This document shows, one piece after another, positions 1-64,000 of a DNA stretch of 64,000 nucleotides. Made by a program: the position numbers and the translations under genes. Within the stretch, counting starts at the first letter, position 1. Every line of letters begins with the position of its first letter. Source of the DNA: Andalucia godoyi And28. Lineage: Eukaryota; Protista; Jakobida. Under the pieces are notes generated by a model, which made no database searches, was not told the DNA's origin, and worked only from the letters and a program-made list of their open reading frames with translations. The stretch covers positions 112,981 to 176,980 of the forward strand of contig VRVR01000027.1 in the NCBI GenBank assembly GCA_009859145.1. The letters run 5' to 3'.

Positions 1-684
1 AATGTTCTTCATGTAGCAACTGGCAAAAGGAACGGGAAAGATGGGAAAATATGAAAGCTGGCAATCCGGGGAAAGGAGAATGAAAATGACGCTCAAAGGG
101 CAACACGAGATGCAGCTGTGCCCGACACTCGGAACAATGCTGCCGATCCTGTTTAGCGTGCAACCAAACTCGGGCTGGGCCATTTCAGTTGACTGCTAAA
201 TAAGGCGATTCGTGGTCTGTTCAAAGGACTCAAGGTGGTGCATTCCGAACATCCGTGCTGCACAAGTGGACCTCTGCAGTCAGGCTTTTTCCTTCGTTTT
301 TGTAAGAACAGTTTGGTTTGATAGCTTCTTTGGGCGATTTGCGGTTGCCGTTGCTAAGACTTGTGTTGACGGTGTCGGAGGGCGGGAAAATCCAAGAATA
401 TTTTGCCTGCTCAGCCGGATTCACGAACTGCGCAGCTTGCCAGCAGATTGGTGACAACCACGATAAAATGCATGTCTGTGTCCCAGCAGGAAGCTGTCGC
501 AGCAAAGTGGTCGGGTGGTAGAGAACGATGCTCATTCGGCCACGACACCTCGTACAGCCTCAGTTTTGCTTCATTTTCTTGTTGTGGTCCTTGGATGTTG
601 GTACCAGCTACACCTGCGCAGCTTATCGAATCTTTGGAGCGACAAGCAGAACCAGAATGGAAAGTCGAAGAAGAAGATGCGGAA

Positions 685-1190
685 ATGGCTGTCCTCTTTG
701 CAGCTGCGTACCGCTTGCTGTTCGACAGTTCGAGTGAGGATGAGGAAGATGATGACCGCGAAGAAAGTCTCCCATGTTTTGGCCGTGGTCGAACCCTGTT
801 GAGAGACACTGTCGGTGGACTTGGCTGTGTGTGGGCGTTGGATCGTGACGCCATTCACGCGTTGCTCTGAGATAAACATCCTGTCGCATAGAAAAGGTTG
901 TTCGCATGTGCCCAAATACTTTTGAACAATTGTGTGAAACGCTTGCTGTCGTGACAACCTTTCATGTACCCTCTTACGGGTGCGTCCGCGAACAGGTTTA
1001 TGCTCATCGTCTTCCGCATTGTATTGGCATTTTAGAAAGGACTGCTGTCAAAGTCTTTCGGGCGAGCCCAGTGTACCGAAGAGCTGGCTATGATGGATTT
1101 AAGGACAAATCGAGTGTAATGACCGTGGGTTCACAACTTTCGTTCGATGCGGGATTCCGGGTAGAGAGCATGATTCTTCGGCTCTACAGG
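685..1190 (+). pseudogene. Probable degenerate PIF/Harbinger-like (DDE_Tnp_4) transposase remnant
   Basis: Reading through stops at 868 and 889 and a -1 shift at ttc/cgc (901-905) gives KRLF-RMCPNTFEQLCETL, like the Harbinger FRM..F..L..L motif. It is followed by RLPHCIGILERT...YDGFKDKSSV...QLSFDAGFR, like FPxCIGAIDGTH...YxNRKxxHS...QxxCDxxxRF. The catalytic Asp reads as Glu and the middle segment is missing. Confidence 0.4.
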
Positions 1191-2845
1191 TGTCCGCACT
1201 GTAGGATCTGCGTGCACATTATTGTCTTTTTGTTGCGTGGACAATTTCGAACCTTCAAACAGTCAGATGGGTACGTGCAGTTTCGCGGATGGCAGACTGA
1301 CCGATTTCGAAATACTCTCAGAAGAATCAAGTTCTTGCGTGGCTACGAGTCCCGAGAATGCGACGAAGCGACTGCGCGTTTCCAATTTCGAGGCACAGAA
1401 TATGGAGCGCCACTTCCAGGGAATCCAATCGTCGAATCCATTTTCAGCAACGGAAGACCCGTGGATCATGAAGAAGCTTTGCGATGGGAGAATGTGCACA
1501 TTCAATCGAGCCTCCTAACGTCTATGACGAAGGAACGATGTATCGCATTCGACCCTCCTCTGTTTCCCGGTGAATGTGCAGTTTTCACTCTGGATGACTG
1601 GAGCAGTCAGTGGTCTTTGGACTTGTTGGCAGTCGTCAGCCGCATTTTTCGGTTCCGGGTCGTAATCGGTGTTCCGTCGGATTCTGTCCTGGACGGAGAC
1701 CGGTGTTAATTCCAGAATTGTCCTGGCTTCAATATGGATCGGTTTGTTTCGACTCCGCGGTGAAGGTTGTTTTCTGCTATCCGATTGCACATCCACGTAC
1801 CATCGCGTTGCAGAGGTCGTTGCTCATTCACATGTTCGTTTCCGAACCGTCTGCCATAACGTCTTCTCGTTCTGGTCATTCTGTCCAGTCCATCCGGAGT
1901 GTCAATTCTGGTGCAGGATTACAACAGAATTGCGATTTTTCACGTGCTCCAGGATATGCTTTACTCTCAGGATTTCTCCAATGGATCGGAAATGACACGA
2001 ACTCTCGTCCCAGCACTGTTTCCGGCAGTTGGAATGCTGGATAAGGATTTAACATTCAAGTTTACTTTCTCCCTGGGGCCAATCTCGGATCCGTTCCGGA
2101 CGTTTTTCCGGCGCCCAGTCTGGAATTCGCTGACAGAAAGTTTTCCTTTGCTGTCCATTTTTTGATGTTTTTGTTGATGCAGTCTTTCAGCTTTTGGTTG
2201 ACAACGAGTTTTGGATCAATGTGACATGTCGATTTCGCGCAGACAACAACATCTGTGCTTCTCCTTGTTCTTATGTACCAATCTGCAATCGAGACTGCAA
2301 TTGGAACTCTCTGGGAACTCTCCGGGCACGTCCCGCAGGGTTGTTCCTTCACTTCGACGTTCTTCTGCAAGAGCCGCTTGCAGTTTGTAGATCTTGGTGA
2401 GAAACAGTTGCGAGGGAAGAGAATCAAGGACGTTATCATTGTAGGCTAGCAGCAGGAGTTAATGACCAATGAAAATGAAGGATCGGGCACTGAAATGAGT
2501 TTCTCGTCTGAACACAGTTGCAGTTTGGTTGCATAAATGAAGTGGATGAAAGACAGAGAGAAAGGATACAGGTAGCAGTGATTCAAAAACTAAACAGGGC
2601 GCTTGCGCGATGAAAAAAAACAACAACAAATGACGCTGTGCAATCGTGGAAAGTTCTCTGACCCCGAGGCAGACTCGCAGTCCATTGATCGAGGCACTGC
2701 CGGTCTGCTGCACTGGGCTTTTCTTGACGCAGGATGTTCTGAATTCGCATGTGCATAAAGTCCGCCCACAACATTACCGCTGGATTCCTGTTTTTCAATC
2801 TGTCGAACTAACGTTCAAACTTTCTGTTCAGAGTTTATAGGAAAA

Positions 2846-5800
2846 CTACGACATGTACCATACCCGATGAAAAAAGACGCGGGTGGAGCTGACGATGAGG
2901 CATCCCAATGCGACGAACAGCAGTACCAAAGCAACCTGTCCAAACGAAAGCGGGACGAGAGAAAGGAACACAGACACAAAAGGAAGAACGAATGCTGCAA
3001 ACACAAACAGCATGGCTGCTAGAGTCCAAAGCGCCCAGTTGCGGTACCCAGACCGCGACACGGGGTCCTTGAAAACGGAAACCATGGCTCGAAGGTCGCA
3101 AGAACACCGAAACGTGATTGGCGAGTCCACTTGCGCAATAATGAGAGCTGCAAACACATGGACAATCATCCATCCGAGGAAAACAGCAGACTGCGCTCGC
3201 TCGTGCCCTTCTCCGGACCGGCAGTGCGAGGTGTCAAAATTGCAACCAGTCATGAAGGAAAAGATGATGGTAAAGAAGAAGCCGAATGCGCAAGCCGCCA
3301 CAATTTTCCCCAGAAACCTGACTTGGAAAAGGAGCGGATAGACGTGCGGTCCGCGAAGAGCAAAGGACGGATCGATCGGCATGAACAGAAAGGACAGAGA
3401 AGCACCGACATCCATGAATGCCTCGGCAACGATGAGGTGCGTCGAGTGGAATGGAGAACCGACTCCTGCCACAATGCAAACCGCAAAGGCAAACGCGATT
3501 GCAATCTTCGCCGCCAGATAAAAGATGATGGCCTTGAACAAGTTGACGTAGAGTCGGCGGCCTGCTCGAATGGATTCTGCAACCGATGCAATATTATTAT
3601 CTGCCAGAACGACCGACGCTACTTCCTTCGCAAGGTCCGCAGAATTCAGTCCCATTGCGATACCGACATCAGCGTCCTTCAGCGAGGGCACGTCGTTCAG
3701 TCCGTCTCCCGCAACGATGATTCGGTGCCCGGCGTCTCGAAGCATCCGCACCAGTGACAGCTTGACGTCGGGTGTCGCTCGCGCAACTCCTACGATCGCT
3801 CCCTTATGATTCGTGACTTGGTGTTCAGAACCAGGAACTCGGTCCTTCAACGCGTTCACGACCTGCGAAAGACTGTCGATCAGGAACGCGTTGAAAGACA
3901 TTTCTGTGTCTCCAGAGTGAGTGGAAAATGACAGCAGAACAGCATGACAGTCCAGTACAAAGGGCCCAATTCCAGCTTCCGTGAGGACAGACAGGTCGGC
4001 ATGTCGCTCGGGCTGCTTGACGAGAGTACCGAGAGCTGATTGCACTGTGCGTGAATGGTCCCCAGACACAACAACCACGTGAACTCCTGCGGAGCGAATC
4101 CAGTCCACGGCATTCGCAGCGTCGTCTCGCAGAGGATCTTCAAACATGAGAAAGCCAAGAAAGACAAACGACCCATCCTGGCAACGGTCCCGGAGAAAAT
4201 CCGTCAAGCTCTCTTCAGCACCGACAAGCGCCCCATTCTCCGCGCGGATCTCAAGATGCATCGGAAACCGAGTGTCTTGCTGTGCGAGGGCGATAAGACG
4301 GAATCCTCGACCTGCAAGAGAAGACACATAAGACAAAATAAGGGCCTTTGTATGCGAACCCAAGGCGACGTCGCCTTCCGTCTCCGTGCGAAGTCTGCCG
4401 CATTTCGCAACAACATCTTCTGGAGCTCTTTTGATGAGGAGTGAAGCTGACAAACCGGCTTTGGAGTCCGAATCGGCCGAGGATTGTGAAGACGTGTGCT
4501 GGAACGCAAGAAGTCTTCCACGAAGTCGTTCATACTGAGAAACAAGCGCCGGTGAAATATCGCTTGCTCCCACCACAGTCCTCAGAGTGGCCAGCAAGGA
4601 CTCGCTCGAGTTCCCGTTCATCGAGGATGCTGACTGCAGGGCCGCAAACACGGCGTCATCGAATGGATCTTGAAACTGGACATCCCTGATTGAAAATTCA
4701 CCAGCGAGCACGTCGGTGAGGTAGCTCAAATCGGCGGACAAGAGAGCCCATGCATCCAGCAACGAGCCAGTCGGAACGCCTGCCTCGTTCACAACAGACT
4801 TTGTGATCTCTTCTGAAGCCGCCGCGGCATTCAGTTCATGAGAGGAAGCAACCGAAAACTCAGGAAAGTCCAGCAATTTTTTGAACGTGACTGCTTTTGC
4901 AAGACTCAGCTTGTTCTCGGTGAGCGTGCCGGTCTTGTCAGAAAAGAGAACGCTGCAGGAAGCAATGGCCTCTACCGACTGCACTTGCTTCATTATGATG
5001 TTGTGGCTCTTTGACAATGCGTACGCTCCTACTGCCAACACCGATTTGATCAGCAACGGAAGTTCCTCGGGAATTGTCACAAACGCAAGACTGAGAGACG
5101 AGAGCAGCGCTACTTTCCACGATGCATCGGTTAGAAACAACAAGCCGAAGAAGACAGCCACAGAAAATGATACGGCACACAGAGAGAATCGGAAAGCAAA
5201 CTTCTTCATGATTTGCTGCAGCGGTGTCTTTTTCGGTTTCGACACGTCACTGAGGCACTTTCCGAGCTGGCCAACTCGCGTGGAGCCGCCTGTTGCGTAC
5301 ACGACCCCGACTCCTGATCCCTTGACGACTGACGAACCAGCAAGCAGCACATTTCGAGGAACATAGTCCGAGAACGAAGGGTCAGTTCTTGCGTCCAGCA
5401 CATTCGGATGCCCCTGCGCAGCATCCAGTGTCGGATCGAAAGACGCAGATTTCGCAATTGGTTCAGATTCTCCGGTCAGCAGAGCCTCTTCCACCTCCAG
5501 ACCCGTCGAAGAAAAGAGTCTGACATCGGCACCCAGCCTCTGTCCGGCTTTCAAAACCAGGATATCCCCAAGCGTGATTTCCGACGATTCGACCTTCATC
5601 AACGCACCATTTCGTCGAACCATTCCCATCGGTTTCACCGTGCACCGCAGCAAATCAACTGCCGCCTTTGACCGTCGTTCGTTCCAGACCTCAATGCAAA
5701 TCACTGCACCTATCATCACACTCACGAACAACGCCTCTCCGATTTCTGCGAGTGCAAAATACAAAACGGCAACAAACAGAAGCAGGATAATCATCGGCTC

Positions 5801-6169
5801 TCTGACTTCTTTCACAAACACCTGGAAAAAAGTCTTTTGGATTGGAATGTCCCCCGGAAGGATATTCGGTTCAAGCACCCCAATTCTCTTGACTACCTCC
5901 TCCACAGACAACCCTTTGGCCGAGTCCGTTCGCAGCCTAGTGCACAGCACAAACACAGACTCTCTGGAAGCATCCTCTGCCGAAATCGTAGGAAGCAGCG
6001 GTGATTCCCCAAGTAAACTCGTCTGATTTGCACTGTTGGCGATGTTGGCACTGGAATCGTCGTTGGCATTGGAAGCAAGTCGATTCGCATTTTCCAACAG
6101 CTGCGTGCCGTCTTCTTCATCATTTTCGTTATGACTGCCATATGCACGGTACAAAAGATCACTCATCAT
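2846..6169 (-). CDS. P-type (class II-like) cation-transporting ATPase, PEELP type
   Basis: 1117-aa ORF; first ATG at 6169. Motifs LTGESEP, IPEELPL, DKTGTLTEN, EDPLRDDA, SGDH, AGDGLNDVPSL and about 10 hydrophobic segments. Confidence 0.93.
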   Translation of the reverse strand: MMSDLLYRAYGSHNENDEEDGTQLLENANRLASNANDDSSANIANSANQTSLLGESPLLPTISAEDASRESVFVLCTRLRTDSAKGLSVEEVVKRIGVLEPNILPGDIPIQKTFFQVFVKEVREPMIILLLFVAVLYFALAEIGEALFVSVMIGAVICIEVWNERRSKAAVDLLRCTVKPMGMVRRNGALMKVESSEITLGDILVLKAGQRLGADVRLFSSTGLEVEEALLTGESEPIAKSASFDPTLDAAQGHPNVLDARTDPSFSDYVPRNVLLAGSSVVKGSGVGVVYATGGSTRVGQLGKCLSDVSKPKKTPLQQIMKKFAFRFSLCAVSFSVAVFFGLLFLTDASWKVALLSSLSLAFVTIPEELPLLIKSVLAVGAYALSKSHNIIMKQVQSVEAIASCSVLFSDKTGTLTENKLSLAKAVTFKKLLDFPEFSVASSHELNAAAASEEITKSVVNEAGVPTGSLLDAWALLSADLSYLTDVLAGEFSIRDVQFQDPFDDAVFAALQSASSMNGNSSESLLATLRTVVGASDISPALVSQYERLRGRLLAFQHTSSQSSADSDSKAGLSASLLIKRAPEDVVAKCGRLRTETEGDVALGSHTKALILSYVSSLAGRGFRLIALAQQDTRFPMHLEIRAENGALVGAEESLTDFLRDRCQDGSFVFLGFLMFEDPLRDDAANAVDWIRSAGVHVVVVSGDHSRTVQSALGTLVKQPERHADLSVLTEAGIGPFVLDCHAVLLSFSTHSGDTEMSFNAFLIDSLSQVVNALKDRVPGSEHQVTNHKGAIVGVARATPDVKLSLVRMLRDAGHRIIVAGDGLNDVPSLKDADVGIAMGLNSADLAKEVASVVLADNNIASVAESIRAGRRLYVNLFKAIIFYLAAKIAIAFAFAVCIVAGVGSPFHSTHLIVAEAFMDVGASLSFLFMPIDPSFALRGPHVYPLLFQVRFLGKIVAACAFGFFFTIIFSFMTGCNFDTSHCRSGEGHERAQSAVFLGWMIVHVFAALIIAQVDSPITFRCSCDLRAMVSVFKDPVSRSGYRNWALWTLAAMLFVFAAFVLPFVSVFLSLVPLSFGQVALVLLFVALGCLIVSSTRVFFHRVWYMS

Positions 6170-6646
6170 GTTTTCGGAAAGTCGATTTCGTACAAACAAT
6201 GAATGTTCAGGCTGATTTCTGTGCTCACGGTCAAAGAGCTTTGTCAGAAATCGGGAAAGCTTGATCTTTACGCACGTTTTTTGGTCTGGCGACAGGCCGA
6301 CAGCGCATTCGAGTCATTGCGAAATACAGTATGATGTGCTCAAACATCGAATAGTGATGACTTCCGTTTCAACCCTGCTTTTCGCTTTCACAATCAGTTT
6401 TGAAACACAACAACGTGATCAGAGGCAATGTGCGTTCATGGAGAGTATTCTGGACAACACTTTACCTTCACAACGGCAATTCTCGAGATCAGTGGCTAAT
6501 TCACGACCGCACTCAAACGAAGAGATCCCAAATTGGAACTTCAAGCAAAGTCCAATGGTGACCTGCTTGACGTGCGCATAACACTATAAGCGATGCCAGG
6601 CAGTCTGCCACGATTTCTTTTTTTGATTTTCTGAAAAACCCAAACC

Positions 6647-6937
6647 ATGGTATTCCCTGTTCACCCGCATTTCAATTGGAGGCTGATCTCCCAGAAAGTC
6701 AAAGAGACTCCCGAGATCATCCCACTGGCATTTGCTGTGGCGACCGCCCACTTGCTCGGCTTGTCATTCGGCTATCACAAGCTTTTTCATGGATGGGACG
6801 TGCATCCCGAATTTAAAAAGACCGACCCGTTTCCCATGATGAAGATCCACTCGGTTGACGAAGCCAAGTTTCACTGGACTCAAATTCATACTTGGAAAAC
6901 AAGAATCTTCGACGGTGAGCGAGATCGCACTGTGTGA
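6647..6937 (+). CDS. Small single-pass protein, NDUFA4/COXFA4/B12D-like
   Basis: 96 aa with ATG in AAACCATGG context. ETPEIIPLAFAVATAHLLGLSFGYHKLFHGWDV...KKTDPFPM matches the P-E/A-x-x-PL, TM helix, DV, P-x-P layout of this family. Confidence 0.55.
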   Translation: MVFPVHPHFNWRLISQKVKETPEIIPLAFAVATAHLLGLSFGYHKLFHGWDVHPEFKKTDPFPMMKIHSVDEAKFHWTQIHTWKTRIFDGERDRTV

Positions 6938-7733
6938 TGAACTTACAGTCAACGTTTCAGTCGATCCTGGTGGTTGATATATATCGCTTTCTCTTTGCGC
7001 TCGTTGCGTTTGCCAAGCATTTTCAATTAAACCACCGTATTTCTTGAATCGTTTACATTATGGAGTTTGAAAGAGCAGTGCTCTTTCAAAACTGTTGCAC
7101 TTCAGGACAGGCAAAACAGCATCAGGACAAGCTACTGAACAGACTGCATCACACCAAGAAAAATGTTTCGGCTTACCTATTTCAACCATAGCGGTAATGC
7201 AGGTACATTTTCCTACTCCCAGACTGAAGTACCGTTCATGAGCACGTTCCAAGTATCCAGGTTACATCTCTCGTCACACTTCGGGCGGAGCGTTGTGCCA
7301 GAGCCAGCCTATCAATTGCAATCGTCCTGACGTCGAGTGGCTGTTTATGATTTGAGTTCTGCCTTGTTGAATGAGAACTTCTCATCCAACCTTGAGCTTC
7401 GGTCTTGAACAAAATTTGCTTTGCCGCTTTGAGGAAATCAGACAGTCCCACGATCTTTGAGAACTTTTTTGTACGTGTTTGCAGAACACAGTCTATTTAT
7501 GGAGGAGCCGTACGTGCAGAATCTTCAATTGGACGAACGGCAGTTCCACTTCCACTTGTCCAGGAATGCTCTCGCATTTCGTTCTCGACGCAAGTTGCCA
7601 GCCTTCGCAGCTATTTTTCTGTTCTGCCTGATGAAATTCGAACTGCAGTTTCGTCTTCCGCACTTCTGCCTTTGCATTTCCGCCTAGAATCACTCTTCTC
7701 TCTCATGTCGATAAGGGTCAGAAGCTTCATTCA

Positions 7734-9020
7734 ATGGCTCAAAACCAACACGCCCGACAAACAGTGTTTGTAAGGGTAGACAATTCGTTCGTCCGTGACC
7801 TGCAGCTGGAAGTTGGATGTTTGAAAATTCAAACTGCAGCGATCTATCTTGCTGACAATGCTCTTCCAATCATCGTGAAGCCTACAAACCGACGTAGACT
7901 TCCTGTCGGGGTAGCATGCATGGAGTGCAGAAGGACTCATACGGCGTGTTGTGCAGAACGGCCATGCAGAACGTGCGTTCTCCGTCGTGTTGAGTGTGTC
8001 GATCACCCACTCAAGACCCAGTCGGGAAAGAAACGAGGCCGTCCTTTTGCATCGATGTCGTCAAATAAGGTCTTTTGGAGTGATTGGACTCAGAGAACTT
8101 CCAATGATTCTATTTGTTTAAGCTCATCTGCGACATCATTCAACACGAAGGCGAGTGCTTCAGAGAATCGACTGGAAACTCTACCCACAATCCTTCATTC
8201 TCAAGATGAAAGGTCTCCAGAATCGAAGATCGTCGCCGCATCCACAATCGCAGACCGTGAAGCCGTTGTGCATTCTTTCGTCGATCTCATTCCTTGCGAA
8301 TTGCATCGGTTGTCGAGGATTCCTGGAAGGAAGTTCCCTGCAGTGCTTCCTCATTTGTCGAACCACGACCAGAACGTCGCGAGCCGCATGATCGCTACCC
8401 TTGGCGATATTTGTCAGAAATGTTGTGCATTTCGCGATGAGCATTTGTCCTCGACAGATAGTTTGTCTTCAGTTACAGTATCCAGCACTTCATCCAGTTT
8501 GACAGGGCGTCCTGCGCACGAAGCGGAGGGTTCCATGAAAAACGCGATGGGGGAGGTGTGTACCCGACTCTTGCGATCTCTTGCTTTTCAATCTTTGCAG
8601 TCTCAGGTCGAGAACAACTTTGAAGATGCTGCAACACATTCTCATCCCGGACTAGTCATTGTTACGGACAGGAACGGTTCTGTGATCTGGGCGTCAAAAC
8701 ACGTTGAATATTGGAGCGGTAAATCGGTTTCGGCCGTTCTCCATCAGCTCATGCCGCTTGCATCGAGCATTCCGGATAATCGAATGGATGACTATTTCCT
8801 ATCTTGGTTCACTTCTGTGAACGATCCCTTTGTGATCCTTCAGCGGTCGGTGGACGTCAGTTTGCGAGGCGAAGTGCTGCATTCTGCCACTCTCTTCATT
8901 CGCGATACGAATCGGATAGCGCAGTTCCTTGTCGTTTGTTATGTTCCGGTGCGCGATGTGAGCATCTGGAATTCTCATCGAATAGCACGTGCCGAAGATT
9001 CCTATCATGGCGACCCATAA
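7734..9020 (+). CDS. Zn(II)2Cys6 binuclear-cluster transcription factor with C-terminal PAS-like region
   Basis: CMECRRTHTACCAERPCRTCVLRRVEC fits CX2CX6CX5CX2CX6C (7917-7997). It is followed by KKRGRP, a Ser-rich linker, and PGLVIVTDRNGSVIWASKHVEYWSG (PAS-like). Confidence 0.8.
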   Translation: MAQNQHARQTVFVRVDNSFVRDLQLEVGCLKIQTAAIYLADNALPIIVKPTNRRRLPVGVACMECRRTHTACCAERPCRTCVLRRVECVDHPLKTQSGKKRGRPFASMSSNKVFWSDWTQRTSNDSICLSSSATSFNTKASASENRLETLPTILHSQDERSPESKIVAASTIADREAVVHSFVDLIPCELHRLSRIPGRKFPAVLPHLSNHDQNVASRMIATLGDICQKCCAFRDEHLSSTDSLSSVTVSSTSSSLTGRPAHEAEGSMKNAMGEVCTRLLRSLAFQSLQSQVENNFEDAATHSHPGLVIVTDRNGSVIWASKHVEYWSGKSVSAVLHQLMPLASSIPDNRMDDYFLSWFTSVNDPFVILQRSVDVSLRGEVLHSATLFIRDTNRIAQFLVVCYVPVRDVSIWNSHRIARAEDSYHGDP

Positions 9021-9516
9021 GATCTAGTTCCAGGTTGCGCCTCTTTTTTTATGTACTACCACTTTTGAATGAATGTTTGTGATCGACTCTCCATTTTCCT
9101 TGAAATTCTGCGTTGTTGCTGACACAGAGTGAAGTGGCAAAACTCCCCGTTTCACATCTGAACTTCTCAGATGGAATATTGACCTACGTGCTCGCAATTT
9201 CTACGTCGACGACGTCGAACACAAAGAAATATCCCGACCGTCGTTCCTCGAAGGATGTTGACGATGTTCTGGATCTGCCAGAGATGGACGAAGGGCTGTT
9301 CCTCTGGTACAGTACGTTTGATTAAGAAGCCAATCGATTTCGTATCCTCAATATCCCTTGGTTTCGTTGACTAACTAAATGAAGGAATCAAAACGGGCTC
9401 GAAGTTTAATACACGAAAGCGGCAGGAAACATAACTCAACATCGAACGAAGAAAACAGCCTAAGGTGAGCAGCGCGCAAAGCGACAATTTTTATGCGTTC
9501 ACACAAGCGGTCTCAT

Positions 9517-11070
9517 TTAGAACTCCTCCGGTTTCAAGAACTTGCAAGTGTCGAAAACGGAACAGGACTCGCAAGAGAACAGGTTTTGGGCAGCTTCTCG
9601 GTCAGAAGCGGCTGCCTCTGGCTTACCCAATCCATCGTATACCACCGCTCGGCGTTCATACAGATTCCGTACCGGACCGTTGAGTTTTTGAATCGAAACC
9701 TCTTCAATGGCACGATTCCAGTCTTCGATTGCCAATTCGTAACGAGACTGTTCCATCAGGAGTTCGGCGCGCTGTTTTCTCCACTCAACATTCGCTGAGT
9801 CTAAGTCGATGGCGGAAGACACATCTTGAATCGCAGCCTCCCAATTGTTCATCAACCGATGAAGAAGGGATCGATTAGCATATGCATCAACGAAATTGGC
9901 GTCCAGAGAAATCGCGGCATCGTAATCTTGCATTGCAAACTCATATTTGCTTAATTTCACATACAGCACACCGCGATTGTTCAACGCAACTGATGTATGC
10001 GTGTCATTCAGCACGATTGCTTGGGAATAGTCACCAATGGCGTCTTCCACTCTCTGCACCCGCTCAAGCAGCCGAGCCCGACGGATGAAGAAAAGAGCCA
10101 CTGGCGGGGATCGTTGCACAGCTTCCGTGACTGCCGCAATCGCCGCCTGCAATTGTCCATAGTGCTCGAGCAAAAATGAGCGACGAAAGAGGAACAGGGG
10201 ATCAAGAAACAGTTCCGATGAACTGGCATTCGCATTCGCATATTCTTCAATCTGTTCGCAGTCGGATTGAGCAGCTTTCCACTTCTTCATCTGGATGCAC
10301 AACGCAACTCTTGTGGCGTACAAATGACAGGGAAAGCCTCCCCTCTGTCCGTTGCGCAACGCTTTCGATATTGCGATGGAATTCGCATTGACGGCATTCG
10401 TCACATCCCCGAGTCCTTGGAATGCAACTGCAGCGCACTCGAGCATGAGAGCCGGTAATTCATGTATGTCCACCTCTTCCCACTTCCGTCCATCACACAC
10501 CAAAATCAACGCATCTTCGTAATTGGATAATAGGAGCAGCGTGATGATCCTCAAATACGACGCTCCAAACATCACATCACGAGCAGGGGAAGACACTCCT
10601 GATGGAAGCAAGCCATGTGCGGAAGAACTAGAATGGTGTTTGGTCGTCGAAGATTGTGTTTCGACGAGAGGAGCATCGGAATGCACAGGCGTCATCACGG
10701 ATGTGTTCTTCGGTTCATACGACAGGAGTGGAGAACGGAGAAAATGGTGCAAGAAGGAAATGTCATCGCCAGACGGTTTGCATCCCAATGACGATGCTCG
10801 CACAAGAATGACAGCAAGTCTAGCAGCATTCACAGAAGGTGCGCATCGTAGAATTGGCCCATCAGCCGATGACGACATTGAGACGTCTGAAGGGGAGATC
10901 GTCTCTTCGAGTGTCTTGATCAAATCGCGAACCGGAGTCTGCCAGGCATAGTACTGACAGAGAACCAGAAATGCTGCCTGAAAAGTTTCGTGTTCCATAG
11001 ACTGCAATAACGATGAAGCAGCACAAAAGTCTCCAGCAAGAAACAATTGCGATGCCAGTTCCGAGGTCAT
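9517..11070 (-). CDS. Tetratricopeptide repeat protein
   Basis: 517-aa ORF with ATG. Consecutive TPR consensus units such as ALNNRGVLYVKLSKYEFAMQDYDAAISLD and AYANRSLLHRLMNNWEAAIQDVSSAIDLD. Confidence 0.85.
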   Translation of the reverse strand: MTSELASQLFLAGDFCAASSLLQSMEHETFQAAFLVLCQYYAWQTPVRDLIKTLEETISPSDVSMSSSADGPILRCAPSVNAARLAVILVRASSLGCKPSGDDISFLHHFLRSPLLSYEPKNTSVMTPVHSDAPLVETQSSTTKHHSSSSAHGLLPSGVSSPARDVMFGASYLRIITLLLLSNYEDALILVCDGRKWEEVDIHELPALMLECAAVAFQGLGDVTNAVNANSIAISKALRNGQRGGFPCHLYATRVALCIQMKKWKAAQSDCEQIEEYANANASSSELFLDPLFLFRRSFLLEHYGQLQAAIAAVTEAVQRSPPVALFFIRRARLLERVQRVEDAIGDYSQAIVLNDTHTSVALNNRGVLYVKLSKYEFAMQDYDAAISLDANFVDAYANRSLLHRLMNNWEAAIQDVSSAIDLDSANVEWRKQRAELLMEQSRYELAIEDWNRAIEEVSIQKLNGPVRNLYERRAVVYDGLGKPEAAASDREAAQNLFSCESCSVFDTCKFLKPEEF

Positions 11071-11536
11071 TTGCCAGAACAGGGTCTTCGTCGTTTTCGT
11101 CGTTGTTCAATAGAACAATAGAACAAGCAGTGAATAGAAGTGATGAAGACAGAACCGAAACCCAATACGAGATTCGTCTTTGAAATGTCACAAAAAGTGA
11201 GAGAACGAACTTCTGCTTTTCCAGAGGTGCTGAACTCTCTCAGTGCAGAGCAGAAGGATAATCAACTTGGAAAAGCGGAGTTGCGATGTTTTCGAGGACA
11301 AAAACGCGAAATGTGCAACGTGCTTTGAAAGGAAACTCGAGCCGTTGGAGCTCGTCGGCCTACCAAATCGAGCACAGTGGACATTCAGCTGGTCATACTC
11401 TTTGAAGACACTGCTCCGTCAGTTTTTTGATTGTCCTATCCGAAGTTTAGACCACCTTTCAACAAGTTCCAACAGAACACTTTAATGGTACAGTATGAAA
11501 AGTTGTTTGGCAGGCTTTCGTTTGCAAGCTCCGAGA

Positions 11537-13012
11537 TCAACGAGCGGCGCTGAACACACGCTTGGACCAAGGTAATTCATCGTCGTTTTCGTCATTCGCA
11601 CTATCTGCTCCATCCGTTGCTGCCGTTTCGCGATCTCGTTTCACTCGCACATTTGTAACGAGCATTGATGAGAACCAATGCTTCCGCTTCTTCGACTTGA
11701 CAGACATAACGGGCGATACGGAGTTCCACTCAGCAACTCGTGCTCTGTGCGCACTCAGACCATGAATAGAAAGCCGCAGTCGAAATGGAGTGCGCATCCC
11801 AATGTTGATAAATGAAAGCAACGTAGGCTGAAACCTGTCCGTTCTTCCAATCCACGTTGACGTCTCCTTTCGCTTCAGATGAAAAGGACCTCCGCAAGTG
11901 AACCGAAGTCCCTCTTCCATGACGTCAGTTGAAACTTCATGACCAACTAGCGACAGCTCCATCTCATAACCGCAAATCGTTGTAAGGTCCAACTCGTTCA
12001 AAGCTGGCAATTCAAAAGGATTCAATTCCATTCGCAACTGCATAGTGTACATTGACGTTTTGTACCACTCCGCATCTTCCGGCTGATTTTTCGATACCGC
12101 GGATGTCCAGTTGTGGAAAGACGTACGTCCCGTCTTGGTCTGTACCGACCAACCACACAAGCCAGGAATCGCTGGAATAGACCAATCCAACGCAGGATCT
12201 AAAAAGTCAAACTCGTTGGTATTTTCGGTAGCGTCACGTGTTGATGGAATCTTTTCTGGTTGGGTGTGCGGCGACCCAGCTGTACTTGAATGTGAACTAC
12301 TCGATGACGAACCAGACGGTCCATTGCTCATCGAAAACATTCCGGGGTTGGCTATCGATTCCCCACTATATGCAGAGGCAATCGCCATGACATCCGACGC
12401 GGATAAAGAAACGAAGTGAGGAATTGAAACGGGAGGTGGAAGAATCGTAGTTTGATTCACTGCAGACGCGCTGATACAAGAGACTGGGACGCGACCCATT
12501 TCAAGAGTTCCCAGCCGTGGTTGCTGCGGTCGCAAAGGTTTGATAGGAGTATCTGGCGGAGTTGATACTTTGCAAGCTGCATCGTTCGAATTTGCGAGCA
12601 GTGGAAACATCGGCATTCGATGGCTTCCTGCTTCAGGGTGCGCGGCAGTCATTCCAGCACCATCGAAATCGACTCCATGAAATGCATTGACAAACGAATG
12701 TTCAACCTCGGGATTTGCAGTTTGTGCTGCAAATTTGTACAAGACGTTCGTTAAGAGAGTTGGTGATGAGTCGTATTGAGTGGAACAATCCGAGGGAGAG
12801 ACGATGAAATCATCGGGAAGAAGAGTTGGAATCAAGGTTTGATCAACCCTCATGCCACCAACATTGAAATTGCTGTTCACATTCTGTCTCTGCAAGAGTT
12901 GCTCAACTCCGGAGTGATCGCCATGATGGAGGATGCGAAGCCGGATGAGCAGGTCTTGAAAGGCGCTGCAGCTTCCGATATCCGAGAGGGTGTTTTGAAG
13001 ACCGTTTTGCAT
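11537..13012 (-). CDS. Uncharacterised protein, WYKTS family copy 1 (putative DNA-binding protein)
   Basis: Long ORF, first ATG at 13012. Low-complexity Ser/Pro N-half; C-terminal region VQTKTGRTSFHNWT...WYKTSMY...FRLRL...SPVMSVKSKKRK, shared with the 24882-26009 gene. Confidence 0.75.
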   Translation of the reverse strand: MQNGLQNTLSDIGSCSAFQDLLIRLRILHHGDHSGVEQLLQRQNVNSNFNVGGMRVDQTLIPTLLPDDFIVSPSDCSTQYDSSPTLLTNVLYKFAAQTANPEVEHSFVNAFHGVDFDGAGMTAAHPEAGSHRMPMFPLLANSNDAACKVSTPPDTPIKPLRPQQPRLGTLEMGRVPVSCISASAVNQTTILPPPVSIPHFVSLSASDVMAIASAYSGESIANPGMFSMSNGPSGSSSSSSHSSTAGSPHTQPEKIPSTRDATENTNEFDFLDPALDWSIPAIPGLCGWSVQTKTGRTSFHNWTSAVSKNQPEDAEWYKTSMYTMQLRMELNPFELPALNELDLTTICGYEMELSLVGHEVSTDVMEEGLRFTCGGPFHLKRKETSTWIGRTDRFQPTLLSFINIGMRTPFRLRLSIHGLSAHRARVAEWNSVSPVMSVKSKKRKHWFSSMLVTNVRVKRDRETAATDGADSANDENDDELPWSKRVFSAAR

Positions 13013-13696
13013 GCTGTTCAGAGGTTGGTTGTTCCGCACCGACTGAAGAATATTGGAAGTTTCAATATATCAAGCGAAAAACTGAATCAATGAGAATGGA
13101 AGGATCGCGAAGTGTTTTTGAAGCCTTCGAGAAATTTCACAGAGTATCTTTAGACTGCACTGGAAGAAACAACCAAAATAAATAATCAAAGCAACTCAAG
13201 CGGACCACTTTGTTACGCTGCAAGATCTCGGCCGTCTCGAGGTAACGGCTTGCTTGCAAATTGCAACCGCACTTCCCTGTACATCGGACACCGCAATTCC
13301 AGCACGGTGGCGATTTGAGATTCCCCCGGTTTTGCTCGTCCAGGTTCCACTCGCGAAACGAAATTACCAATGTTTCCCGAAATAGCCGGAAATAGCATGC
13401 CGGATTAGGATGCTTCCCGGTTTGCGGTCGGAGTTTGCCGACTTGAAGTGCCATTTGAACTTCCGAAGACAATGAAATCCGCATCTCGTGGAAACTCCTG
13501 CCAGAACTGCAACTCGCACAAGGTTGTTGCCCACACAAGAATTTTCACTGATGTTTCAAGAGACGATAAAAAATATGACAGAGCGGAGCAAATTCCGTGG
13601 AGAGACTCATTCCACAAAATTCTTCGCAAGCACGCGATGAAGACATTCGTCTAATTCTCATCTTTGAGACTTCGCATTGAAGGCTTGATTCGCATT

Positions 13697-14784
13697 ATGT
13701 TCGATCTCTACAAAACAAACATTTGCAGCAGAAGTATGAGCAGATCAGTGCTATGCAAACCCGGGTGGCTGCGTTGCGGCATTGCGATTGTGCCAATGGC
13801 TGCCTACCTTGCAACATCCCAAATAACCACTGACAACATTCTGTTCGACGCTGTTCTGTTTGCTCTCCCCGCGTTTGCCATCCAAACCATATTGTATTTT
13901 CACGGTATGTTTGTTGAGCGGATCCTTGTATGCCTTGTACCACACACGGTCGATGTTGATACGCACGCATTATGCACTTGCAAGGTCACTGGAGACAGTG
14001 CTGCAACACACGACGGACGATTCGGAGAACTCGGGACGGTCTCGGATGTCCACGAACATCACACACAATCTGGCTCGACTGCAGAATCTTGCGAATGAGA
14101 TACCGAAGTTTGTCCCTTCGACGGCGCTGCAGAAGATGAAGAACGGTTGTGATGGGTCGCCACAGATGATCAACGCCGCTGTCATGTTCTTGGACATCGA
14201 GAACTACACGGGTCAGTTGGCTTCTCGGCGATTCATTGGCGCTCCTGCAGCAGATCAGCAACGCGTTTGATGGATTTGCAACTGAAATTGTGGCCCAACA
14301 AGGTGTCGTTGACAAGGTTGTGGGCGACTGCCTCATGTGCTTCTTTCCTGCACTCGCCGATACTTCCCACGACGTACGCTCTTGTCGCGCTGCCATCTCT
14401 TGTTTTGAGGTCCTCACCAACCTTCACGAGTCATGGCAGCGACAGGGACACGACTTGCTGCAGATTCGAGTTGGCATTGCTTCCGGGGCTTGTTTTTGTG
14501 GCAATTTCGGAGCTCCTGGTCATCGAGTACAGTACACGGTCATGGGCGATGTCGTCAACATCGCTTCCCGATTGCAAGGGCTTGGCAAGAGCTACGGAGA
14601 AAGAATCATCGTTTCGCGGTCCGTCGTCGAAGGCATCATGTGGGATCCTCTTGTTTCCTCGTGGACGGCCTCGGCACTTGGGAGGGAAACCCTACGTGGA
14701 AGGGACTCCGTGTCCGACATATATTGCCTGAAGCAAGCAGTCCCATCTGCTGATGTCCGACTTTTTCCAGTTGTGGCTCAATGA
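13697..14784 (+). pseudogene. Membrane-anchored class III adenylate cyclase-like gene, broken by at least two frame changes
   Basis: Three overlapping frames give a hydrophobic N-terminus, then KFVP...AAVMFLDIENYT, then DKVVGDCLMCFF...IRVGIASG...GNFG...YTVMGDVVNIASRLQGL. Breaks lie near 13905-14000 and near 14220. Confidence 0.75.
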
Positions 14785-15971
14785 ATGTGTGAACTCTGGT
14801 GGTGACAGAAAATGCTCGTCATCGAAGATCTGCAGCTTGCTTCTGACTGATGAGAAGTAATTCTGCAACGAACATGATCGAGAAAATGAAAGAAAGAGTG
14901 GTTGTGAGGAGGCTTTTTTTAAATGTATTCTAAATAAATGCTTGGTTTGTGAATGGTTTATAAATAGCTGGTCATTTTTGGAGATTCTTTCTGGTTTACC
15001 GCGCTGGCGGGGACTCTATTCCTGGACGTTCGCCGGAGCAGAGCTTGCGTGCACCTTCCCAATTCGGATCAGAAAAAATATAAATGGTCGGGTTGCTGAT
15101 TCTGCTTGCATTCTTGTTCGGTGCGTCAGCAAATAACGAGCATCGGTCCAATCAAATTTAAATCGAGAAGAACGATGGACAATGGGCTATAGATAGTCCG
15201 GTATCAGTAACCTTTGGTTGAGTGAGAGCCATTATTGGAACTGGAACCCCGGATCTGTTTCTCGACTATCGACATCATCATCGTCTGCTTCGAAACTGTG
15301 ATCCCACGAAGAAGTCAGCCATTTAACGTCGAAAATGACGAGATGCGGGCATTCATGGCCTCGCACTCGCACGTTTTGCATCTTGAAGAGAATGAACTCT
15401 GCATGTTCGGATGGCCGTGCCGAATCGATAGCATGCAAAGCTCTGACGAAGATTGGAGCTCATGAAATTCCAGTCTTCGCAGATCCTCCCGTCCACTTCG
15501 TTGGCAGCAGACGGAAAATCGCTTGATTCCTCTTTGTGAAACCTTCGCCTGCAGGATGATTGGAAGTGCGTTGCGATGGTTACGATGGCGGGTTAAGCCG
15601 TCGTTGTTCGATTCTCTCTCAGGGCACCTGAATCTCGCAGAACCTTACGTTTTGAGTTCACAGCGCTGGGTGGGCAGACTGCGAATGCAGGCTCTGGAGA
15701 AATCCAGGAATGTCTCCAGGGAGGGCTGATGCAAGCACAAACCGGCATGGAACAATCGGACAAAGAAGGCAAGGCACGATTCCACTTTTGGCACATCCAA
15801 TTGAATCTCCAGCTATTTTTGGAGCCCTCTGCTTGCACTAAGGATTACGGTAGGGGACCGACACCGTTGGGCGTGCAACTTCAACCACATTCAGAAAGAG
15901 AAAATGTGCAACACCGGCCAGCGCGCCCCTGCAGGCAGTCTTTTCGATGATCAAGTTGCTAACGGCTTCCA

Positions 15972-16382
15972 ATGTCCAAACCAGTGTCTGCTTTCTACAA
16001 GGAAGTGATCAGGACCACACTGCAGACTTGGGAGCATATCCTGGGCTCCAATTCGTGGGCGAAATTGCCAACATTGTGTCGGTATCTTGATTGGGCTGAT
16101 CATTTGCTCGAAGCATTTGATCTGTTGTTGGATTTGAATGAGCATTCGGTCTTGGATTCGGCAATGTTCCGGTCGGTATGTGAAAACACTGGCCGGTATA
16201 CCACGTGCACACTTGAAGATGAGGATCATCAAATGTTCAGAGCTTTGTTACTGATGCTTCGGGAAAAGATGACCAAGATTCAGGATGGTAAGAACGATGT
16301 TCTGCACATTTCCAACCTTTTGCGCGATCTCGATTCGAACTTTGAAGAAGCCATGATCCGATATGTTCTGCCCATAATGTAA
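15972..16382 (+). CDS. Hypothetical helical protein, possibly the 3' remnant of a decayed gene spanning about 15235-16382
   Basis: 136-aa ATG-initiated ORF with protein-like composition. Upstream co-linear short ORFs are separated by stops. No motif recognised. Confidence 0.3.
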   Translation: MSKPVSAFYKEVIRTTLQTWEHILGSNSWAKLPTLCRYLDWADHLLEAFDLLLDLNEHSVLDSAMFRSVCENTGRYTTCTLEDEDHQMFRALLLMLREKMTKIQDGKNDVLHISNLLRDLDSNFEEAMIRYVLPIM

Positions 16383-17029
16383 ATAGAATTTCATTTGTGT
16401 GTCTGATCTTGCTCTCTTGATTGAAAAATCAGCTCACACGAAAGTGTTACGGATACTGAAATTCAAGTGCGAGAATGAAGATCTACGTGAAGGCAACAGT
16501 CGGCATCCTGAAGTGGAGACGGGAGCAGACCAAGTGTAAAGAGGGCGACAGACAACGTCCACCTCGGACCGACACATTTCAGCTTGTCCAAGTTGGCATT
16601 CACATAACTCAACAAGAAGCTGTATAAACCCTTATTGCTCAGATTCGGACGAATGGGCATACTGACACGTTATGTGAACTCGGTGAGCCAAGTCACGAAA
16701 CGTTGCAAATCATGAAAGTCTCTCATGATTTTTAGTGCATGCTCTACGAAGCTTTCGAAAAGGAGCTTTGTGTACCCACTGAAGAAGCTGCCGTATGCCT
16801 TCCTGCTTGTCCGATTAGACGTCGATCATGATGGCACAAGCGGGCTGGAAGGATTCTCATAATCGCAGAGGAATCAAAACGTGTCTGTGGCTGGTCGACA
16901 TTAGATAAGATTCGTAGAGCCGACTTGCTGTTCACACTCCCTTTCAAGAAAGCAGCTGGCGATTGCAACGCCATTTGAATGGAAGGGAAGGCGTGAGTGT
17001 CACAAATGATAGGAAATCCAGTTCATCAT

Positions 17030-17650
17030 CAGCTAATACATTCACGAAGCAGTAAATCGTTTTCACAAACACTCTGCGGCAGACGAAGAATATAAAATAC
17101 ATCCGAAAAGCAAAACTCTCCACCGTTACAAAACATAAGGAATATTTCTGTCAATCCAAGTGCTTTCGTTGCGATAAAATGACGACGCAATTCGAAATCA
17201 CGAGATCCATAGACGAGCCTGCAACATCTGCAGGAACCACATACTCACTGAAGCCCTGGACAAATCGAAGATTCACATATGGATACTGCAATACATCCTG
17301 GCAAAAACGATCAACATGGCATCGTGAAACGTCGAGTCGCTCGACGGTTATGTCCACTCCCGTTACAGACCCGGCAGGTCCGACCATCACAGCAATCCCT
17401 ACCAGAACCGGGGTCGGAGGTCCAGATTGTGCAAGTCGTCGATGCCGGTGTGAAGAAGCGTCACACAGTCATGGTACTTGGACAGTATTTCATCCGGAAT
17501 ACGATAGAGGATGGAGCGTAGTCGAGCAGGAGGAGGACCGGAGTACAACACGCGGACGTTTTCAAGTCGGCAGGTGAGCCAAGCACCTTGTCATAATGGC
17601 GCTGCACAGAGTCGTACAAAGCATCTGCGGAGTCGTTGTCACCTTTCGAC
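17030..17650 (-). pseudogene. arsM: Arsenite S-adenosylmethyltransferase (ArsM/AS3MT) pseudogene
   Basis: Manual minus-strand reading across several frameshifts: DSVQRHYDKVLGSPADLKTSACCT / PPARLRSILYRIPDEILSKY / LDL..PGSGRDC / VGPAGSVTGVDIT...NLRFVQGF...SMDLVISNCVVILS / EIFLMFCNGGEFCFSDVF...LLRECIS. The blocks are in ArsM order. Confidence 0.75.
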
Positions 17651-17980
17651 GTTGAACGCGATACCGCAACGCTATCTATGAAGGGAAAAAAATTCGAGTA
17701 CAGAGAAGATACGAAATTGAGGGAAACACGGAAGAAAGAAAATAGATGGAAGAAATTGGGAGAGATTTTTGGATGAGCAGGATATCGAGAACACTTTTTG
17801 TCCCCTCTGTGAGTCGGTGAAATCTGAGACTCATGGGGAAGTTGCGAGTTCGGGGATTTTCGATTTCACCAGGACTTTTCTGCGAATTGCATTTCTTGTT
17901 GTCGATTCTTTTTCCTTGTTTTTCCTCTGCTTTCTTTATTTCTTCCAACCTCCTTCCTTCCTGCATCCACTATTCCAGTC

Positions 17981-19851
17981 ATGAGTTCGTCTGTTCCGAA
18001 TGATGAAATCCAGAGGCTGATCGCGAAAATCGAGCAGTTGAACCGTGCAAATGAGAAGAAACGCGAAGAAAAAGAACGAACCTAATTTGCTCTTGAACAA
18101 GAACGGAAGGAGAAAGAATTGACGCAAATAGCCGTTGATCTTGAAAGACAAGAGAAGGAGAAGGAATGCCAAGAGAAAGAGGCGGAGCATCAAAAAAGAC
18201 TTGTTGGCATTGGGGTCGTCGCGCAGCCACACCACCAGTCTGTTCACCACGAACGTCTCTCTTGACTATTTGTTTCCCTCTCTTTCCAACCTTCCGTACT
18301 GGGATGATTTCCAGGCAATGTAGAGCGAGACGGTAGGGGCGCTTCCTTCGGACTCATGTTCTGAACCACTCCTTCAAGACCAGTTCCGGTTGTTCATCAT
18401 GCGATTCCTCTCCAAGCACGGCGACATGCATCTGGTGGATTTTTCGCGGAGTGGTCTCTATGGACAGAACCAAAAGGTGGATTTGCTGATCTGCATCGGT
18501 CGTCTAGCTCTGCGGCGACCCATATACTCTGGATCAAGCATCGCCGGGGAACTCAAGGGATCCGATCGACTCGACGGCACACCAAAGTCCAAGCTCTCCG
18601 AGGCCATACAACAAGTGTATCAGCGATTTGCGCACATTGTTCAGGAATCCGGAATTTCTCGCCGGGTTTGCTGGGGATGTGCGTGCAACCGGAATTTCAT
18701 TGTTTTTGTTTGTTTGCGCATTTTCGATTCCGAGTCTGGATGGGACTATGAACTGCTGGAAACTGCGCCCATTGCACTTCAAGAGGACGGTATGAAAGGC
18801 CTTTGATTCTTGTTGTCCAGCGATCCACATGCCTTGTGCGGTTGGAATGGTGCGCCGCCACCAGTTGTCTCTGAGTTGTCTTCTGGAATCGCGCGCTCGT
18901 TGTCCATTTCGTCGAGACTGGAATTGACTGGAATGCTGCAATGTGCACCGGTCCATGGTATCGGGAAGATGGATGCTGTGGAGCTGGCGACCGCGACTCT
19001 TGATGCGACGAACTCCATTGTTGTCAAGTGTTTTCCGGCATCGAAGCAAGCGGAATGGACCACCGAACTTGGAGCACTGCAGGAACTTTCCAGAATCGAC
19101 TGGGGCCGTCATCGTTTCTGTGTGCCCACTCTCTTGCATTCCGAACAGTCCGATCATGGAGCAATTCTGTGCACTGCGCCTGTAGGCGTGCCGTTGCCGC
19201 TTGCATCGTGTTATCCGGACCGCTCCCTCGTTTTCTGCACGGAACTTTTGCAGCAGTTGACCAGCATCATACTACAGTGCAGCCAGAATGGCGTGCATCA
19301 CATGGACATTGATTCGCAGAATGTGGTGCTGTTGGAGGAGGCGCAAAGCGACTCTCTGTTTCCCATATGTTTGATTGACTGGGGCGGTGCGTCATTCATA
19401 CAAAAGCGAAATGCAGAATTTCACTATCACGCAGCCTTCTCGCCCGACTGGCTGGATGCGGTGGCATCGTTGGCCGATCTGTCCCGATGGCGAGCGACTG
19501 CAGGTCTGCTTGCAGCAGGCCATGTTGACCACTATGTGCATCGCTTTCGACGACGTGCTCTCGTGGCTGCCGCCAATGGCAATCGTTCTTGATAAGAAAA
19601 ACCTGCTACAGGATTCGCATACCCGTGTGCGAGCAAAAACGGAATTGTTTTCGATTCGAACGGAAATTGTCGCTCATCTCCTGGATGTCTCGCTTGACAC
19701 GCCTGTTTTGAACGGCCTTGGACCTCTTCGTTTGTTTTTCCAGCAGCTGAGGGATGCGGTTCCATCACTTTTTGAACTGGAAGAGCGAAGTAGTGCAGAC
19801 AATGCGATGGCAGTTCGAATACGAGAGTTTTGCGTGACATCGAGATTGTGA
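17981..19851 (+). pseudogene. Crinkler/CR-like effector pseudogene: coiled coil + PD-(D/E)XK nuclease-like domain + protein kinase-like domain
   Basis: ATG 17981 opens an E/K-rich coiled coil. After a frameshift near 18195 one frame reads through stops at 18321 and 18804: KVDLLIC...IAGELKG...AIQQVYQRF, then IVVKCF...ELGALQEL...VPTLL...PVGVPL...HMDIDSQNVV...LIDWG. A second shift near 19500 gives MLTTMCIAFDDVLSWLP. Confidence 0.7.
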
Positions 19852-20130
19852 ATGTTGGCGATCCCGAGAACGCAGGGTGCATCTGGCTACGTGTTATGGG
19901 TCTCTCTGACCCATGATTCTGCTCCGCGTTGGTTTACAATCTCATTCTGGTTCCATAGAGATCGTGTGAAAGGACAGAACATGATCGCGATATTGTCTTT
20001 CGAAATAAACAGTCATGTCCCGGCATAGATGAAACTTGATCAATTTGGCCTGAGCGATGACAAAATGCGCTCTACAACGTTACAAAAAGAAGAGCACCAT
20101 CATCTTCCACGGTTTATTTGAATCCTGGTT

Positions 20131-20822
20131 TCATCGACTTGCCGCACGGTCGTCCATACCTGGTCTCGTACCCTCATTGTAACCGTCTTCTCCCGTTTGT
20201 TGCGCCCATACCTCTGCCTCTGCCTCGAGGAATGCTTCTCGACACATTTCAAATTCCTCTACACTCTCAACTTTTCCGATTTCCTCAGCTTTCACCACGA
20301 GCGCTTCATTTTCCGAGCAAAGACGAACCCATTTTCTTGTTCGTCGCGTTTCTTCATTGATGTATTCTTGCATGGCATCGCTCAACGTCGTCGGTGCTCC
20401 CACACGCAACTTGGCGTCGAGGAATGCAAGAAAAGACTCTGCTTGCATTGACCGTCTGCTTGGGGCAGTTTGTGCTCTCGGCTCGATTGTCGCGTCTTGA
20501 GCATCCGGATTTGTGTACGAAGAGCTCCTGTGTCGACCGCCTGTGCTCTCTCGAACTGTCATGGACGGATCAAAACCCTTCTTGGAGTGTAGCTTTCGTC
20601 GTGGCCAGACGCTCCCTCAAATTACTCTATCGAGGCAAATCACAATCGGTCGCGACAATAGTATGGAATTAGAAACGCACATCGACCATTTTGCAGTAGA
20701 TAGAGAATTGCGTCCTCCTGTGACGCAACATCACCAGGTTGAATGCTTGAGGAGGGTCTCAACTCCCTGTCGCGATAGATGAACGCCATGACTTGCGTGC
20801 GCAATTTCCATACCTCTTCCAT
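20131..20822 (-). pseudogene. Hypothetical decayed coding region
   Basis: Two protein-like ORF pieces (20640-20822 and 20131-20562, the latter acidic/helical) separated by stops. No family recognised. Confidence 0.25.
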
Positions 20823-20825
20823 CTG

Positions 20826-21732
20826 TCACCATTCGAACTTCAGATCTTCTTGAGACAGATCCTGAAATTTCAGCAGCCGATCCTGACAGACTCGTTGGAG
20901 AGACTGCATCATGAGCTCTACATCCTCGATAATGTTGTTCCGAAATTGTCTCAGCGGCGCCAAGATGCCATCAGTACAACGCATTTCATCTTCTAATTTC
21001 TTTGTGAACTCATCTATTTTCGCTTCTTCTTCGATGCCGGACCGCTGGACCAAAGTAAAATAAAAAGATGCAGCAAAGTGTTTGACAACAAAATATTCGA
21101 TGACACCCATCCAAACGTAAATGTCGCACATGAACTTCATCTTTCCTCGATAGAATGCAGGAGTACGCTCACGCAGACATCGAGCAACCTCTGGAAACAC
21201 GAGATGCGTTTCATAAAAGTCTTGGACAGAGGCAATGAATTGCGAATTCATCCACCGTTTCGCAGGCTTTTGTTCGAATGAAGAGGATTTGAGAAGTCTG
21301 TGTAATCTCTGAGTCACAGCTTTTGAAGAAATGCTTGTCAGCGTGCCGCGCATGAGTGCCACAGAATTCCACTTTTCGAGATGTGCAATGGATTGGCCGA
21401 TTCCCTCGCAGCAAGCGCAGACGCATTGGACCACGAGATTGACTGGCTTCGACGAGTAAAGACACGACAACCGCGTGAGTTCGAAATGCTCAAACCCCGC
21501 ATACTTGCAATGAGCGAAATAGGATGATTGCGGATGTTCGTGAAGATACAAAAGTCTGGATTTCGAAAGCGAGAACAAATGTGGTGGAGAGCGGTGGGAT
21601 GGCAAGAAACGCGGCTTTCTCCTTTTCGAACAGCCTTTGCTACAGGAGGAGCATATTCTTCATCCGATGACCATTGCCCCTCAGATTCATCTTCTGAGGA
21701 TGAATGCTCCCCATGATCGTCATTCGAGGACA
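20826..21732 (-). CDS. Hypothetical protein, frame change near 21560-21600
   Basis: ATG at 21732 (MSSNDDHGEHSSSEDESE, acidic) overlaps a 259-aa helical ORF in another frame. Confidence 0.4.
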
Positions 21733-22138
21733 TTTGGGAAATCTGAAAGAAAATTGAGAGGAAAAACTTGCTTCCTCGAGCACAATTCTCCGAGTTTTGA
21801 GGAAAGGTCGAAGTTGAGTACGCGTTCTGGGATTCCCAAGGATTGCGACTCATTTTTTCCCTCACTTTGAGCAAGATGCCAGAAAGCCGGCCAAGGTCCA
21901 CTGCTGATCAGAAGCCGAACAAAAAATGTGCCAGCTGAAAATCCCCGCCACAGCCGGCGTGTTGTTCAAATTTCAATCCAACCTCGGCATCAAGTGAGGC
22001 GCGGCTTCCTGCTCGCAGCGAGTCCGCTCAGTGGTCAACTGGCACTCTTTGAAAAAGTTTCCCCGGGGCTTTCCAACTCTGAATCGTTTGTCGGTTGCGG
22101 GAAACCCCTCGTAAGTGGATTGTCGTAGCGTCATATTC

Positions 22139-23897
22139 ATGAAGCTGTCCTTCTCAACCTGGTGCCTAATATTGACGATTCTACATTGCGCTCATCTGGT
22201 TTCAAGTGCTGGTCTTACCTGGTCCATTCTTGCAAATTCAATACTGTCGCCGTCCCCTGCTCCCCGGCGTGACGCTGCCATTGGGCACTTGTCCGCTCTC
22301 AACAGTCTGATCCTGTTCGGTGGTCGCACTGGTGGTGGACAAGCGCTTCGTGATACATGGCTATTCAACCTTGCGTCTCTAACTTGGAACGAACTTTCTT
22401 CCAATTCTTCGATGCTGAGCGGCTCTCCAGACGCTCGATTTTCGATGGTCTACGGGGTGTCGGGCACTGGCGCGTTCTACATTTGCACTGGGCAGACAAA
22501 CGTTAACGGACGAGTGTTTTCAGACACGTGGATATTTTCTCCAGCATCTTTGCAATGGTCGGCAGTTTCTGTGCATGGCGACGTTCCCCCCGCGAGATAC
22601 GGCTCCGCGGGAGGGTTCTTCCGCTCTCCCAATCAATATTTGCTTTTCCTTACTCACGGGTTTGACAAGAATGTTCAGCGATTCAGTGACTCCTATATCT
22701 TGGACACGACGACACGGGAATGGAGCAGAGTCGTGGAAGATCGGTCCAGCAATGCATACGATCCGCGGATGCCTCATGCACGATGTCTGCACTCCGGTGT
22801 TGCGATCGGGACCACTGAATTTTTGATTTTCGGAGGCTGTCTGAACGGTCAAGGATCTGCTGCGGGCCCTTGTCCTTCGAATGATGTGTGGATATTTTCC
22901 TCGAGTCGGAGATCTTGGAAACGAGGCGGACAGTATTCACAATCGCAGTTCGTTCCTACTCCAAGAGTGTATTCGTCCATGGTGTACTTCGCTCTGGCAG
23001 ACACGGTTTTGGTCTATGGTGGTGACACCAATGCTGGAAATATGATCCGCGCAGCGGCGACACCCACCGATGAAGTTATACTGATTGATGCCAGCGACGG
23101 TAACGCTCCCTTTCGTCGACGATCCGCCTCAAATCCGCCGCCTACCGTGCTTGTTGGCGCGTCGATGACAGTGGTGTATGTCTTTTCCCCATCCCGCTCT
23201 TCTATTTCCTTATCTCCTATCCCCGCCGTCATGTGCAATCCTGCTACTAATCCTTTTCCCAAGCGACAGAACGATGAACAACTCCGAGTTCGCTGTATTA
23301 TATGGACTGTCCGGGTCGCTGTGGCGCCTATCTCTCTCGGGATCATTGAGCGATTCCCCTGCACTATCCGGGAGTAATTCGTACATTTCTTTTGTGATTC
23401 TTCACGGTGTATTTGCATTCATCGGCTGGGGAGTGCTGCTGCAAGCTGGTGCGTTGATTGCTCGATACGGAAAGCAGATGGTGGGAACGAAGCAGCCAGC
23501 GCTGTGGTTTCGGCTGCACCGAGGTCTGCAGATAACGGGGCTCACATTTGGGCTCGTAGCGTTTGTGCTCGGTGTCGTCTCGGCGTCTGGAGCAAAGCAC
23601 TTTTCGTTTGCTCACGGAATCATAGGACTTATTATCACGATTTTGGGTGTAACGCAACCATTGAATGCTCTGTTCCGACCGCATCCCGGGACTCCGAAGC
23701 GACTAGTTTGGAATTATCTGCATTGGGGAACTGGTCGTTTGGCCCTCATCTTGGCACTTGCCAATATTTCTCTTGGCTTGTTTCTTGCTGTGGCACCTGA
23801 TCCTATTTGGATCGCATGGTTTTGCCTCGTTCTATTGCTCATCATCGGATACATCACGTTGGAAATTCGGAGAATTCGGTCTCTCAAACATCGTTAA
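22139..23897 (+). CDS. Signal peptide + Kelch beta-propeller + cytochrome b561 (ferric-reductase-like) membrane protein; join(22139..23175,23264..23897)
   Basis: Hydrophobic leader MKLSFSTWCLILTILHCAHLVSSA. About six Kelch repeats (LILFGG..., PPARYGSAGG, FLIFGG, VLVYGG). The b561 part has heme-ligand His blocks LHGVFAFIGWG, WFRLHRGLQ, FAHGIIG and WNYLHWGTGR. Splicing restores the frame exactly. Confidence 0.88.
23176..23263 (+). other. 88-nt spliceosomal intron
   Basis: GTATGT donor, pyrimidine-rich body, CTACTAAT branch-like site, TTTTCCCAAG acceptor. Phase 2 splicing gives ...MTVV-DRTM... in frame. Confidence 0.85.
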
Positions 23898-24003
23898 TAA
23901 AAGTAGGAGTCTCCTGCGTCTGGTCCGATTTCTTTTTGGTGTCATGTCGAAGGATCGCTGGGAGCATTCGGAGCTGTAAATGCGCCCACGTGAGCTACTG
24001 AAA

Positions 24004-24034
24004 TCGAACTCAAATTCGCTCAAAATCAATTTCG
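24004..24034 (+). repeat. Degenerate copy of the 31-bp inverted-repeat unit at 59820-59850
   Basis: TCGAACTCAAATTCGCTCAAAATCAATTTCG vs GCGAACTCTAGTTCGCCTAAAATCGACTTCG: 24/31 ungapped identities by hand count. Confidence 0.35.
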
Positions 24035-24042
24035 GCAGCAGC

Positions 24043-24314
24043 AATTGTTTTACATTTACAAATTCCAGAGATTTGCTGTTGGTGACCAAAAGCCAATAAC
24101 CATCATGTCTTCCGCACAAGCTACGGACTACATGACGCCACCCGCCTGTTATGAGAATGTTCTCAGAGTATGGGCAATCACCACAACATAAAGAACAAAA
24201 CAACACAGGTCTTCGACGGCCAGCTTCCCCTCGCTGAGCACCTTGGCTCCGTACCCGAAGGTCCGAACACCAGGACAATCGACATGTAGGCAAGCCACTC
24301 TGCGCCACCTTGGA
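24043..24314 (-). pseudogene. Decayed fragment of an ABCB-type transporter TMD, paralogous to 48979-49208
   Basis: Shared blocks CCATCATGTCTTCCGCAC and CACCAG(G/A)ACAATCGACATGTAGG(C/A)AAGCCACTCTGCGCCACCTTGGA. Translation QGGAEWLAYMSIVLVF / YGAKVLSEGKLAVEDLCCFVLYVVVIAH...*QAGGVM*SVACAEDMM contains stops and an indel. Confidence 0.75.
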
Positions 24315-24881
24315 CTAGGAAATTTCAAAAATGGAGAGCCGAATTCGCCTTTTCCTCAGTCTTTGCAATCACGAAAGTCTCCCGAAGTGCCCTCGATTTC
24401 AGATAGAGGACTTTGGACACGACGGAACCAAGGGAAGGTGCTGTTTGCATTACAGTGTGCCGAAAAGGAGGAAGCACAGCAGGAAGATCGTTGAATTGGA
24501 TCTTTCGAAATGTTGGACAACATTTCCCCCAAACCAAGCCAACAGATTCGGCTTTCATACGAGCATTTGTGGCTCCCTCGACAGAATATTCAGATTCTTG
24601 TGTGGATTCCTCCAATCTGCTTGCATTCGTCTTTGGATAAGCAAGCAGATGTGGGTTGACGTTTTTTGAAAATGTCAGGTGTGTCCGACGATTCGTCCCG
24701 GGGACAGCTGCTCCTTGGGAGGTGTTGTTTCCGAATGCTTCTGTCTGCATTCCAGCAGAATGTAAACTCAGTGACCATAGAGCTTGTGAAGCGGTCAAGG
24801 GATTCAACAAAACCTGTCCCCGCCGGTACCTCTTCCCTTCCTCTTTTCAGTTTATTTCTTTTTGATTACCATGTTACATTG

Positions 24882-26009
24882 ATGTCTGCATTACAAAATA
24901 GTTTACTGATGAACAGGGCTGTTTCATATCCACAGACGAACCATACGGATCCAAATGCACTCTCGAACTTGCTGAGCACAAATTGCTTGGTTCCCAGACT
25001 CCTTCCAAATCTCATTCTGGACCATGACCTCTTCGAATTCGTGGACTTTTCTTCTGAAGAACTCGATGCTGTTTCTCCCCGGCATCGAGAATGCTGTCAA
25101 CTTACGGATCTCTCCACGAACTGTGCTGCAGATTCTCAGACATGCTCCATTTCTGATTGCTCCCCAATGGTTCCTTGTATGGAAGCAGACGCCCAACTGT
25201 GACAACTCTCTTCTCCAGTGATCGCCTGTCAAGCGTACTCCGATTGTGCCCAAGACTGGGTCATCAGAGACTCGGCAGTCAGCAACGCTAGCATACACGT
25301 TCAGTCACGGTGTTCAAAGACGAACTTTCGAAACTGGACAGAGCCTTCTGGACCCTCAGACTTTTACAGAAACGCTGTCTCCAACAGGAATCTTTCAAAA
25401 ACGCCCGACATCGATTTTGCGGATTTGCAATGGTACAAGACCTCCGTGTATTCTCTTCTTGTGTCTGTGGCGTTTCCAACATTCGATTTATACACCACTG
25501 TATCTCAGGAGGCCGTGGCTTCTCTTGGCTCTTTGCGGTGCTCGCTGGAGCTGACAAACGTCGATGGCAAAGTGATGAATCACGCACTGCTTCGTGATGG
25601 AAAGTCGACAACAGGAAACATTGTGTCAACTGCAGAGGAGCATTCCATCTTTCCAGCAAGTCTTCTGGAATACCGATTAATTCAAAAGGAAACAAAGCAG
25701 AATACAGGATTTGTGACTTACCATGGCGTTGTGGGCCCGTTTCGCATTCTGTTGTATTCCACGTACTCAAAGGGAAAGTTGAGGCCAAATCGATTCAGGA
25801 TGTCCGCCTTCGCAGACACGCATGCTCAAGACAGGCAACTGGAGACGTCCTCACCGAACTCGGAATCTGCAGACCTCCAATTCCTCTGTCAGATTTGGAG
25901 TCCCACTTTCTTCATCAAGAGCAAGAAGCCGATGCACACCGCAGCGAAACACAAGAGAATGGCACAAGGCGATTCTCACCATGGATTGTTTGGGCCAGCC
26001 GCAAAATAG
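24882..26009 (+). CDS. Uncharacterised protein, WYKTS family copy 2; probably join(24882..25176,25219..26009)
   Basis: Two in-frame ORFs separated only by TGA at 25200. N-part LVPRLLPN resembles LIPTLLPD of copy 1. C-part VQSRCSKTNFRNWT...WYKTSVY...FRMSA...SPTFFIKSKKP. Alternative upstream ATG at 24672. Confidence 0.7.
25177..25218 (+). other. Predicted 42-nt intron
   Basis: GTATGG donor and CTCTCTTCTCCAG acceptor. Its length is a multiple of 3 and it contains the only in-frame stop. Confidence 0.55.
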
Positions 26010-26226
26010 AGACGAGAGCTGGAATCATAAGAGCGATTGTGTGAATGCTTGGGTCTTCACTTGGATCAATTTGGTATTATTACATACATAAATCTGCTTA
26101 TTCTTCCAGTCCATTCATTTTGCGGTCCAACAACACCGGTTGGCTCATTCAGTGTTGTGTGGTAAGCCTGTATAGCTGTAGTCGAGTATTCGTCAAATTC
26201 GTTGGTAGAGTGTCACGAATTATGAT

Positions 26227-27410
26227 TCATGAATGGGTTTCCTGCTCATTCGAGCAATAACAAAAAGCGATACCGTCGAAGATGAAGCGTCGCAACTCGG
26301 ACAGACTTCCAAAAGGACAGCGAAATGCCGAACAGTCGATCATGGTACTGTCGGAGCAGCGGTAATCGGTAAGCAAACTCTCTCTCTTTATCATTTTCGG
26401 CGGCAGGCGATGAAGCAACGGTCTGCACAAGAGTCCCTCATTCTTGGTGAGACTCGTCTTCTCAGTCGAGAGATCTCCTGTACTGCTGCGCTTCAATAGC
26501 GAAACCACATCATTCACCGCACTTGCAAATAGCTCGTCCACACTCCTCTCCAACTCGTGCGTTCCGATGCGAGTCAGAATCTCGCGACGAAATACGCGGA
26601 TTCGAAACTGCGACACCTGGATCCCAGAAGGCGCTACACCAGACTCCACGACCAAGTCCAAAGGCGAAATCAAAGTATCTGCAAGACTAAACGGTACAGT
26701 TTGCAGGGCAGCTTTCCTCACGCGGTACAGAGCATTACTGTTCACATATTCCAAAGGGTGGTTCCGCGTCGCACAAAACAATGAAGAGCAATGGACATGT
26801 GCGGATATGCAAGCCGCAAGCCATGAAGGATGGTTCTTCTGCAATCCAAAGGGCGAATTCTCTTCGATCATTCTTCTCCTGACTCGCTTGACACCAAGAT
26901 GATTTCGAGATGATGGCGTGTTATTATCATTCTCATCATCATCAATCTTCCTCTTCTTCTTGCGATCATGCTCTGCATGACCATCGTGCTCAGCCCAGTG
27001 CTCGTCGTCGTTATCGTCTGCATTGTCATGCACGATTCTTGACTTCGATCCCGAAGTCGAAGACGAATTCGAGTCTTCCCGACCTCTTTTTGCATCCACG
27101 AACTGCGCGCCTGACGATTGGAAAGCACAGTTGGTGGAGATCGAGATGGAAGGTATCCCAGAATGAATTTGCAGGATTCGTGAAGCGTGCTAATCGAAGA
27201 TGACGAGAAAGCTCTAGAGTTCAGAACAACGTGGGAACAGGGACTGTTCAGAAGAGAGAAGAAATCATTGGTAGATGAAGTTCTAGGTGTTCTTTTTCTC
27301 GATGAAGAGCATTGGGAATGCTGAGACGACGGCGACTGCCGAGATCGCTGTTGGTCAGTTATGTCTTCTTCACACGCGGGGTACGGTCTCTGTAGATGAC
27401 GCTGGTACAT
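26227..27410 (-). CDS. Hypothetical protein with acidic/basic NLS-like region, probable frame change near 27095
   Basis: The 290-aa ORF (DRKKKRKIDDDEND...) lacks an ATG at its start. An overlapping ATG-initiated frame from 27410 could supply the N-terminus. Confidence 0.4.
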
Positions 27411-27509
27411 GGGATACGAGGGATCCTGATAGGATGGGTGGCACCTTTGTTCTAAAAGGAAAGGATTTCAAAGCAAAGCAGTGCATCGTCAATCGCGGGT
27501 GCTTGTCAA

Positions 27510-28964
27510 TCAGCCAAGCACACTGCAGCACACAACAGTGAGTGTGAATGCGACAACAGAAGTGACGGCAAGGATGCCAAAAACCGGATCAGTGGACTCC
27601 ACATCCTGCCACGGAACATGAACATTCATACCGAATGCCGAGGTCACGATTTTCAACAGAGGCATTCCTGTTGCAACAATTCCCATTCGCTTCATCCAAT
27701 TATTCGTCATTTGCGAACTTCGCGACACAGAAATCGACATTCGGGAGAGGTAGTTCGAATTGGCTTGGGTGAGCATTTCGCACGATCGCTCAATCTTGTG
27801 AAGGCAGGAATTAATGTGTTCGGACAAGCCCCGAAGGAGCAGTCTAGCACTGTCAGACGATTCCTTGCTAGACATCGAATAATCGTAATCGGACGTTTCG
27901 AGTGCATGAAGATTGATTGTCGATTCTAGATGTTCGTGAGATCGCGAATCGACCAAGTTGTCATCCTGCTGTGTGAGCCCAATCGCCGTCCACTTTGCTC
28001 TGGACAACTGCGAAACGATCTTTTGCTTTCCCGTCAACAGACGCCGCAGCACTACCAACTTCTTCCGTGAATTGTTGATTCGAAGAAGCAGATCAGATTG
28101 TTCCGATTCTGGCAATGCAAAAACCAGTTTTTCGATGCACTCGCATTCACACAATATTGCGTCAATCAGCGGAATGACCTCATCAACAAACACATCCAGG
28201 ATGGAGAACAAGATATCAAAAGGTTTATCAAAACCTTTGAAACGAAATCGAATCAGTACAGTACACAGACCGGGAATCGGTTCCGCGTGAATTGTGACTA
28301 CGATACGGTTCATCAGAATGAAGTGCACTGGAACACAGTGTTCCACATCATCGGCATCATGTTGCAACGGACGAACAAGAATCGACGAACATGCATCGTT
28401 TTCAATAGGAAACGTTTCAAACTTTTCAGTCACATCAAAATCCAAGCAGTCTTCCATCGTGAGTTCACGCAAGGCCAGCAGACGACCGAGGAGTTGGAAA
28501 TCAACACTATCAGTCGTCTGAACATCAATCCAGTGGCAAACTCTCGACGACCGATCACTTGCACAAGAAACAATCAACGCAGAGTGAGCTTCCACAAACC
28601 CTCGGCACGAATCATAAAAAAGAGGTTCTGAAGATGACGAAGAAAGATACATGACGTGCGAACCATCTGCCAGAAGTGTCTCAAAAGTGTGGTCATGATC
28701 AACTCCGCCGTTGTAGAAAACAGATGCCAAAGACATGTGGCGATTCAATTTTGGAGAGTGTTTGCAGTCCTCAACCGTAGAGGAGCGAAAAGATGGAATC
28801 GCTGTATCCCCACCACGAATTGCAGCAGCCGCCAGTTCCATTCTCGTCGTGTCCTCCTCATCAGCATTTCCTACAGGGAATGCTACGAATCGTTGCGGAT
28901 TGTTTTCAGAGGGCTCCGAAGAATGTGCTTCCGCCCTGTCGGAAACTGGACAGCAGGAAGACAT
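27510..28964 (-). CDS. corA: CorA/ALR1-like Mg2+ channel, copy 1
   Basis: WIDV...LRELTMEDC, LFSILDVFVDE, coiled stalk, TSAFGMNVHVPW plus a final TM. First ATG at 28964. Confidence 0.88.
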   Translation of the reverse strand: MSSCCPVSDRAEAHSSEPSENNPQRFVAFPVGNADEEDTTRMELAAAAIRGGDTAIPSFRSSTVEDCKHSPKLNRHMSLASVFYNGGVDHDHTFETLLADGSHVMYLSSSSSEPLFYDSCRGFVEAHSALIVSCASDRSSRVCHWIDVQTTDSVDFQLLGRLLALRELTMEDCLDFDVTEKFETFPIENDACSSILVRPLQHDADDVEHCVPVHFILMNRIVVTIHAEPIPGLCTVLIRFRFKGFDKPFDILFSILDVFVDEVIPLIDAILCECECIEKLVFALPESEQSDLLLRINNSRKKLVVLRRLLTGKQKIVSQLSRAKWTAIGLTQQDDNLVDSRSHEHLESTINLHALETSDYDYSMSSKESSDSARLLLRGLSEHINSCLHKIERSCEMLTQANSNYLSRMSISVSRSSQMTNNWMKRMGIVATGMPLLKIVTSAFGMNVHVPWQDVESTDPVFGILAVTSVVAFTLTVVCCSVLG

Positions 28965-29182
28965 TTCGGACTGGCTGCTTCCCAAGAAGAAACTGGTGAA
29001 AAAAAGACAAACACGAAGCAGCACTGTGCTGGAAAAGCGAGTTCATGCCGATGAAGCTGAGAGGGTTTGAGGCCACAACGCTTGACCTGTTGAACCAGTG
29101 CTGTCCAAGCAGTCGGAACGGGCTTCTTCCCGATTTAATTGCGAATCTTCGTCAATCCAAATTTGTACATTGATTTACCCAA

Positions 29183-29500
29183 ATGAGAATCAAATTGACC
29201 ATACAGGGAGAAGTTCCACCTGCTACCCGACTTCCACTGCAATTTCGGGCGACCGCACAGATGTGCAAAACTGCCAAAAACGCTATCTGCGCGACAGTGG
29301 AAGACGGGGTTCTCGTGAAAATACAGTATTCAATCAAATTCTCGAACGCAGTGTTCTCAAGGGAACACAACGTGCCAGATACTTGTGCTGTTCGACAAGT
29401 GTTGCCGATAGTTCAGTACCGGTACAAGCACGTGAGAAACGGTGGTGTTGGGAAGGCAGGCAATCCTCTCGGAGATTGCACCTGCGTGATGCTTGTTTGA
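29183..29500 (+). CDS. Small hypothetical protein
   Basis: 105-aa ATG-initiated ORF in otherwise unassigned space. No motif. Confidence 0.25.
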   Translation: MRIKLTIQGEVPPATRLPLQFRATAQMCKTAKNAICATVEDGVLVKIQYSIKFSNAVFSREHNVPDTCAVRQVLPIVQYRYKHVRNGGVGKAGNPLGDCTCVMLV

Positions 29501-29911
29501 AGTCTTGAGACGGGGCGATATTCATGGCCAATCAGTCGTAATTCCTGTGTAGGCACAGACTCGGACTGCACCACGGCATCGAATACACGATTGACTGCGA
29601 CGATCGGCAAAATAGGAAGGAAACCGTTTCATAAACGCCCTCGATCCGGCTGTGTACCCGTTTGGATGTGGGTGATTCCGGAATTGGGAACCCCGGATCA
29701 CCGTAGGAGCTCCATCGGCAGAATTCGATTTGTCGCTTCTGCGACGGGCCTGGAAAAACCCAGTGTGGAATTGATCTGTGCAATGAAAAGCAGCAGCGCT
29801 GTCCATTTGTCAAGCACAAAATTTCAAAGGTGGGATACGTCGCTCCTTCGTACGTTCTACGTGCTTTCCTGTGAATTTATAACAGCGGATTTGCTTCTTC
29901 TAAGAGTGATC

Positions 29912-31161
29912 ATGGACCCCCAGCATCAACCTTCGGTTTCCCCACCTACAAAGCAGAACCCTCAGGGAATTGCGAAATGGAACCCTATCTTGGTCCGGTT
30001 GTCCACTCCGTGTTCGGCACAGCTGCAAATGCAACTATTTCAACCACAACACCAAAGCCTTTCACTCTCTGTCAGCAGAGCATGGACACTGTATGATTTT
30101 CAGCAAGATCTCCAACGGAGCACAAATTCTTGCACACCTGCCACAGTACCTTCCCGGCAGTATGTATTGGATTCTGGGACGACAACATCACAAGCGGACG
30201 CACCCTCGAGGGTCTTCCAACCACATTTGAAACGCTGGACCGCGGAAGAAGACGCCAAGCTCCTAGAAGGCATTCGAATGTGTGGTGCGAATTCATGGAG
30301 TTGCATCAGCGATTTATTGGAACTTGCAGGCATCCGAACGCGTGCTTCCAACGATTCCGTCGGGTACTTGATCCAAAGTTGGTGCGAGACAAGCAGTGGA
30401 CATTTGAAGAATATTTGAAGCTGACTGTCTTGTATCGAATGCATGGCACTCGCTGGACTTTGATCAGTGCACGTCTTCCTGGTCGTCATGATGATGCTGT
30501 TCGATCTCGCTGGCTGGCGAAATGCCAAAGAGCCACCGCCGCAATTCAAGCAGGTGCGCAGCATCAGTTGTTCGTCGATATAGAAAATCTGACAAATGAG
30601 ACCTCTGATCACAGGTGGATCGATCGATGCCTTTGTGAAGCCAAAGAACGACTTCTGGACGACCCATACCCTCCTGGACTCTTCTGCATTGTCCTATCAT
30701 CATGCGGCTATTCTCATCCTGATATTCCCCATTCCCTTGTCGCAGAACTTGAAGCAATTTCTGCTGTGTCCAACGCGGCAGGCGCAACAGATTCACCTCC
30801 ATTGAACACTAGAAAACGAAGAAGTTCACTCGAGCCCAACGTATTCAGCCATTCCAACGAAGATGTTCCACAGGTGGATGTGCAACCTCTCACGGCCAAC
30901 TCCCATCCAGTTCCTGTTCTGTCGTCATCAGAACGTAGAAAACGAGGAGTTGGAAATATACCTATCAGGGTTGCATCCAGTGCAAATACTTCGACTTCGT
31001 TGGCTGGCAATCAGCAAGTATCGAAGTTTGACGAATGTTGTCATGACAGACACCTTTCTTCTGGCATGTCCACTCCTACAACCCTTGGAATTTCATCCAA
31101 TTCAAGAACTCCTTTATCTCCTATATTATTGGCTTCGTTACTTCATAATGCCAATCCATGA
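29912..31161 (+). CDS. R2R3-type Myb transcription factor (single frameshift at 30313-30315)
   Basis: KRWTAEEDAKLLEGIRMCGANSWSCISD joins FIGTCRHPNACFQRFRRVLDP...QWTFEEYLKL...GTRWTLISARLPGRHDDAVRSRW if the TTT run is TTTT. Confidence 0.8.
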
Positions 31162-31697
31162 TCTAGTAATGTTGCATATACTGATCGAGGACTTTTCTGA
31201 GCAGTCCGAAGAGGTCCCCTGCCAATTTATTTCCAGAGGGATCAATCGCAAATTGCACAACTACTAATCATGTTGACATCACGGAGAGACTGGGAAAAAC
31301 TTCCCACCTCTCACCGTGTTTCCATGCCAATTCCTATAAACAGAGGAAGAACAAGGAGATCTCCTCAACCCTTCCAACAAGCTACAGGTCGACGAAAACT
31401 TCGATCCCCATCGATTGTGCTGCTTCGAGAGTTCAGTATGTAAATTATCAGGAGATCGTTCAAATCGAAGTCTTCCCACAACCCATTCAAATGCAGCCTT
31501 GTCGCACAGCCTTTCCGCAATTTTCTATGCGAGCGGGCTGCTCAGGAAACTTCACTCTCCAAGTCATGACGTTTTTCGCAAAGCAAGGACCATAGACAAA
31601 TCTCAACAAGCGAAAACAGAGAATAGAAGAAGCCAGAGTTGTAACAAAGCATTTACGAAACGCAACCACGTTTTTCTCGAGGAATTCCCATTTAAAA

Positions 31698-32262
31698 TCA
31701 GACAAAGCAGTAGGAGAAAAATGCGATGCCGAATGAGATTAAGGAGAAAGATGAGGACAGGAGCGAGGATGCGCCATTCGTGCAAAACTTCCCTTTGCCC
31801 ACAAACGCCACAGCACTTGCAAATGTAGAGTCCGCAGGTCGGAAGCCCGCAAACGTATTTTCATTGGGGGCGCAGTATCCGTTGGTGAACCCAATAAAGT
31901 ACTCGTAGTTATTCACGATCGACCAGCAGTATCCGGACACTTCGCACGAAATGTTGCCGAACGTCACGCTTTGGAACGCGGTTGCACATGGGAAGGATAC
32001 GGTGCCCGGGGCCGGGCTCGACACTTTGAGCTCCTTGAAAATCTCGGACTGGTACTGCGTCCCCAAACAGGAGGAAGCAATCCTTGTGGAATTGCCACAC
32101 CAACTCCCAGAGAGGGTCGCTGCAAAGGATGTAGCAGTGTTCGGGCATTTGTTCTGAGCAATCGCTGCTCCGACTTGGATGGGGGGCTAAGGTGAGGCTA
32201 CTCAGTAGCAGAGCGAACATCGCCAGCAGACCCGTTCTCGCAAGCCCAGCCTGTGCTCTCAT
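31698..32262 (-). CDS. Small Cys-containing secreted, probably GPI-anchored protein (single frameshift at 32181-32186)
   Basis: Removing one base from the 6-base run gives MRAQAGLARTGLLAMFALLLSSLTLAPIQVGAAIAQNKCP...CTNGASSLLSSSFSLISFGIAFFSYCFV. This has a signal peptide, several Cys and a hydrophobic C-terminal tail. Confidence 0.6.
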
Positions 32263-32576
32263 CTTTTTCTATCTATTTGCTTATTTTTTGAACACCCCTT
32301 TGAAAGTTGCTCAAGGAGGAGTTCAATATATGTAAACTCACAAACGACAACGAATATTCAAAAGTAGAATAAATACGCAGCGCACGAAAAAAGAAAAAGA
32401 ACCCAGTTCAACGGTGTAAAGAAAACAGCAATCATGACACCTTGCTGGGAACGATCAACGTGTAGGAGCAAAGAGGATTTTACCGATCAACCCGATTTCG
32501 GTAGCGCACGGGCAGAACGTTGCTCCTATGTAACCTTAAGTGACGCGATTTGCTCACATGCAATTTTCATGAAGCA

Positions 32577-33827
32577 ATGCATCTTCCGTTCGTGATTCCG
32601 TGCATCCGAGACATCCTGAGGCGCTGTCTCTGGATTCGCTTTCCTGAAATTGCCTCTGGCATCATGTTCTATTCCGAGATTCTGGATCTGATGAACAGGG
32701 AGGCATCGCTAATCTGGGGGATTCAGGGACACGGACGAGCTGCGCGGGCCGCCAGTGCGGTTGTGGTCAACACAGAAATCTCAGCAAAGCTGCATTTCGC
32801 ACTGTTCAATCTGATGAACGTCACATGGATGAACATTTCTTTCCATTTCCCCATGGATGCGGCGATTAAAGAGTTTTTGATGAAAAGCGTGCACTGTTTT
32901 GAGTTTTCCATTGTTGCGATGAGCTCCGAAAAACCAGTTTCCGACCTCATTTTGATCACGCTGAGTCGAGCAGAGGACCCGCAGTTTTGCTATGAGCTGT
33001 GCAGGTTGTTGAAATCCGTCATTACGCATGCAAGGCCTGACGAAAAGCGGAGAGTCCTTGTCTTCCACGCCGTGTCTTGCCTGTTCACCAAGAACGCCGA
33101 TCTCGTTCAGCTGTTCCCCCGATCTGCAGAGAATCCGCAACCGCAGACCGTGGCGCAATCTTCCAGTTCTCTTAGCGCAGAATCCGCAGCGACACAGACC
33201 GGATTGCACGTTGACCAGTTCATCAGCGCGCTCTTTGAAACGTGGCTTGAGATCCTCCGCGGTCTGTCTGCATCGAGCATTGACCCGCGGTCCTTTTCCT
33301 TGACATTCCGTCTGATCATTCTGTTCCTGCTGGTGAGCAAGCCGCGGTTTCTGATGTCGGCTGCGAAAGCTCTCTGGATTCTTCTGTCGAATGCTCCGCA
33401 GCACGCCATTTCGGCCAGCACGGAGATTTGGAAAGAGGCCGTCGGATTCTTGCTCTCCTCCCAGACGATCTCCACGTTCCTCTCGGAGGGGTATCTGGAA
33501 TTGAGCCCCTTTTTGTCGCTGGAGAGTCCCGAGACGGACGTGACCCCGTCGCTGCAGCATCTGGATTGCATACCGATCGACCGTCCAGGTGCTCCGGATC
33601 CGCACGTCCTTGCGCAGGTCTGCAGGTCACCGGTCTCTGCCGATGGTGCTGCTCGATTCACCTTTTATTTTTCCAACGTCCGCGATCGCACCGCGCGGAT
33701 GATGCAAGTATTCTTGACAAGCACATTGGACGACGGGTCCCTGGTGCATTACATGAAGATGATGAATCTCACATTTCAGGGCTTCCGATCCACCTTCATG
33801 AGTCGGTTTCAAGTGGATACGCTGTAG
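32577..33827 (+). CDS. Hypothetical, predominantly helical protein
   Basis: About 416-aa ORF from the first ATG; Leu/Phe-rich amphipathic pattern. No family recognised. Confidence 0.65.
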   Translation: MHLPFVIPCIRDILRRCLWIRFPEIASGIMFYSEILDLMNREASLIWGIQGHGRAARAASAVVVNTEISAKLHFALFNLMNVTWMNISFHFPMDAAIKEFLMKSVHCFEFSIVAMSSEKPVSDLILITLSRAEDPQFCYELCRLLKSVITHARPDEKRRVLVFHAVSCLFTKNADLVQLFPRSAENPQPQTVAQSSSSLSAESAATQTGLHVDQFISALFETWLEILRGLSASSIDPRSFSLTFRLIILFLLVSKPRFLMSAAKALWILLSNAPQHAISASTEIWKEAVGFLLSSQTISTFLSEGYLELSPFLSLESPETDVTPSLQHLDCIPIDRPGAPDPHVLAQVCRSPVSADGAARFTFYFSNVRDRTARMMQVFLTSTLDDGSLVHYMKMMNLTFQGFRSTFMSRFQVDTL

Positions 33828-33836
33828 CTGTCAATC

Positions 33837-34211
33837 ATGTTTCTGGTGCGCGGTACCCGTGACCGGTCCGTCATGGACCATCATGAAGAGGAGGTTCGCG
33901 GTCTTCGCGCAGACATCGCTGTCCTCCAAGAGAAAATTTTATTGCAAGAGTCGCAGATCTCGAAGTCCAAGTCTTCCTTGGCGTCCTCCGAAGCCAAGCT
34001 GCGCGAACAGGAAGAGTCTTTTAATTGCGCCATTTGTTCGGATACGTACATTGGCAATCACCCTTGCGTTCTCACCAATTGTGGCCATATTTATTGCAGA
34101 GTCTGCCTGGAGTCCTTTTTGGGGATGCCGCCCCCTGGCCGATCGCGTCACGAGTGTCCGCTGTGCAGACGACCGATTGTGAATCCGTTCGTGGAACTCG
34201 CGGGAATATGA
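33837..34211 (+). CDS. Coiled-coil + C3HC4 RING finger protein (putative E3 ligase)
   Basis: CAICSDTYIGNHPCVLTNCGHIYCRVCLESFLG...CPLCRRP preceded by heptad-like EEEVRGLRADIAVLQEKILLQE. Confidence 0.8.
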   Translation: MFLVRGTRDRSVMDHHEEEVRGLRADIAVLQEKILLQESQISKSKSSLASSEAKLREQEESFNCAICSDTYIGNHPCVLTNCGHIYCRVCLESFLGMPPPGRSRHECPLCRRPIVNPFVELAGI

Positions 34212-34298
34212 ACCTAAGCAAGCGGTATTGTGCGTTTCCTTCCCAAAAACTCATTGCTGCTGATTTACACCACCATTCCTCTTTTTTTAATAATTATT

Positions 34299-37200
34299 TT
34301 AACTGTTCTTTCTGCCGATAATGAGAGCAGTGGAAACGTCGCCAACACCCTTGACAAAGATCTTTTCTCGCTCTTCGTACGCGTACTTGTCGTGAATGAG
34401 CGCCAGGGTTTCTCTCGTCACCTGAACTCTGCCAACGACTCCCGTGCTCTCCATCTTGTTGGCAATGTTGACAGTCGATGCCCAGCAATCAAAGGCGAAC
34501 TTGTCCTCTCCGATCACGCCTCCAATCACACTCCCGGTGTTCACTCCGCATCGAATCTGCCAAGTCGCAGCCAGCGGCTCCTTCAATACAAACTCCTTGA
34601 GACACTCAATCATTTCCAGCGCGCATTCAACGGCATCCTCTGCTTGCGTGTTGCGACGGACATCCTGGAATCCCGCGACGCCAAAGAAGGCATCGCCAAT
34701 TGTCTTGATTTTCTCCACATGGTGCTTCTTGCAGATTCGGTCAAAACGGATAACAAGATCGTTCAGAACACGCACCATCTCGTCTGGGCTGGCGTCCTTT
34801 GTGGATTCTGTGAAGCCTGCGATGTCCGTAAACAACACCGATACCTGAGGATAGCGTTTCGAAATGGGACGAGTGGTGTCGATGGAGCCGTCTGGACGAA
34901 TGCGACTCTTGAGCTGCGACGCAACTTCATCTGGAAAGATGTTCTTGAGCAACTTTTCCGAGCGGGCTTGCTCCTCCTTGATCAACGAGTCTTGCTTCAC
35001 CCTCTGCGTCCTGTCGTGGATCACCAAGATCAAGAAGCCGCGCTGCACAGATGCACCCAGGTGCGCGGGGAACGTTTCTACGTTGCCGTCTTGAGTCCGA
35101 ACCATCATCAACTTCTCGGTGACAATGTCGGACGAGGCATGGCCAGAAACTTCGGCTTCATTCAGCATTCTGCAGAATCCTCCGACCTTCTCGGCATCGG
35201 CTTCACAAAACAGGTGCCGAACAGACTGTCCAATCAAAGCTTCTCGCGAACACCCAAACATGATTCCGGCGGCTCGGTTCACCAAGACGATCTTCTCCGA
35301 CCGATCAACCTCCACCAAGGCATCCGGAAGCGCCTCCGACATGTCAACGACCTTTGCATCGTCCTCGGGAGTCTCCGACGCATGTACTTGTCCCGAGGAC
35401 AGCAATGCATGAATGGCTCGATTGTCTTGCACGCACTTGTAAGGCAGCATCAGCATCAGCAGTTGCGCCTGCCGGAACTCGTCCTGAATCTTGTTCGACA
35501 GCACGATCATGATGCATAGCAAAATAAGCGACAAGGGGGCGATTATTCCAAAGTATATGGAGACTCGGGATTTCATGGTGGAAAACCGGTCTGAATAATC
35601 AGACTGGAGGCTGCTTGCTGCATACGACAAATTTTCACTGACTCGACTTTCCCAGTTGACCATCTGCGTGACAAACGCCGGAGTCCTGAATTTGGCGGGA
35701 TACGTCGTCGAATTTGAGCGGTAAAAATACGTGAACATCTCATCCGCGCTGACCAGCACATCCTCGACAGAATAGCAAAGAAGACTCGTCACCGAGGCAC
35801 AGGCTGGCTGGCGGAAGGCAGACACCACACCGGGAAGCGTGTTGAAATGCGTGTAAATTCCCTGCTGATTCACGCTTGGGAGGCCAAATCGAAAATGCTT
35901 CAAGTCCGTTTGAAATTTTCTGTTCGTCAACGCTCCTAGCAGACCTTGGATGCGCGAAACCAGCGAGCGCGTCAGAGTGGTGAAGAAAATCATAATCACC
36001 GTCCAATCGCAGCCAGAAGTAAAGACTCTGGAGAGCTTCATGGATCCAATTATTTCCTGTCCCACACCTCCCGTGGATGTGTACAACACATATTGCTCCG
36101 TGGAAAACGCCACAACCGTGACGAACAAGAAGAGCCACAACACAAAGCCAACAACCATAGTTCGTGAGATCGAATGGGATCTGAAGTCTTTTGAGCTTGT
36201 TCACATCGGTCTCTTCAGACCGAGAAGACATTGTCTGCGAGTACTGTGACGACAGCGAATGAAGTGCGCGTGAGGCATCCGATTTTGGAACCGATTCGAA
36301 CAATTCATAGAGCCGCTTTCGCTCTCGGCGAATGGCCATCAAAGCCGGAATGATAATGACCAGCGGCACAACGATGAGCAGCGCAAGAGAGACTCCGAGG
36401 ATGATGGAGTTCGTCACGACGAGTTGGCTGTAGAACGTCGAATTGAATCTCTCCACGTACGCCTGGGTAATGTCTTGCAACGTTACGCCAATCGACGCTG
36501 CATTGTACACAACCCAGAGCCAATTGGTCGTGGTGAAGGACCCGAAGGTCACGTTCTTGTAGGCATAGACATTTTGAAACAGCGTCTGCAGTGCATCCCA
36601 CGCAGAGGTCAGGACGATCTGTCCGCCACCGAGGGAGACATCAATAGGAACCCGAGGGGACTTCCACAAATCCATCAGCGCGGAGTCGTCCGTGGGGGGA
36701 TTCTGCACGACGAGCTGGTCAACCAGGAAGATGCCCAAGTCATATGTCGTCTGCAGCTTCCTCTGGGCAATTGCGTAGTCGACAGGCCGCGAAAACTGCG
36801 TAGAGATGTAGGACATCGTTCCTCTGAAGGAGAATCCCTGCCCAAGTTCCTGGAGTCTGCTGGCGCGGTACACTTCCGTGAGGTTTCCGTCGAACTTGTT
36901 TGTCACCGACACGAGCACGCCGAACGCAATCGCAACCATGATGAGAAGGACGAGCACCGTGAGAGACGAAGCAAGTATGAGTCGGAAAACAGAGGGAGAC
37001 CGGTAGTTCGCAACTCGATCTCGGAAAATCGCAATGCGCGAGCCAGTGGAGCCCTTGGAACTTCCAGAGGCCTGCGATTTGCGATCGTCGTCGCCGCCAA
37101 TTAGATGGGCATCCGAGGATGCTTGAGACAGACTCTCCAAGCTGCCGATCTGTGCTCTGTCTCGGTCCGCAAACGAAACCGGCGCAATTCTGCTGCGGCG

Positions 37201-38982
37201 GCTGGCGGGAAGGTGGGAAGAATTGACGGGGCGTTGAAGTTTTCCACCAGAACCACCGCTACCACCGCCATCTTCAAGACGTTCTGCTTCGTACTGCTCT
37301 GCCATTTCCAGGTATTGCTGCGCCTTGAAAGGATCGCCCAGAATGTTCTCGAAAAACAGGGCATTCTCTCGGAGGACTGCTGGCGACCGAGGGAACCGTT
37401 CCAACAAGCTTTGCAACCGGGACAGTAAGCTCTTCTTTTCAGAGCACACGACCGAAACCAACCCCGACATTCGGCCCTCGCTCATTCTGTGTTTTGCAAG
37501 GTCACGGAAGAATCGAAGCAACAGATTTTGGAGATTCTCTCGAGCACGCTGCACCATTTTCAGCTGCACAGCGATCTCACGAGCTTCCTCTGAAAAGTAA
37601 CCGGAGAACAGCGATAAGCGAAGCTCATAGCGCAATGACGTGAAGGTCGCAAGGTTGTACCACCCTGAAAGACCGTGTCTCTCAATGTCACTCACAGCCT
37701 TCAGAAGTGCGTTCTTGTGTTGGGGACAGAAATTGAAAAGGAACAGCGCGTAGTTCAGCAGCAAGCCAGTCGCATAATTTGAGGATTTCAAAGAGAGGCC
37801 CAACACATCCGCTGCCATGTCTGCATCATCGGGAACTTGAAACTGGTGCGATTTTCCGTAACGCAACGCAGTGTGAAAATCCAGTCGGACTACGATATGG
37901 GTCTCCTTGTGAAAATCGGGAAATGGCTCCGCAGACGCTGCCGACGAGGCGTCGTCGTGTTCTTCGATTTCCTTCTGTTTCGAAGCAAAGTCCGCGAAAA
38001 ACAAATGAGATTTCCATGCATCTCGTCGCAGCAGCCAGATTGAGATGGGAATGAACACAAGCGGAGCCGCAAGAAACGCCCACGCAATGTTGACGGTAGG
38101 AGCAATTGCAGACGAATACAAGAACGCCACGCAACTCCAGGATGCCGATAGAAAGGCAAGGATGAACCACAGCCAATTAATGTTCATGTCAAAAAACGGC
38201 AATTCGAAAAACACGTGTGATGCGAACACAGCGGCAACAGCGAATTGGGCCATTGGGGCTACAACAATCGCAGAGGTGCCGTCCAGAAATACGTACAAGA
38301 GCACACAGACGACTCGGCAGATCGACCACATTGTGGTGAACAATGGGTAGGGGCATGCGCTTGGCGACAGTTCCTTGGAGTACTTGGTTTTGATGAACAG
38401 GGCGGAATACAGAAAGTCGGCGGACAAGAGCAAAACCAAGCCCAGCACGGAGAACGCCTGTGCAAGCACTGCAAATGTCGAATTCCAGCACATGTCCGAT
38501 CGGATGGAGCATGAAACGGAACGAAGAAGCATTAGACATCCGGGAAGAAAGCAAACGTTGTGCAGTACCACAAACGTGCTGTTCACATAGGGAAGCAACA
38601 CAATCAGAGACTCCCGGTTGTTCAGCATGCCTACTGCATTCCAAAGAAGAAGACCGGAGGAACACACGAAAGCAAGACTCGTAGTCAGAACGTAAATCTC
38701 CAGCACTTCCAGATAAGACGAAAACAGGCCATACGGCTCGTTGATGACGTTGAGTATTTCAAAAACGATTTTGCTTTCGTCATTCCACGACCAAGATGGC
38801 CGCAGCGCCAGCAGGGCAAACTGCAACAGCGAAATCGCCACCAGCAGGACAGAAGCAAAGCTGGGAAGAACATTGCTCTTCCCAACGCGATGAAACGCCG
38901 CGGCCACTCGTCCGAAGAAGGAGTCGTCGAACGTTGCAGCAGTGGAGGACTCGCTGCCCTCTGCGGACTGATGGTCATCCAT
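34299..38982 (-). CDS. Large multi-pass PAS-domain adenylate cyclase (single frameshift at 36189-36192)
   Basis: ATG 38982. N-terminal TM bundle, helical LRENALFFENILGD..KAQQYLEMAE repeat, more TMs, PAS (LPDALVEVDRSEKIVLVNRAAGIMFG), catalytic LFTDIAGFT...EKIKTIGDAF...FDCWASTVNIANKMES. Co-linear with 41456-46525. Confidence 0.88.
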
Positions 38983-39711
38983 GTTGGTGGCCTGGACTTG
39001 AAGAATGCGGGAAAGGGGGTTCTGAAAATGTGAGGCTATTAAGGAAAGTAGCGGGAAAAGCAGGGAGGGCGAGGGAGCGTGAGAAAGTGAGTGAGAAAAA
39101 CGAAAAGTTGGAGAGAGGTTCGTTTCGTCATCAACGCCACAATCGATATCGGGCTTTGAAAGATCCATTTCGAAAATGTTTTGGAGATGTCTGAGCAAAC
39201 CGGATGATACAGTCCCAGTCAAAAAATAGTCGGATCAGATTCGGCTGTGCCGAAATCTTGAACCGGTAACAGGCAAGACTGTGACAGAATTGGTGCAGAA
39301 TTGCCAAAAGCAATGGATTCGTGAGCAGTCTCTGCACGACCACCTCGCATCCCAGCAATCTGAGCAAGCAAACGAAACGGGAATTGTCAGCTGCATGAAT
39401 CACGCCCGAGTTGCTGGACGCCGCGAGCTGCAAGTGCTTTCCTCGTTTTAAGATCTGCGAAAGTCATTCAGTCCCTCGTGAACAAGAAATAAACTTCTAA
39501 GACACATGTTCAAGCGACCAAGCGAATGTCTCCCCGAAGGCTAATCTCCAATTTTACGACGACAGGGAACTCTAGATCACTCAAAAGTACACAGCGCGAA
39601 TCGAGGAATATTGCTAAGAATCATGTAACGTCATGTCATTATCTAATGCCATTATCAGTGATGCTTGCCATGACAGCAAGAGATCTGTCAACAGAGAGGA
39701 AGCAATTTCTG

Positions 39712-40896
39712 TTACGGTAAAATGGCGTTGTTCTCCATTTCGATTTCTGGTTGTTCTGATTCTTCCATTGTACGTAATTTCGACGTTTCATACGAGATAC
39801 GGGCCCATTCAATGCTCTCAACGAACGAGACAGTCATATTTGTAGATACTCGATGCATGTAAGCGAGACGAGCAATCTCTGGTAAAAACCTCTTAGCATC
39901 GTCCGGAAGTGCATGAAACACAATGGATTGGTTAGCTGCCCTCCAAAATCGTGAGATTTTCCCGGATGCTGCTGCAACATGGAACACTATCATGAGAAGG
40001 TGAAGTGCAAACGTTCTTCTGGAGACCTTTAGTGGAAGTTTCGCAACGGCCATTGCATGCATAACATCCTCCCGCAACAATTTCAGCTGTTGTGCATCAG
40101 CACACTCCAAAATAGCTCGCTTGATTTGTGCGAAAGGTAACTTGTCTCGTTGGGAAGTAATTCTGAACTCGACACGAAGCTGAGGTTGGGTCACCAGTTC
40201 ACGATAAAATTCAGCGGAATGCTGCTGCTCCGAACAGACGCCGATCGGAAAATATTTGACCGGAAGCGGAGCAGCCCTCGCGATCCTGTTGAAAAAGTTC
40301 TGCAACGTCGCTCTGCCAGTTCGAATCAGTGGTAGCAGCTTGTACGGCATAGGGGAATTGTGGGAGAGAATCGAACAATCGCGCAGGCTCCTACACGGTT
40401 TCCTCGTCGATTGGACAATCCAGACAGGCTGATCGTGAGCATCATCTTTGACAAACGACTGAGAATCATGCTTGAGATGACTGCCAGCCAAAGGATCTCC
40501 CTGCGTTCCATTACAGAATTGCTCACTCGTCTGCGGTCGCTCAGTACCACGGAAGCCAACACACCCCCGTTCATTCCCAGGACATGATTCACCAGTCGTA
40601 ATCGATCTGTGATGCAGGTTTCGGAAAGAACGGAATGCAGGACCTGCGTTGACGGGGACAATCTCCAAAATCATCGGAGGATGATCCATTTGCGGAATAG
40701 CATAACCAACAGACATTGGGTATTCTGTCTGTTTCAAATGCTCGGCGCCTTCTCTATACGGCACAGTCGCTGAATGCATAGGAGGCAAAAATGGACGCAA
40801 AGGAATTTCCGAGGGGTTGCTTGTTGAGGGATTCTTTCCGTTGAACGGACAGTCGGACGAAACCATCATCAAAAATTCATCAAACCTCGGAAGCAT
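39712..40896 (-). CDS. Hypothetical protein
   Basis: About 394 aa from the first ATG. Pro-rich N-half, helical C-half. No motif recognised. Confidence 0.6.
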   Translation of the reverse strand: MLPRFDEFLMMVSSDCPFNGKNPSTSNPSEIPLRPFLPPMHSATVPYREGAEHLKQTEYPMSVGYAIPQMDHPPMILEIVPVNAGPAFRSFRNLHHRSITTGESCPGNERGCVGFRGTERPQTSEQFCNGTQGDPLAGSHLKHDSQSFVKDDAHDQPVWIVQSTRKPCRSLRDCSILSHNSPMPYKLLPLIRTGRATLQNFFNRIARAAPLPVKYFPIGVCSEQQHSAEFYRELVTQPQLRVEFRITSQRDKLPFAQIKRAILECADAQQLKLLREDVMHAMAVAKLPLKVSRRTFALHLLMIVFHVAAASGKISRFWRAANQSIVFHALPDDAKRFLPEIARLAYMHRVSTNMTVSFVESIEWARISYETSKLRTMEESEQPEIEMENNAILP

Positions 40897-41455
40897 TCGA
40901 CTTGTCTTGGAGTTTTGAAAGAGGTGAATATTCGACGGACAAAACAAAATGGCAAACAGCAAGACGAAAAGGTGATTGGATCGGCTTCGACAATAAATAG
41001 CGATTTCCAAATCACGTGGACTTTTTGTGCTTGCAGCCGAACTTGCGACGCTGTAACGTTCGATATGTTAAGGACTTAAGGCAGATGGTCAGTTGCACCG
41101 TCATCACTGCTTGCATGATCGGTCCAGGCCCCAGATATCCACTCGGGTATATCAAATTATGTATTCCAAGTCGAAACACTAAATCCCGTTCAGCTCACGT
41201 CCAAAAGCACAGCGCAGCTCCTTCAGATCATACGTCGAAGCAGAATTTGGGATCCTTCAAAAAAAGGAAATTCTCGGTTACTGAAAGTGCTTGCTCTGCA
41301 TCTGCACTGTCAACTGCCGTCCCTGGAGTTCGGCTCTCAATTTTAGAAGGACAGTGATCTCATGAAAAAGCAAGACGATTTTTTCCATGTAAATTTGTTC
41401 ATCGCTCAGCTCTGTTTCCTTTCTCTATCTCAAAATTCTGCAAACAGCGCGAGCC

Positions 41456-44400
41456 ATGGACTTTGACAACTTTGAACGTGATTCTGACTTCCAGGACACG
41501 GATTTGCAAGATGACCGTCTCGAAGGATCCAACACGAATTCAGCCACTGTATTCCACCGCATCGGGAAACATGCGTTGCCTTTTGATCCAAGAACAACCG
41601 CGGGTGTCTTGGTTGGTGCGTCGCTCGTTCAGTTCATCATTCTCGCGATGAAGCCCTTGTGGAACTCGTCTGCGCTGACGGGCTCCCCGACCGACACTGC
41701 TCTCTCCGTGATGTTTTCGGTTGTGCAACCAGACTTGCTTCTTCCCACTGCCAATCTCCAGCTGTTGTGGACCCTCGTTGGCGGTCTCCTCTTCACGGTT
41801 CTTTGCGGTTTCTACATCTGGAACGTCACCGGGCTCCTGCGAAACCACGAATCCGTCGTGTTTGGTCTCAAGTGGTTGAATCTGGTGTCCTGGATCATGC
41901 ATTCAGTATTTGCAATCCCGGGGTACATGTTGTTCTTGCGGTCTGTCACCTGTCACCTGGATTCCGCATTCGATGCGGTGTGCTGGTCCTCCTCGTTCTC
42001 CATTGCGACCCAGATGTTTTCTGCGTTGTCTCTTGTCCTGCTGACCACCACGGATATCATCCATTCATTCTTGTTCATCCAGACCCGGTTCAACGAAACC
42101 ACGGCGCCGTTCGCACACAATGACATCTTTTCTGTCGGAGGCTTTTGTGTCGCTCGTTTGGTCTGCTGTGTGTTGTATGTGTTCTGTGCAGCATACCCCA
42201 AGGACTCCGCCGCGTGGCTGCCTTCTTGCTTTCAGGTCCTGGTCTGTTTTTATTTCGGGAAACTGTTCCACGTTCGGCTTCCCATGCTGTACCTGAAGGC
42301 TAACTTCTTGTACTCAATTGGGCTGTGGACAGCCGGGGGTATTTCCTTGACAGCATTCCTGTTTTCGGCATTTTCTTCGTCCAGCAGCCGCTCAAGCTGG
42401 GCATTTGGATTCTTGTTTTCCATCGTCATTTTTCCTGCCGGGGCTACATACTTTTGGCATTCGTACGTCCAATACATTCGAAAGCTGTTGGATTCTTGTA
42501 GCCTGAAGAATCCAGGTGCTTCTTACCGCAAGAACCGCGTTTTGCCCGAGGAAGCCAAGATGGCGGCTGCAGGTTCCTCCAGTTTGGTCAACGAAGAAGA
42601 TGATGTTTCTGAAGCTGATTCGACCCAATCATCTCTTGGCGCAGGTGCAAGCAACTTTTCAGGTGTCAATAGCGGAACAACAAACCCAACCGCAGTCGGC
42701 CTGTTTGCTGCCAAGTTCCACGATTTCTTTACGCTGGAGCGGGCATGCCGCGTTGCTGTTGCGCAGGATCCTTATGTCCACGCCATGTGCCGCCACATGC
42801 TGCAAGCCGAACTGAGGCGATCCACCTATCCCACCCCTGTGTTTCTGCACTATGCGTTGTTCTTGATGAATTACTGTCCCCATGAACGATCGTCCCTGTT
42901 CAATGTGATGACGGACATTGAAAGACAAGGCCTTTCGAAGTGGTGGCATCTCTTGCTGTTCAATGCTGCCCGTTATGATTTGAGAATTTCCATGCTCTCG
43001 GGATTCTCGGAGGAATCGCGCGAAATTTCCGTGCAGCTCAAAGTCGTGCAAAAGGGAAGACGCATTCTCGAGTGTCTCGTGCTTCGCTTCTTTCGGGATA
43101 TTGCGAAAAACAAGGTTTCTCCAGAATCCATGATCGGTCTTTCGAGCGTCATTTTCAATCGAACTGAGCTGCTGCGATTGCAGCTTCGAACACTAACAGA
43201 ACGATTCCCGCGGTCCGCTGCAGTCCTGCGAGAGTATGCATTGTTCACGCTTAATATCCTTCGCGATTCTGTCCGAGCCGAAGAATTATTGGAAATGGCA
43301 GAACAATATGAGTGTGAAAACGACACACGGCAGGATAAAGATTCGGGATGCAAGGGGGATGATCTGAACAGCCAGTTTGCTTCATCGCCAGTAACCAAGC
43401 CCGTTCCAAACCCACATCTGGATGCAAACTGTGGAACACGGAAAGTAGATGATGCTTCGCGAAGAGTGCGCATGGTAGAGGCAAGACAGCAAGATCTGAG
43501 TACAGACTCGAACGACATGTCCCATTCAATCACCACGTTGGGAATCCTGGAAAAGAATAGTTTTGCAAAGAATTTACCTGTGCAATCGGGCTCGAATCGT
43601 CGTCGCCGTCTCTCAACGTTGGAAGCGGACAGCCCAGCAATTCAAGATGGTGGTAAGTTGCCCATATTCTCGGATACCGAGTCAGATTCGCGACGCCTGT
43701 ACGATGAAGATGTGGAGAAACTGTCCTCTCACGGTGGATCTTCGGCTGTTTCATCAACAAAGGATGCGTCGCTTCGGGAGAAAGTACAGAAGTATCGGTC
43801 ACGATCAGTGTGGTTGATGATAACCGCGATGTCTCTTACTGTCTTCATTTTGGTCGTGATGATGTCCGTTGCTTTTGGATTGATCTATAGCCTCATCAAC
43901 AAGCTGGATTCTAGTGTGACGGAGGTATACAAAGCAGCTCAGTTGAATCAACTCGGCCAGACGTTCGGTATGAGGTCCACGCTGATGTTCGCACAAACAA
44001 ACTTTGGTCTGAATGACTCCTATGCCACGACTTCCACCTTGCAGGCAAATCTCCTGAATCTCGCACCGTCGCTTCTGGACGATTTGGTTGTGAAGAATCC
44101 ACCTGTTGATAATCCCACGCTCTTGAGATTGTGGAAAGAAGAAACCGTGATTCTTACTGGGGATGACTTTCGTCGTGCTCCTTTCTCGGCTTGGGATTCT
44201 CTTGTTCTTGAAATGCAAAGACTCAGGACTGTTACCAATTTGCAGTTCCCTTCTTACGCCTTATTGAACAGTGTGGTATCGAGCACCCACCTGTTTCTAG
44301 TTCTCAACGCTGCTCCTATTGGAAATGCGTACCAGAAAATCGTTGAAGAATACATCTCGAGATTTGGGGACATTTTCCGATCACAAATGATTGTTACAAA

Positions 44401-46525
44401 CTCTGCCATTCTCGGAGCTTCTCTTTTCCTGCTGTTCCTTGTTCCGATCTGCTTCCTGCTGCCCGCCATTCGTCGAATCAGAAGCGAGAGAAAGTGTTTG
44501 TATGATATTGTCGCGAGTCTGCCAAAGGCGGATGCATCGCGGACAGCTCACAACTTGGCAACACAGTTTGCGCAAGACCGAGATTCTGCAGTGATCATGG
44601 AAGACGATTCGCAATTCATCATCTCTGCGTTCCAGTCATACTCACTGCTCTGGACCCTCGCTTGCATTGTCCTCTTGCTTTCTGTACTCCTCCTCGTCGT
44701 TGTGGGATTTTCATTGGAGCAATACTTGCTTTACAACAACACAAAAGGAGTGGGCTACGAGATCCTTGCGCCCATGGAGGTGTGGCGCATTTATGCTTCT
44801 GGAACGGACCTGGGGTGCGCAGCATTATTCTATCCGCTTCCGGCATCTATTATGGCAAGTATCATTGCAGGTCATGGGCAGTATGCCTCGGATTTGTCGA
44901 GTGCGCTTGATCGTTACCGCTTTGGTGTTTCGAGTCGAAGCCAGGTGGGTATTTTTGATATGACGGATTCGTCTTTAAAAGACGCATTCCGTGCACCTGC
45001 TTGTGTCCCATCCACGGCAGCAGCCTGCATGTCCCCCGAAAAAATTGCAATCGCACAGACAAATTGGTTTTCTGACCTGGGAAGGCTTCCTCTCGCAACC
45101 TTGAAAACAACATATGCAAATGCGGCCACGCTGACCAGACTGGCAGACTGGGACAAGAGATTGTCGGAAAGTGTAATTAGCGCCTCTCAGACGCTTACAC
45201 AGAACGAGATCGACATTCTCCGTGCAGTCGAAACTCGCGTGACAATTTACTATGCCGTTTCTCTGCTCGTGCTGCTTTTTGGTATGATGCTCATCATGAT
45301 TCCAGTGTCGTTGCGCATTGAAAATGAAAACAGGCAAGTGTTGTTGCTGCTGACGCTGCTGCCGAAGAAGACCGTCTTTTCCAATGGTCGCTTGTTTGTC
45401 CTGCTTTCAACAGGAGAGATCATCCAAGCAAAGGAAGAAGAAACCGACGCAACGTCGCTCAATCTGTCGGAAGCTCTGACAGACGCGGTAGTGCAAGTCG
45501 ACAAGAACGGCGAAGTGGAACTTGTGAATCGCGCTGCAGAAGTGATGTTTGGTCGTCCGAGAGATCAGTTGCTTGGCCGGTCCGCGCGTACGCTGTTTGC
45601 AATTTCTAATCCTGCTGAAAAGGCAGCTGTGGATCATGTGTTCGATATTCTGAAGGCAGCAAACTCGGATCGGACGGAAGTGCAGTTGAATATGCTTCGT
45701 CATGAAGATGCGTCAGACGTTTCGTTCTCTGCAAAGCTCACTGTCTCGCTGCAAGGGGGATACCTGATTTTTGTCGTCAAGGATCGGACGGGGGAACATC
45801 GACAAGATATCGTGCTCAAGGAGGAACAGAACCGGTCTGAGGGTTTGTTGCACCACATTTTGCCAGAAGAAGTAGCCATCCAATTAAAGAACAGGAACAT
45901 TGCGGCTTCGCAGACGACATCTTTGTCGAGTACCGCCACTGGTGGCGCTAGTACCACTTCGCTTATTGCAAAACGATATCCACAAGTGTCCATTTTGTTC
46001 AGCGACATCGCCGGTTTCACAGAATCCATCAAGAATGCTTCTCCGGAGGAAGTTGTCAGTGTTCTGAATCAGCTTGTCGTCCGCTTTGATCGCATTTGCA
46101 AGAAGCACCGTGTCGAGAAAATCAAAACAATTGGCGATGCCTTCTTTGCCATTGCCGGATTGGACAGCAGTCGGTCGGACTGTCATGCCGTCGATGCCGT
46201 CGAGTGCGGTTTAGAAATGATTGCCTCCATTCGAGAATTTGCCCTCACAACTCCGCTGGCTGCGGAATGGAATGTCCGCGTAGGAATCAACAGTGGGCCC
46301 GTGGTTGGCGGTGTCATTGGCGAAGACAAGTTTGCCTTTGACTGCTGGTCTCCCGCCGTCAACATTGCTAGTCGCATGGAAAGCACTGGCATGTGCGGCC
46401 GCGTCCAAGTCAGCAAGTCAACTCTTGCCCTTCTAAATGAGATGTACTCTTATGAAGAACGGGAACGGGTGTTTGTCAAGGGCGTTGGAGAAGTTTCCAC
46501 TGCCCTCATCATTAGAAAGAAGTAG
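41456..46525 (+). CDS. Large multi-pass PAS-domain adenylate cyclase (intact)
   Basis: 1689-aa ORF. TM bundle, LREYALFTLNILRD..RAEELLEMAE, PAS (LTDAVVQVDKNGEVELVNRAAEVMFG), LFSDIAGFT...EKIKTIGDAF...FDCWSPAVNIASRMES. The Lys in EKIK and Asp in FDCW indicate ATP specificity. Confidence 0.95.
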   Translation: MDFDNFERDSDFQDTDLQDDRLEGSNTNSATVFHRIGKHALPFDPRTTAGVLVGASLVQFIILAMKPLWNSSALTGSPTDTALSVMFSVVQPDLLLPTANLQLLWTLVGGLLFTVLCGFYIWNVTGLLRNHESVVFGLKWLNLVSWIMHSVFAIPGYMLFLRSVTCHLDSAFDAVCWSSSFSIATQMFSALSLVLLTTTDIIHSFLFIQTRFNETTAPFAHNDIFSVGGFCVARLVCCVLYVFCAAYPKDSAAWLPSCFQVLVCFYFGKLFHVRLPMLYLKANFLYSIGLWTAGGISLTAFLFSAFSSSSSRSSWAFGFLFSIVIFPAGATYFWHSYVQYIRKLLDSCSLKNPGASYRKNRVLPEEAKMAAAGSSSLVNEEDDVSEADSTQSSLGAGASNFSGVNSGTTNPTAVGLFAAKFHDFFTLERACRVAVAQDPYVHAMCRHMLQAELRRSTYPTPVFLHYALFLMNYCPHERSSLFNVMTDIERQGLSKWWHLLLFNAARYDLRISMLSGFSEESREISVQLKVVQKGRRILECLVLRFFRDIAKNKVSPESMIGLSSVIFNRTELLRLQLRTLTERFPRSAAVLREYALFTLNILRDSVRAEELLEMAEQYECENDTRQDKDSGCKGDDLNSQFASSPVTKPVPNPHLDANCGTRKVDDASRRVRMVEARQQDLSTDSNDMSHSITTLGILEKNSFAKNLPVQSGSNRRRRLSTLEADSPAIQDGGKLPIFSDTESDSRRLYDEDVEKLSSHGGSSAVSSTKDASLREKVQKYRSRSVWLMITAMSLTVFILVVMMSVAFGLIYSLINKLDSSVTEVYKAAQLNQLGQTFGMRSTLMFAQTNFGLNDSYATTSTLQANLLNLAPSLLDDLVVKNPPVDNPTLLRLWKEETVILTGDDFRRAPFSAWDSLVLEMQRLRTVTNLQFPSYALLNSVVSSTHLFLVLNAAPIGNAYQKIVEEYISRFGDIFRSQMIVTNSAILGASLFLLFLVPICFLLPAIRRIRSERKCLYDIVASLPKADASRTAHNLATQFAQDRDSAVIMEDDSQFIISAFQSYSLLWTLACIVLLLSVLLLVVVGFSLEQYLLYNNTKGVGYEILAPMEVWRIYASGTDLGCAALFYPLPASIMASIIAGHGQYASDLSSALDRYRFGVSSRSQVGIFDMTDSSLKDAFRAPACVPSTAAACMSPEKIAIAQTNWFSDLGRLPLATLKTTYANAATLTRLADWDKRLSESVISASQTLTQNEIDILRAVETRVTIYYAVSLLVLLFGMMLIMIPVSLRIENENRQVLLLLTLLPKKTVFSNGRLFVLLSTGEIIQAKEEETDATSLNLSEALTDAVVQVDKNGEVELVNRAAEVMFGRPRDQLLGRSARTLFAISNPAEKAAVDHVFDILKAANSDRTEVQLNMLRHEDASDVSFSAKLTVSLQGGYLIFVVKDRTGEHRQDIVLKEEQNRSEGLLHHILPEEVAIQLKNRNIAASQTTSLSSTATGGASTTSLIAKRYPQVSILFSDIAGFTESIKNASPEEVVSVLNQLVVRFDRICKKHRVEKIKTIGDAFFAIAGLDSSRSDCHAVDAVECGLEMIASIREFALTTPLAAEWNVRVGINSGPVVGGVIGEDKFAFDCWSPAVNIASRMESTGMCGRVQVSKSTLALLNEMYSYEERERVFVKGVGEVSTALIIRKK

Positions 46526-46625
46526 AACCTGTCTATTTAATGTCAAATTCGAAGTTGTTTGACGTTGTTGCTAACTGTAGAACGAATCAGTTTTGTTTTC
46601 TGTGCATCGCACTGCGTCAATTCTG

Positions 46626-46645
46626 CCCCCCCCCCCCCCCCCCCC
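46626..46645. repeat. C20 / G20 homopolymer
   Basis: Run of 20 C, 100 bp after the cyclase stop codon. Confidence 0.95.
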
Positions 46646-46905
46646 GTACTGAACACAGATTTCGATTTTTGTGCGATACAATTGATGTTGCATCATTTCT
46701 GTAAACTACACTGGAGGAGCAGCGTAACGAGATCCCGTTGAATTCACGGTTAGAAGGATTGCAGCATACTAGCGGCTTGAATGAAAAGAAAAGAAGAAGG
46801 AGCGACCAAACGGGGATTGAAAATAAGGTCATTGGTTAACTGTGGCAAAATGTTCGTTTACGTATATAAGTGACTGTACTTTTCAGAGACAAAAAGGTAA
46901 CAAGG

Positions 46906-47822
46906 ATGCGGAGTTCGATGGAAGATTTGAGACATCCACCGAAAAACCTCTCTGTTCAGCGACTCAATGAAATGCTGGAGAAGTTCGGATCGGGGCAAAA
47001 TTCAAGAAACATGCCGTTGCAATTGTCTTGAATTTTCTGTTGATGTTGCTTGCCACGTTTGAACATTGCAGGTGTTTTCTCACCGGTTCTGTTTCGAAGT
47101 GCCCATTGTGCAGTGCAGCAATTATCGCTGAACGTGTCATTCCAAACTTTCAGTTCCTTGCATTCTTGACACCGGATGCGGACCAAACGCGGAATGGTGG
47201 ATCTTGCAAGTCATCCAAGGTTTCGATGGAGGACAAGTGCAGTGTTTCGGAGAGCCCCGTTGACCCTTCTTTCTTGCCAATTGCGGCTTCCGATTATGGA
47301 TTGGGTCAACAAGAAGCACCAGTCGAGCATGGATCAAGTGGCGTTGCTCCCAGTCCCGTTCTCGCGAAAGTGGAACGATTTTCGAAAGAACGATTCTGTC
47401 GTTTTCTGGTCTGCTGTTCGATCGTCCTGCTTGTTTGGACAGTCATTCTTGAATTGCTGGTCAACGTTACCGACACGTCCTCGTGTTCGAGTGGAACCGA
47501 TGTTATTGGAATGTCTCTCAAAGAGTGGTGTGCGTGGTGCACCGTGGCCGAGGTCATGCCTGCCGTGTTTGTGATTTGTGGTTTTCTTGCTTCTCGTAAT
47601 GAAATGTCCAGGTTCGTCCCGTGTTCTGTCTGCTGTGTTGTTTTCATCCCTTTGCGTTTGACTCTCGTGTCTACGGGCTTCGTCGTCGTGTTTGGCCCTT
47701 CTTTTAACTGTACTCACGATGCCCCTGCTTTCTGGTTTCTTTCTTCTTTCTACTGCGTTCTGTCCATTCCGCTCGCCACTTTTGTTCCCCTCCTAGGCGC
47801 ACTGCTTCACTCTGGAGCATGA
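46906..47822 (+). CDS. Membrane protein with degenerate or frameshifted N-terminal RING-like region
   Basis: The 47028-47822 ORF has HCRCFLTGSVSKCPLCSAAII.ERVIPNF and about four C-terminal TM helices. Upstream frames contain TCRCNC...ACH and an ATG at 46906. Confidence 0.5.
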
Positions 47823-48036
47823 TTGCGATGCGAGGATAGGAAGAATGGTTGGGGAAAGATTGTTATGAGCGGTCTTTGCTCAATGTAAGGAAATGCCCTG
47901 AACGTATCCCGACACGGATGTGACCACTTACAATGAAATCTGATCTGTAGAATGGAAAATTGCAACGTGGAAAAATTATGATTCATTTGCAGAATCGAAA
48001 CTGTGACTTGCTTATTATCATCAAAATCGAATCCTC

Positions 48037-50038
48037 TCAGTCATGGAGTTGCTCCTGCGTTATAGAAACATCCGCAGTGGAAACCGGAGGAGCGACTACC
48101 ACGTGTCTTGCGGACTGTCGAATAGTTTGTTTGTCCACAAGATTTCGATAGATACCGCTGCTATCGGCCATCAACGATTCGTGAGTTCCCTGCTGCGCAA
48201 TATGGCCTTTATCCATGACGATTACGCGATCTGCCATTTGCACAGTTGCGAGCCGATGGGCGACCATAATGACTGTTCGACCTTGGATCACACCCGCAAA
48301 AGCTTCTTGAAACGAGTGTTCAGCTTCTGCATCGAGAGCAGAAGTAGCTTCATCGAGAAGGATGACCTCGGGTTGCCGAAGAATAAGCCGAGCGATGGCG
48401 ATACGTTGTTTTTGGCCGCCACTCAGTTGAACCCCTCGCGGCCCGACAACGGTATCATAACCGTCAGGCAACGAGATGATGAAATCATGAATCTGTGCTA
48501 TTTTGGCCGCCTGAATGATGGACTCCGCTGAATGCTGCGACGCGTTCGACGCCGACGCACATCGGATGTTGTCAGCAATGGTTCCACTGAGAATCGTTGA
48601 ATCCTGGTTCACGATGCCTATGCAAGACCGAATGACCTTTTCGTCCATACGTGCGATATCGCTTCCATTGAACAAGATTCTGCCTGCGGATGGATTGTAC
48701 AGTCTCAACAACAAATGCAGGATAGTGGATTTTCCACCGCCCGAAGCACCGACAAGAGCAACTACTTCACCCTTTTGAACCTCGATTGACACGTCATTCA
48801 ACACCGAAATGTTTGGTCTGGATGGATACTCAAAGTGCACATGCTCCAGTACAATTTGTGGAGGAATTGATGTTTCTGAAGCGATTGATGAGGGTCGGTC
48901 GTCGGAAAGCAGATTCCCAGCCTCGGCGTCAGAGATGCAAACGTCGGTAGCCATGCCATTCTCCTCAGAGTCGCTCGACAATTGTTTTGCCAACGCAATA
49001 TCCATCATGTCTTCCGCACCCCCAACGGCCCGCATGAAGTCACCGGCTTGATGAGAGAGAGCTCCAAGTGCGTGGGCAATCAAGACCGCATACAAGACAA
49101 ACGATGTCAAATCTCCCACAGACAGGTGTCCATCTTTCAGTAACTTTGCTCCGTACCAGAACACCAGAACAATCGACATGTAGGAAAGCCACTCTGCGCC
49201 ACCTTGGAAAATTCCCACAGCGATCGCCATTTTCTTTCCCCACAAGTACGACACTCCAGTCGAAACATCGCACCGTTCCTGGGCCAGCGACTCTACGCAA
49301 AATGACTTGAAGAACCGAACATTCGAAAGGGCTTCCTCTGCATAGAAATTTGCAGCCGCGATGCTCGTCTGATACGACCTCGAAAGTTTGCGAACGATCA
49401 TCGAGTACACAACTGCAGCGACAGCCAGAACAGGAAACACAGAACTCATCACAAGAGCCAGAGTCCAGCTGACATAGAGTAATATCGCTATTCCACCAAC
49501 CGCTTGAATCGCAAATCTCACAGCCATGGGTAAATGCAGGGACGTAGCCGCTCTCAACAGCGCAGTGTCCACGGACACCATCGAGGAAAGACCACCAGGA
49601 TTGGGATGGGTGTCAAAAAAGGCAACAGGCTTCGATAGAAAAGGCAGAAACCAAAAGAGATCGAACACGCGCAGTTGTGCGCTCTCCCGCGTATGCAAAC
49701 AGGAATCCTCGCAGCGAAGTACACAGTGCACCAACCGAAAGTACGATCGTGAGAACACCAGCCCGCGCCCCGAGCTCGGATTCCGATTGCGCATCAATGA
49801 GAATGCCGACACTCAATGGGACATACAGGTTCACAGCCACGGAAACCAACAACGCTGCAAGACCCATGGATAGTAAATGCCACTCAGGTTTGCAAAGCAG
49901 CATGTATCTCTTGAAGAGCGAAAACGAAGATTGCAGACGAGAAGGCGGGCTCGTTCTCGGGGCAGCGCTCCCATCCTCGTCGTTGCCAGATGTCGGTGAG
50001 CTATGTGGAAAAGACCGTGGGTAGTACAGGGCCCTCAT
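48037..50038 (-). CDS. ABCB-type half transporter (TMD + NBD, ABCB10/Mdl-like; single frameshift at 49639-49642)
   Basis: Walker A GASGGGKS, signature LSGGQKQRIAIAR, Walker B ILLDEATSALD, AHRL. Removing one base gives AGERTTARVRSLLVSAFLSKPVAFFD, the canonical ABCB segment. Confidence 0.9.
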
Positions 50039-50073
50039 TTCGATCACTGATCATGCGAAAACGACGCAAAAAA

Positions 50074-50168
50074 GGACTAGGAAATTTTCAGACATTGAGT
50101 GCCGGCGTACTGTCTGACTGCAGCCCGAGTCCAGACTCCAGAGAAGTTGAGGCTAGGAAATTTCAGAC
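50074..50168. promoter_or_regulatory. Duplicated motif GG(A)CTAGGAAATTT(T)CAGAC in the divergent ABCB / P-ATPase intergenic region
   Basis: Copies at 50074-50093 and 50151-50168, with a third near-copy at 24312-24327. A regulatory role is inferred from position only. Confidence 0.3.
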
Positions 50169-50314
50169 GGCGGAGAATTTGTCCAGCGCGGCGGCACCAT
50201 CGGGATTACCTGATATGGAAGCCCCCGTTTTTTTGTGTCAAAGCAAGACTGTCCCGGATGGGATTCGAGCGAATTCCTTTTCGGAATTGCCCGTGTTTTG
50301 CAGTTGCCAACACG

Positions 50315-53300
50315 ATGTCGGCGCTCGAAGCCGCCGAATCACAACAAAGCCTGGTGGGCGGGCGACGCGTCGTCGAACTGTCTCTCTTTCTTAACTGTTC
50401 GTCGCATTCCTTCCTTTTCCCATCGGACGTACGGCCTTCCTCTCCACCTAAAGTCACGGCGAAAAGCTCAGCTATGGCGTCCGCATCAGCGTCGGCTCGC
50501 GTGCCAGTAGCGTTTGAAGAAATGCGGCAGTCACTGGACCTTGAAGGTCGCAGCGTCTTGCTCAGCCGAATGCAGTGGAAATTCGATACGTGCAGCGAGT
50601 GCTCCCCTGCGGGGCCCGATTCCGTCGTCACGCAGTCTTCGGCAGAGTCTGACAGCGTATCAACCGCAGCTTCCAGTCGAAAAATCGAGAAACTGCTGCG
50701 TGCACCGCAACCAAAAGACATCCTCGAGCACAAACTGTCAAATGCAGAACTGGGGCGAATCTTCCAATCAAATTTGAGCAGCTCGAATGGCGCAAAATCA
50801 GGAGGTCTGTCGGATCATGCTGTGCAACATCGCGCGGCACAGTTTGGTCCAAATGCACTGACTCCGCCCAAACGTCCTCCTCTTCTCTTGCAGTACTTGC
50901 GACACTGCACGGACCTGTTTTCTGTCATGCTGCTCAGTGCAGGTGTTCTTTCGTTTGTTCTGCTGGCCCTGGATCCGACTGCGCCGATCAATGTATGGTT
51001 GGGACTAGTGTTGATTGTCGTTGTCGTCATCAACGCGTTCATTTCGTTTGCACAGGAACGCAAGTCCTCCAGGATCATGGAGCAGTTTCAGAACATGCTG
51101 CCACAGGCATGCTCCGGCCTGCGCACTCCGAAAGGAGAGCACCGAGTTTCGGCAGTTGAACTGGTTCCTGGGGATGTTGTCCATCTCAAGGAGGGAGAGA
51201 GAGTCCCAGCAGACATTCGGATTCTGGAGAAAATGCTTGCCTTTCGTGTCGATAATGCGTCCTTAACAGGCGAGGCCGAGCCCCAGGAGCGAAATGCCGC
51301 ATCCGCCCAGTCAGAGAATCCACTCGAGGCATCGAACCTTGTGTTTTACGGCACGTTCGTTGCGTCTGGCGAAGCGTATGGCATCGTTATTCGCACTGGG
51401 GATGCGACGGTGATTGGACAGCTTGCGACGATCACGTCTCAGGAAGCGAAGCAGGCGTCAACCTTGTCCGTCGAGATTGGTCGGTTTGTGAAACGCATGG
51501 GTGTTGTTGCTACGTGCTCAGCGGTAGGTGTGTTTGTGTATGCGGTTGCCTATGGCTTCCCAATCCTGATGTCCTTCATTATTGCAATTGGCATGGTCGT
51601 GGCGTGGGTTCCACAGGGCCTACCGGCAACGGTCACAATGCTCCTTGCTATTGCTGCTAAGAAAATGGCCGAGAAGAAGGTTCTTGTCAAGGATCTACAG
51701 GCTGTCGAAACCTTGGGCAGCATTACGTGTTTGGCGAGTGACAAGACTGGCACTCTTACGCAAAACAAGATGACGGTGACGAATCTGTGGCTCAACAAGA
51801 AGCACTACTTTGTGAGTTCAGCCATTGCTGGGCCAATGAAATCCGCGCTCTTTGACGAAGTAGAGCCAGCAATGGTGCATCTCGACGAGGAAGGTCACGG
51901 TGAGGCTTGCGAGCCGTCGCGAATTCGACGATTTCCAGGAATGGACAGTGTGGAAAATGCGGATCTGCTCCTGCGCTCGTGCCTCATCTGTTGCCGTGCA
52001 CACTTTGATCCAGTTGCCAGCGAGCTCGAGCGCTCCACTCCACTGCAGCAGCGGAAGATCCTGGGCGACGCAACGGAAACTGGTTTGTTTCGATTTGCTG
52101 TCGAGTTTCATGGGATTTACACCGGTCCCCTTCGGAAGATCTTTGAAATTCCGTTTCACTCTGACAGGAAATGGAATCTCGGAATCTACCGATCCGTGGT
52201 CCAAGAATCCTCAGCAATCAAATCTGCTGAGAATCCCGCGGCGGATGATGTTGCAAATGATCCTCCAGTATTGTTGATTAAGGGGGCTCCGGAGCGCATC
52301 TGGGAGATGTGCAGCCACTACGTCGTTGGAAGCGATCGCGTTCCCATTGGCAAAGAATGCGAGCAAATGTTTATGAATGCTTATGAACAAATTGCTGCGC
52401 GCGGTCTTCGTGTTTTGGGCTTTGCCATGCGTGTCTTGGACGACAGCGAGGATTTCCGACATCCAGATTTCGCGTTCCGTGCAGAGCCCCCAAACTTCCC
52501 TCTCACAGGAATGACGTTTGTGGGGCTTGTGGGCTTGATGGATCCTCCCAAACCTGGAGTGCGAAAGGCGATTGCAGAGGCCACAGGTGCCGGCGTCAAG
52601 GTTATGATGGTCACCGGCGATCATCCGATTACTGCCCAGGCTATTGCGGACGATGTTGGCATTCTTCGACATCCTGTGGTGGCCTTGCCTGATCTTCGAC
52701 AGTTACCACTGTCAGAAGGTCTTTATGATCGCGGAATTGTTCTGCATGGCTCGGTTCTGCCGCAGTTGTCTGATCGTGATTGGTTCCAAGTGTTGCAATG
52801 TCGGGACGTTGTGTTCGCGCGCACGTCGCCCAAACAGAAATTGGAAATTGTGCTTCGCTGTCAGTTGCATGGACATGTCGTCGGCGTTACCGGCGATGGT
52901 GTCAACGATTCGCCAGCGCTGAAGCGCGCCGATCTGGGAATATCCATGGGAATATCGGGTTCGGATGTCTCAAAGGAAGCAGCCGCGATGGTGTTGATGG
53001 ATGATGAATTTTCCTCTGTTCTGGTTGGAATTCGTGCCGGTCGCTTGATTTTCGAGAATTTGAAGAAGTCCATTGCGTATACACTGACTCACATCATTGT
53101 CGAAGTAATTCCCATTTTCTTGAATCTGTTTCTCGGATTCCCCATCCCGATGTTGCCACTGTGCATCCTGCTTGTTGATCTGGGCACCGAATTGTTCCCT
53201 GCGGCCACCTTTGCATACCTGGACGAGGAATGCGATTTGTTGAAGTTGCCGCCTCGTGTGTCTGTCCTCCCTTGCGGATCCTCGTCCGGGGCTTGGAAGG

Positions 53301-54034
53301 GCCCGTCATCACCGGGAGATGGAAAGTTTTCTCACGCAGCGGCTCCAGTGGAGCACCGAACTACGACATCAAGGATCCCTTCCGTTGACATGGAGTCGCT
53401 TGTTCGTAGGGACGCACGGCTCCCCGCTGGAGATGTTGTGGCAGCCAAGCCCGTAACCGTTGCACAAGTGCGAAACGAACACGCAATCCGAGAGCGACTG
53501 ATCGATTGGAAGCTTATCGTCTATGCATACATGTACATGGGTATTTTGGAGACATGTGGCGCGACTCTTGCGTACTTCCTCATCTTTTACGTGGATGCCG
53601 GTCTCACTCCTTCCGATTTGTACCAAAGCGGCGGGACCTACTTTTTGTCCACGACAACCGATGACTTTGTGACAGCGCACAAACGCCTTTCTCCCTCCGA
53701 GCAAATGCAGGTGCTGGGCAAGGCTCAGTCTGCGTACTTCATTGGACTGGTGCTGCTGCAGATCATTCATTTGTTCTTGTCGAAAACACGACGGACTCTC
53801 ACCAGCCTCCCGATGATCTTCCAACGGCGGAATGCTTACTCGATTTTGTACAGTCTGTCCATCTGTATTATCATTGTTTACGTTCCCGGTTTCGATTTTA
53901 TTATTGGCACCGGGCCCGCGAACGGCCTCTCGTGGCTGTATGCCCTTCCTTTCGGCTTGTTAATGGTTCTCCTTGACTCTGCCCGCAAGGTGTGCATGAA
54001 GAAGGGGTGGTTGTTGCGCTGGCTCTTTTACTGA
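50315..54034 (+). CDS. P-type IIC-like (Na+/K+ or H+/K+ ATPase alpha-like) ATPase
   Basis: GPNALTPP, VDNASLTGEAEP, VPQGLPATVT, DKTGTLTQNKM, KGAPERI, MDPPKPGV, TGDHPITA, FARTSPKQK, TGDGVNDSPALKRAD, GRLIFENLKKSIAYTL. The start may be ATG 50315 or 50474. Confidence 0.95.
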   Translation: MSALEAAESQQSLVGGRRVVELSLFLNCSSHSFLFPSDVRPSSPPKVTAKSSAMASASASARVPVAFEEMRQSLDLEGRSVLLSRMQWKFDTCSECSPAGPDSVVTQSSAESDSVSTAASSRKIEKLLRAPQPKDILEHKLSNAELGRIFQSNLSSSNGAKSGGLSDHAVQHRAAQFGPNALTPPKRPPLLLQYLRHCTDLFSVMLLSAGVLSFVLLALDPTAPINVWLGLVLIVVVVINAFISFAQERKSSRIMEQFQNMLPQACSGLRTPKGEHRVSAVELVPGDVVHLKEGERVPADIRILEKMLAFRVDNASLTGEAEPQERNAASAQSENPLEASNLVFYGTFVASGEAYGIVIRTGDATVIGQLATITSQEAKQASTLSVEIGRFVKRMGVVATCSAVGVFVYAVAYGFPILMSFIIAIGMVVAWVPQGLPATVTMLLAIAAKKMAEKKVLVKDLQAVETLGSITCLASDKTGTLTQNKMTVTNLWLNKKHYFVSSAIAGPMKSALFDEVEPAMVHLDEEGHGEACEPSRIRRFPGMDSVENADLLLRSCLICCRAHFDPVASELERSTPLQQRKILGDATETGLFRFAVEFHGIYTGPLRKIFEIPFHSDRKWNLGIYRSVVQESSAIKSAENPAADDVANDPPVLLIKGAPERIWEMCSHYVVGSDRVPIGKECEQMFMNAYEQIAARGLRVLGFAMRVLDDSEDFRHPDFAFRAEPPNFPLTGMTFVGLVGLMDPPKPGVRKAIAEATGAGVKVMMVTGDHPITAQAIADDVGILRHPVVALPDLRQLPLSEGLYDRGIVLHGSVLPQLSDRDWFQVLQCRDVVFARTSPKQKLEIVLRCQLHGHVVGVTGDGVNDSPALKRADLGISMGISGSDVSKEAAAMVLMDDEFSSVLVGIRAGRLIFENLKKSIAYTLTHIIVEVIPIFLNLFLGFPIPMLPLCILLVDLGTELFPAATFAYLDEECDLLKLPPRVSVLPCGSSSGAWKGPSSPGDGKFSHAAAPVEHRTTTSRIPSVDMESLVRRDARLPAGDVVAAKPVTVAQVRNEHAIRERLIDWKLIVYAYMYMGILETCGATLAYFLIFYVDAGLTPSDLYQSGGTYFLSTTTDDFVTAHKRLSPSEQMQVLGKAQSAYFIGLVLLQIIHLFLSKTRRTLTSLPMIFQRRNAYSILYSLSICIIIVYVPGFDFIIGTGPANGLSWLYALPFGLLMVLLDSARKVCMKKGWLLRWLFY

Positions 54035-54205
54035 ACGTTCTGAACGTTGCAAGGCTGCCTCCCTGAACTCTCTCGTGGACTGATAAAGATCCTGTTTTTC
54101 GAGTTCGCTCCTGTGAATATTTCAGAAATGCACACAGGACACATGCTCCTTCGAGGCCATCAGAATAGTCATGTCTCTGCAATCGTGTGCCTGTTGAACG
54201 TCGCA

Positions 54206-55717
54206 TCACACCGGTGGAAGCAGTGCGTGGGCTCCACCAGGACGATCTTGAAGATACGTGCGATACACATACACACCAGTGAGCGTAAAGGCAACGGCAC
54301 AGGTCACAGCAAGGATACCAAAAAACGGATCCAAGGAATCGACATCCCGCCACGGAACTTGGACGTTCATACCGAACGCCGAGGTCACGATGGTGAGTGG
54401 TAACATTCCTGTTGCGACAATTCCCAGCTTTTTCATCCAGTTATTCGTCACCTGCGAAGTTCGGGCAACTGCGATCGACATTCGGGAAAGGTAGTTCGAA
54501 TGGGCTTGGGTGAGCATTTCTCGCGATCGCTCCATCTTGTGCAGGCAAGAGCCAATGTGATCCTGCAAGTCCCGAAGATATAATCTACCATTGTCCGACG
54601 ATTCTTGGCCATACACTGGATACTCATGCTCGGAAGTTTCGACAGAGCCGAAGTTGTTTGCAGCGAAAAGATTTGCATGAGACCTTGAAGACATCAAGTC
54701 GCCATCCTGTTGTATATATCCAGAGGCCTTCCACTTCGCACTGGACAGCTGAGAAACGATCTTTTGTTTTCCGGTCAACAGACGCCGCAACATCACCAAC
54801 TGTTTCCGTGAATTGCTGATTCGCAGAAGCAGATCAGAATGCTCCGATTCTGAAAGTGAAAACACGAGTTCTTCGATGCACTCGCATTCACTCAATATTT
54901 GGTCCGTCAGTGGAATCGCCTCATCAACAAAAACATCCAGGACGGAGTACAAGATATCAAAAGGCTGATCAAACCTCTTGAACCGCAGTCGCGCCAGCAC
55001 TGTGCAAAAACAAGATATCGGTTCCGCATGAACTGTGATCACGATATGGTTCTTCAGGATGAAGTGCACGGGAACACAGTGCTCAAAGTCTTCATCCTGC
55101 AACCCATGGACAAGAACAGAGGAATGCGAATAGTTTTGGATTGGAAACGTCTCGAACTTTTCAACTTCGTCAAAGTCCAAGCAGTCTTCCATCGTAAGCT
55201 CATGCAGTGACAACTGGAGACCGAGAATTTGGAAATCAGAGCTATCCATCGTTTGTACATCAATCCAGTGACAAACTCTCGATGAATGATCACTTGTACA
55301 AGAAATAAGCAACTCGGAGTGAGCCTCCATAAAACTTCGGCACGAATCATGGAAAAGAGGTTCTGAAAACGACGAAGAAAGATACATGACGTGCAAACCT
55401 TTTGCCAGAAGTGTCGCAAATGTGTCGTCAAAATCAATTCCGCCGTAGTGCAAAACAGATGCCGAGGACTTGCGGCGGTTCATTTTCGGTGAGTGGCTGG
55501 AACACTCGGTCGTGGATGAGCGAAACGATGAAAGCGCTGGATTTTCATCATGAATTGCTTCTGTCGCCAGTCCTATGCTCAGAATGTCATCGCCAACGGC
55601 ACCTTCCACGGAGAGTGTTGCGAATCGCTGTGAACTGTTTCCAGAGGGCTCCGGAGAATATGCCTCCTCTCTATCGGTACCTGGACAACGGGCAGCCATT
55701 TCGGACTTGTATAGCAT
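54206..55717 (-). CDS. corA: CorA/ALR1-like Mg2+ channel, copy 2
   Basis: WIDV...LHELTMEDC, TSAFGMNVQVPW; co-linear with copies 1 and 3. ATG 55699 aligns with the copy-1 start (both TCCGAAATG). Confidence 0.92.
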   Translation of the reverse strand: MLYKSEMAARCPGTDREEAYSPEPSGNSSQRFATLSVEGAVGDDILSIGLATEAIHDENPALSSFRSSTTECSSHSPKMNRRKSSASVLHYGGIDFDDTFATLLAKGLHVMYLSSSFSEPLFHDSCRSFMEAHSELLISCTSDHSSRVCHWIDVQTMDSSDFQILGLQLSLHELTMEDCLDFDEVEKFETFPIQNYSHSSVLVHGLQDEDFEHCVPVHFILKNHIVITVHAEPISCFCTVLARLRFKRFDQPFDILYSVLDVFVDEAIPLTDQILSECECIEELVFSLSESEHSDLLLRISNSRKQLVMLRRLLTGKQKIVSQLSSAKWKASGYIQQDGDLMSSRSHANLFAANNFGSVETSEHEYPVYGQESSDNGRLYLRDLQDHIGSCLHKMERSREMLTQAHSNYLSRMSIAVARTSQVTNNWMKKLGIVATGMLPLTIVTSAFGMNVQVPWRDVDSLDPFFGILAVTCAVAFTLTGVYVYRTYLQDRPGGAHALLPPV

Positions 55718-56176
55718 TTTCAGGGGAAATCAAAGATGAGAAAACAACAACCGAGCAACCATTCAAAATCGACACGTAAGTTGGAGGAAGCAGTGGCCCC
55801 CGCTGCTCAGTCAAACAGCCGGTGACCTTGCCTGAGCAATCTGAGAAGATGTTCCAAATTTATCCATCCAAATTGGGATGGGGTCGTAGCTGCGTCGGCA
55901 TTTTCCCGCTGAAGGAAAAGATTTCGACCTCGCGCGCTCTTTCCGGCATTTTTTCAAAACTCTTTTGGATGACCTGTCACACCCGTCAAATCTTCACGAC
56001 ACCTCGTGACCACCTTCCATTTTTCTTTCCTCTTCTTCTTCGGTTGTGCCAGGCGAATTCTTGTTGCTCAAAGAAGTCTATCATATAAACAGAACATTCT
56101 GCTATCGCTTTTCTGTTTTTAGACCAAAAAAACCATAAAGATTCTCGATATCTTTCTTATATTCCGTCAGGTTTGA

Positions 56177-57496
56177 ATGAGTGAGAGCTGTGAAGAGGGT
56201 GTTGCGGAACCAGGATCCGGTTCTTTTTTGGGATTGCTGTTCCTGTGCATGTTCCTCGTTTGCTTTGCTGGGCTGATGTCTGGACTTACGCTGGGCCTAT
56301 TGTCTCTGGACAAACTGAATCTCAAGCTGCTTGCTTCCGCAGGAACTGAGAAGGAAAAGTACTATTCTGGCAGAATATTGCCGCTCGTGGAGAAAGAACA
56401 TTTATTGCTTGTGACGCTGCTGTTGTGGAATGCGGTGGCAATGGAAGCACTCCCGCTTGCGCTGGATAGGATTGTGCCCTCGTACTTGGCAATCATCATT
56501 TCGGTCACTGCCGTTCTTCTCTTTGGCGAGGTCATTCCGCAGGGCGTTTGCTCCCGATACGGGCTGATCATTGGTGCGTACGCATCGCCGATTGTTCGGT
56601 TTCTCATGGCCCTTGCTTTCCCGATTTCCTGGCCCATTTCGAAGCTGCTCGATATGATTCTTGGAAAATCGCATGCGGGATTCTTCCGCCGCGCCGAATT
56701 CAAAGAGCTGGTGCGCTTGCATGGCCAGGAAAACAAGCTGACGGGCGACGGAGTGTCCATTATCCGCGGGGCACTGGAGCTCCGAGAGAAGACGGCGTCC
56801 CAGATCATGACGCCGCTTGATTCAGTGTTCATGGCGTCTGCGGAGCGGGTGTTCGACAAATCGTTTCTCGACGAGTTGTATGAAAAGGCGCATTCTCGAA
56901 TTCCAGTGTTTGAAAAAGGGGATCGAAAAAAGGTCACTGGCCTGCTGATTGTCAAGACGCTCATCAAGTCTGCCGGACTGGCCTTCCCGGAGGATCCTGC
57001 GAACCACATCACCGTGGGCCAACTGCCTCTCCGAGAACCCTTGCAAGTTCCCGCACACATGCCGCTTGACCAGCTGCTGAACAAGTTTCAGCAAGGCCGT
57101 TCGCACATGGCACTTGTGTTTCAGTCGTTCGACTTGATTGGCGTGGTGACTCTTGAAGACGTGCTCGAAGAGCTCATTGCAGAGGAAATCGTCGATGAGA
57201 CGGACGTCTATGTGGATGTCCACAAGAAGATTCGCGTCGTCCGCGCCCTCGTGGACATCAAATCCAGTATATCGCCGAATGCAACGACCAACGCACCGAA
57301 ATCGGGGGGATGGAAGAAGGCCGGGAGTGCAAATCCAATGCTCCCCATTCGCAGACTCGCTGGCGAAGACGCATCCGACGGCGCCCCGTCGGGATCCAAC
57401 GAGATGTCTGATGTTCAGCCTTTACCCATGCCAACTCCCACGTCTAGCCGAAGTTCCCATTCCCATGTGCGCTTGCTGGACGATCAGGATTTTTAG
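56177..57496 (+). CDS. CNNM: CNNM/CorC-family (DUF21 + CBS pair) Mg2+ transporter, Mam3-like
   Basis: FAGLMSGLTLGLLSLD, LLVTLLLWNA..MEALP, FGEVIPQ, PISWPISKLLD, CBS motifs HSRIPV and QGRSHMALV...GVVTLEDVLEELI.EEIVDETD. Confidence 0.93.
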   Translation: MSESCEEGVAEPGSGSFLGLLFLCMFLVCFAGLMSGLTLGLLSLDKLNLKLLASAGTEKEKYYSGRILPLVEKEHLLLVTLLLWNAVAMEALPLALDRIVPSYLAIIISVTAVLLFGEVIPQGVCSRYGLIIGAYASPIVRFLMALAFPISWPISKLLDMILGKSHAGFFRRAEFKELVRLHGQENKLTGDGVSIIRGALELREKTASQIMTPLDSVFMASAERVFDKSFLDELYEKAHSRIPVFEKGDRKKVTGLLIVKTLIKSAGLAFPEDPANHITVGQLPLREPLQVPAHMPLDQLLNKFQQGRSHMALVFQSFDLIGVVTLEDVLEELIAEEIVDETDVYVDVHKKIRVVRALVDIKSSISPNATTNAPKSGGWKKAGSANPMLPIRRLAGEDASDGAPSGSNEMSDVQPLPMPTPTSSRSSHSHVRLLDDQDF

Positions 57497-58067
57497 AGTT
57501 CTGTCCCTGTCTGCAGGATAAATCCTATTTATTTGTTTCAATAAACGGAAGAAAATGGAATCATTAATTGTTTTGGTTTGCCAGCGGCAGTCGGTGTTCC
57601 CCTTGAAGTCATACTGGTTGAAGGTTGGCTTCCGTTTTCTTTTCTGTCCAGTGTTAGTGATGACGACTGTCCGATACCTAGGAGTATCGCCGATCCTTCG
57701 AACTACATGCAAAGACAATCGGAACAAATCGAGAAGTTGAATTGCGACATGGAGCACTCCCACGAGGAGAACGAGGAGGCGCCCCGACAAAAGGATGCAG
57801 CGCTTGCTTATCTTGGATGATGATGTCCGTGACCCAATTTATGCATCCAAGCTTGCGTAGGCCGTTGATCTGGACAAGAAACTTCACGCCGATGGACAAT
57901 AGACCCCATAATGTATCACGGATTTGTTCGTTGCTTGCTCTCTTTCGCTGTTCGGCCTGCTTGTGGTTATCCGCTTCACTTAAACTTTCCTCATATAAAT
58001 GCGGATCTCGCTGAAGAAATGCACAAGTTGTTGTGGCAGGACAATCGTGTACCGAGCGAACGTCACG

Positions 58068-59561
58068 TCACACCGGAGGAATCACTGCGTGCCCGGCACC
58101 AGGGCGATCATGGCCATACGTGCGATACGCATACGCGGCAGTGAGCGAAAAAGCAAAAGTGCACGTCGCGGCAAGGATTCCGTAAAACGGATCGGTGGAT
58201 TCGACATGCTGCCACGGCACCTGTACATTCATGCCGAATGCAGAGGTCACAAGCGTCAGCGGTAATACTCCTGTTGCAACAATTCCCAACCTCTTCATCC
58301 AATTATTCGTTGTTTGCGAAGTTCGGGCAACGGAGATCGATACTCGCGAGAGGTAGTTCGAATGAGAATGGGAAAGCATTTCCCGGGATCGCTCGATCTT
58401 GTGCAAACAGGAATTGATGTGATTCTGCAAGTCCCGAAGGTACAACCTTCTGTTATCCGAGGATTGTCTTCCGTGAATTGGATAGTCGTCTTCGGACAGC
58501 ATTTCAGAGGCAACGACATTGTTGGTCGAGACAAAATTTGCTTGTGAGTTTGCGGGCGGCCATCCCATATCCTGGTATGCAATTCCAAAGCATTGCCATT
58601 TTGAACTGGACAACTGGGAAACGATGTTTTGTTTTCCTGTCAAATGTTGTCGCAGTGCTACCAACTTTTTCCGAGAATTGCTGATTCGCAGAAGCAGGTC
58701 AGAGAGTTGCGATTCTGACAGAGAAAACACTAGGTCCTCGATGCTCTCACAGTCACTCAATACCGCGTCCGTCAGCAGAACTGCTTCATCGACAAAAGCA
58801 TCGAGAATAGCGTATAAAATGTCAAACGGCATATCGAATCCTTTGAAACGCAGTCGAGTTAGGACCGGGGCCAGACATGGGATGGGTCCCGAATGAACGG
58901 TAATCACTTTGTCGTTGAACAGAATCACATGAATTGGAGCACAATGTTCCAAATCATCATCTTCCCCCTGCTGCACAAGAATCGACAAATATGAATATCG
59001 TTGACAAGCGAAGGTCTCGCTTATTTCAACCACTCCACCGCTCATGCAATTTTCCATCGTCAGCTCATGCAATGACAGTTGGCTACCAAGAATTAGGAAA
59101 TCAGACCTATCGGTCGTCTGAACATCAATCCAGTGGCACTCTCTCGTCAAACGATCGAACGGACAGGAAGCAAATAACTCGGAGTGGGTTTCCGTAAAAT
59201 CTCGACATGAATCGTAGAAAGGTGGATCCACCAAAGACGAGCCAACGTACATGACGCGGGAGCCTTTTGAAAGCAGCGAAGCCGCAATGTCGCCACCATC
59301 AATGTCTCTGTTGTTCAGAACAGATGCTGCCTGGTGATGTTTCAGATTTGAACAGCTATTGGAAGGATCAACAATGGACAAGCAATTCGGTTCGGATGTT
59401 GCGTTCTCGCCGTGATAAGTATCGCCATCTGCACGCGCTCTCCGCTTGTTCCCTTCGCCAGCACATTCAGCAAAGAGTGTCGCGGAGCCTTGCGAATGGC
59501 TTTCCGAGGTATTCAAGGAATTGATCTCCACTCTATCGGTATCTGGGCGATGGGCAGTCAT
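58068..59561 (-). CDS. corA: CorA/ALR1-like Mg2+ channel, copy 3
   Basis: WIDV...LHELTMENC, TSAFGMNVQVPW. C-terminus YRTY..DRPG..HA..PPV is shared with copy 2. Confidence 0.92.
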   Translation of the reverse strand: MTAHRPDTDRVEINSLNTSESHSQGSATLFAECAGEGNKRRARADGDTYHGENATSEPNCLSIVDPSNSCSNLKHHQAASVLNNRDIDGGDIAASLLSKGSRVMYVGSSLVDPPFYDSCRDFTETHSELFASCPFDRLTRECHWIDVQTTDRSDFLILGSQLSLHELTMENCMSGGVVEISETFACQRYSYLSILVQQGEDDDLEHCAPIHVILFNDKVITVHSGPIPCLAPVLTRLRFKGFDMPFDILYAILDAFVDEAVLLTDAVLSDCESIEDLVFSLSESQLSDLLLRISNSRKKLVALRQHLTGKQNIVSQLSSSKWQCFGIAYQDMGWPPANSQANFVSTNNVVASEMLSEDDYPIHGRQSSDNRRLYLRDLQNHINSCLHKIERSREMLSHSHSNYLSRVSISVARTSQTTNNWMKRLGIVATGVLPLTLVTSAFGMNVQVPWQHVESTDPFYGILAATCTFAFSLTAAYAYRTYGHDRPGAGHAVIPPV

Positions 59562-59668
59562 CTTCGATCTTCATAATGCTTCACCAATAGCTGAAAAATG
59601 GACAACACGCAGAAGGGAAAAACAAAAAATAAGTCCACCCAGATCCTTGGACAACAAAATGAGCCGAC

Positions 59669-59850
59669 CGAAGTCGATTTTAGGCGAACTCGAGTTCGCC
59701 TAAACCCCTCCTATGCCAACACGAGTTCGCCTGACTTCTCACCCATGCGAACTCAAGTTCGTCTGATCGTTGCCCATGCGAACTCGAGTTCGCATGACCC
59801 CCTCGCTGCACCTAGCTATGCGAACTCTAGTTCGCCTAAAATCGACTTCG
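59669..59850. repeat. Array of five 16-bp palindromes (consensus GCGAACTCGAGTTCGC) bounded by 31-bp inverted repeats (MITE/foldback-like)
   Basis: Cores start at 59684, 59715, 59747, 59778 and 59820. CGAAGTCGATTTTAGGCGAACTCGAGTTCGC (59669-59699) is the reverse complement of 59820-59850 with one mismatch. Confidence 0.9.
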
Positions 59851-60288
59851 ATCGTAACAGAGGAACCAAAATTTCGGAATTTTACGGCAGCCTCAACAGC
59901 CACTGCTCTGTTCAACAGGTGTTTAGGCTTTCGAAGATGGCAACCTCTTCGTCCGACTCTGACGCGGCCTCCACTCTTGGAGAACCCCAGCTTTCGGTGC
60001 ACATAGGGCCATTAGATGCTTCGGGTATTGAACCACATTACGAGAAGCAAATGGACCATCCCCAGTCAAAGACTCCTCCATTAACGATGCGAGAATTTGG
60101 TAGTTGACGGATCGTTTTCCTGGAGAAAGAGGACCTGCCACAACAAGATGGCAACACTGTGAACCTCCCGCTGCATTTCTTCTAAAGTCTACCAGATTGA
60201 AGGGTGTTCGTCGTTCTTTTGGAATTCGCATGGTTTCTCACCATGCAAATTCGTTCTCACCTTCGAGGGTTCGTTCGTTTGTACATCG

Positions 60289-61680
60289 TTACGAATTGAT
60301 TCTTCCCCCTGTCAATATTAGGGAAGCAGCCAATCCGTATCCAACAATGAGGAGCGTGACCGAAAAGACATCAAACGTTCGAGTCACTTTGAACTTTTCC
60401 TTTCGGTTGTTGCGAATCTTCGAGTATGTATCGTACGAAGACACAGACTCTTTCCTGGTGTCGTCCGTGTGGTCCACAGGCGGCAATCGCATTTCGGATC
60501 CTCTGCTTGGTACCTGTCCCGTTTGAGCGCCATCTTTCAGCACCGGCAGTTCCCGTGCATCTCTTCTCACCAGATCAACGTTGTTGCCGCGAGGAGTCAA
60601 CCGAAGCAAAGGATTCTTTTCCATGGATGAATGACCCCTCGCCGAATCAGCTCGCCTGGCTTCTGCGTGTTGTGCTTCTGCAATCCGCAGCACCATCCGC
60701 GCATCCTCATCCCGCATCTCAAGAATGTAAAACAAGAGGTAGTTGACTGCGTGAACAGCCATGCACGCAAACACGGTCAGATACGAAAGCTGCATGAACG
60801 AGTCAATTCTTGTGCTGTATGCAACTTTTGGAAGATCCTGAGATGCAATGAACAAGTAGGAAATAATCGCCAAGAACACTGTAATCGAGCCCATCATCCG
60901 ATCGGCCTCATCGACTTCCAGCGCAAAACACAGGAACCCCATCATCACAAGCACCACGACACCAATAACAAACTTGGACAAGTAGTAGCCCGGATCTCTC
61001 TTCACGACGATTGCATACCGCAACCGAGAATACGAAGCCTGAAACAGCGTGTAATAATAATCGAATTCCTCGGCACGGTTGCCTTGAATCGTCCAACTCT
61101 GTACTTCAAACCCCGGCGGAAGCACGCCTGCTGGCGGCAGGTTTGCGGGCAGCACGACGAACTTCATCTGCTCATTTGCCCAAATCGCAGACTCTGCAAT
61201 GATGAAAATGGTCTGGATGTCGAACGGAAAGTCACGCAGATTGATGTCGACAAGAAAATCGCCCTTGAACCGGAAATCCGCTTGCACCCAGGGACCAGTC
61301 GTGTTCGGGATTTGTAGATCGCCCGCAGGATACCCAAGAAGAAGAGTGGGCTGCGAAGCATGCACTTGATACGGCGAGCTGATCGTCTGTTCTGGAGTCC
61401 CCACAACGTTGATCATTTCGATAAAAGGATTGAAATTGGTCGCAGGGTCATACTCCGGTGTCTGGTTATCAATCGTCGGGTTGTTCCAGAATACCTCCAG
61501 ATAGAAATCCGCATTGAACGTCTGCTCAACACCATTAATCTTCTGCAGCATGTTGAAATACACTTTTGTGTACACATTCAGCGGCTCGTAAGGCGGAGCG
61601 ACCTGCGAAGCAACACGCTGTATCCCCGAGAATGTCATCAGGCAGACAACTAGAAACCAGAAGGATGTCTTTCCGTGCAT
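60289..61680 (-). CDS. Pentameric ligand-gated ion channel, Cys-less (Pro-loop, GLIC/ELIC-like)
   Basis: Signal peptide from ATG 61680. Beta-rich ECD (TFNADFYLEVFW, LRDFPFDIQT), pre-M1 KRDPGYY, M2 DRMMGSITVFL, M2-M3 LPKVAYSTRID, long M3-M4 loop, terminal M4. Confidence 0.88.
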   Translation of the reverse strand: MHGKTSFWFLVVCLMTFSGIQRVASQVAPPYEPLNVYTKVYFNMLQKINGVEQTFNADFYLEVFWNNPTIDNQTPEYDPATNFNPFIEMINVVGTPEQTISSPYQVHASQPTLLLGYPAGDLQIPNTTGPWVQADFRFKGDFLVDINLRDFPFDIQTIFIIAESAIWANEQMKFVVLPANLPPAGVLPPGFEVQSWTIQGNRAEEFDYYYTLFQASYSRLRYAIVVKRDPGYYLSKFVIGVVVLVMMGFLCFALEVDEADRMMGSITVFLAIISYLFIASQDLPKVAYSTRIDSFMQLSYLTVFACMAVHAVNYLLFYILEMRDEDARMVLRIAEAQHAEARRADSARGHSSMEKNPLLRLTPRGNNVDLVRRDARELPVLKDGAQTGQVPSRGSEMRLPPVDHTDDTRKESVSSYDTYSKIRNNRKEKFKVTRTFDVFSVTLLIVGYGLAASLILTGGRINS

Positions 61681-62102
61681 TGCACAGCAAAGTACGTGAA
61701 CCAAAATTCCCAAACAAGAAACAGCGTAAACCAAAAAGGAGAATAAGTATCGAGAGGTTAACAACACAACTACACTGCAGGTTATGAACAAAAGATGTTA
61801 AAAGGAGAAGGCCAAAAAGTGTTGGAGACAGGGGGGAAAACAGCAAAGGAATCTCCTGTTGTTGACGTTGTTGAGTGCGTTCAGAACCTGTGATCAGTCG
61901 TGATCAGCTACGACCAGCGGATGAGGACGAGAGGTTCTGATTGCGCAAGATGGACTGGAGTCTGGAGGAAGAAGCAATCAGTTGATTGGTCTGCGTGGAA
62001 ACTGAAAAGCTGAACTCTTTCAAGTTTGACGGTGGTGCTGCTCTGTGAGGACATCGTCAGAAAATTGCATGCCAGCAAGATTGGTTCCCGAAAAGGAAAT
62101 CC

Positions 62103-64000
62103 ATGTTTCCAAAAGTGGTTCTTTCCGTGTACAGAAGTGTGTTTGAGCACGTCCCGTCGAAACGGAATCCCAATGCTTTGCTTTGTGCAGGACTCTTCTT
62201 CCATGTCTTGCCGATTTCTCCGACTCTTTTCCGTGGAATCAAGCTACAATTTCTATATCAACAAGTCGCAACTGACCGATCGCTGTATGGAGTCAGCATC
62301 GGAAGACACAAAGAGCACTGCGCCACGCGACGCTTCGACAAGCAAGATGAAAGAATTCTCTCGCTTGGCCATTCCAAGCTGATTTCCGAATTGCAGGCCT
62401 TCCGGGAGCGATTGGCACATCTCGAATCGATGGAACGAGAAAGATTGCAAGCAACGGAGTTGTTTCGATTGGCGGTGGAAGCCAGCCCCACTGCGCTGCT
62501 CATGGTCGAGGGCGGTCCTAACGGGATCATTCGCTTGGCTAACCGCGGCGCGGAGACTCTTTTTGGATACTCCAGCGAGCAGCTGGTTGGCAAGAGGATT
62601 GAAATGCTCGTTCCGGATCAAATTTCCAAGGCTCACCCGTCATTTCGTGCCGAATTTGCAAAGGATCCCAAAGCGAGGTCTATGGGAACTGGACTCGATC
62701 TGGTGGCGAAGCGATCGGATGACAGGGAGATTCCGGTTGAGATCGGCCGTAATCCGATCGAAACCGCCGAGGGGTTGATTGTGTTGGCGTCTGTGATTGA
62801 CATTTCGGAGCGAAAGCGGATGCAGGAGGAGCGACAACGGGCGCTTGAAGCTGGGTTGCAAGCACATCTTGCGAAAACACGGGAACGTCTTCGGGCCGAG
62901 TTCCTGGCGAGCATGTCGCACGAGCTGCGCACCCAAGCAAACGCGATTATCGGAATGACGGATCTTCTGAGCGACACCGAATTGTCTGTGCAGCAGCGGG
63001 ATTTTGCCAAACAATTTCTGTAGCAGAGCAGACGCTGGTTTCAACGATCAACGACATTCTTGATTTTTCAAAACTAGAAGCCGGTAAGATGGCGATCGAG
63101 CATGTCAGTTTCGATTTGGAAGTCCTTCTTCATGATTGCTTTGCGATGATGGCTCCCAAGGCACAGAAAAAGGGTCTTGGGCTGTCTCTCGTCATCCACG
63201 GCCCGATGCCAGTCGTTGTTCATTCCGATCGCAATCGTCTTCGCCAAGTTGTCCTCAATTTGTTGAGCGACGCAGTGAAGTTTACGGAAACTGGCGGCGT
63301 CCTTTTAGAACTGCAGAATTTGTTGATGCAGGCGAATGGCACCAGAGATGTCGATTACTGGGACATCCGTATTGTCGTGTCAGACACCGGAATTGGAATT
63401 ACGGAGGATGTACGACGGCAGCTCTTCCAACCTTTTATGCAAGGAGACTCGAGTACGACGCGCAAGTATGGTGGAACAGGCCTCGGGCTTGCCATTTCAA
63501 AGCAAATCATGAATGCTATGGACGGTTTCATCACAATTGAGAGCAACGATGGCCGAGGATCGCGATTTCAAATCCGTCTTTAGCTGGAGCGGTGCATGGA
63601 AGAAACATCGTCTCCTTGCGATCCAACGGTTTCCAAGACTGGGAAAAGCGTTTTGATTGTAGATTCATGTGATGTTGACAGAAACGCTGTTATGAAGCAG
63701 TGCCGTACGTGGGGCATGACGACCGCCACCGCAAGGTCCTTCGCAGAGGCATTGGAGTTTTCCACACAACCGAATGCACGATGCGATTTTCTGGTCGTCG
63801 GATTGCACGACGACAATGTGGATGCATCTGCGGAATATGTTTCGAGGATGACCAATGCTCTGTGTTGCAATGTGTTGTGGCTGCTTTCTCTGGATATAAG
63901 TTCGTCTCACCTCGTCTTGGGTCCTGGGCGCTTGGCTCTCTCCAAACCGGCGAGTCCGTCACATCTTCTGGACGCGCTGCTTTTGCTTGGCAACGATCGT
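62103..64000 (+). pseudogene. PAS-domain hybrid sensor histidine kinase, interrupted (frameshift 63009-63011, TAG 63581) and running off the window
   Basis: PAS ([15 protein letters not shown]...[19 protein letters not shown]...IPVEIG.NPIET), H-box [26 protein letters not shown] after adding one A. HATPase RLRQVVLNLLSDAVKFT, DTGIGI, F box PFMQGDSSTTRKYGGTGLGLAIS. After the stop comes a receiver-like SVLIVD...SKP. Confidence 0.85.

Follow-up and report, generated by a model that had tools for sequence, protein, structure and literature searches.

A divergent protein family of the jakobid Andalucia godoyi with a putative p53-like/NDT80-like Ig-fold domain

NDT80-type transcription factors have been described from fungi, animals and Dictyostelium. 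Jakobids are central to debates on early eukaryote evolution owing to their bacteria-like mitochondrial genomes, and to our knowledge almost nothing is known about nuclear gene regulation in this group. Three basic residues of NDT80-type domains make major-groove contacts, R111/R177/R254 of Ndt80 being equivalent to K399/R454/R478 of MYRF (PMC5473870). Here we analysed a 64,000-nt stretch of the A. godoyi genome (the window), which contains two related genes, A and B. A conserved ABC transporter of the window showed 74% identity to A. godoyi, which by itself points to a relative of that species. The best explanation of the sequence comparisons is that A and B are paralogs in a small, previously undescribed family of Andalucia-type jakobids and a few uncultured eukaryotes. 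The features of the two genes are as follows.

11537-13012, minus strand: gene A, open reading frame of 491 aa from its ATG
11651-12217, minus strand: gene A family domain, aa 266-454 (HMM envelope), predicted by AF2 to be an all-beta sandwich
11687-11716, minus strand: SPVMSVKSKK of gene A, last beta-strand and start of the invariant basic tail (alignment and AF2 model)
12047-12067, minus strand: WYKTSMY of gene A, in the nearly invariant family core D/E-W-Y-K-T-S-V-Y (family alignment)
24882-26009, plus strand: gene B, reading frame interrupted by an in-frame TGA
24882-25199, plus strand: N-terminal part of gene B, 106 codons, in the same frame as the domain part
24987-25049, plus strand: N-terminal motif of gene B, LVPRLLPNLILDHDLFEFVDF, kept in ANDGO_04684 as IPRLLPDLILDSDFLEFVDF
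25177-25218, plus strand: candidate 42-nt GT..AG intron, GTATGG...CTCTCTTCTCCAG, which would excise the TGA without a change of frame (from an enumeration of GT..AG intervals that preserve it)
25200-25202, plus strand: in-frame TGA that interrupts gene B
25218-26009, plus strand: domain part of gene B, in the same frame as the N-terminal part
25224-25964, plus strand: family domain of gene B, B-type (six-frame hmmsearch), residues 8-254 of the piece from 25203
25431-25451, plus strand: WYKTSVY of gene B
25899-25931, plus strand: SPTFFIKSKKP of gene B (SPTFFIKSKK, 25899-25928)

Genes A and B and their family

Gene A has a low-complexity, Ser/Pro-rich N-terminal half followed by the family domain, which is near-neutral (pI 7.7), then by a basic stretch and an acidic tail. 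It had no significant Pfam match, the sole hit (SAP25, E=0.013) missing the cut-off. The A. godoyi protein ANDGO_02162 is 45% identical, with 85% of the length of gene A aligned, and is probably its ortholog. The first-pass annotation had listed the motifs VQ[TS]xxxxTxFxNWT, WYKTS[MV]Y, FR[LM] and SPxxx[VI]KSKK as common to A and B, and all were found in both genes where it had placed them, the first as VQTKTGRTSFHNWT in A and VQSRCSKTNFRNWT in B, and the third as FRLRL in A and FRMS in B. The N-terminal L[IV]PxLLP that it also described is present in both, with a similarity that by itself does not reach significance (E=0.69). ANDGO_02162 lacks the LIPTLLP of gene A and conserves instead the stretch that follows, D.[IV]VSPSD.CTQY..SP; the version in B, PRLLPNLILD..FEFVDF, is conserved in ANDGO_04684.

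A and B have in common a domain of about 190-250 aa, and BLASTP aligned them over 237 columns at 27% identity (E=4e-7, single comparison). An HMM built from other family members only, leaving out the window sequences and all B-type sequences, detected gene A at E=1.6e-54 and gene B at E=1.3e-26, and hhalign matched the B-type to the A-type profile with a probability of 99.6% (E=1.1e-24). These results confirm at the sequence level that the similarity of A and B is far above chance. Since the two are homologous at E=1e-24, they are expected to share one fold, which answers the earlier concern that the predicted structures of the two copies might not superpose. A six-frame HMM scan of the window found exactly two copies, A and B. 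In the family alignment (A2), T55 and Y58 of the core are invariant and E51, W52, Y53, K54 and S56 are kept in at least 90% of members; in the tail, with the consensus SPPFxVKSKKPK, S169, P170, S176, K177 and K178 are invariant and K175 is kept in at least 90%.

Both reading frames of the first-pass annotation exist, that of gene A intact; its uninterrupted frame at 24882-26009 did not stand, as a TGA lies in frame at 25200-25202. The N-terminal and domain parts of B are in the same frame and are both conserved in A. godoyi ANDGO_04684, and we therefore read them as one gene. The B-type domain differs from the A-type by three insertions; its identity is 60% with ANDGO_04684 and 53% with ANDGO_06873, and in the six-frame search it scored E=3e-133 with the A1 profile, which includes B itself. 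Gene B could be a decaying duplicate, a pseudogene, leaving the window with one working member only, and we regard this as possible though doubtful. The TGA favours this reading, as does the annotated protein collection, which has no entry from the gene B locus although other window proteins are present. Of the frame-keeping GT..AG intervals, just the 42-nt candidate intron has good signals, and it falls below the 55-756 nt range of the 134 verified A. godoyi introns (PMC7050145). However, a GTATGG donor opens this interval and a polypyrimidine tract precedes its CAG, the 263-codon domain frame carries no further stop or frameshift at 60% identity to ANDGO_04684, and the N-terminal frame retains its conserved motif. 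Assembly errors are also possible, given what looks like a 1-nt frameshift in a neighbouring cyclase gene.

The two genes had been taken as a two-member family. An exhaustive HMM search of 1.84 billion representative proteins (E<=1e-3) enlarged it to at least 21 clusters, nine of them A. godoyi paralogs and the others unnamed JGI/Logan metagenome proteins, one of which sits on a gene-dense eukaryotic contig. That no known family could be assigned was borne out: Pfam gave no match to family members as single sequences, full-length proteins or profile consensus, PDB sequences gave none, and the Pfam scan revealed no other domain in any member. The conserved domain is about 175-250 aa long, in proteins of 277-1012 aa plus two shorter fragments. 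S/P/Q/N/G/A/T residues make up 52-67% of the flanks in 20 of the 21 members, compared to 33-51% inside the domain, the exception being P0010 (0.46 outside, 0.47 inside). Most of the domains are basic (pI 7.1-9.6), a second K/R cluster lies downstream of KSKKP in most members, and poly-Q/poly-H tracts occur in the proteins. The family would have grown by duplication, to nine or more paralogs in A. godoyi and to two in 12 kb of the window, a pattern typical of lineage-specific transcription-factor families.

Predicted fold and similarity to Ndt80 and MYRF

The AF2 model of aa 265-455 of gene A, built on an alignment of 21 sequences, is an all-beta sandwich (pLDDT 85.7, pTM 0.82) in which the strand at 172-175 leads into a low-pLDDT tail. 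In Foldseek searches against the PDB, MYRF DNA-binding domains were the top four among the first six matches (E 9e-5 to 5e-4), and the MYRF chains 5yhu, 5h5p and 5zhu covered 177-183 of the 191 residues at a borderline TM of 0.48-0.53. STAT1/3/5/6 (STAT E~2e-3), velvet VeA (2.6e-3) and p53/p73 (4e-3) were also listed, TM values to non-MYRF p53-like transcription factors being 0.32-0.45, and Ndt80 itself was absent from the top 50. An earlier low-confidence model had given the CP2c/LSF DNA-binding domain first (E=1.6e-3), then p53 and VosA. The predicted fold thus agrees with the Ig-fold/beta-sandwich of the p53/STAT/Ndt80 class proposed by the first-pass annotation. RhoGDI chains made up most of the top 50 (E 3e-4 to 6e-3, TMq 0.38-0.42, target-normalised TM <=0.55), NPC2, Wzt and the AGS-C Ig-like domain were listed too, and generic Ig-like folds from an unrelated viral library reached E=2e-4. 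Such folds are interleaved with transcription-factor folds in the lists, and the separation of the two by Foldseek is weak. The model is best explained by an s-type Ig-like beta-sandwich within the p53-like transcription-factor class, nearest to the NDT80/MYRF type.

The sequence similarity to Ndt80 appears weak and collinear. With hhalign, the family profile scored 22.9 against yeast Ndt80, a score reached by 1 of 300 shuffles (mean 13.7, sd 2.65), and stayed at the null level against RhoGDI (13.9) and the p53 core (11.8). The alignment sets V.SKTGRT...PED.EW-YKTSVYTL opposite VESHTGRT...HIDEEWVGYKRNYFTL, the latter holding the DNA-contact residue R111, and when extended sets SPPF.VKSKKPK opposite TPPLIIRGRSPSNY of Ndt80. 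The same profile found nothing in MYRF alone, the score dropped to 15.1 (P=0.22) when MYRF was added to Ndt80, and the best HMMER local alignment to Ndt80 ran in another register. Pfam NDT80_PhoG gave no hit at E<=10 for the 21 domain sequences or the profile consensus and none at E<=0.1 in 10 full-length members; very weak matches may have been lost to HMMER filtering. In the sequence-derived hhalign register, base-contacting R111 lies opposite the invariant Thr of WYKTS, with an invariant Lys adjoining; opposite R254/R478, roughly half of the family has K or R, A and B being among the rest.

Proposed function and alternatives

On balance, we favour the view that A and B form a new and highly diverged branch, restricted to this lineage, of p53-like/NDT80-like Ig-fold transcription factors. 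What the first-pass annotation called a new DNA-binding domain does represent an unassigned family, and is more aptly seen as a strongly diverged branch within a known fold class. The proteins would most likely be nuclear, sequence-specific DNA-binding regulators, and A and B are probably lineage-specific gene regulators, DNA binding being suggested by fold class and architecture. Loops at one end of the sandwich, which bear the invariant motifs SKTGRT.FH.W, EWYKTSVY and GPFSP.KFSF.H, and the invariant basic KSKKPK tail behind the last strand may contact DNA. This tail and the second basic cluster, 10-25 residues downstream, may double as a bipartite nuclear localisation signal, and the long Ser/Pro/Gln/Asn/Ala-rich flanks may serve as activation or interaction regions.

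The abundance of RhoGDI chains in the Foldseek top 50, the matches to NPC2, Wzt and AGS-C and the similar E-values of generic Ig-like viral proteins would also suit a generic Ig-like (E-set) sandwich that binds a ligand (protein, lipid or sugar) as RhoGDI, NPC2/ML or the Wzt carbohydrate-binding domain does, in proteins acting as cytoplasmic scaffolds or adaptors. Moreover, no transcription-factor family shows significant sequence similarity to the jakobid family. We nevertheless consider this unlikely, since the query-normalised TM of RhoGDI is below that of MYRF, its hhalign score equals the shuffle mean, and the genuine MYRF DNA-binding domain has these same non-transcription-factor Ig-like folds among its structural neighbours (PMC5473870). 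The first-pass annotation had allowed for a match to a known non-DNA-binding family, and by sequence there was none. Polar or basic residues (K, T, S, R, together with the KSKKP tail) prevail among the invariant positions, with no hydrophobic pocket signature, and the protein size, low-complexity flanks, poly-Q/poly-H tracts and basic clusters are unlike those of RhoGDI/ML proteins. It is more improbable still that the proteins are nuclear but not sequence-specific, the sandwich and basic tail giving non-specific binding to RNA, chromatin or DNA, as in a structural or processing factor. The KSKKPK tail and bipartite-like basic clusters suit any nuclear or nucleic-acid-binding protein, and the canonical base-contacting arginines of NDT80 are not clearly conserved; against this, expansion into numerous divergent paralogs whose core is conserved and whose loops vary follows a transcription-factor pattern, not that of a single-copy housekeeping gene, and sequence-specific transcription factors are the closest in structure.

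Beyond the favoured reading of a lineage-restricted transcription-factor branch, we tentatively raise the possibility that the family is a true, anciently diverged NDT80/MYRF-type homolog and the chief transcription-factor expansion specific to the andaluciid jakobid lineage. This would place the NDT80/p53-like Ig-fold class in Discoba, and at or near the eukaryote root rather than as an animal, fungal or amoeba innovation. If the NDT80/MYRF link is real, the range of the p53-like Ig-fold class reaches past animals, fungi and amoebae, and the family is a further example of a domain drifting away from Pfam models. Nine or more paralogs in the one sequenced reference species, with an alignment and a structural model of the family, offer an entry point to jakobid gene regulation. 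Even a domain with no DNA-binding activity would be a new conserved one, represented by just 21 clusters among 1.84 billion proteins.

Comparison with known Ig-fold systems

The E-set lipid-binding domains of RhoGDI and ML (NPC2) proteins share the Ig-like sandwich with the jakobid family and give many Foldseek matches, but are smaller (~140 aa), cover less of the query and differ in protein architecture and in the pattern of conserved residues; RhoGDI shows no sequence signal. The p53/p73, STAT, CP2/Grainyhead and velvet domains are likewise s-type Ig-like beta-sandwiches among the Foldseek matches, and in p53-like factors, as in the family, a basic segment follows the last strand. The family differs from them in having no zinc site or other family-specific motif, and in its lower TM and null-level p53 score.

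Compared to NDT80/PhoG factors (Ndt80, MYRF/MrfA; PF05224), the jakobid family has no PF05224 match and no RxDRGF motif, and the three major-groove basic residues are not clearly conserved. It is found in jakobid-like organisms only, and the ten members scanned at full length had no match to the Peptidase_S74/ICA autoprocessing domain of MYRF. In both, however, the domain is ~180 aa and mostly beta, and lies within proteins having long low-complexity regions. Weakly similar elements also follow in the same order, S.TGRT, then EW..YK..Y.TL, then [KR]xxF[SA]...F.L.[LV], and, after a last strand, [IV][KR][SGA][KRS][KSN]P. The best structural match to the family is the MYRF DNA-binding domain, at a TM of ~0.5 over nearly the whole domain.

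Genes A and B in the window

The window is eukaryotic DNA with densely packed genes (~49% GC), and its only two copies of the family are genes A and B.

11537-13012, minus strand: gene A, a single unbroken frame of 491 codons
24882-26009, plus strand: gene B as first drawn, two ORFs in the same frame parted by a TGA at 25200-25202
25177-25218, plus strand: candidate intron of gene B, a frame-keeping GT..AG interval of 42 nt over the TGA, with a GTATGG donor and a CTCTCTTCTCCAG acceptor

The similarity of the two genes reported in the first-pass annotation was confirmed by BLASTP of the gene A protein against the domain ORF of gene B (27% identity, 237 columns, E=4e-7). The motifs VQ[TS]xxxxTxFxNWT, WYKTS[MV]Y, FR[LM] and SPxxx[VI]KSKK were all found where that annotation had placed them, with WYKTS[MV]Y at 12047-12067 in gene A and at 25431-25451 in gene B. 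An N-terminal L[IV]PxLLP motif had also been described as common to both, but this likeness, taken alone, was not significant (E=0.69). The span drawn for gene B does keep one frame throughout, but it is broken by the TGA.

ANDGO_04684, an A. godoyi paralog, carries the N-terminal motif of gene B (PRLLP[DN]LILD..EFVDF), which argues that both ORFs of B are one gene. The domain ORF shows no other damage and is well conserved. The annotated protein collection contains other window proteins but none from this locus. Removal of the candidate intron would join ...SPMVP to LIACQAYSD; its 42 nt fall below the 55-756 nt of verified A. godoyi introns (PMC7050145). A second GT..AG interval that would remove the TGA, 25199-25218 (20 nt), was rejected as too short and not frame-keeping. 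An assembly error is also possible, since a neighbouring cyclase gene has an apparent 1-nt frameshift that no intron repairs. Gene B may be spliced, misassembled or recently inactivated.

In the cyclase gene, the class III adenylyl/guanylyl cyclase catalytic domain (13860-14784) is split over two frames with a shift near 14218-14236, and the conserved pattern is regained by FLDIENYTGQLAS in frame 0 followed by LGDSLALLQQISNAFDGF in frame +1. No GT..AG interval restores the conserved peptide. The split is likely an apparent 1-nt indel, from a pseudogene or an assembly error, and the gene near 14.2 kb was discarded as a local yardstick of intron size because a 1-nt frameshift fits better than any intron.

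Surroundings of the two genes

Several paralog pairs besides A and B lie in the window, which suggests old local duplications.

2846-6199 and 50099-54034: P-type cation ATPases
27510-29024 and 54206-55717: CorA Mg2+ transporters
35740-39222 and 41456-46525: TmcB-type TPR repeat proteins, one also with PAS and cyclase domains
59684, 59715, 59747, 59778 and 59820 (starts): palindrome copies, intergenic, between ORFs 58068-59561 (minus strand) and 60289-61791 (minus strand)

The palindrome array (59665-59854) consists of five tandem copies of the 16-bp GCGAACTCGAGTTCGC, spaced at 31-42 nt and with 0-2 mismatches. At up to 3 mismatches the palindrome has six matches in the window versus 0.44 expected. 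The array had been proposed as a binding site of the family; it was located, and nothing connects it to the family. The 428-aa ORF at 7734-9020 matches the fungal-type Zn(2)-Cys(6) binuclear cluster at borderline strength (E=5e-4; 20.5 bits, where the cut-off is 21), and this sequence match makes a second kind of DNA-binding protein adjoining the region possible. On one strand, a Kelch beta-propeller ORF (22115-23377) and a cytochrome b561 ORF (23178-23897) share 200 nt in different frames; they may be parts of a single gene that has an intron or a frameshift, or two calls that overlap. The closest match of the ABC half-transporter (48037-49812), besides its self-entry, is an A. godoyi ortholog, a mitochondrial ABCB protein (74% identity); an identity this low was taken to place the window in a relative of that jakobid flagellate and to reject A. 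godoyi itself as its source.

Membership and architecture of the family

The first homologue searches, which were word-based, matched A. godoyi proteins only. Among these, ANDGO_02162 is 45% identical to the gene A protein across 85% of its length, and ANDGO_04684 and ANDGO_06873 are 60% and 53% identical to gene B. An exhaustive HMM search was then performed with a 5-sequence profile against 1.84 billion representative proteins. At E<=1e-3 it returned only 21 proteins, so that a family first described as two-member has grown while remaining small. A. godoyi accounts for nine of them, all paralogs (ANDGO_02162, 04684, 06873, 02172, 05209, 02156, 05092, 00951 and 02725). The remainder are unnamed proteins from JGI/IMG or Logan metagenomes, one of them encoded on a 17.5-kb eukaryotic contig that is rich in genes, with a DEAH helicase, a kinesin and XRN as neighbours. 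Two metagenome scans for related loci yielded no confirmed one. The neighbouring locus tags ANDGO_02156, 02162 and 02172 hint at a gene cluster resembling the A/B pair. Every named member is annotated as a hypothetical protein, and we found neither this family nor jakobid transcription factors described in the literature.

Alignment of the 21 sequences gave the consensus W..P.IPGL..F.V.SKTGRT.FH.W....PED.EWYKTSVYTL..R.E...L.L....V.DGL.F.K.GPF...R....G.IGPFSP.KFSF.HNGKH.PFRLRL......SPPF.VKSKKPK. Gene B groups with ANDGO_04684 and ANDGO_06873 in a divergent subtype marked by three insertions. A profile built without this subtype and without the window sequences recovered B at E=1.3e-26, and the two subtype profiles aligned to each other with a probability of 99.6% (E=1.1e-24). 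The domain could not be assigned to a known family, as the first-pass annotation had stated: a Pfam scan of A, B, the 21 domain sequences, ten full-length members and the HMM consensus gave no usable match, and neither the 5-sequence nor the 21-sequence profile matched a PDB sequence at E<=10.

Leaving aside two shorter fragments of 213 and 289 aa, members are 277-1012 aa long; the ten full-length proteins scanned contain no further Pfam domains. Residues S, P, Q, N, G, A and T make up 52-67% of the sequence outside the domain in 20 of the 21 members versus 33-51% inside it, the exception being the member P0010 (0.46 outside, 0.47 inside); some members end in poly-Q/poly-H tracts. An invariant KSKKP directly follows the last strand of the domain, and most members have a second K/R cluster 10-25 residues further on (e.g. 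KRDRE, RERKRGR, DRKRQR, KTKKRH), an arrangement resembling a bipartite nuclear localisation signal. The domains are mostly basic (pI 7.1-9.6; A 7.7, B 9.05). The low-complexity flanks, basic clusters and basic domains are circumstantially compatible with transcription factors. Several members, including P0005, P0006 and P0009, have in their tails a short motif, D[AD]AF.RAA, ~30-40 residues beyond KSKKPK; in the same region A and ANDGO_02162 have TAA.D..S..DE.DELP in common.

Predicted fold and comparison with Ndt80 and MYRF

An initial AlphaFold2 model from 5 sequences was unreliable (pLDDT 54; matches to the CP2c/LSF DNA-binding domain, p53 and VosA) and was redone with 21 sequences. The resulting model, which covers A residues 265-455, is of high confidence (pLDDT 85.7, pTM 0.82) and all-beta, with about seven long strands, short outer strands and a disordered basic tail at the end. 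Foldseek against the PDB matched it best to the DNA-binding domain of MYRF, the NDT80-type factor of animals (E 9e-5 to 5e-4, TM 0.48-0.53, 177-183 of 191 residues aligned), and also to STAT1/3/5/6, velvet VeA and p53/p73. The earlier guess of an Ig-fold/beta-sandwich DNA-binding domain agrees with this model and its neighbours, as far as computation goes.

On balance, we lean towards a family of Ig-fold DNA-binding proteins that form a highly divergent, lineage-restricted branch of the p53-like/NDT80-like type. The Foldseek results also include RhoGDI (E=3e-4; TMq 0.38-0.42, covering less of the query), NPC2, the Wzt carbohydrate-binding domain and the AGS-C Ig-like domain, and for this predicted model the separation of transcription-factor folds from other Ig-like folds is not strong. 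A search of a viral structure library, which yielded generic Ig-like proteins only, reached E=2e-4 at a TM of 0.35 and serves as a warning on E-values. An Ig-like module that does not bind DNA would accommodate these neighbours; we consider it unlikely. The putative localisation signals would equally suit nuclear factors lacking sequence specificity, a reading we consider less likely still.

The family was compared at the sequence level with Ndt80 (1mnn_A 63-340) and MYRF (5yhu_A 49-224), using true PDB sequences taken from PDB-search alignments. In hhalign the family profile scored 22.9 (P=0.012) when Ndt80 was the only target, a value equalled by one of 300 Ndt80 shuffles (mean 13.7, sd 2.65); the controls RhoGDI and p53 core scored 13.9 and 11.8. 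This register places V.SKTGRT...PED.EW-YKTSVYTL opposite VESHTGRTLDLRIIPRIDRGFDHIDEEWVGYKRNYFTL of Ndt80, and a permissive path spans the whole domain, with FRLRL on HFSLHVIL and SPPF.VKSKKPK on TPPLIIRGRSPSNY. Against MYRF alone hhalign found no significant match, and with an anchored Ndt80+MYRF alignment the score fell to a non-significant 15.1 (P=0.22). HMMER matched Ndt80 weakly (E=0.0012, one comparison) in a register different from that of hhalign. We did not file the family under PF05224, because the MYRF-based hhalign was not significant and the HMMER register differs; Pfam membership also failed. Given the MYRF result, the 15.1 score, the HMMER register and the residues found opposite two Ndt80 arginines, we regard specific homology to NDT80 as a lead rather than an established result. 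Opposite Ndt80 R111, which contacts bases, the hhalign register has the invariant Thr of the family's WYKTS, and at the counterpart of Ndt80 R254 only about half of the members have a basic residue.
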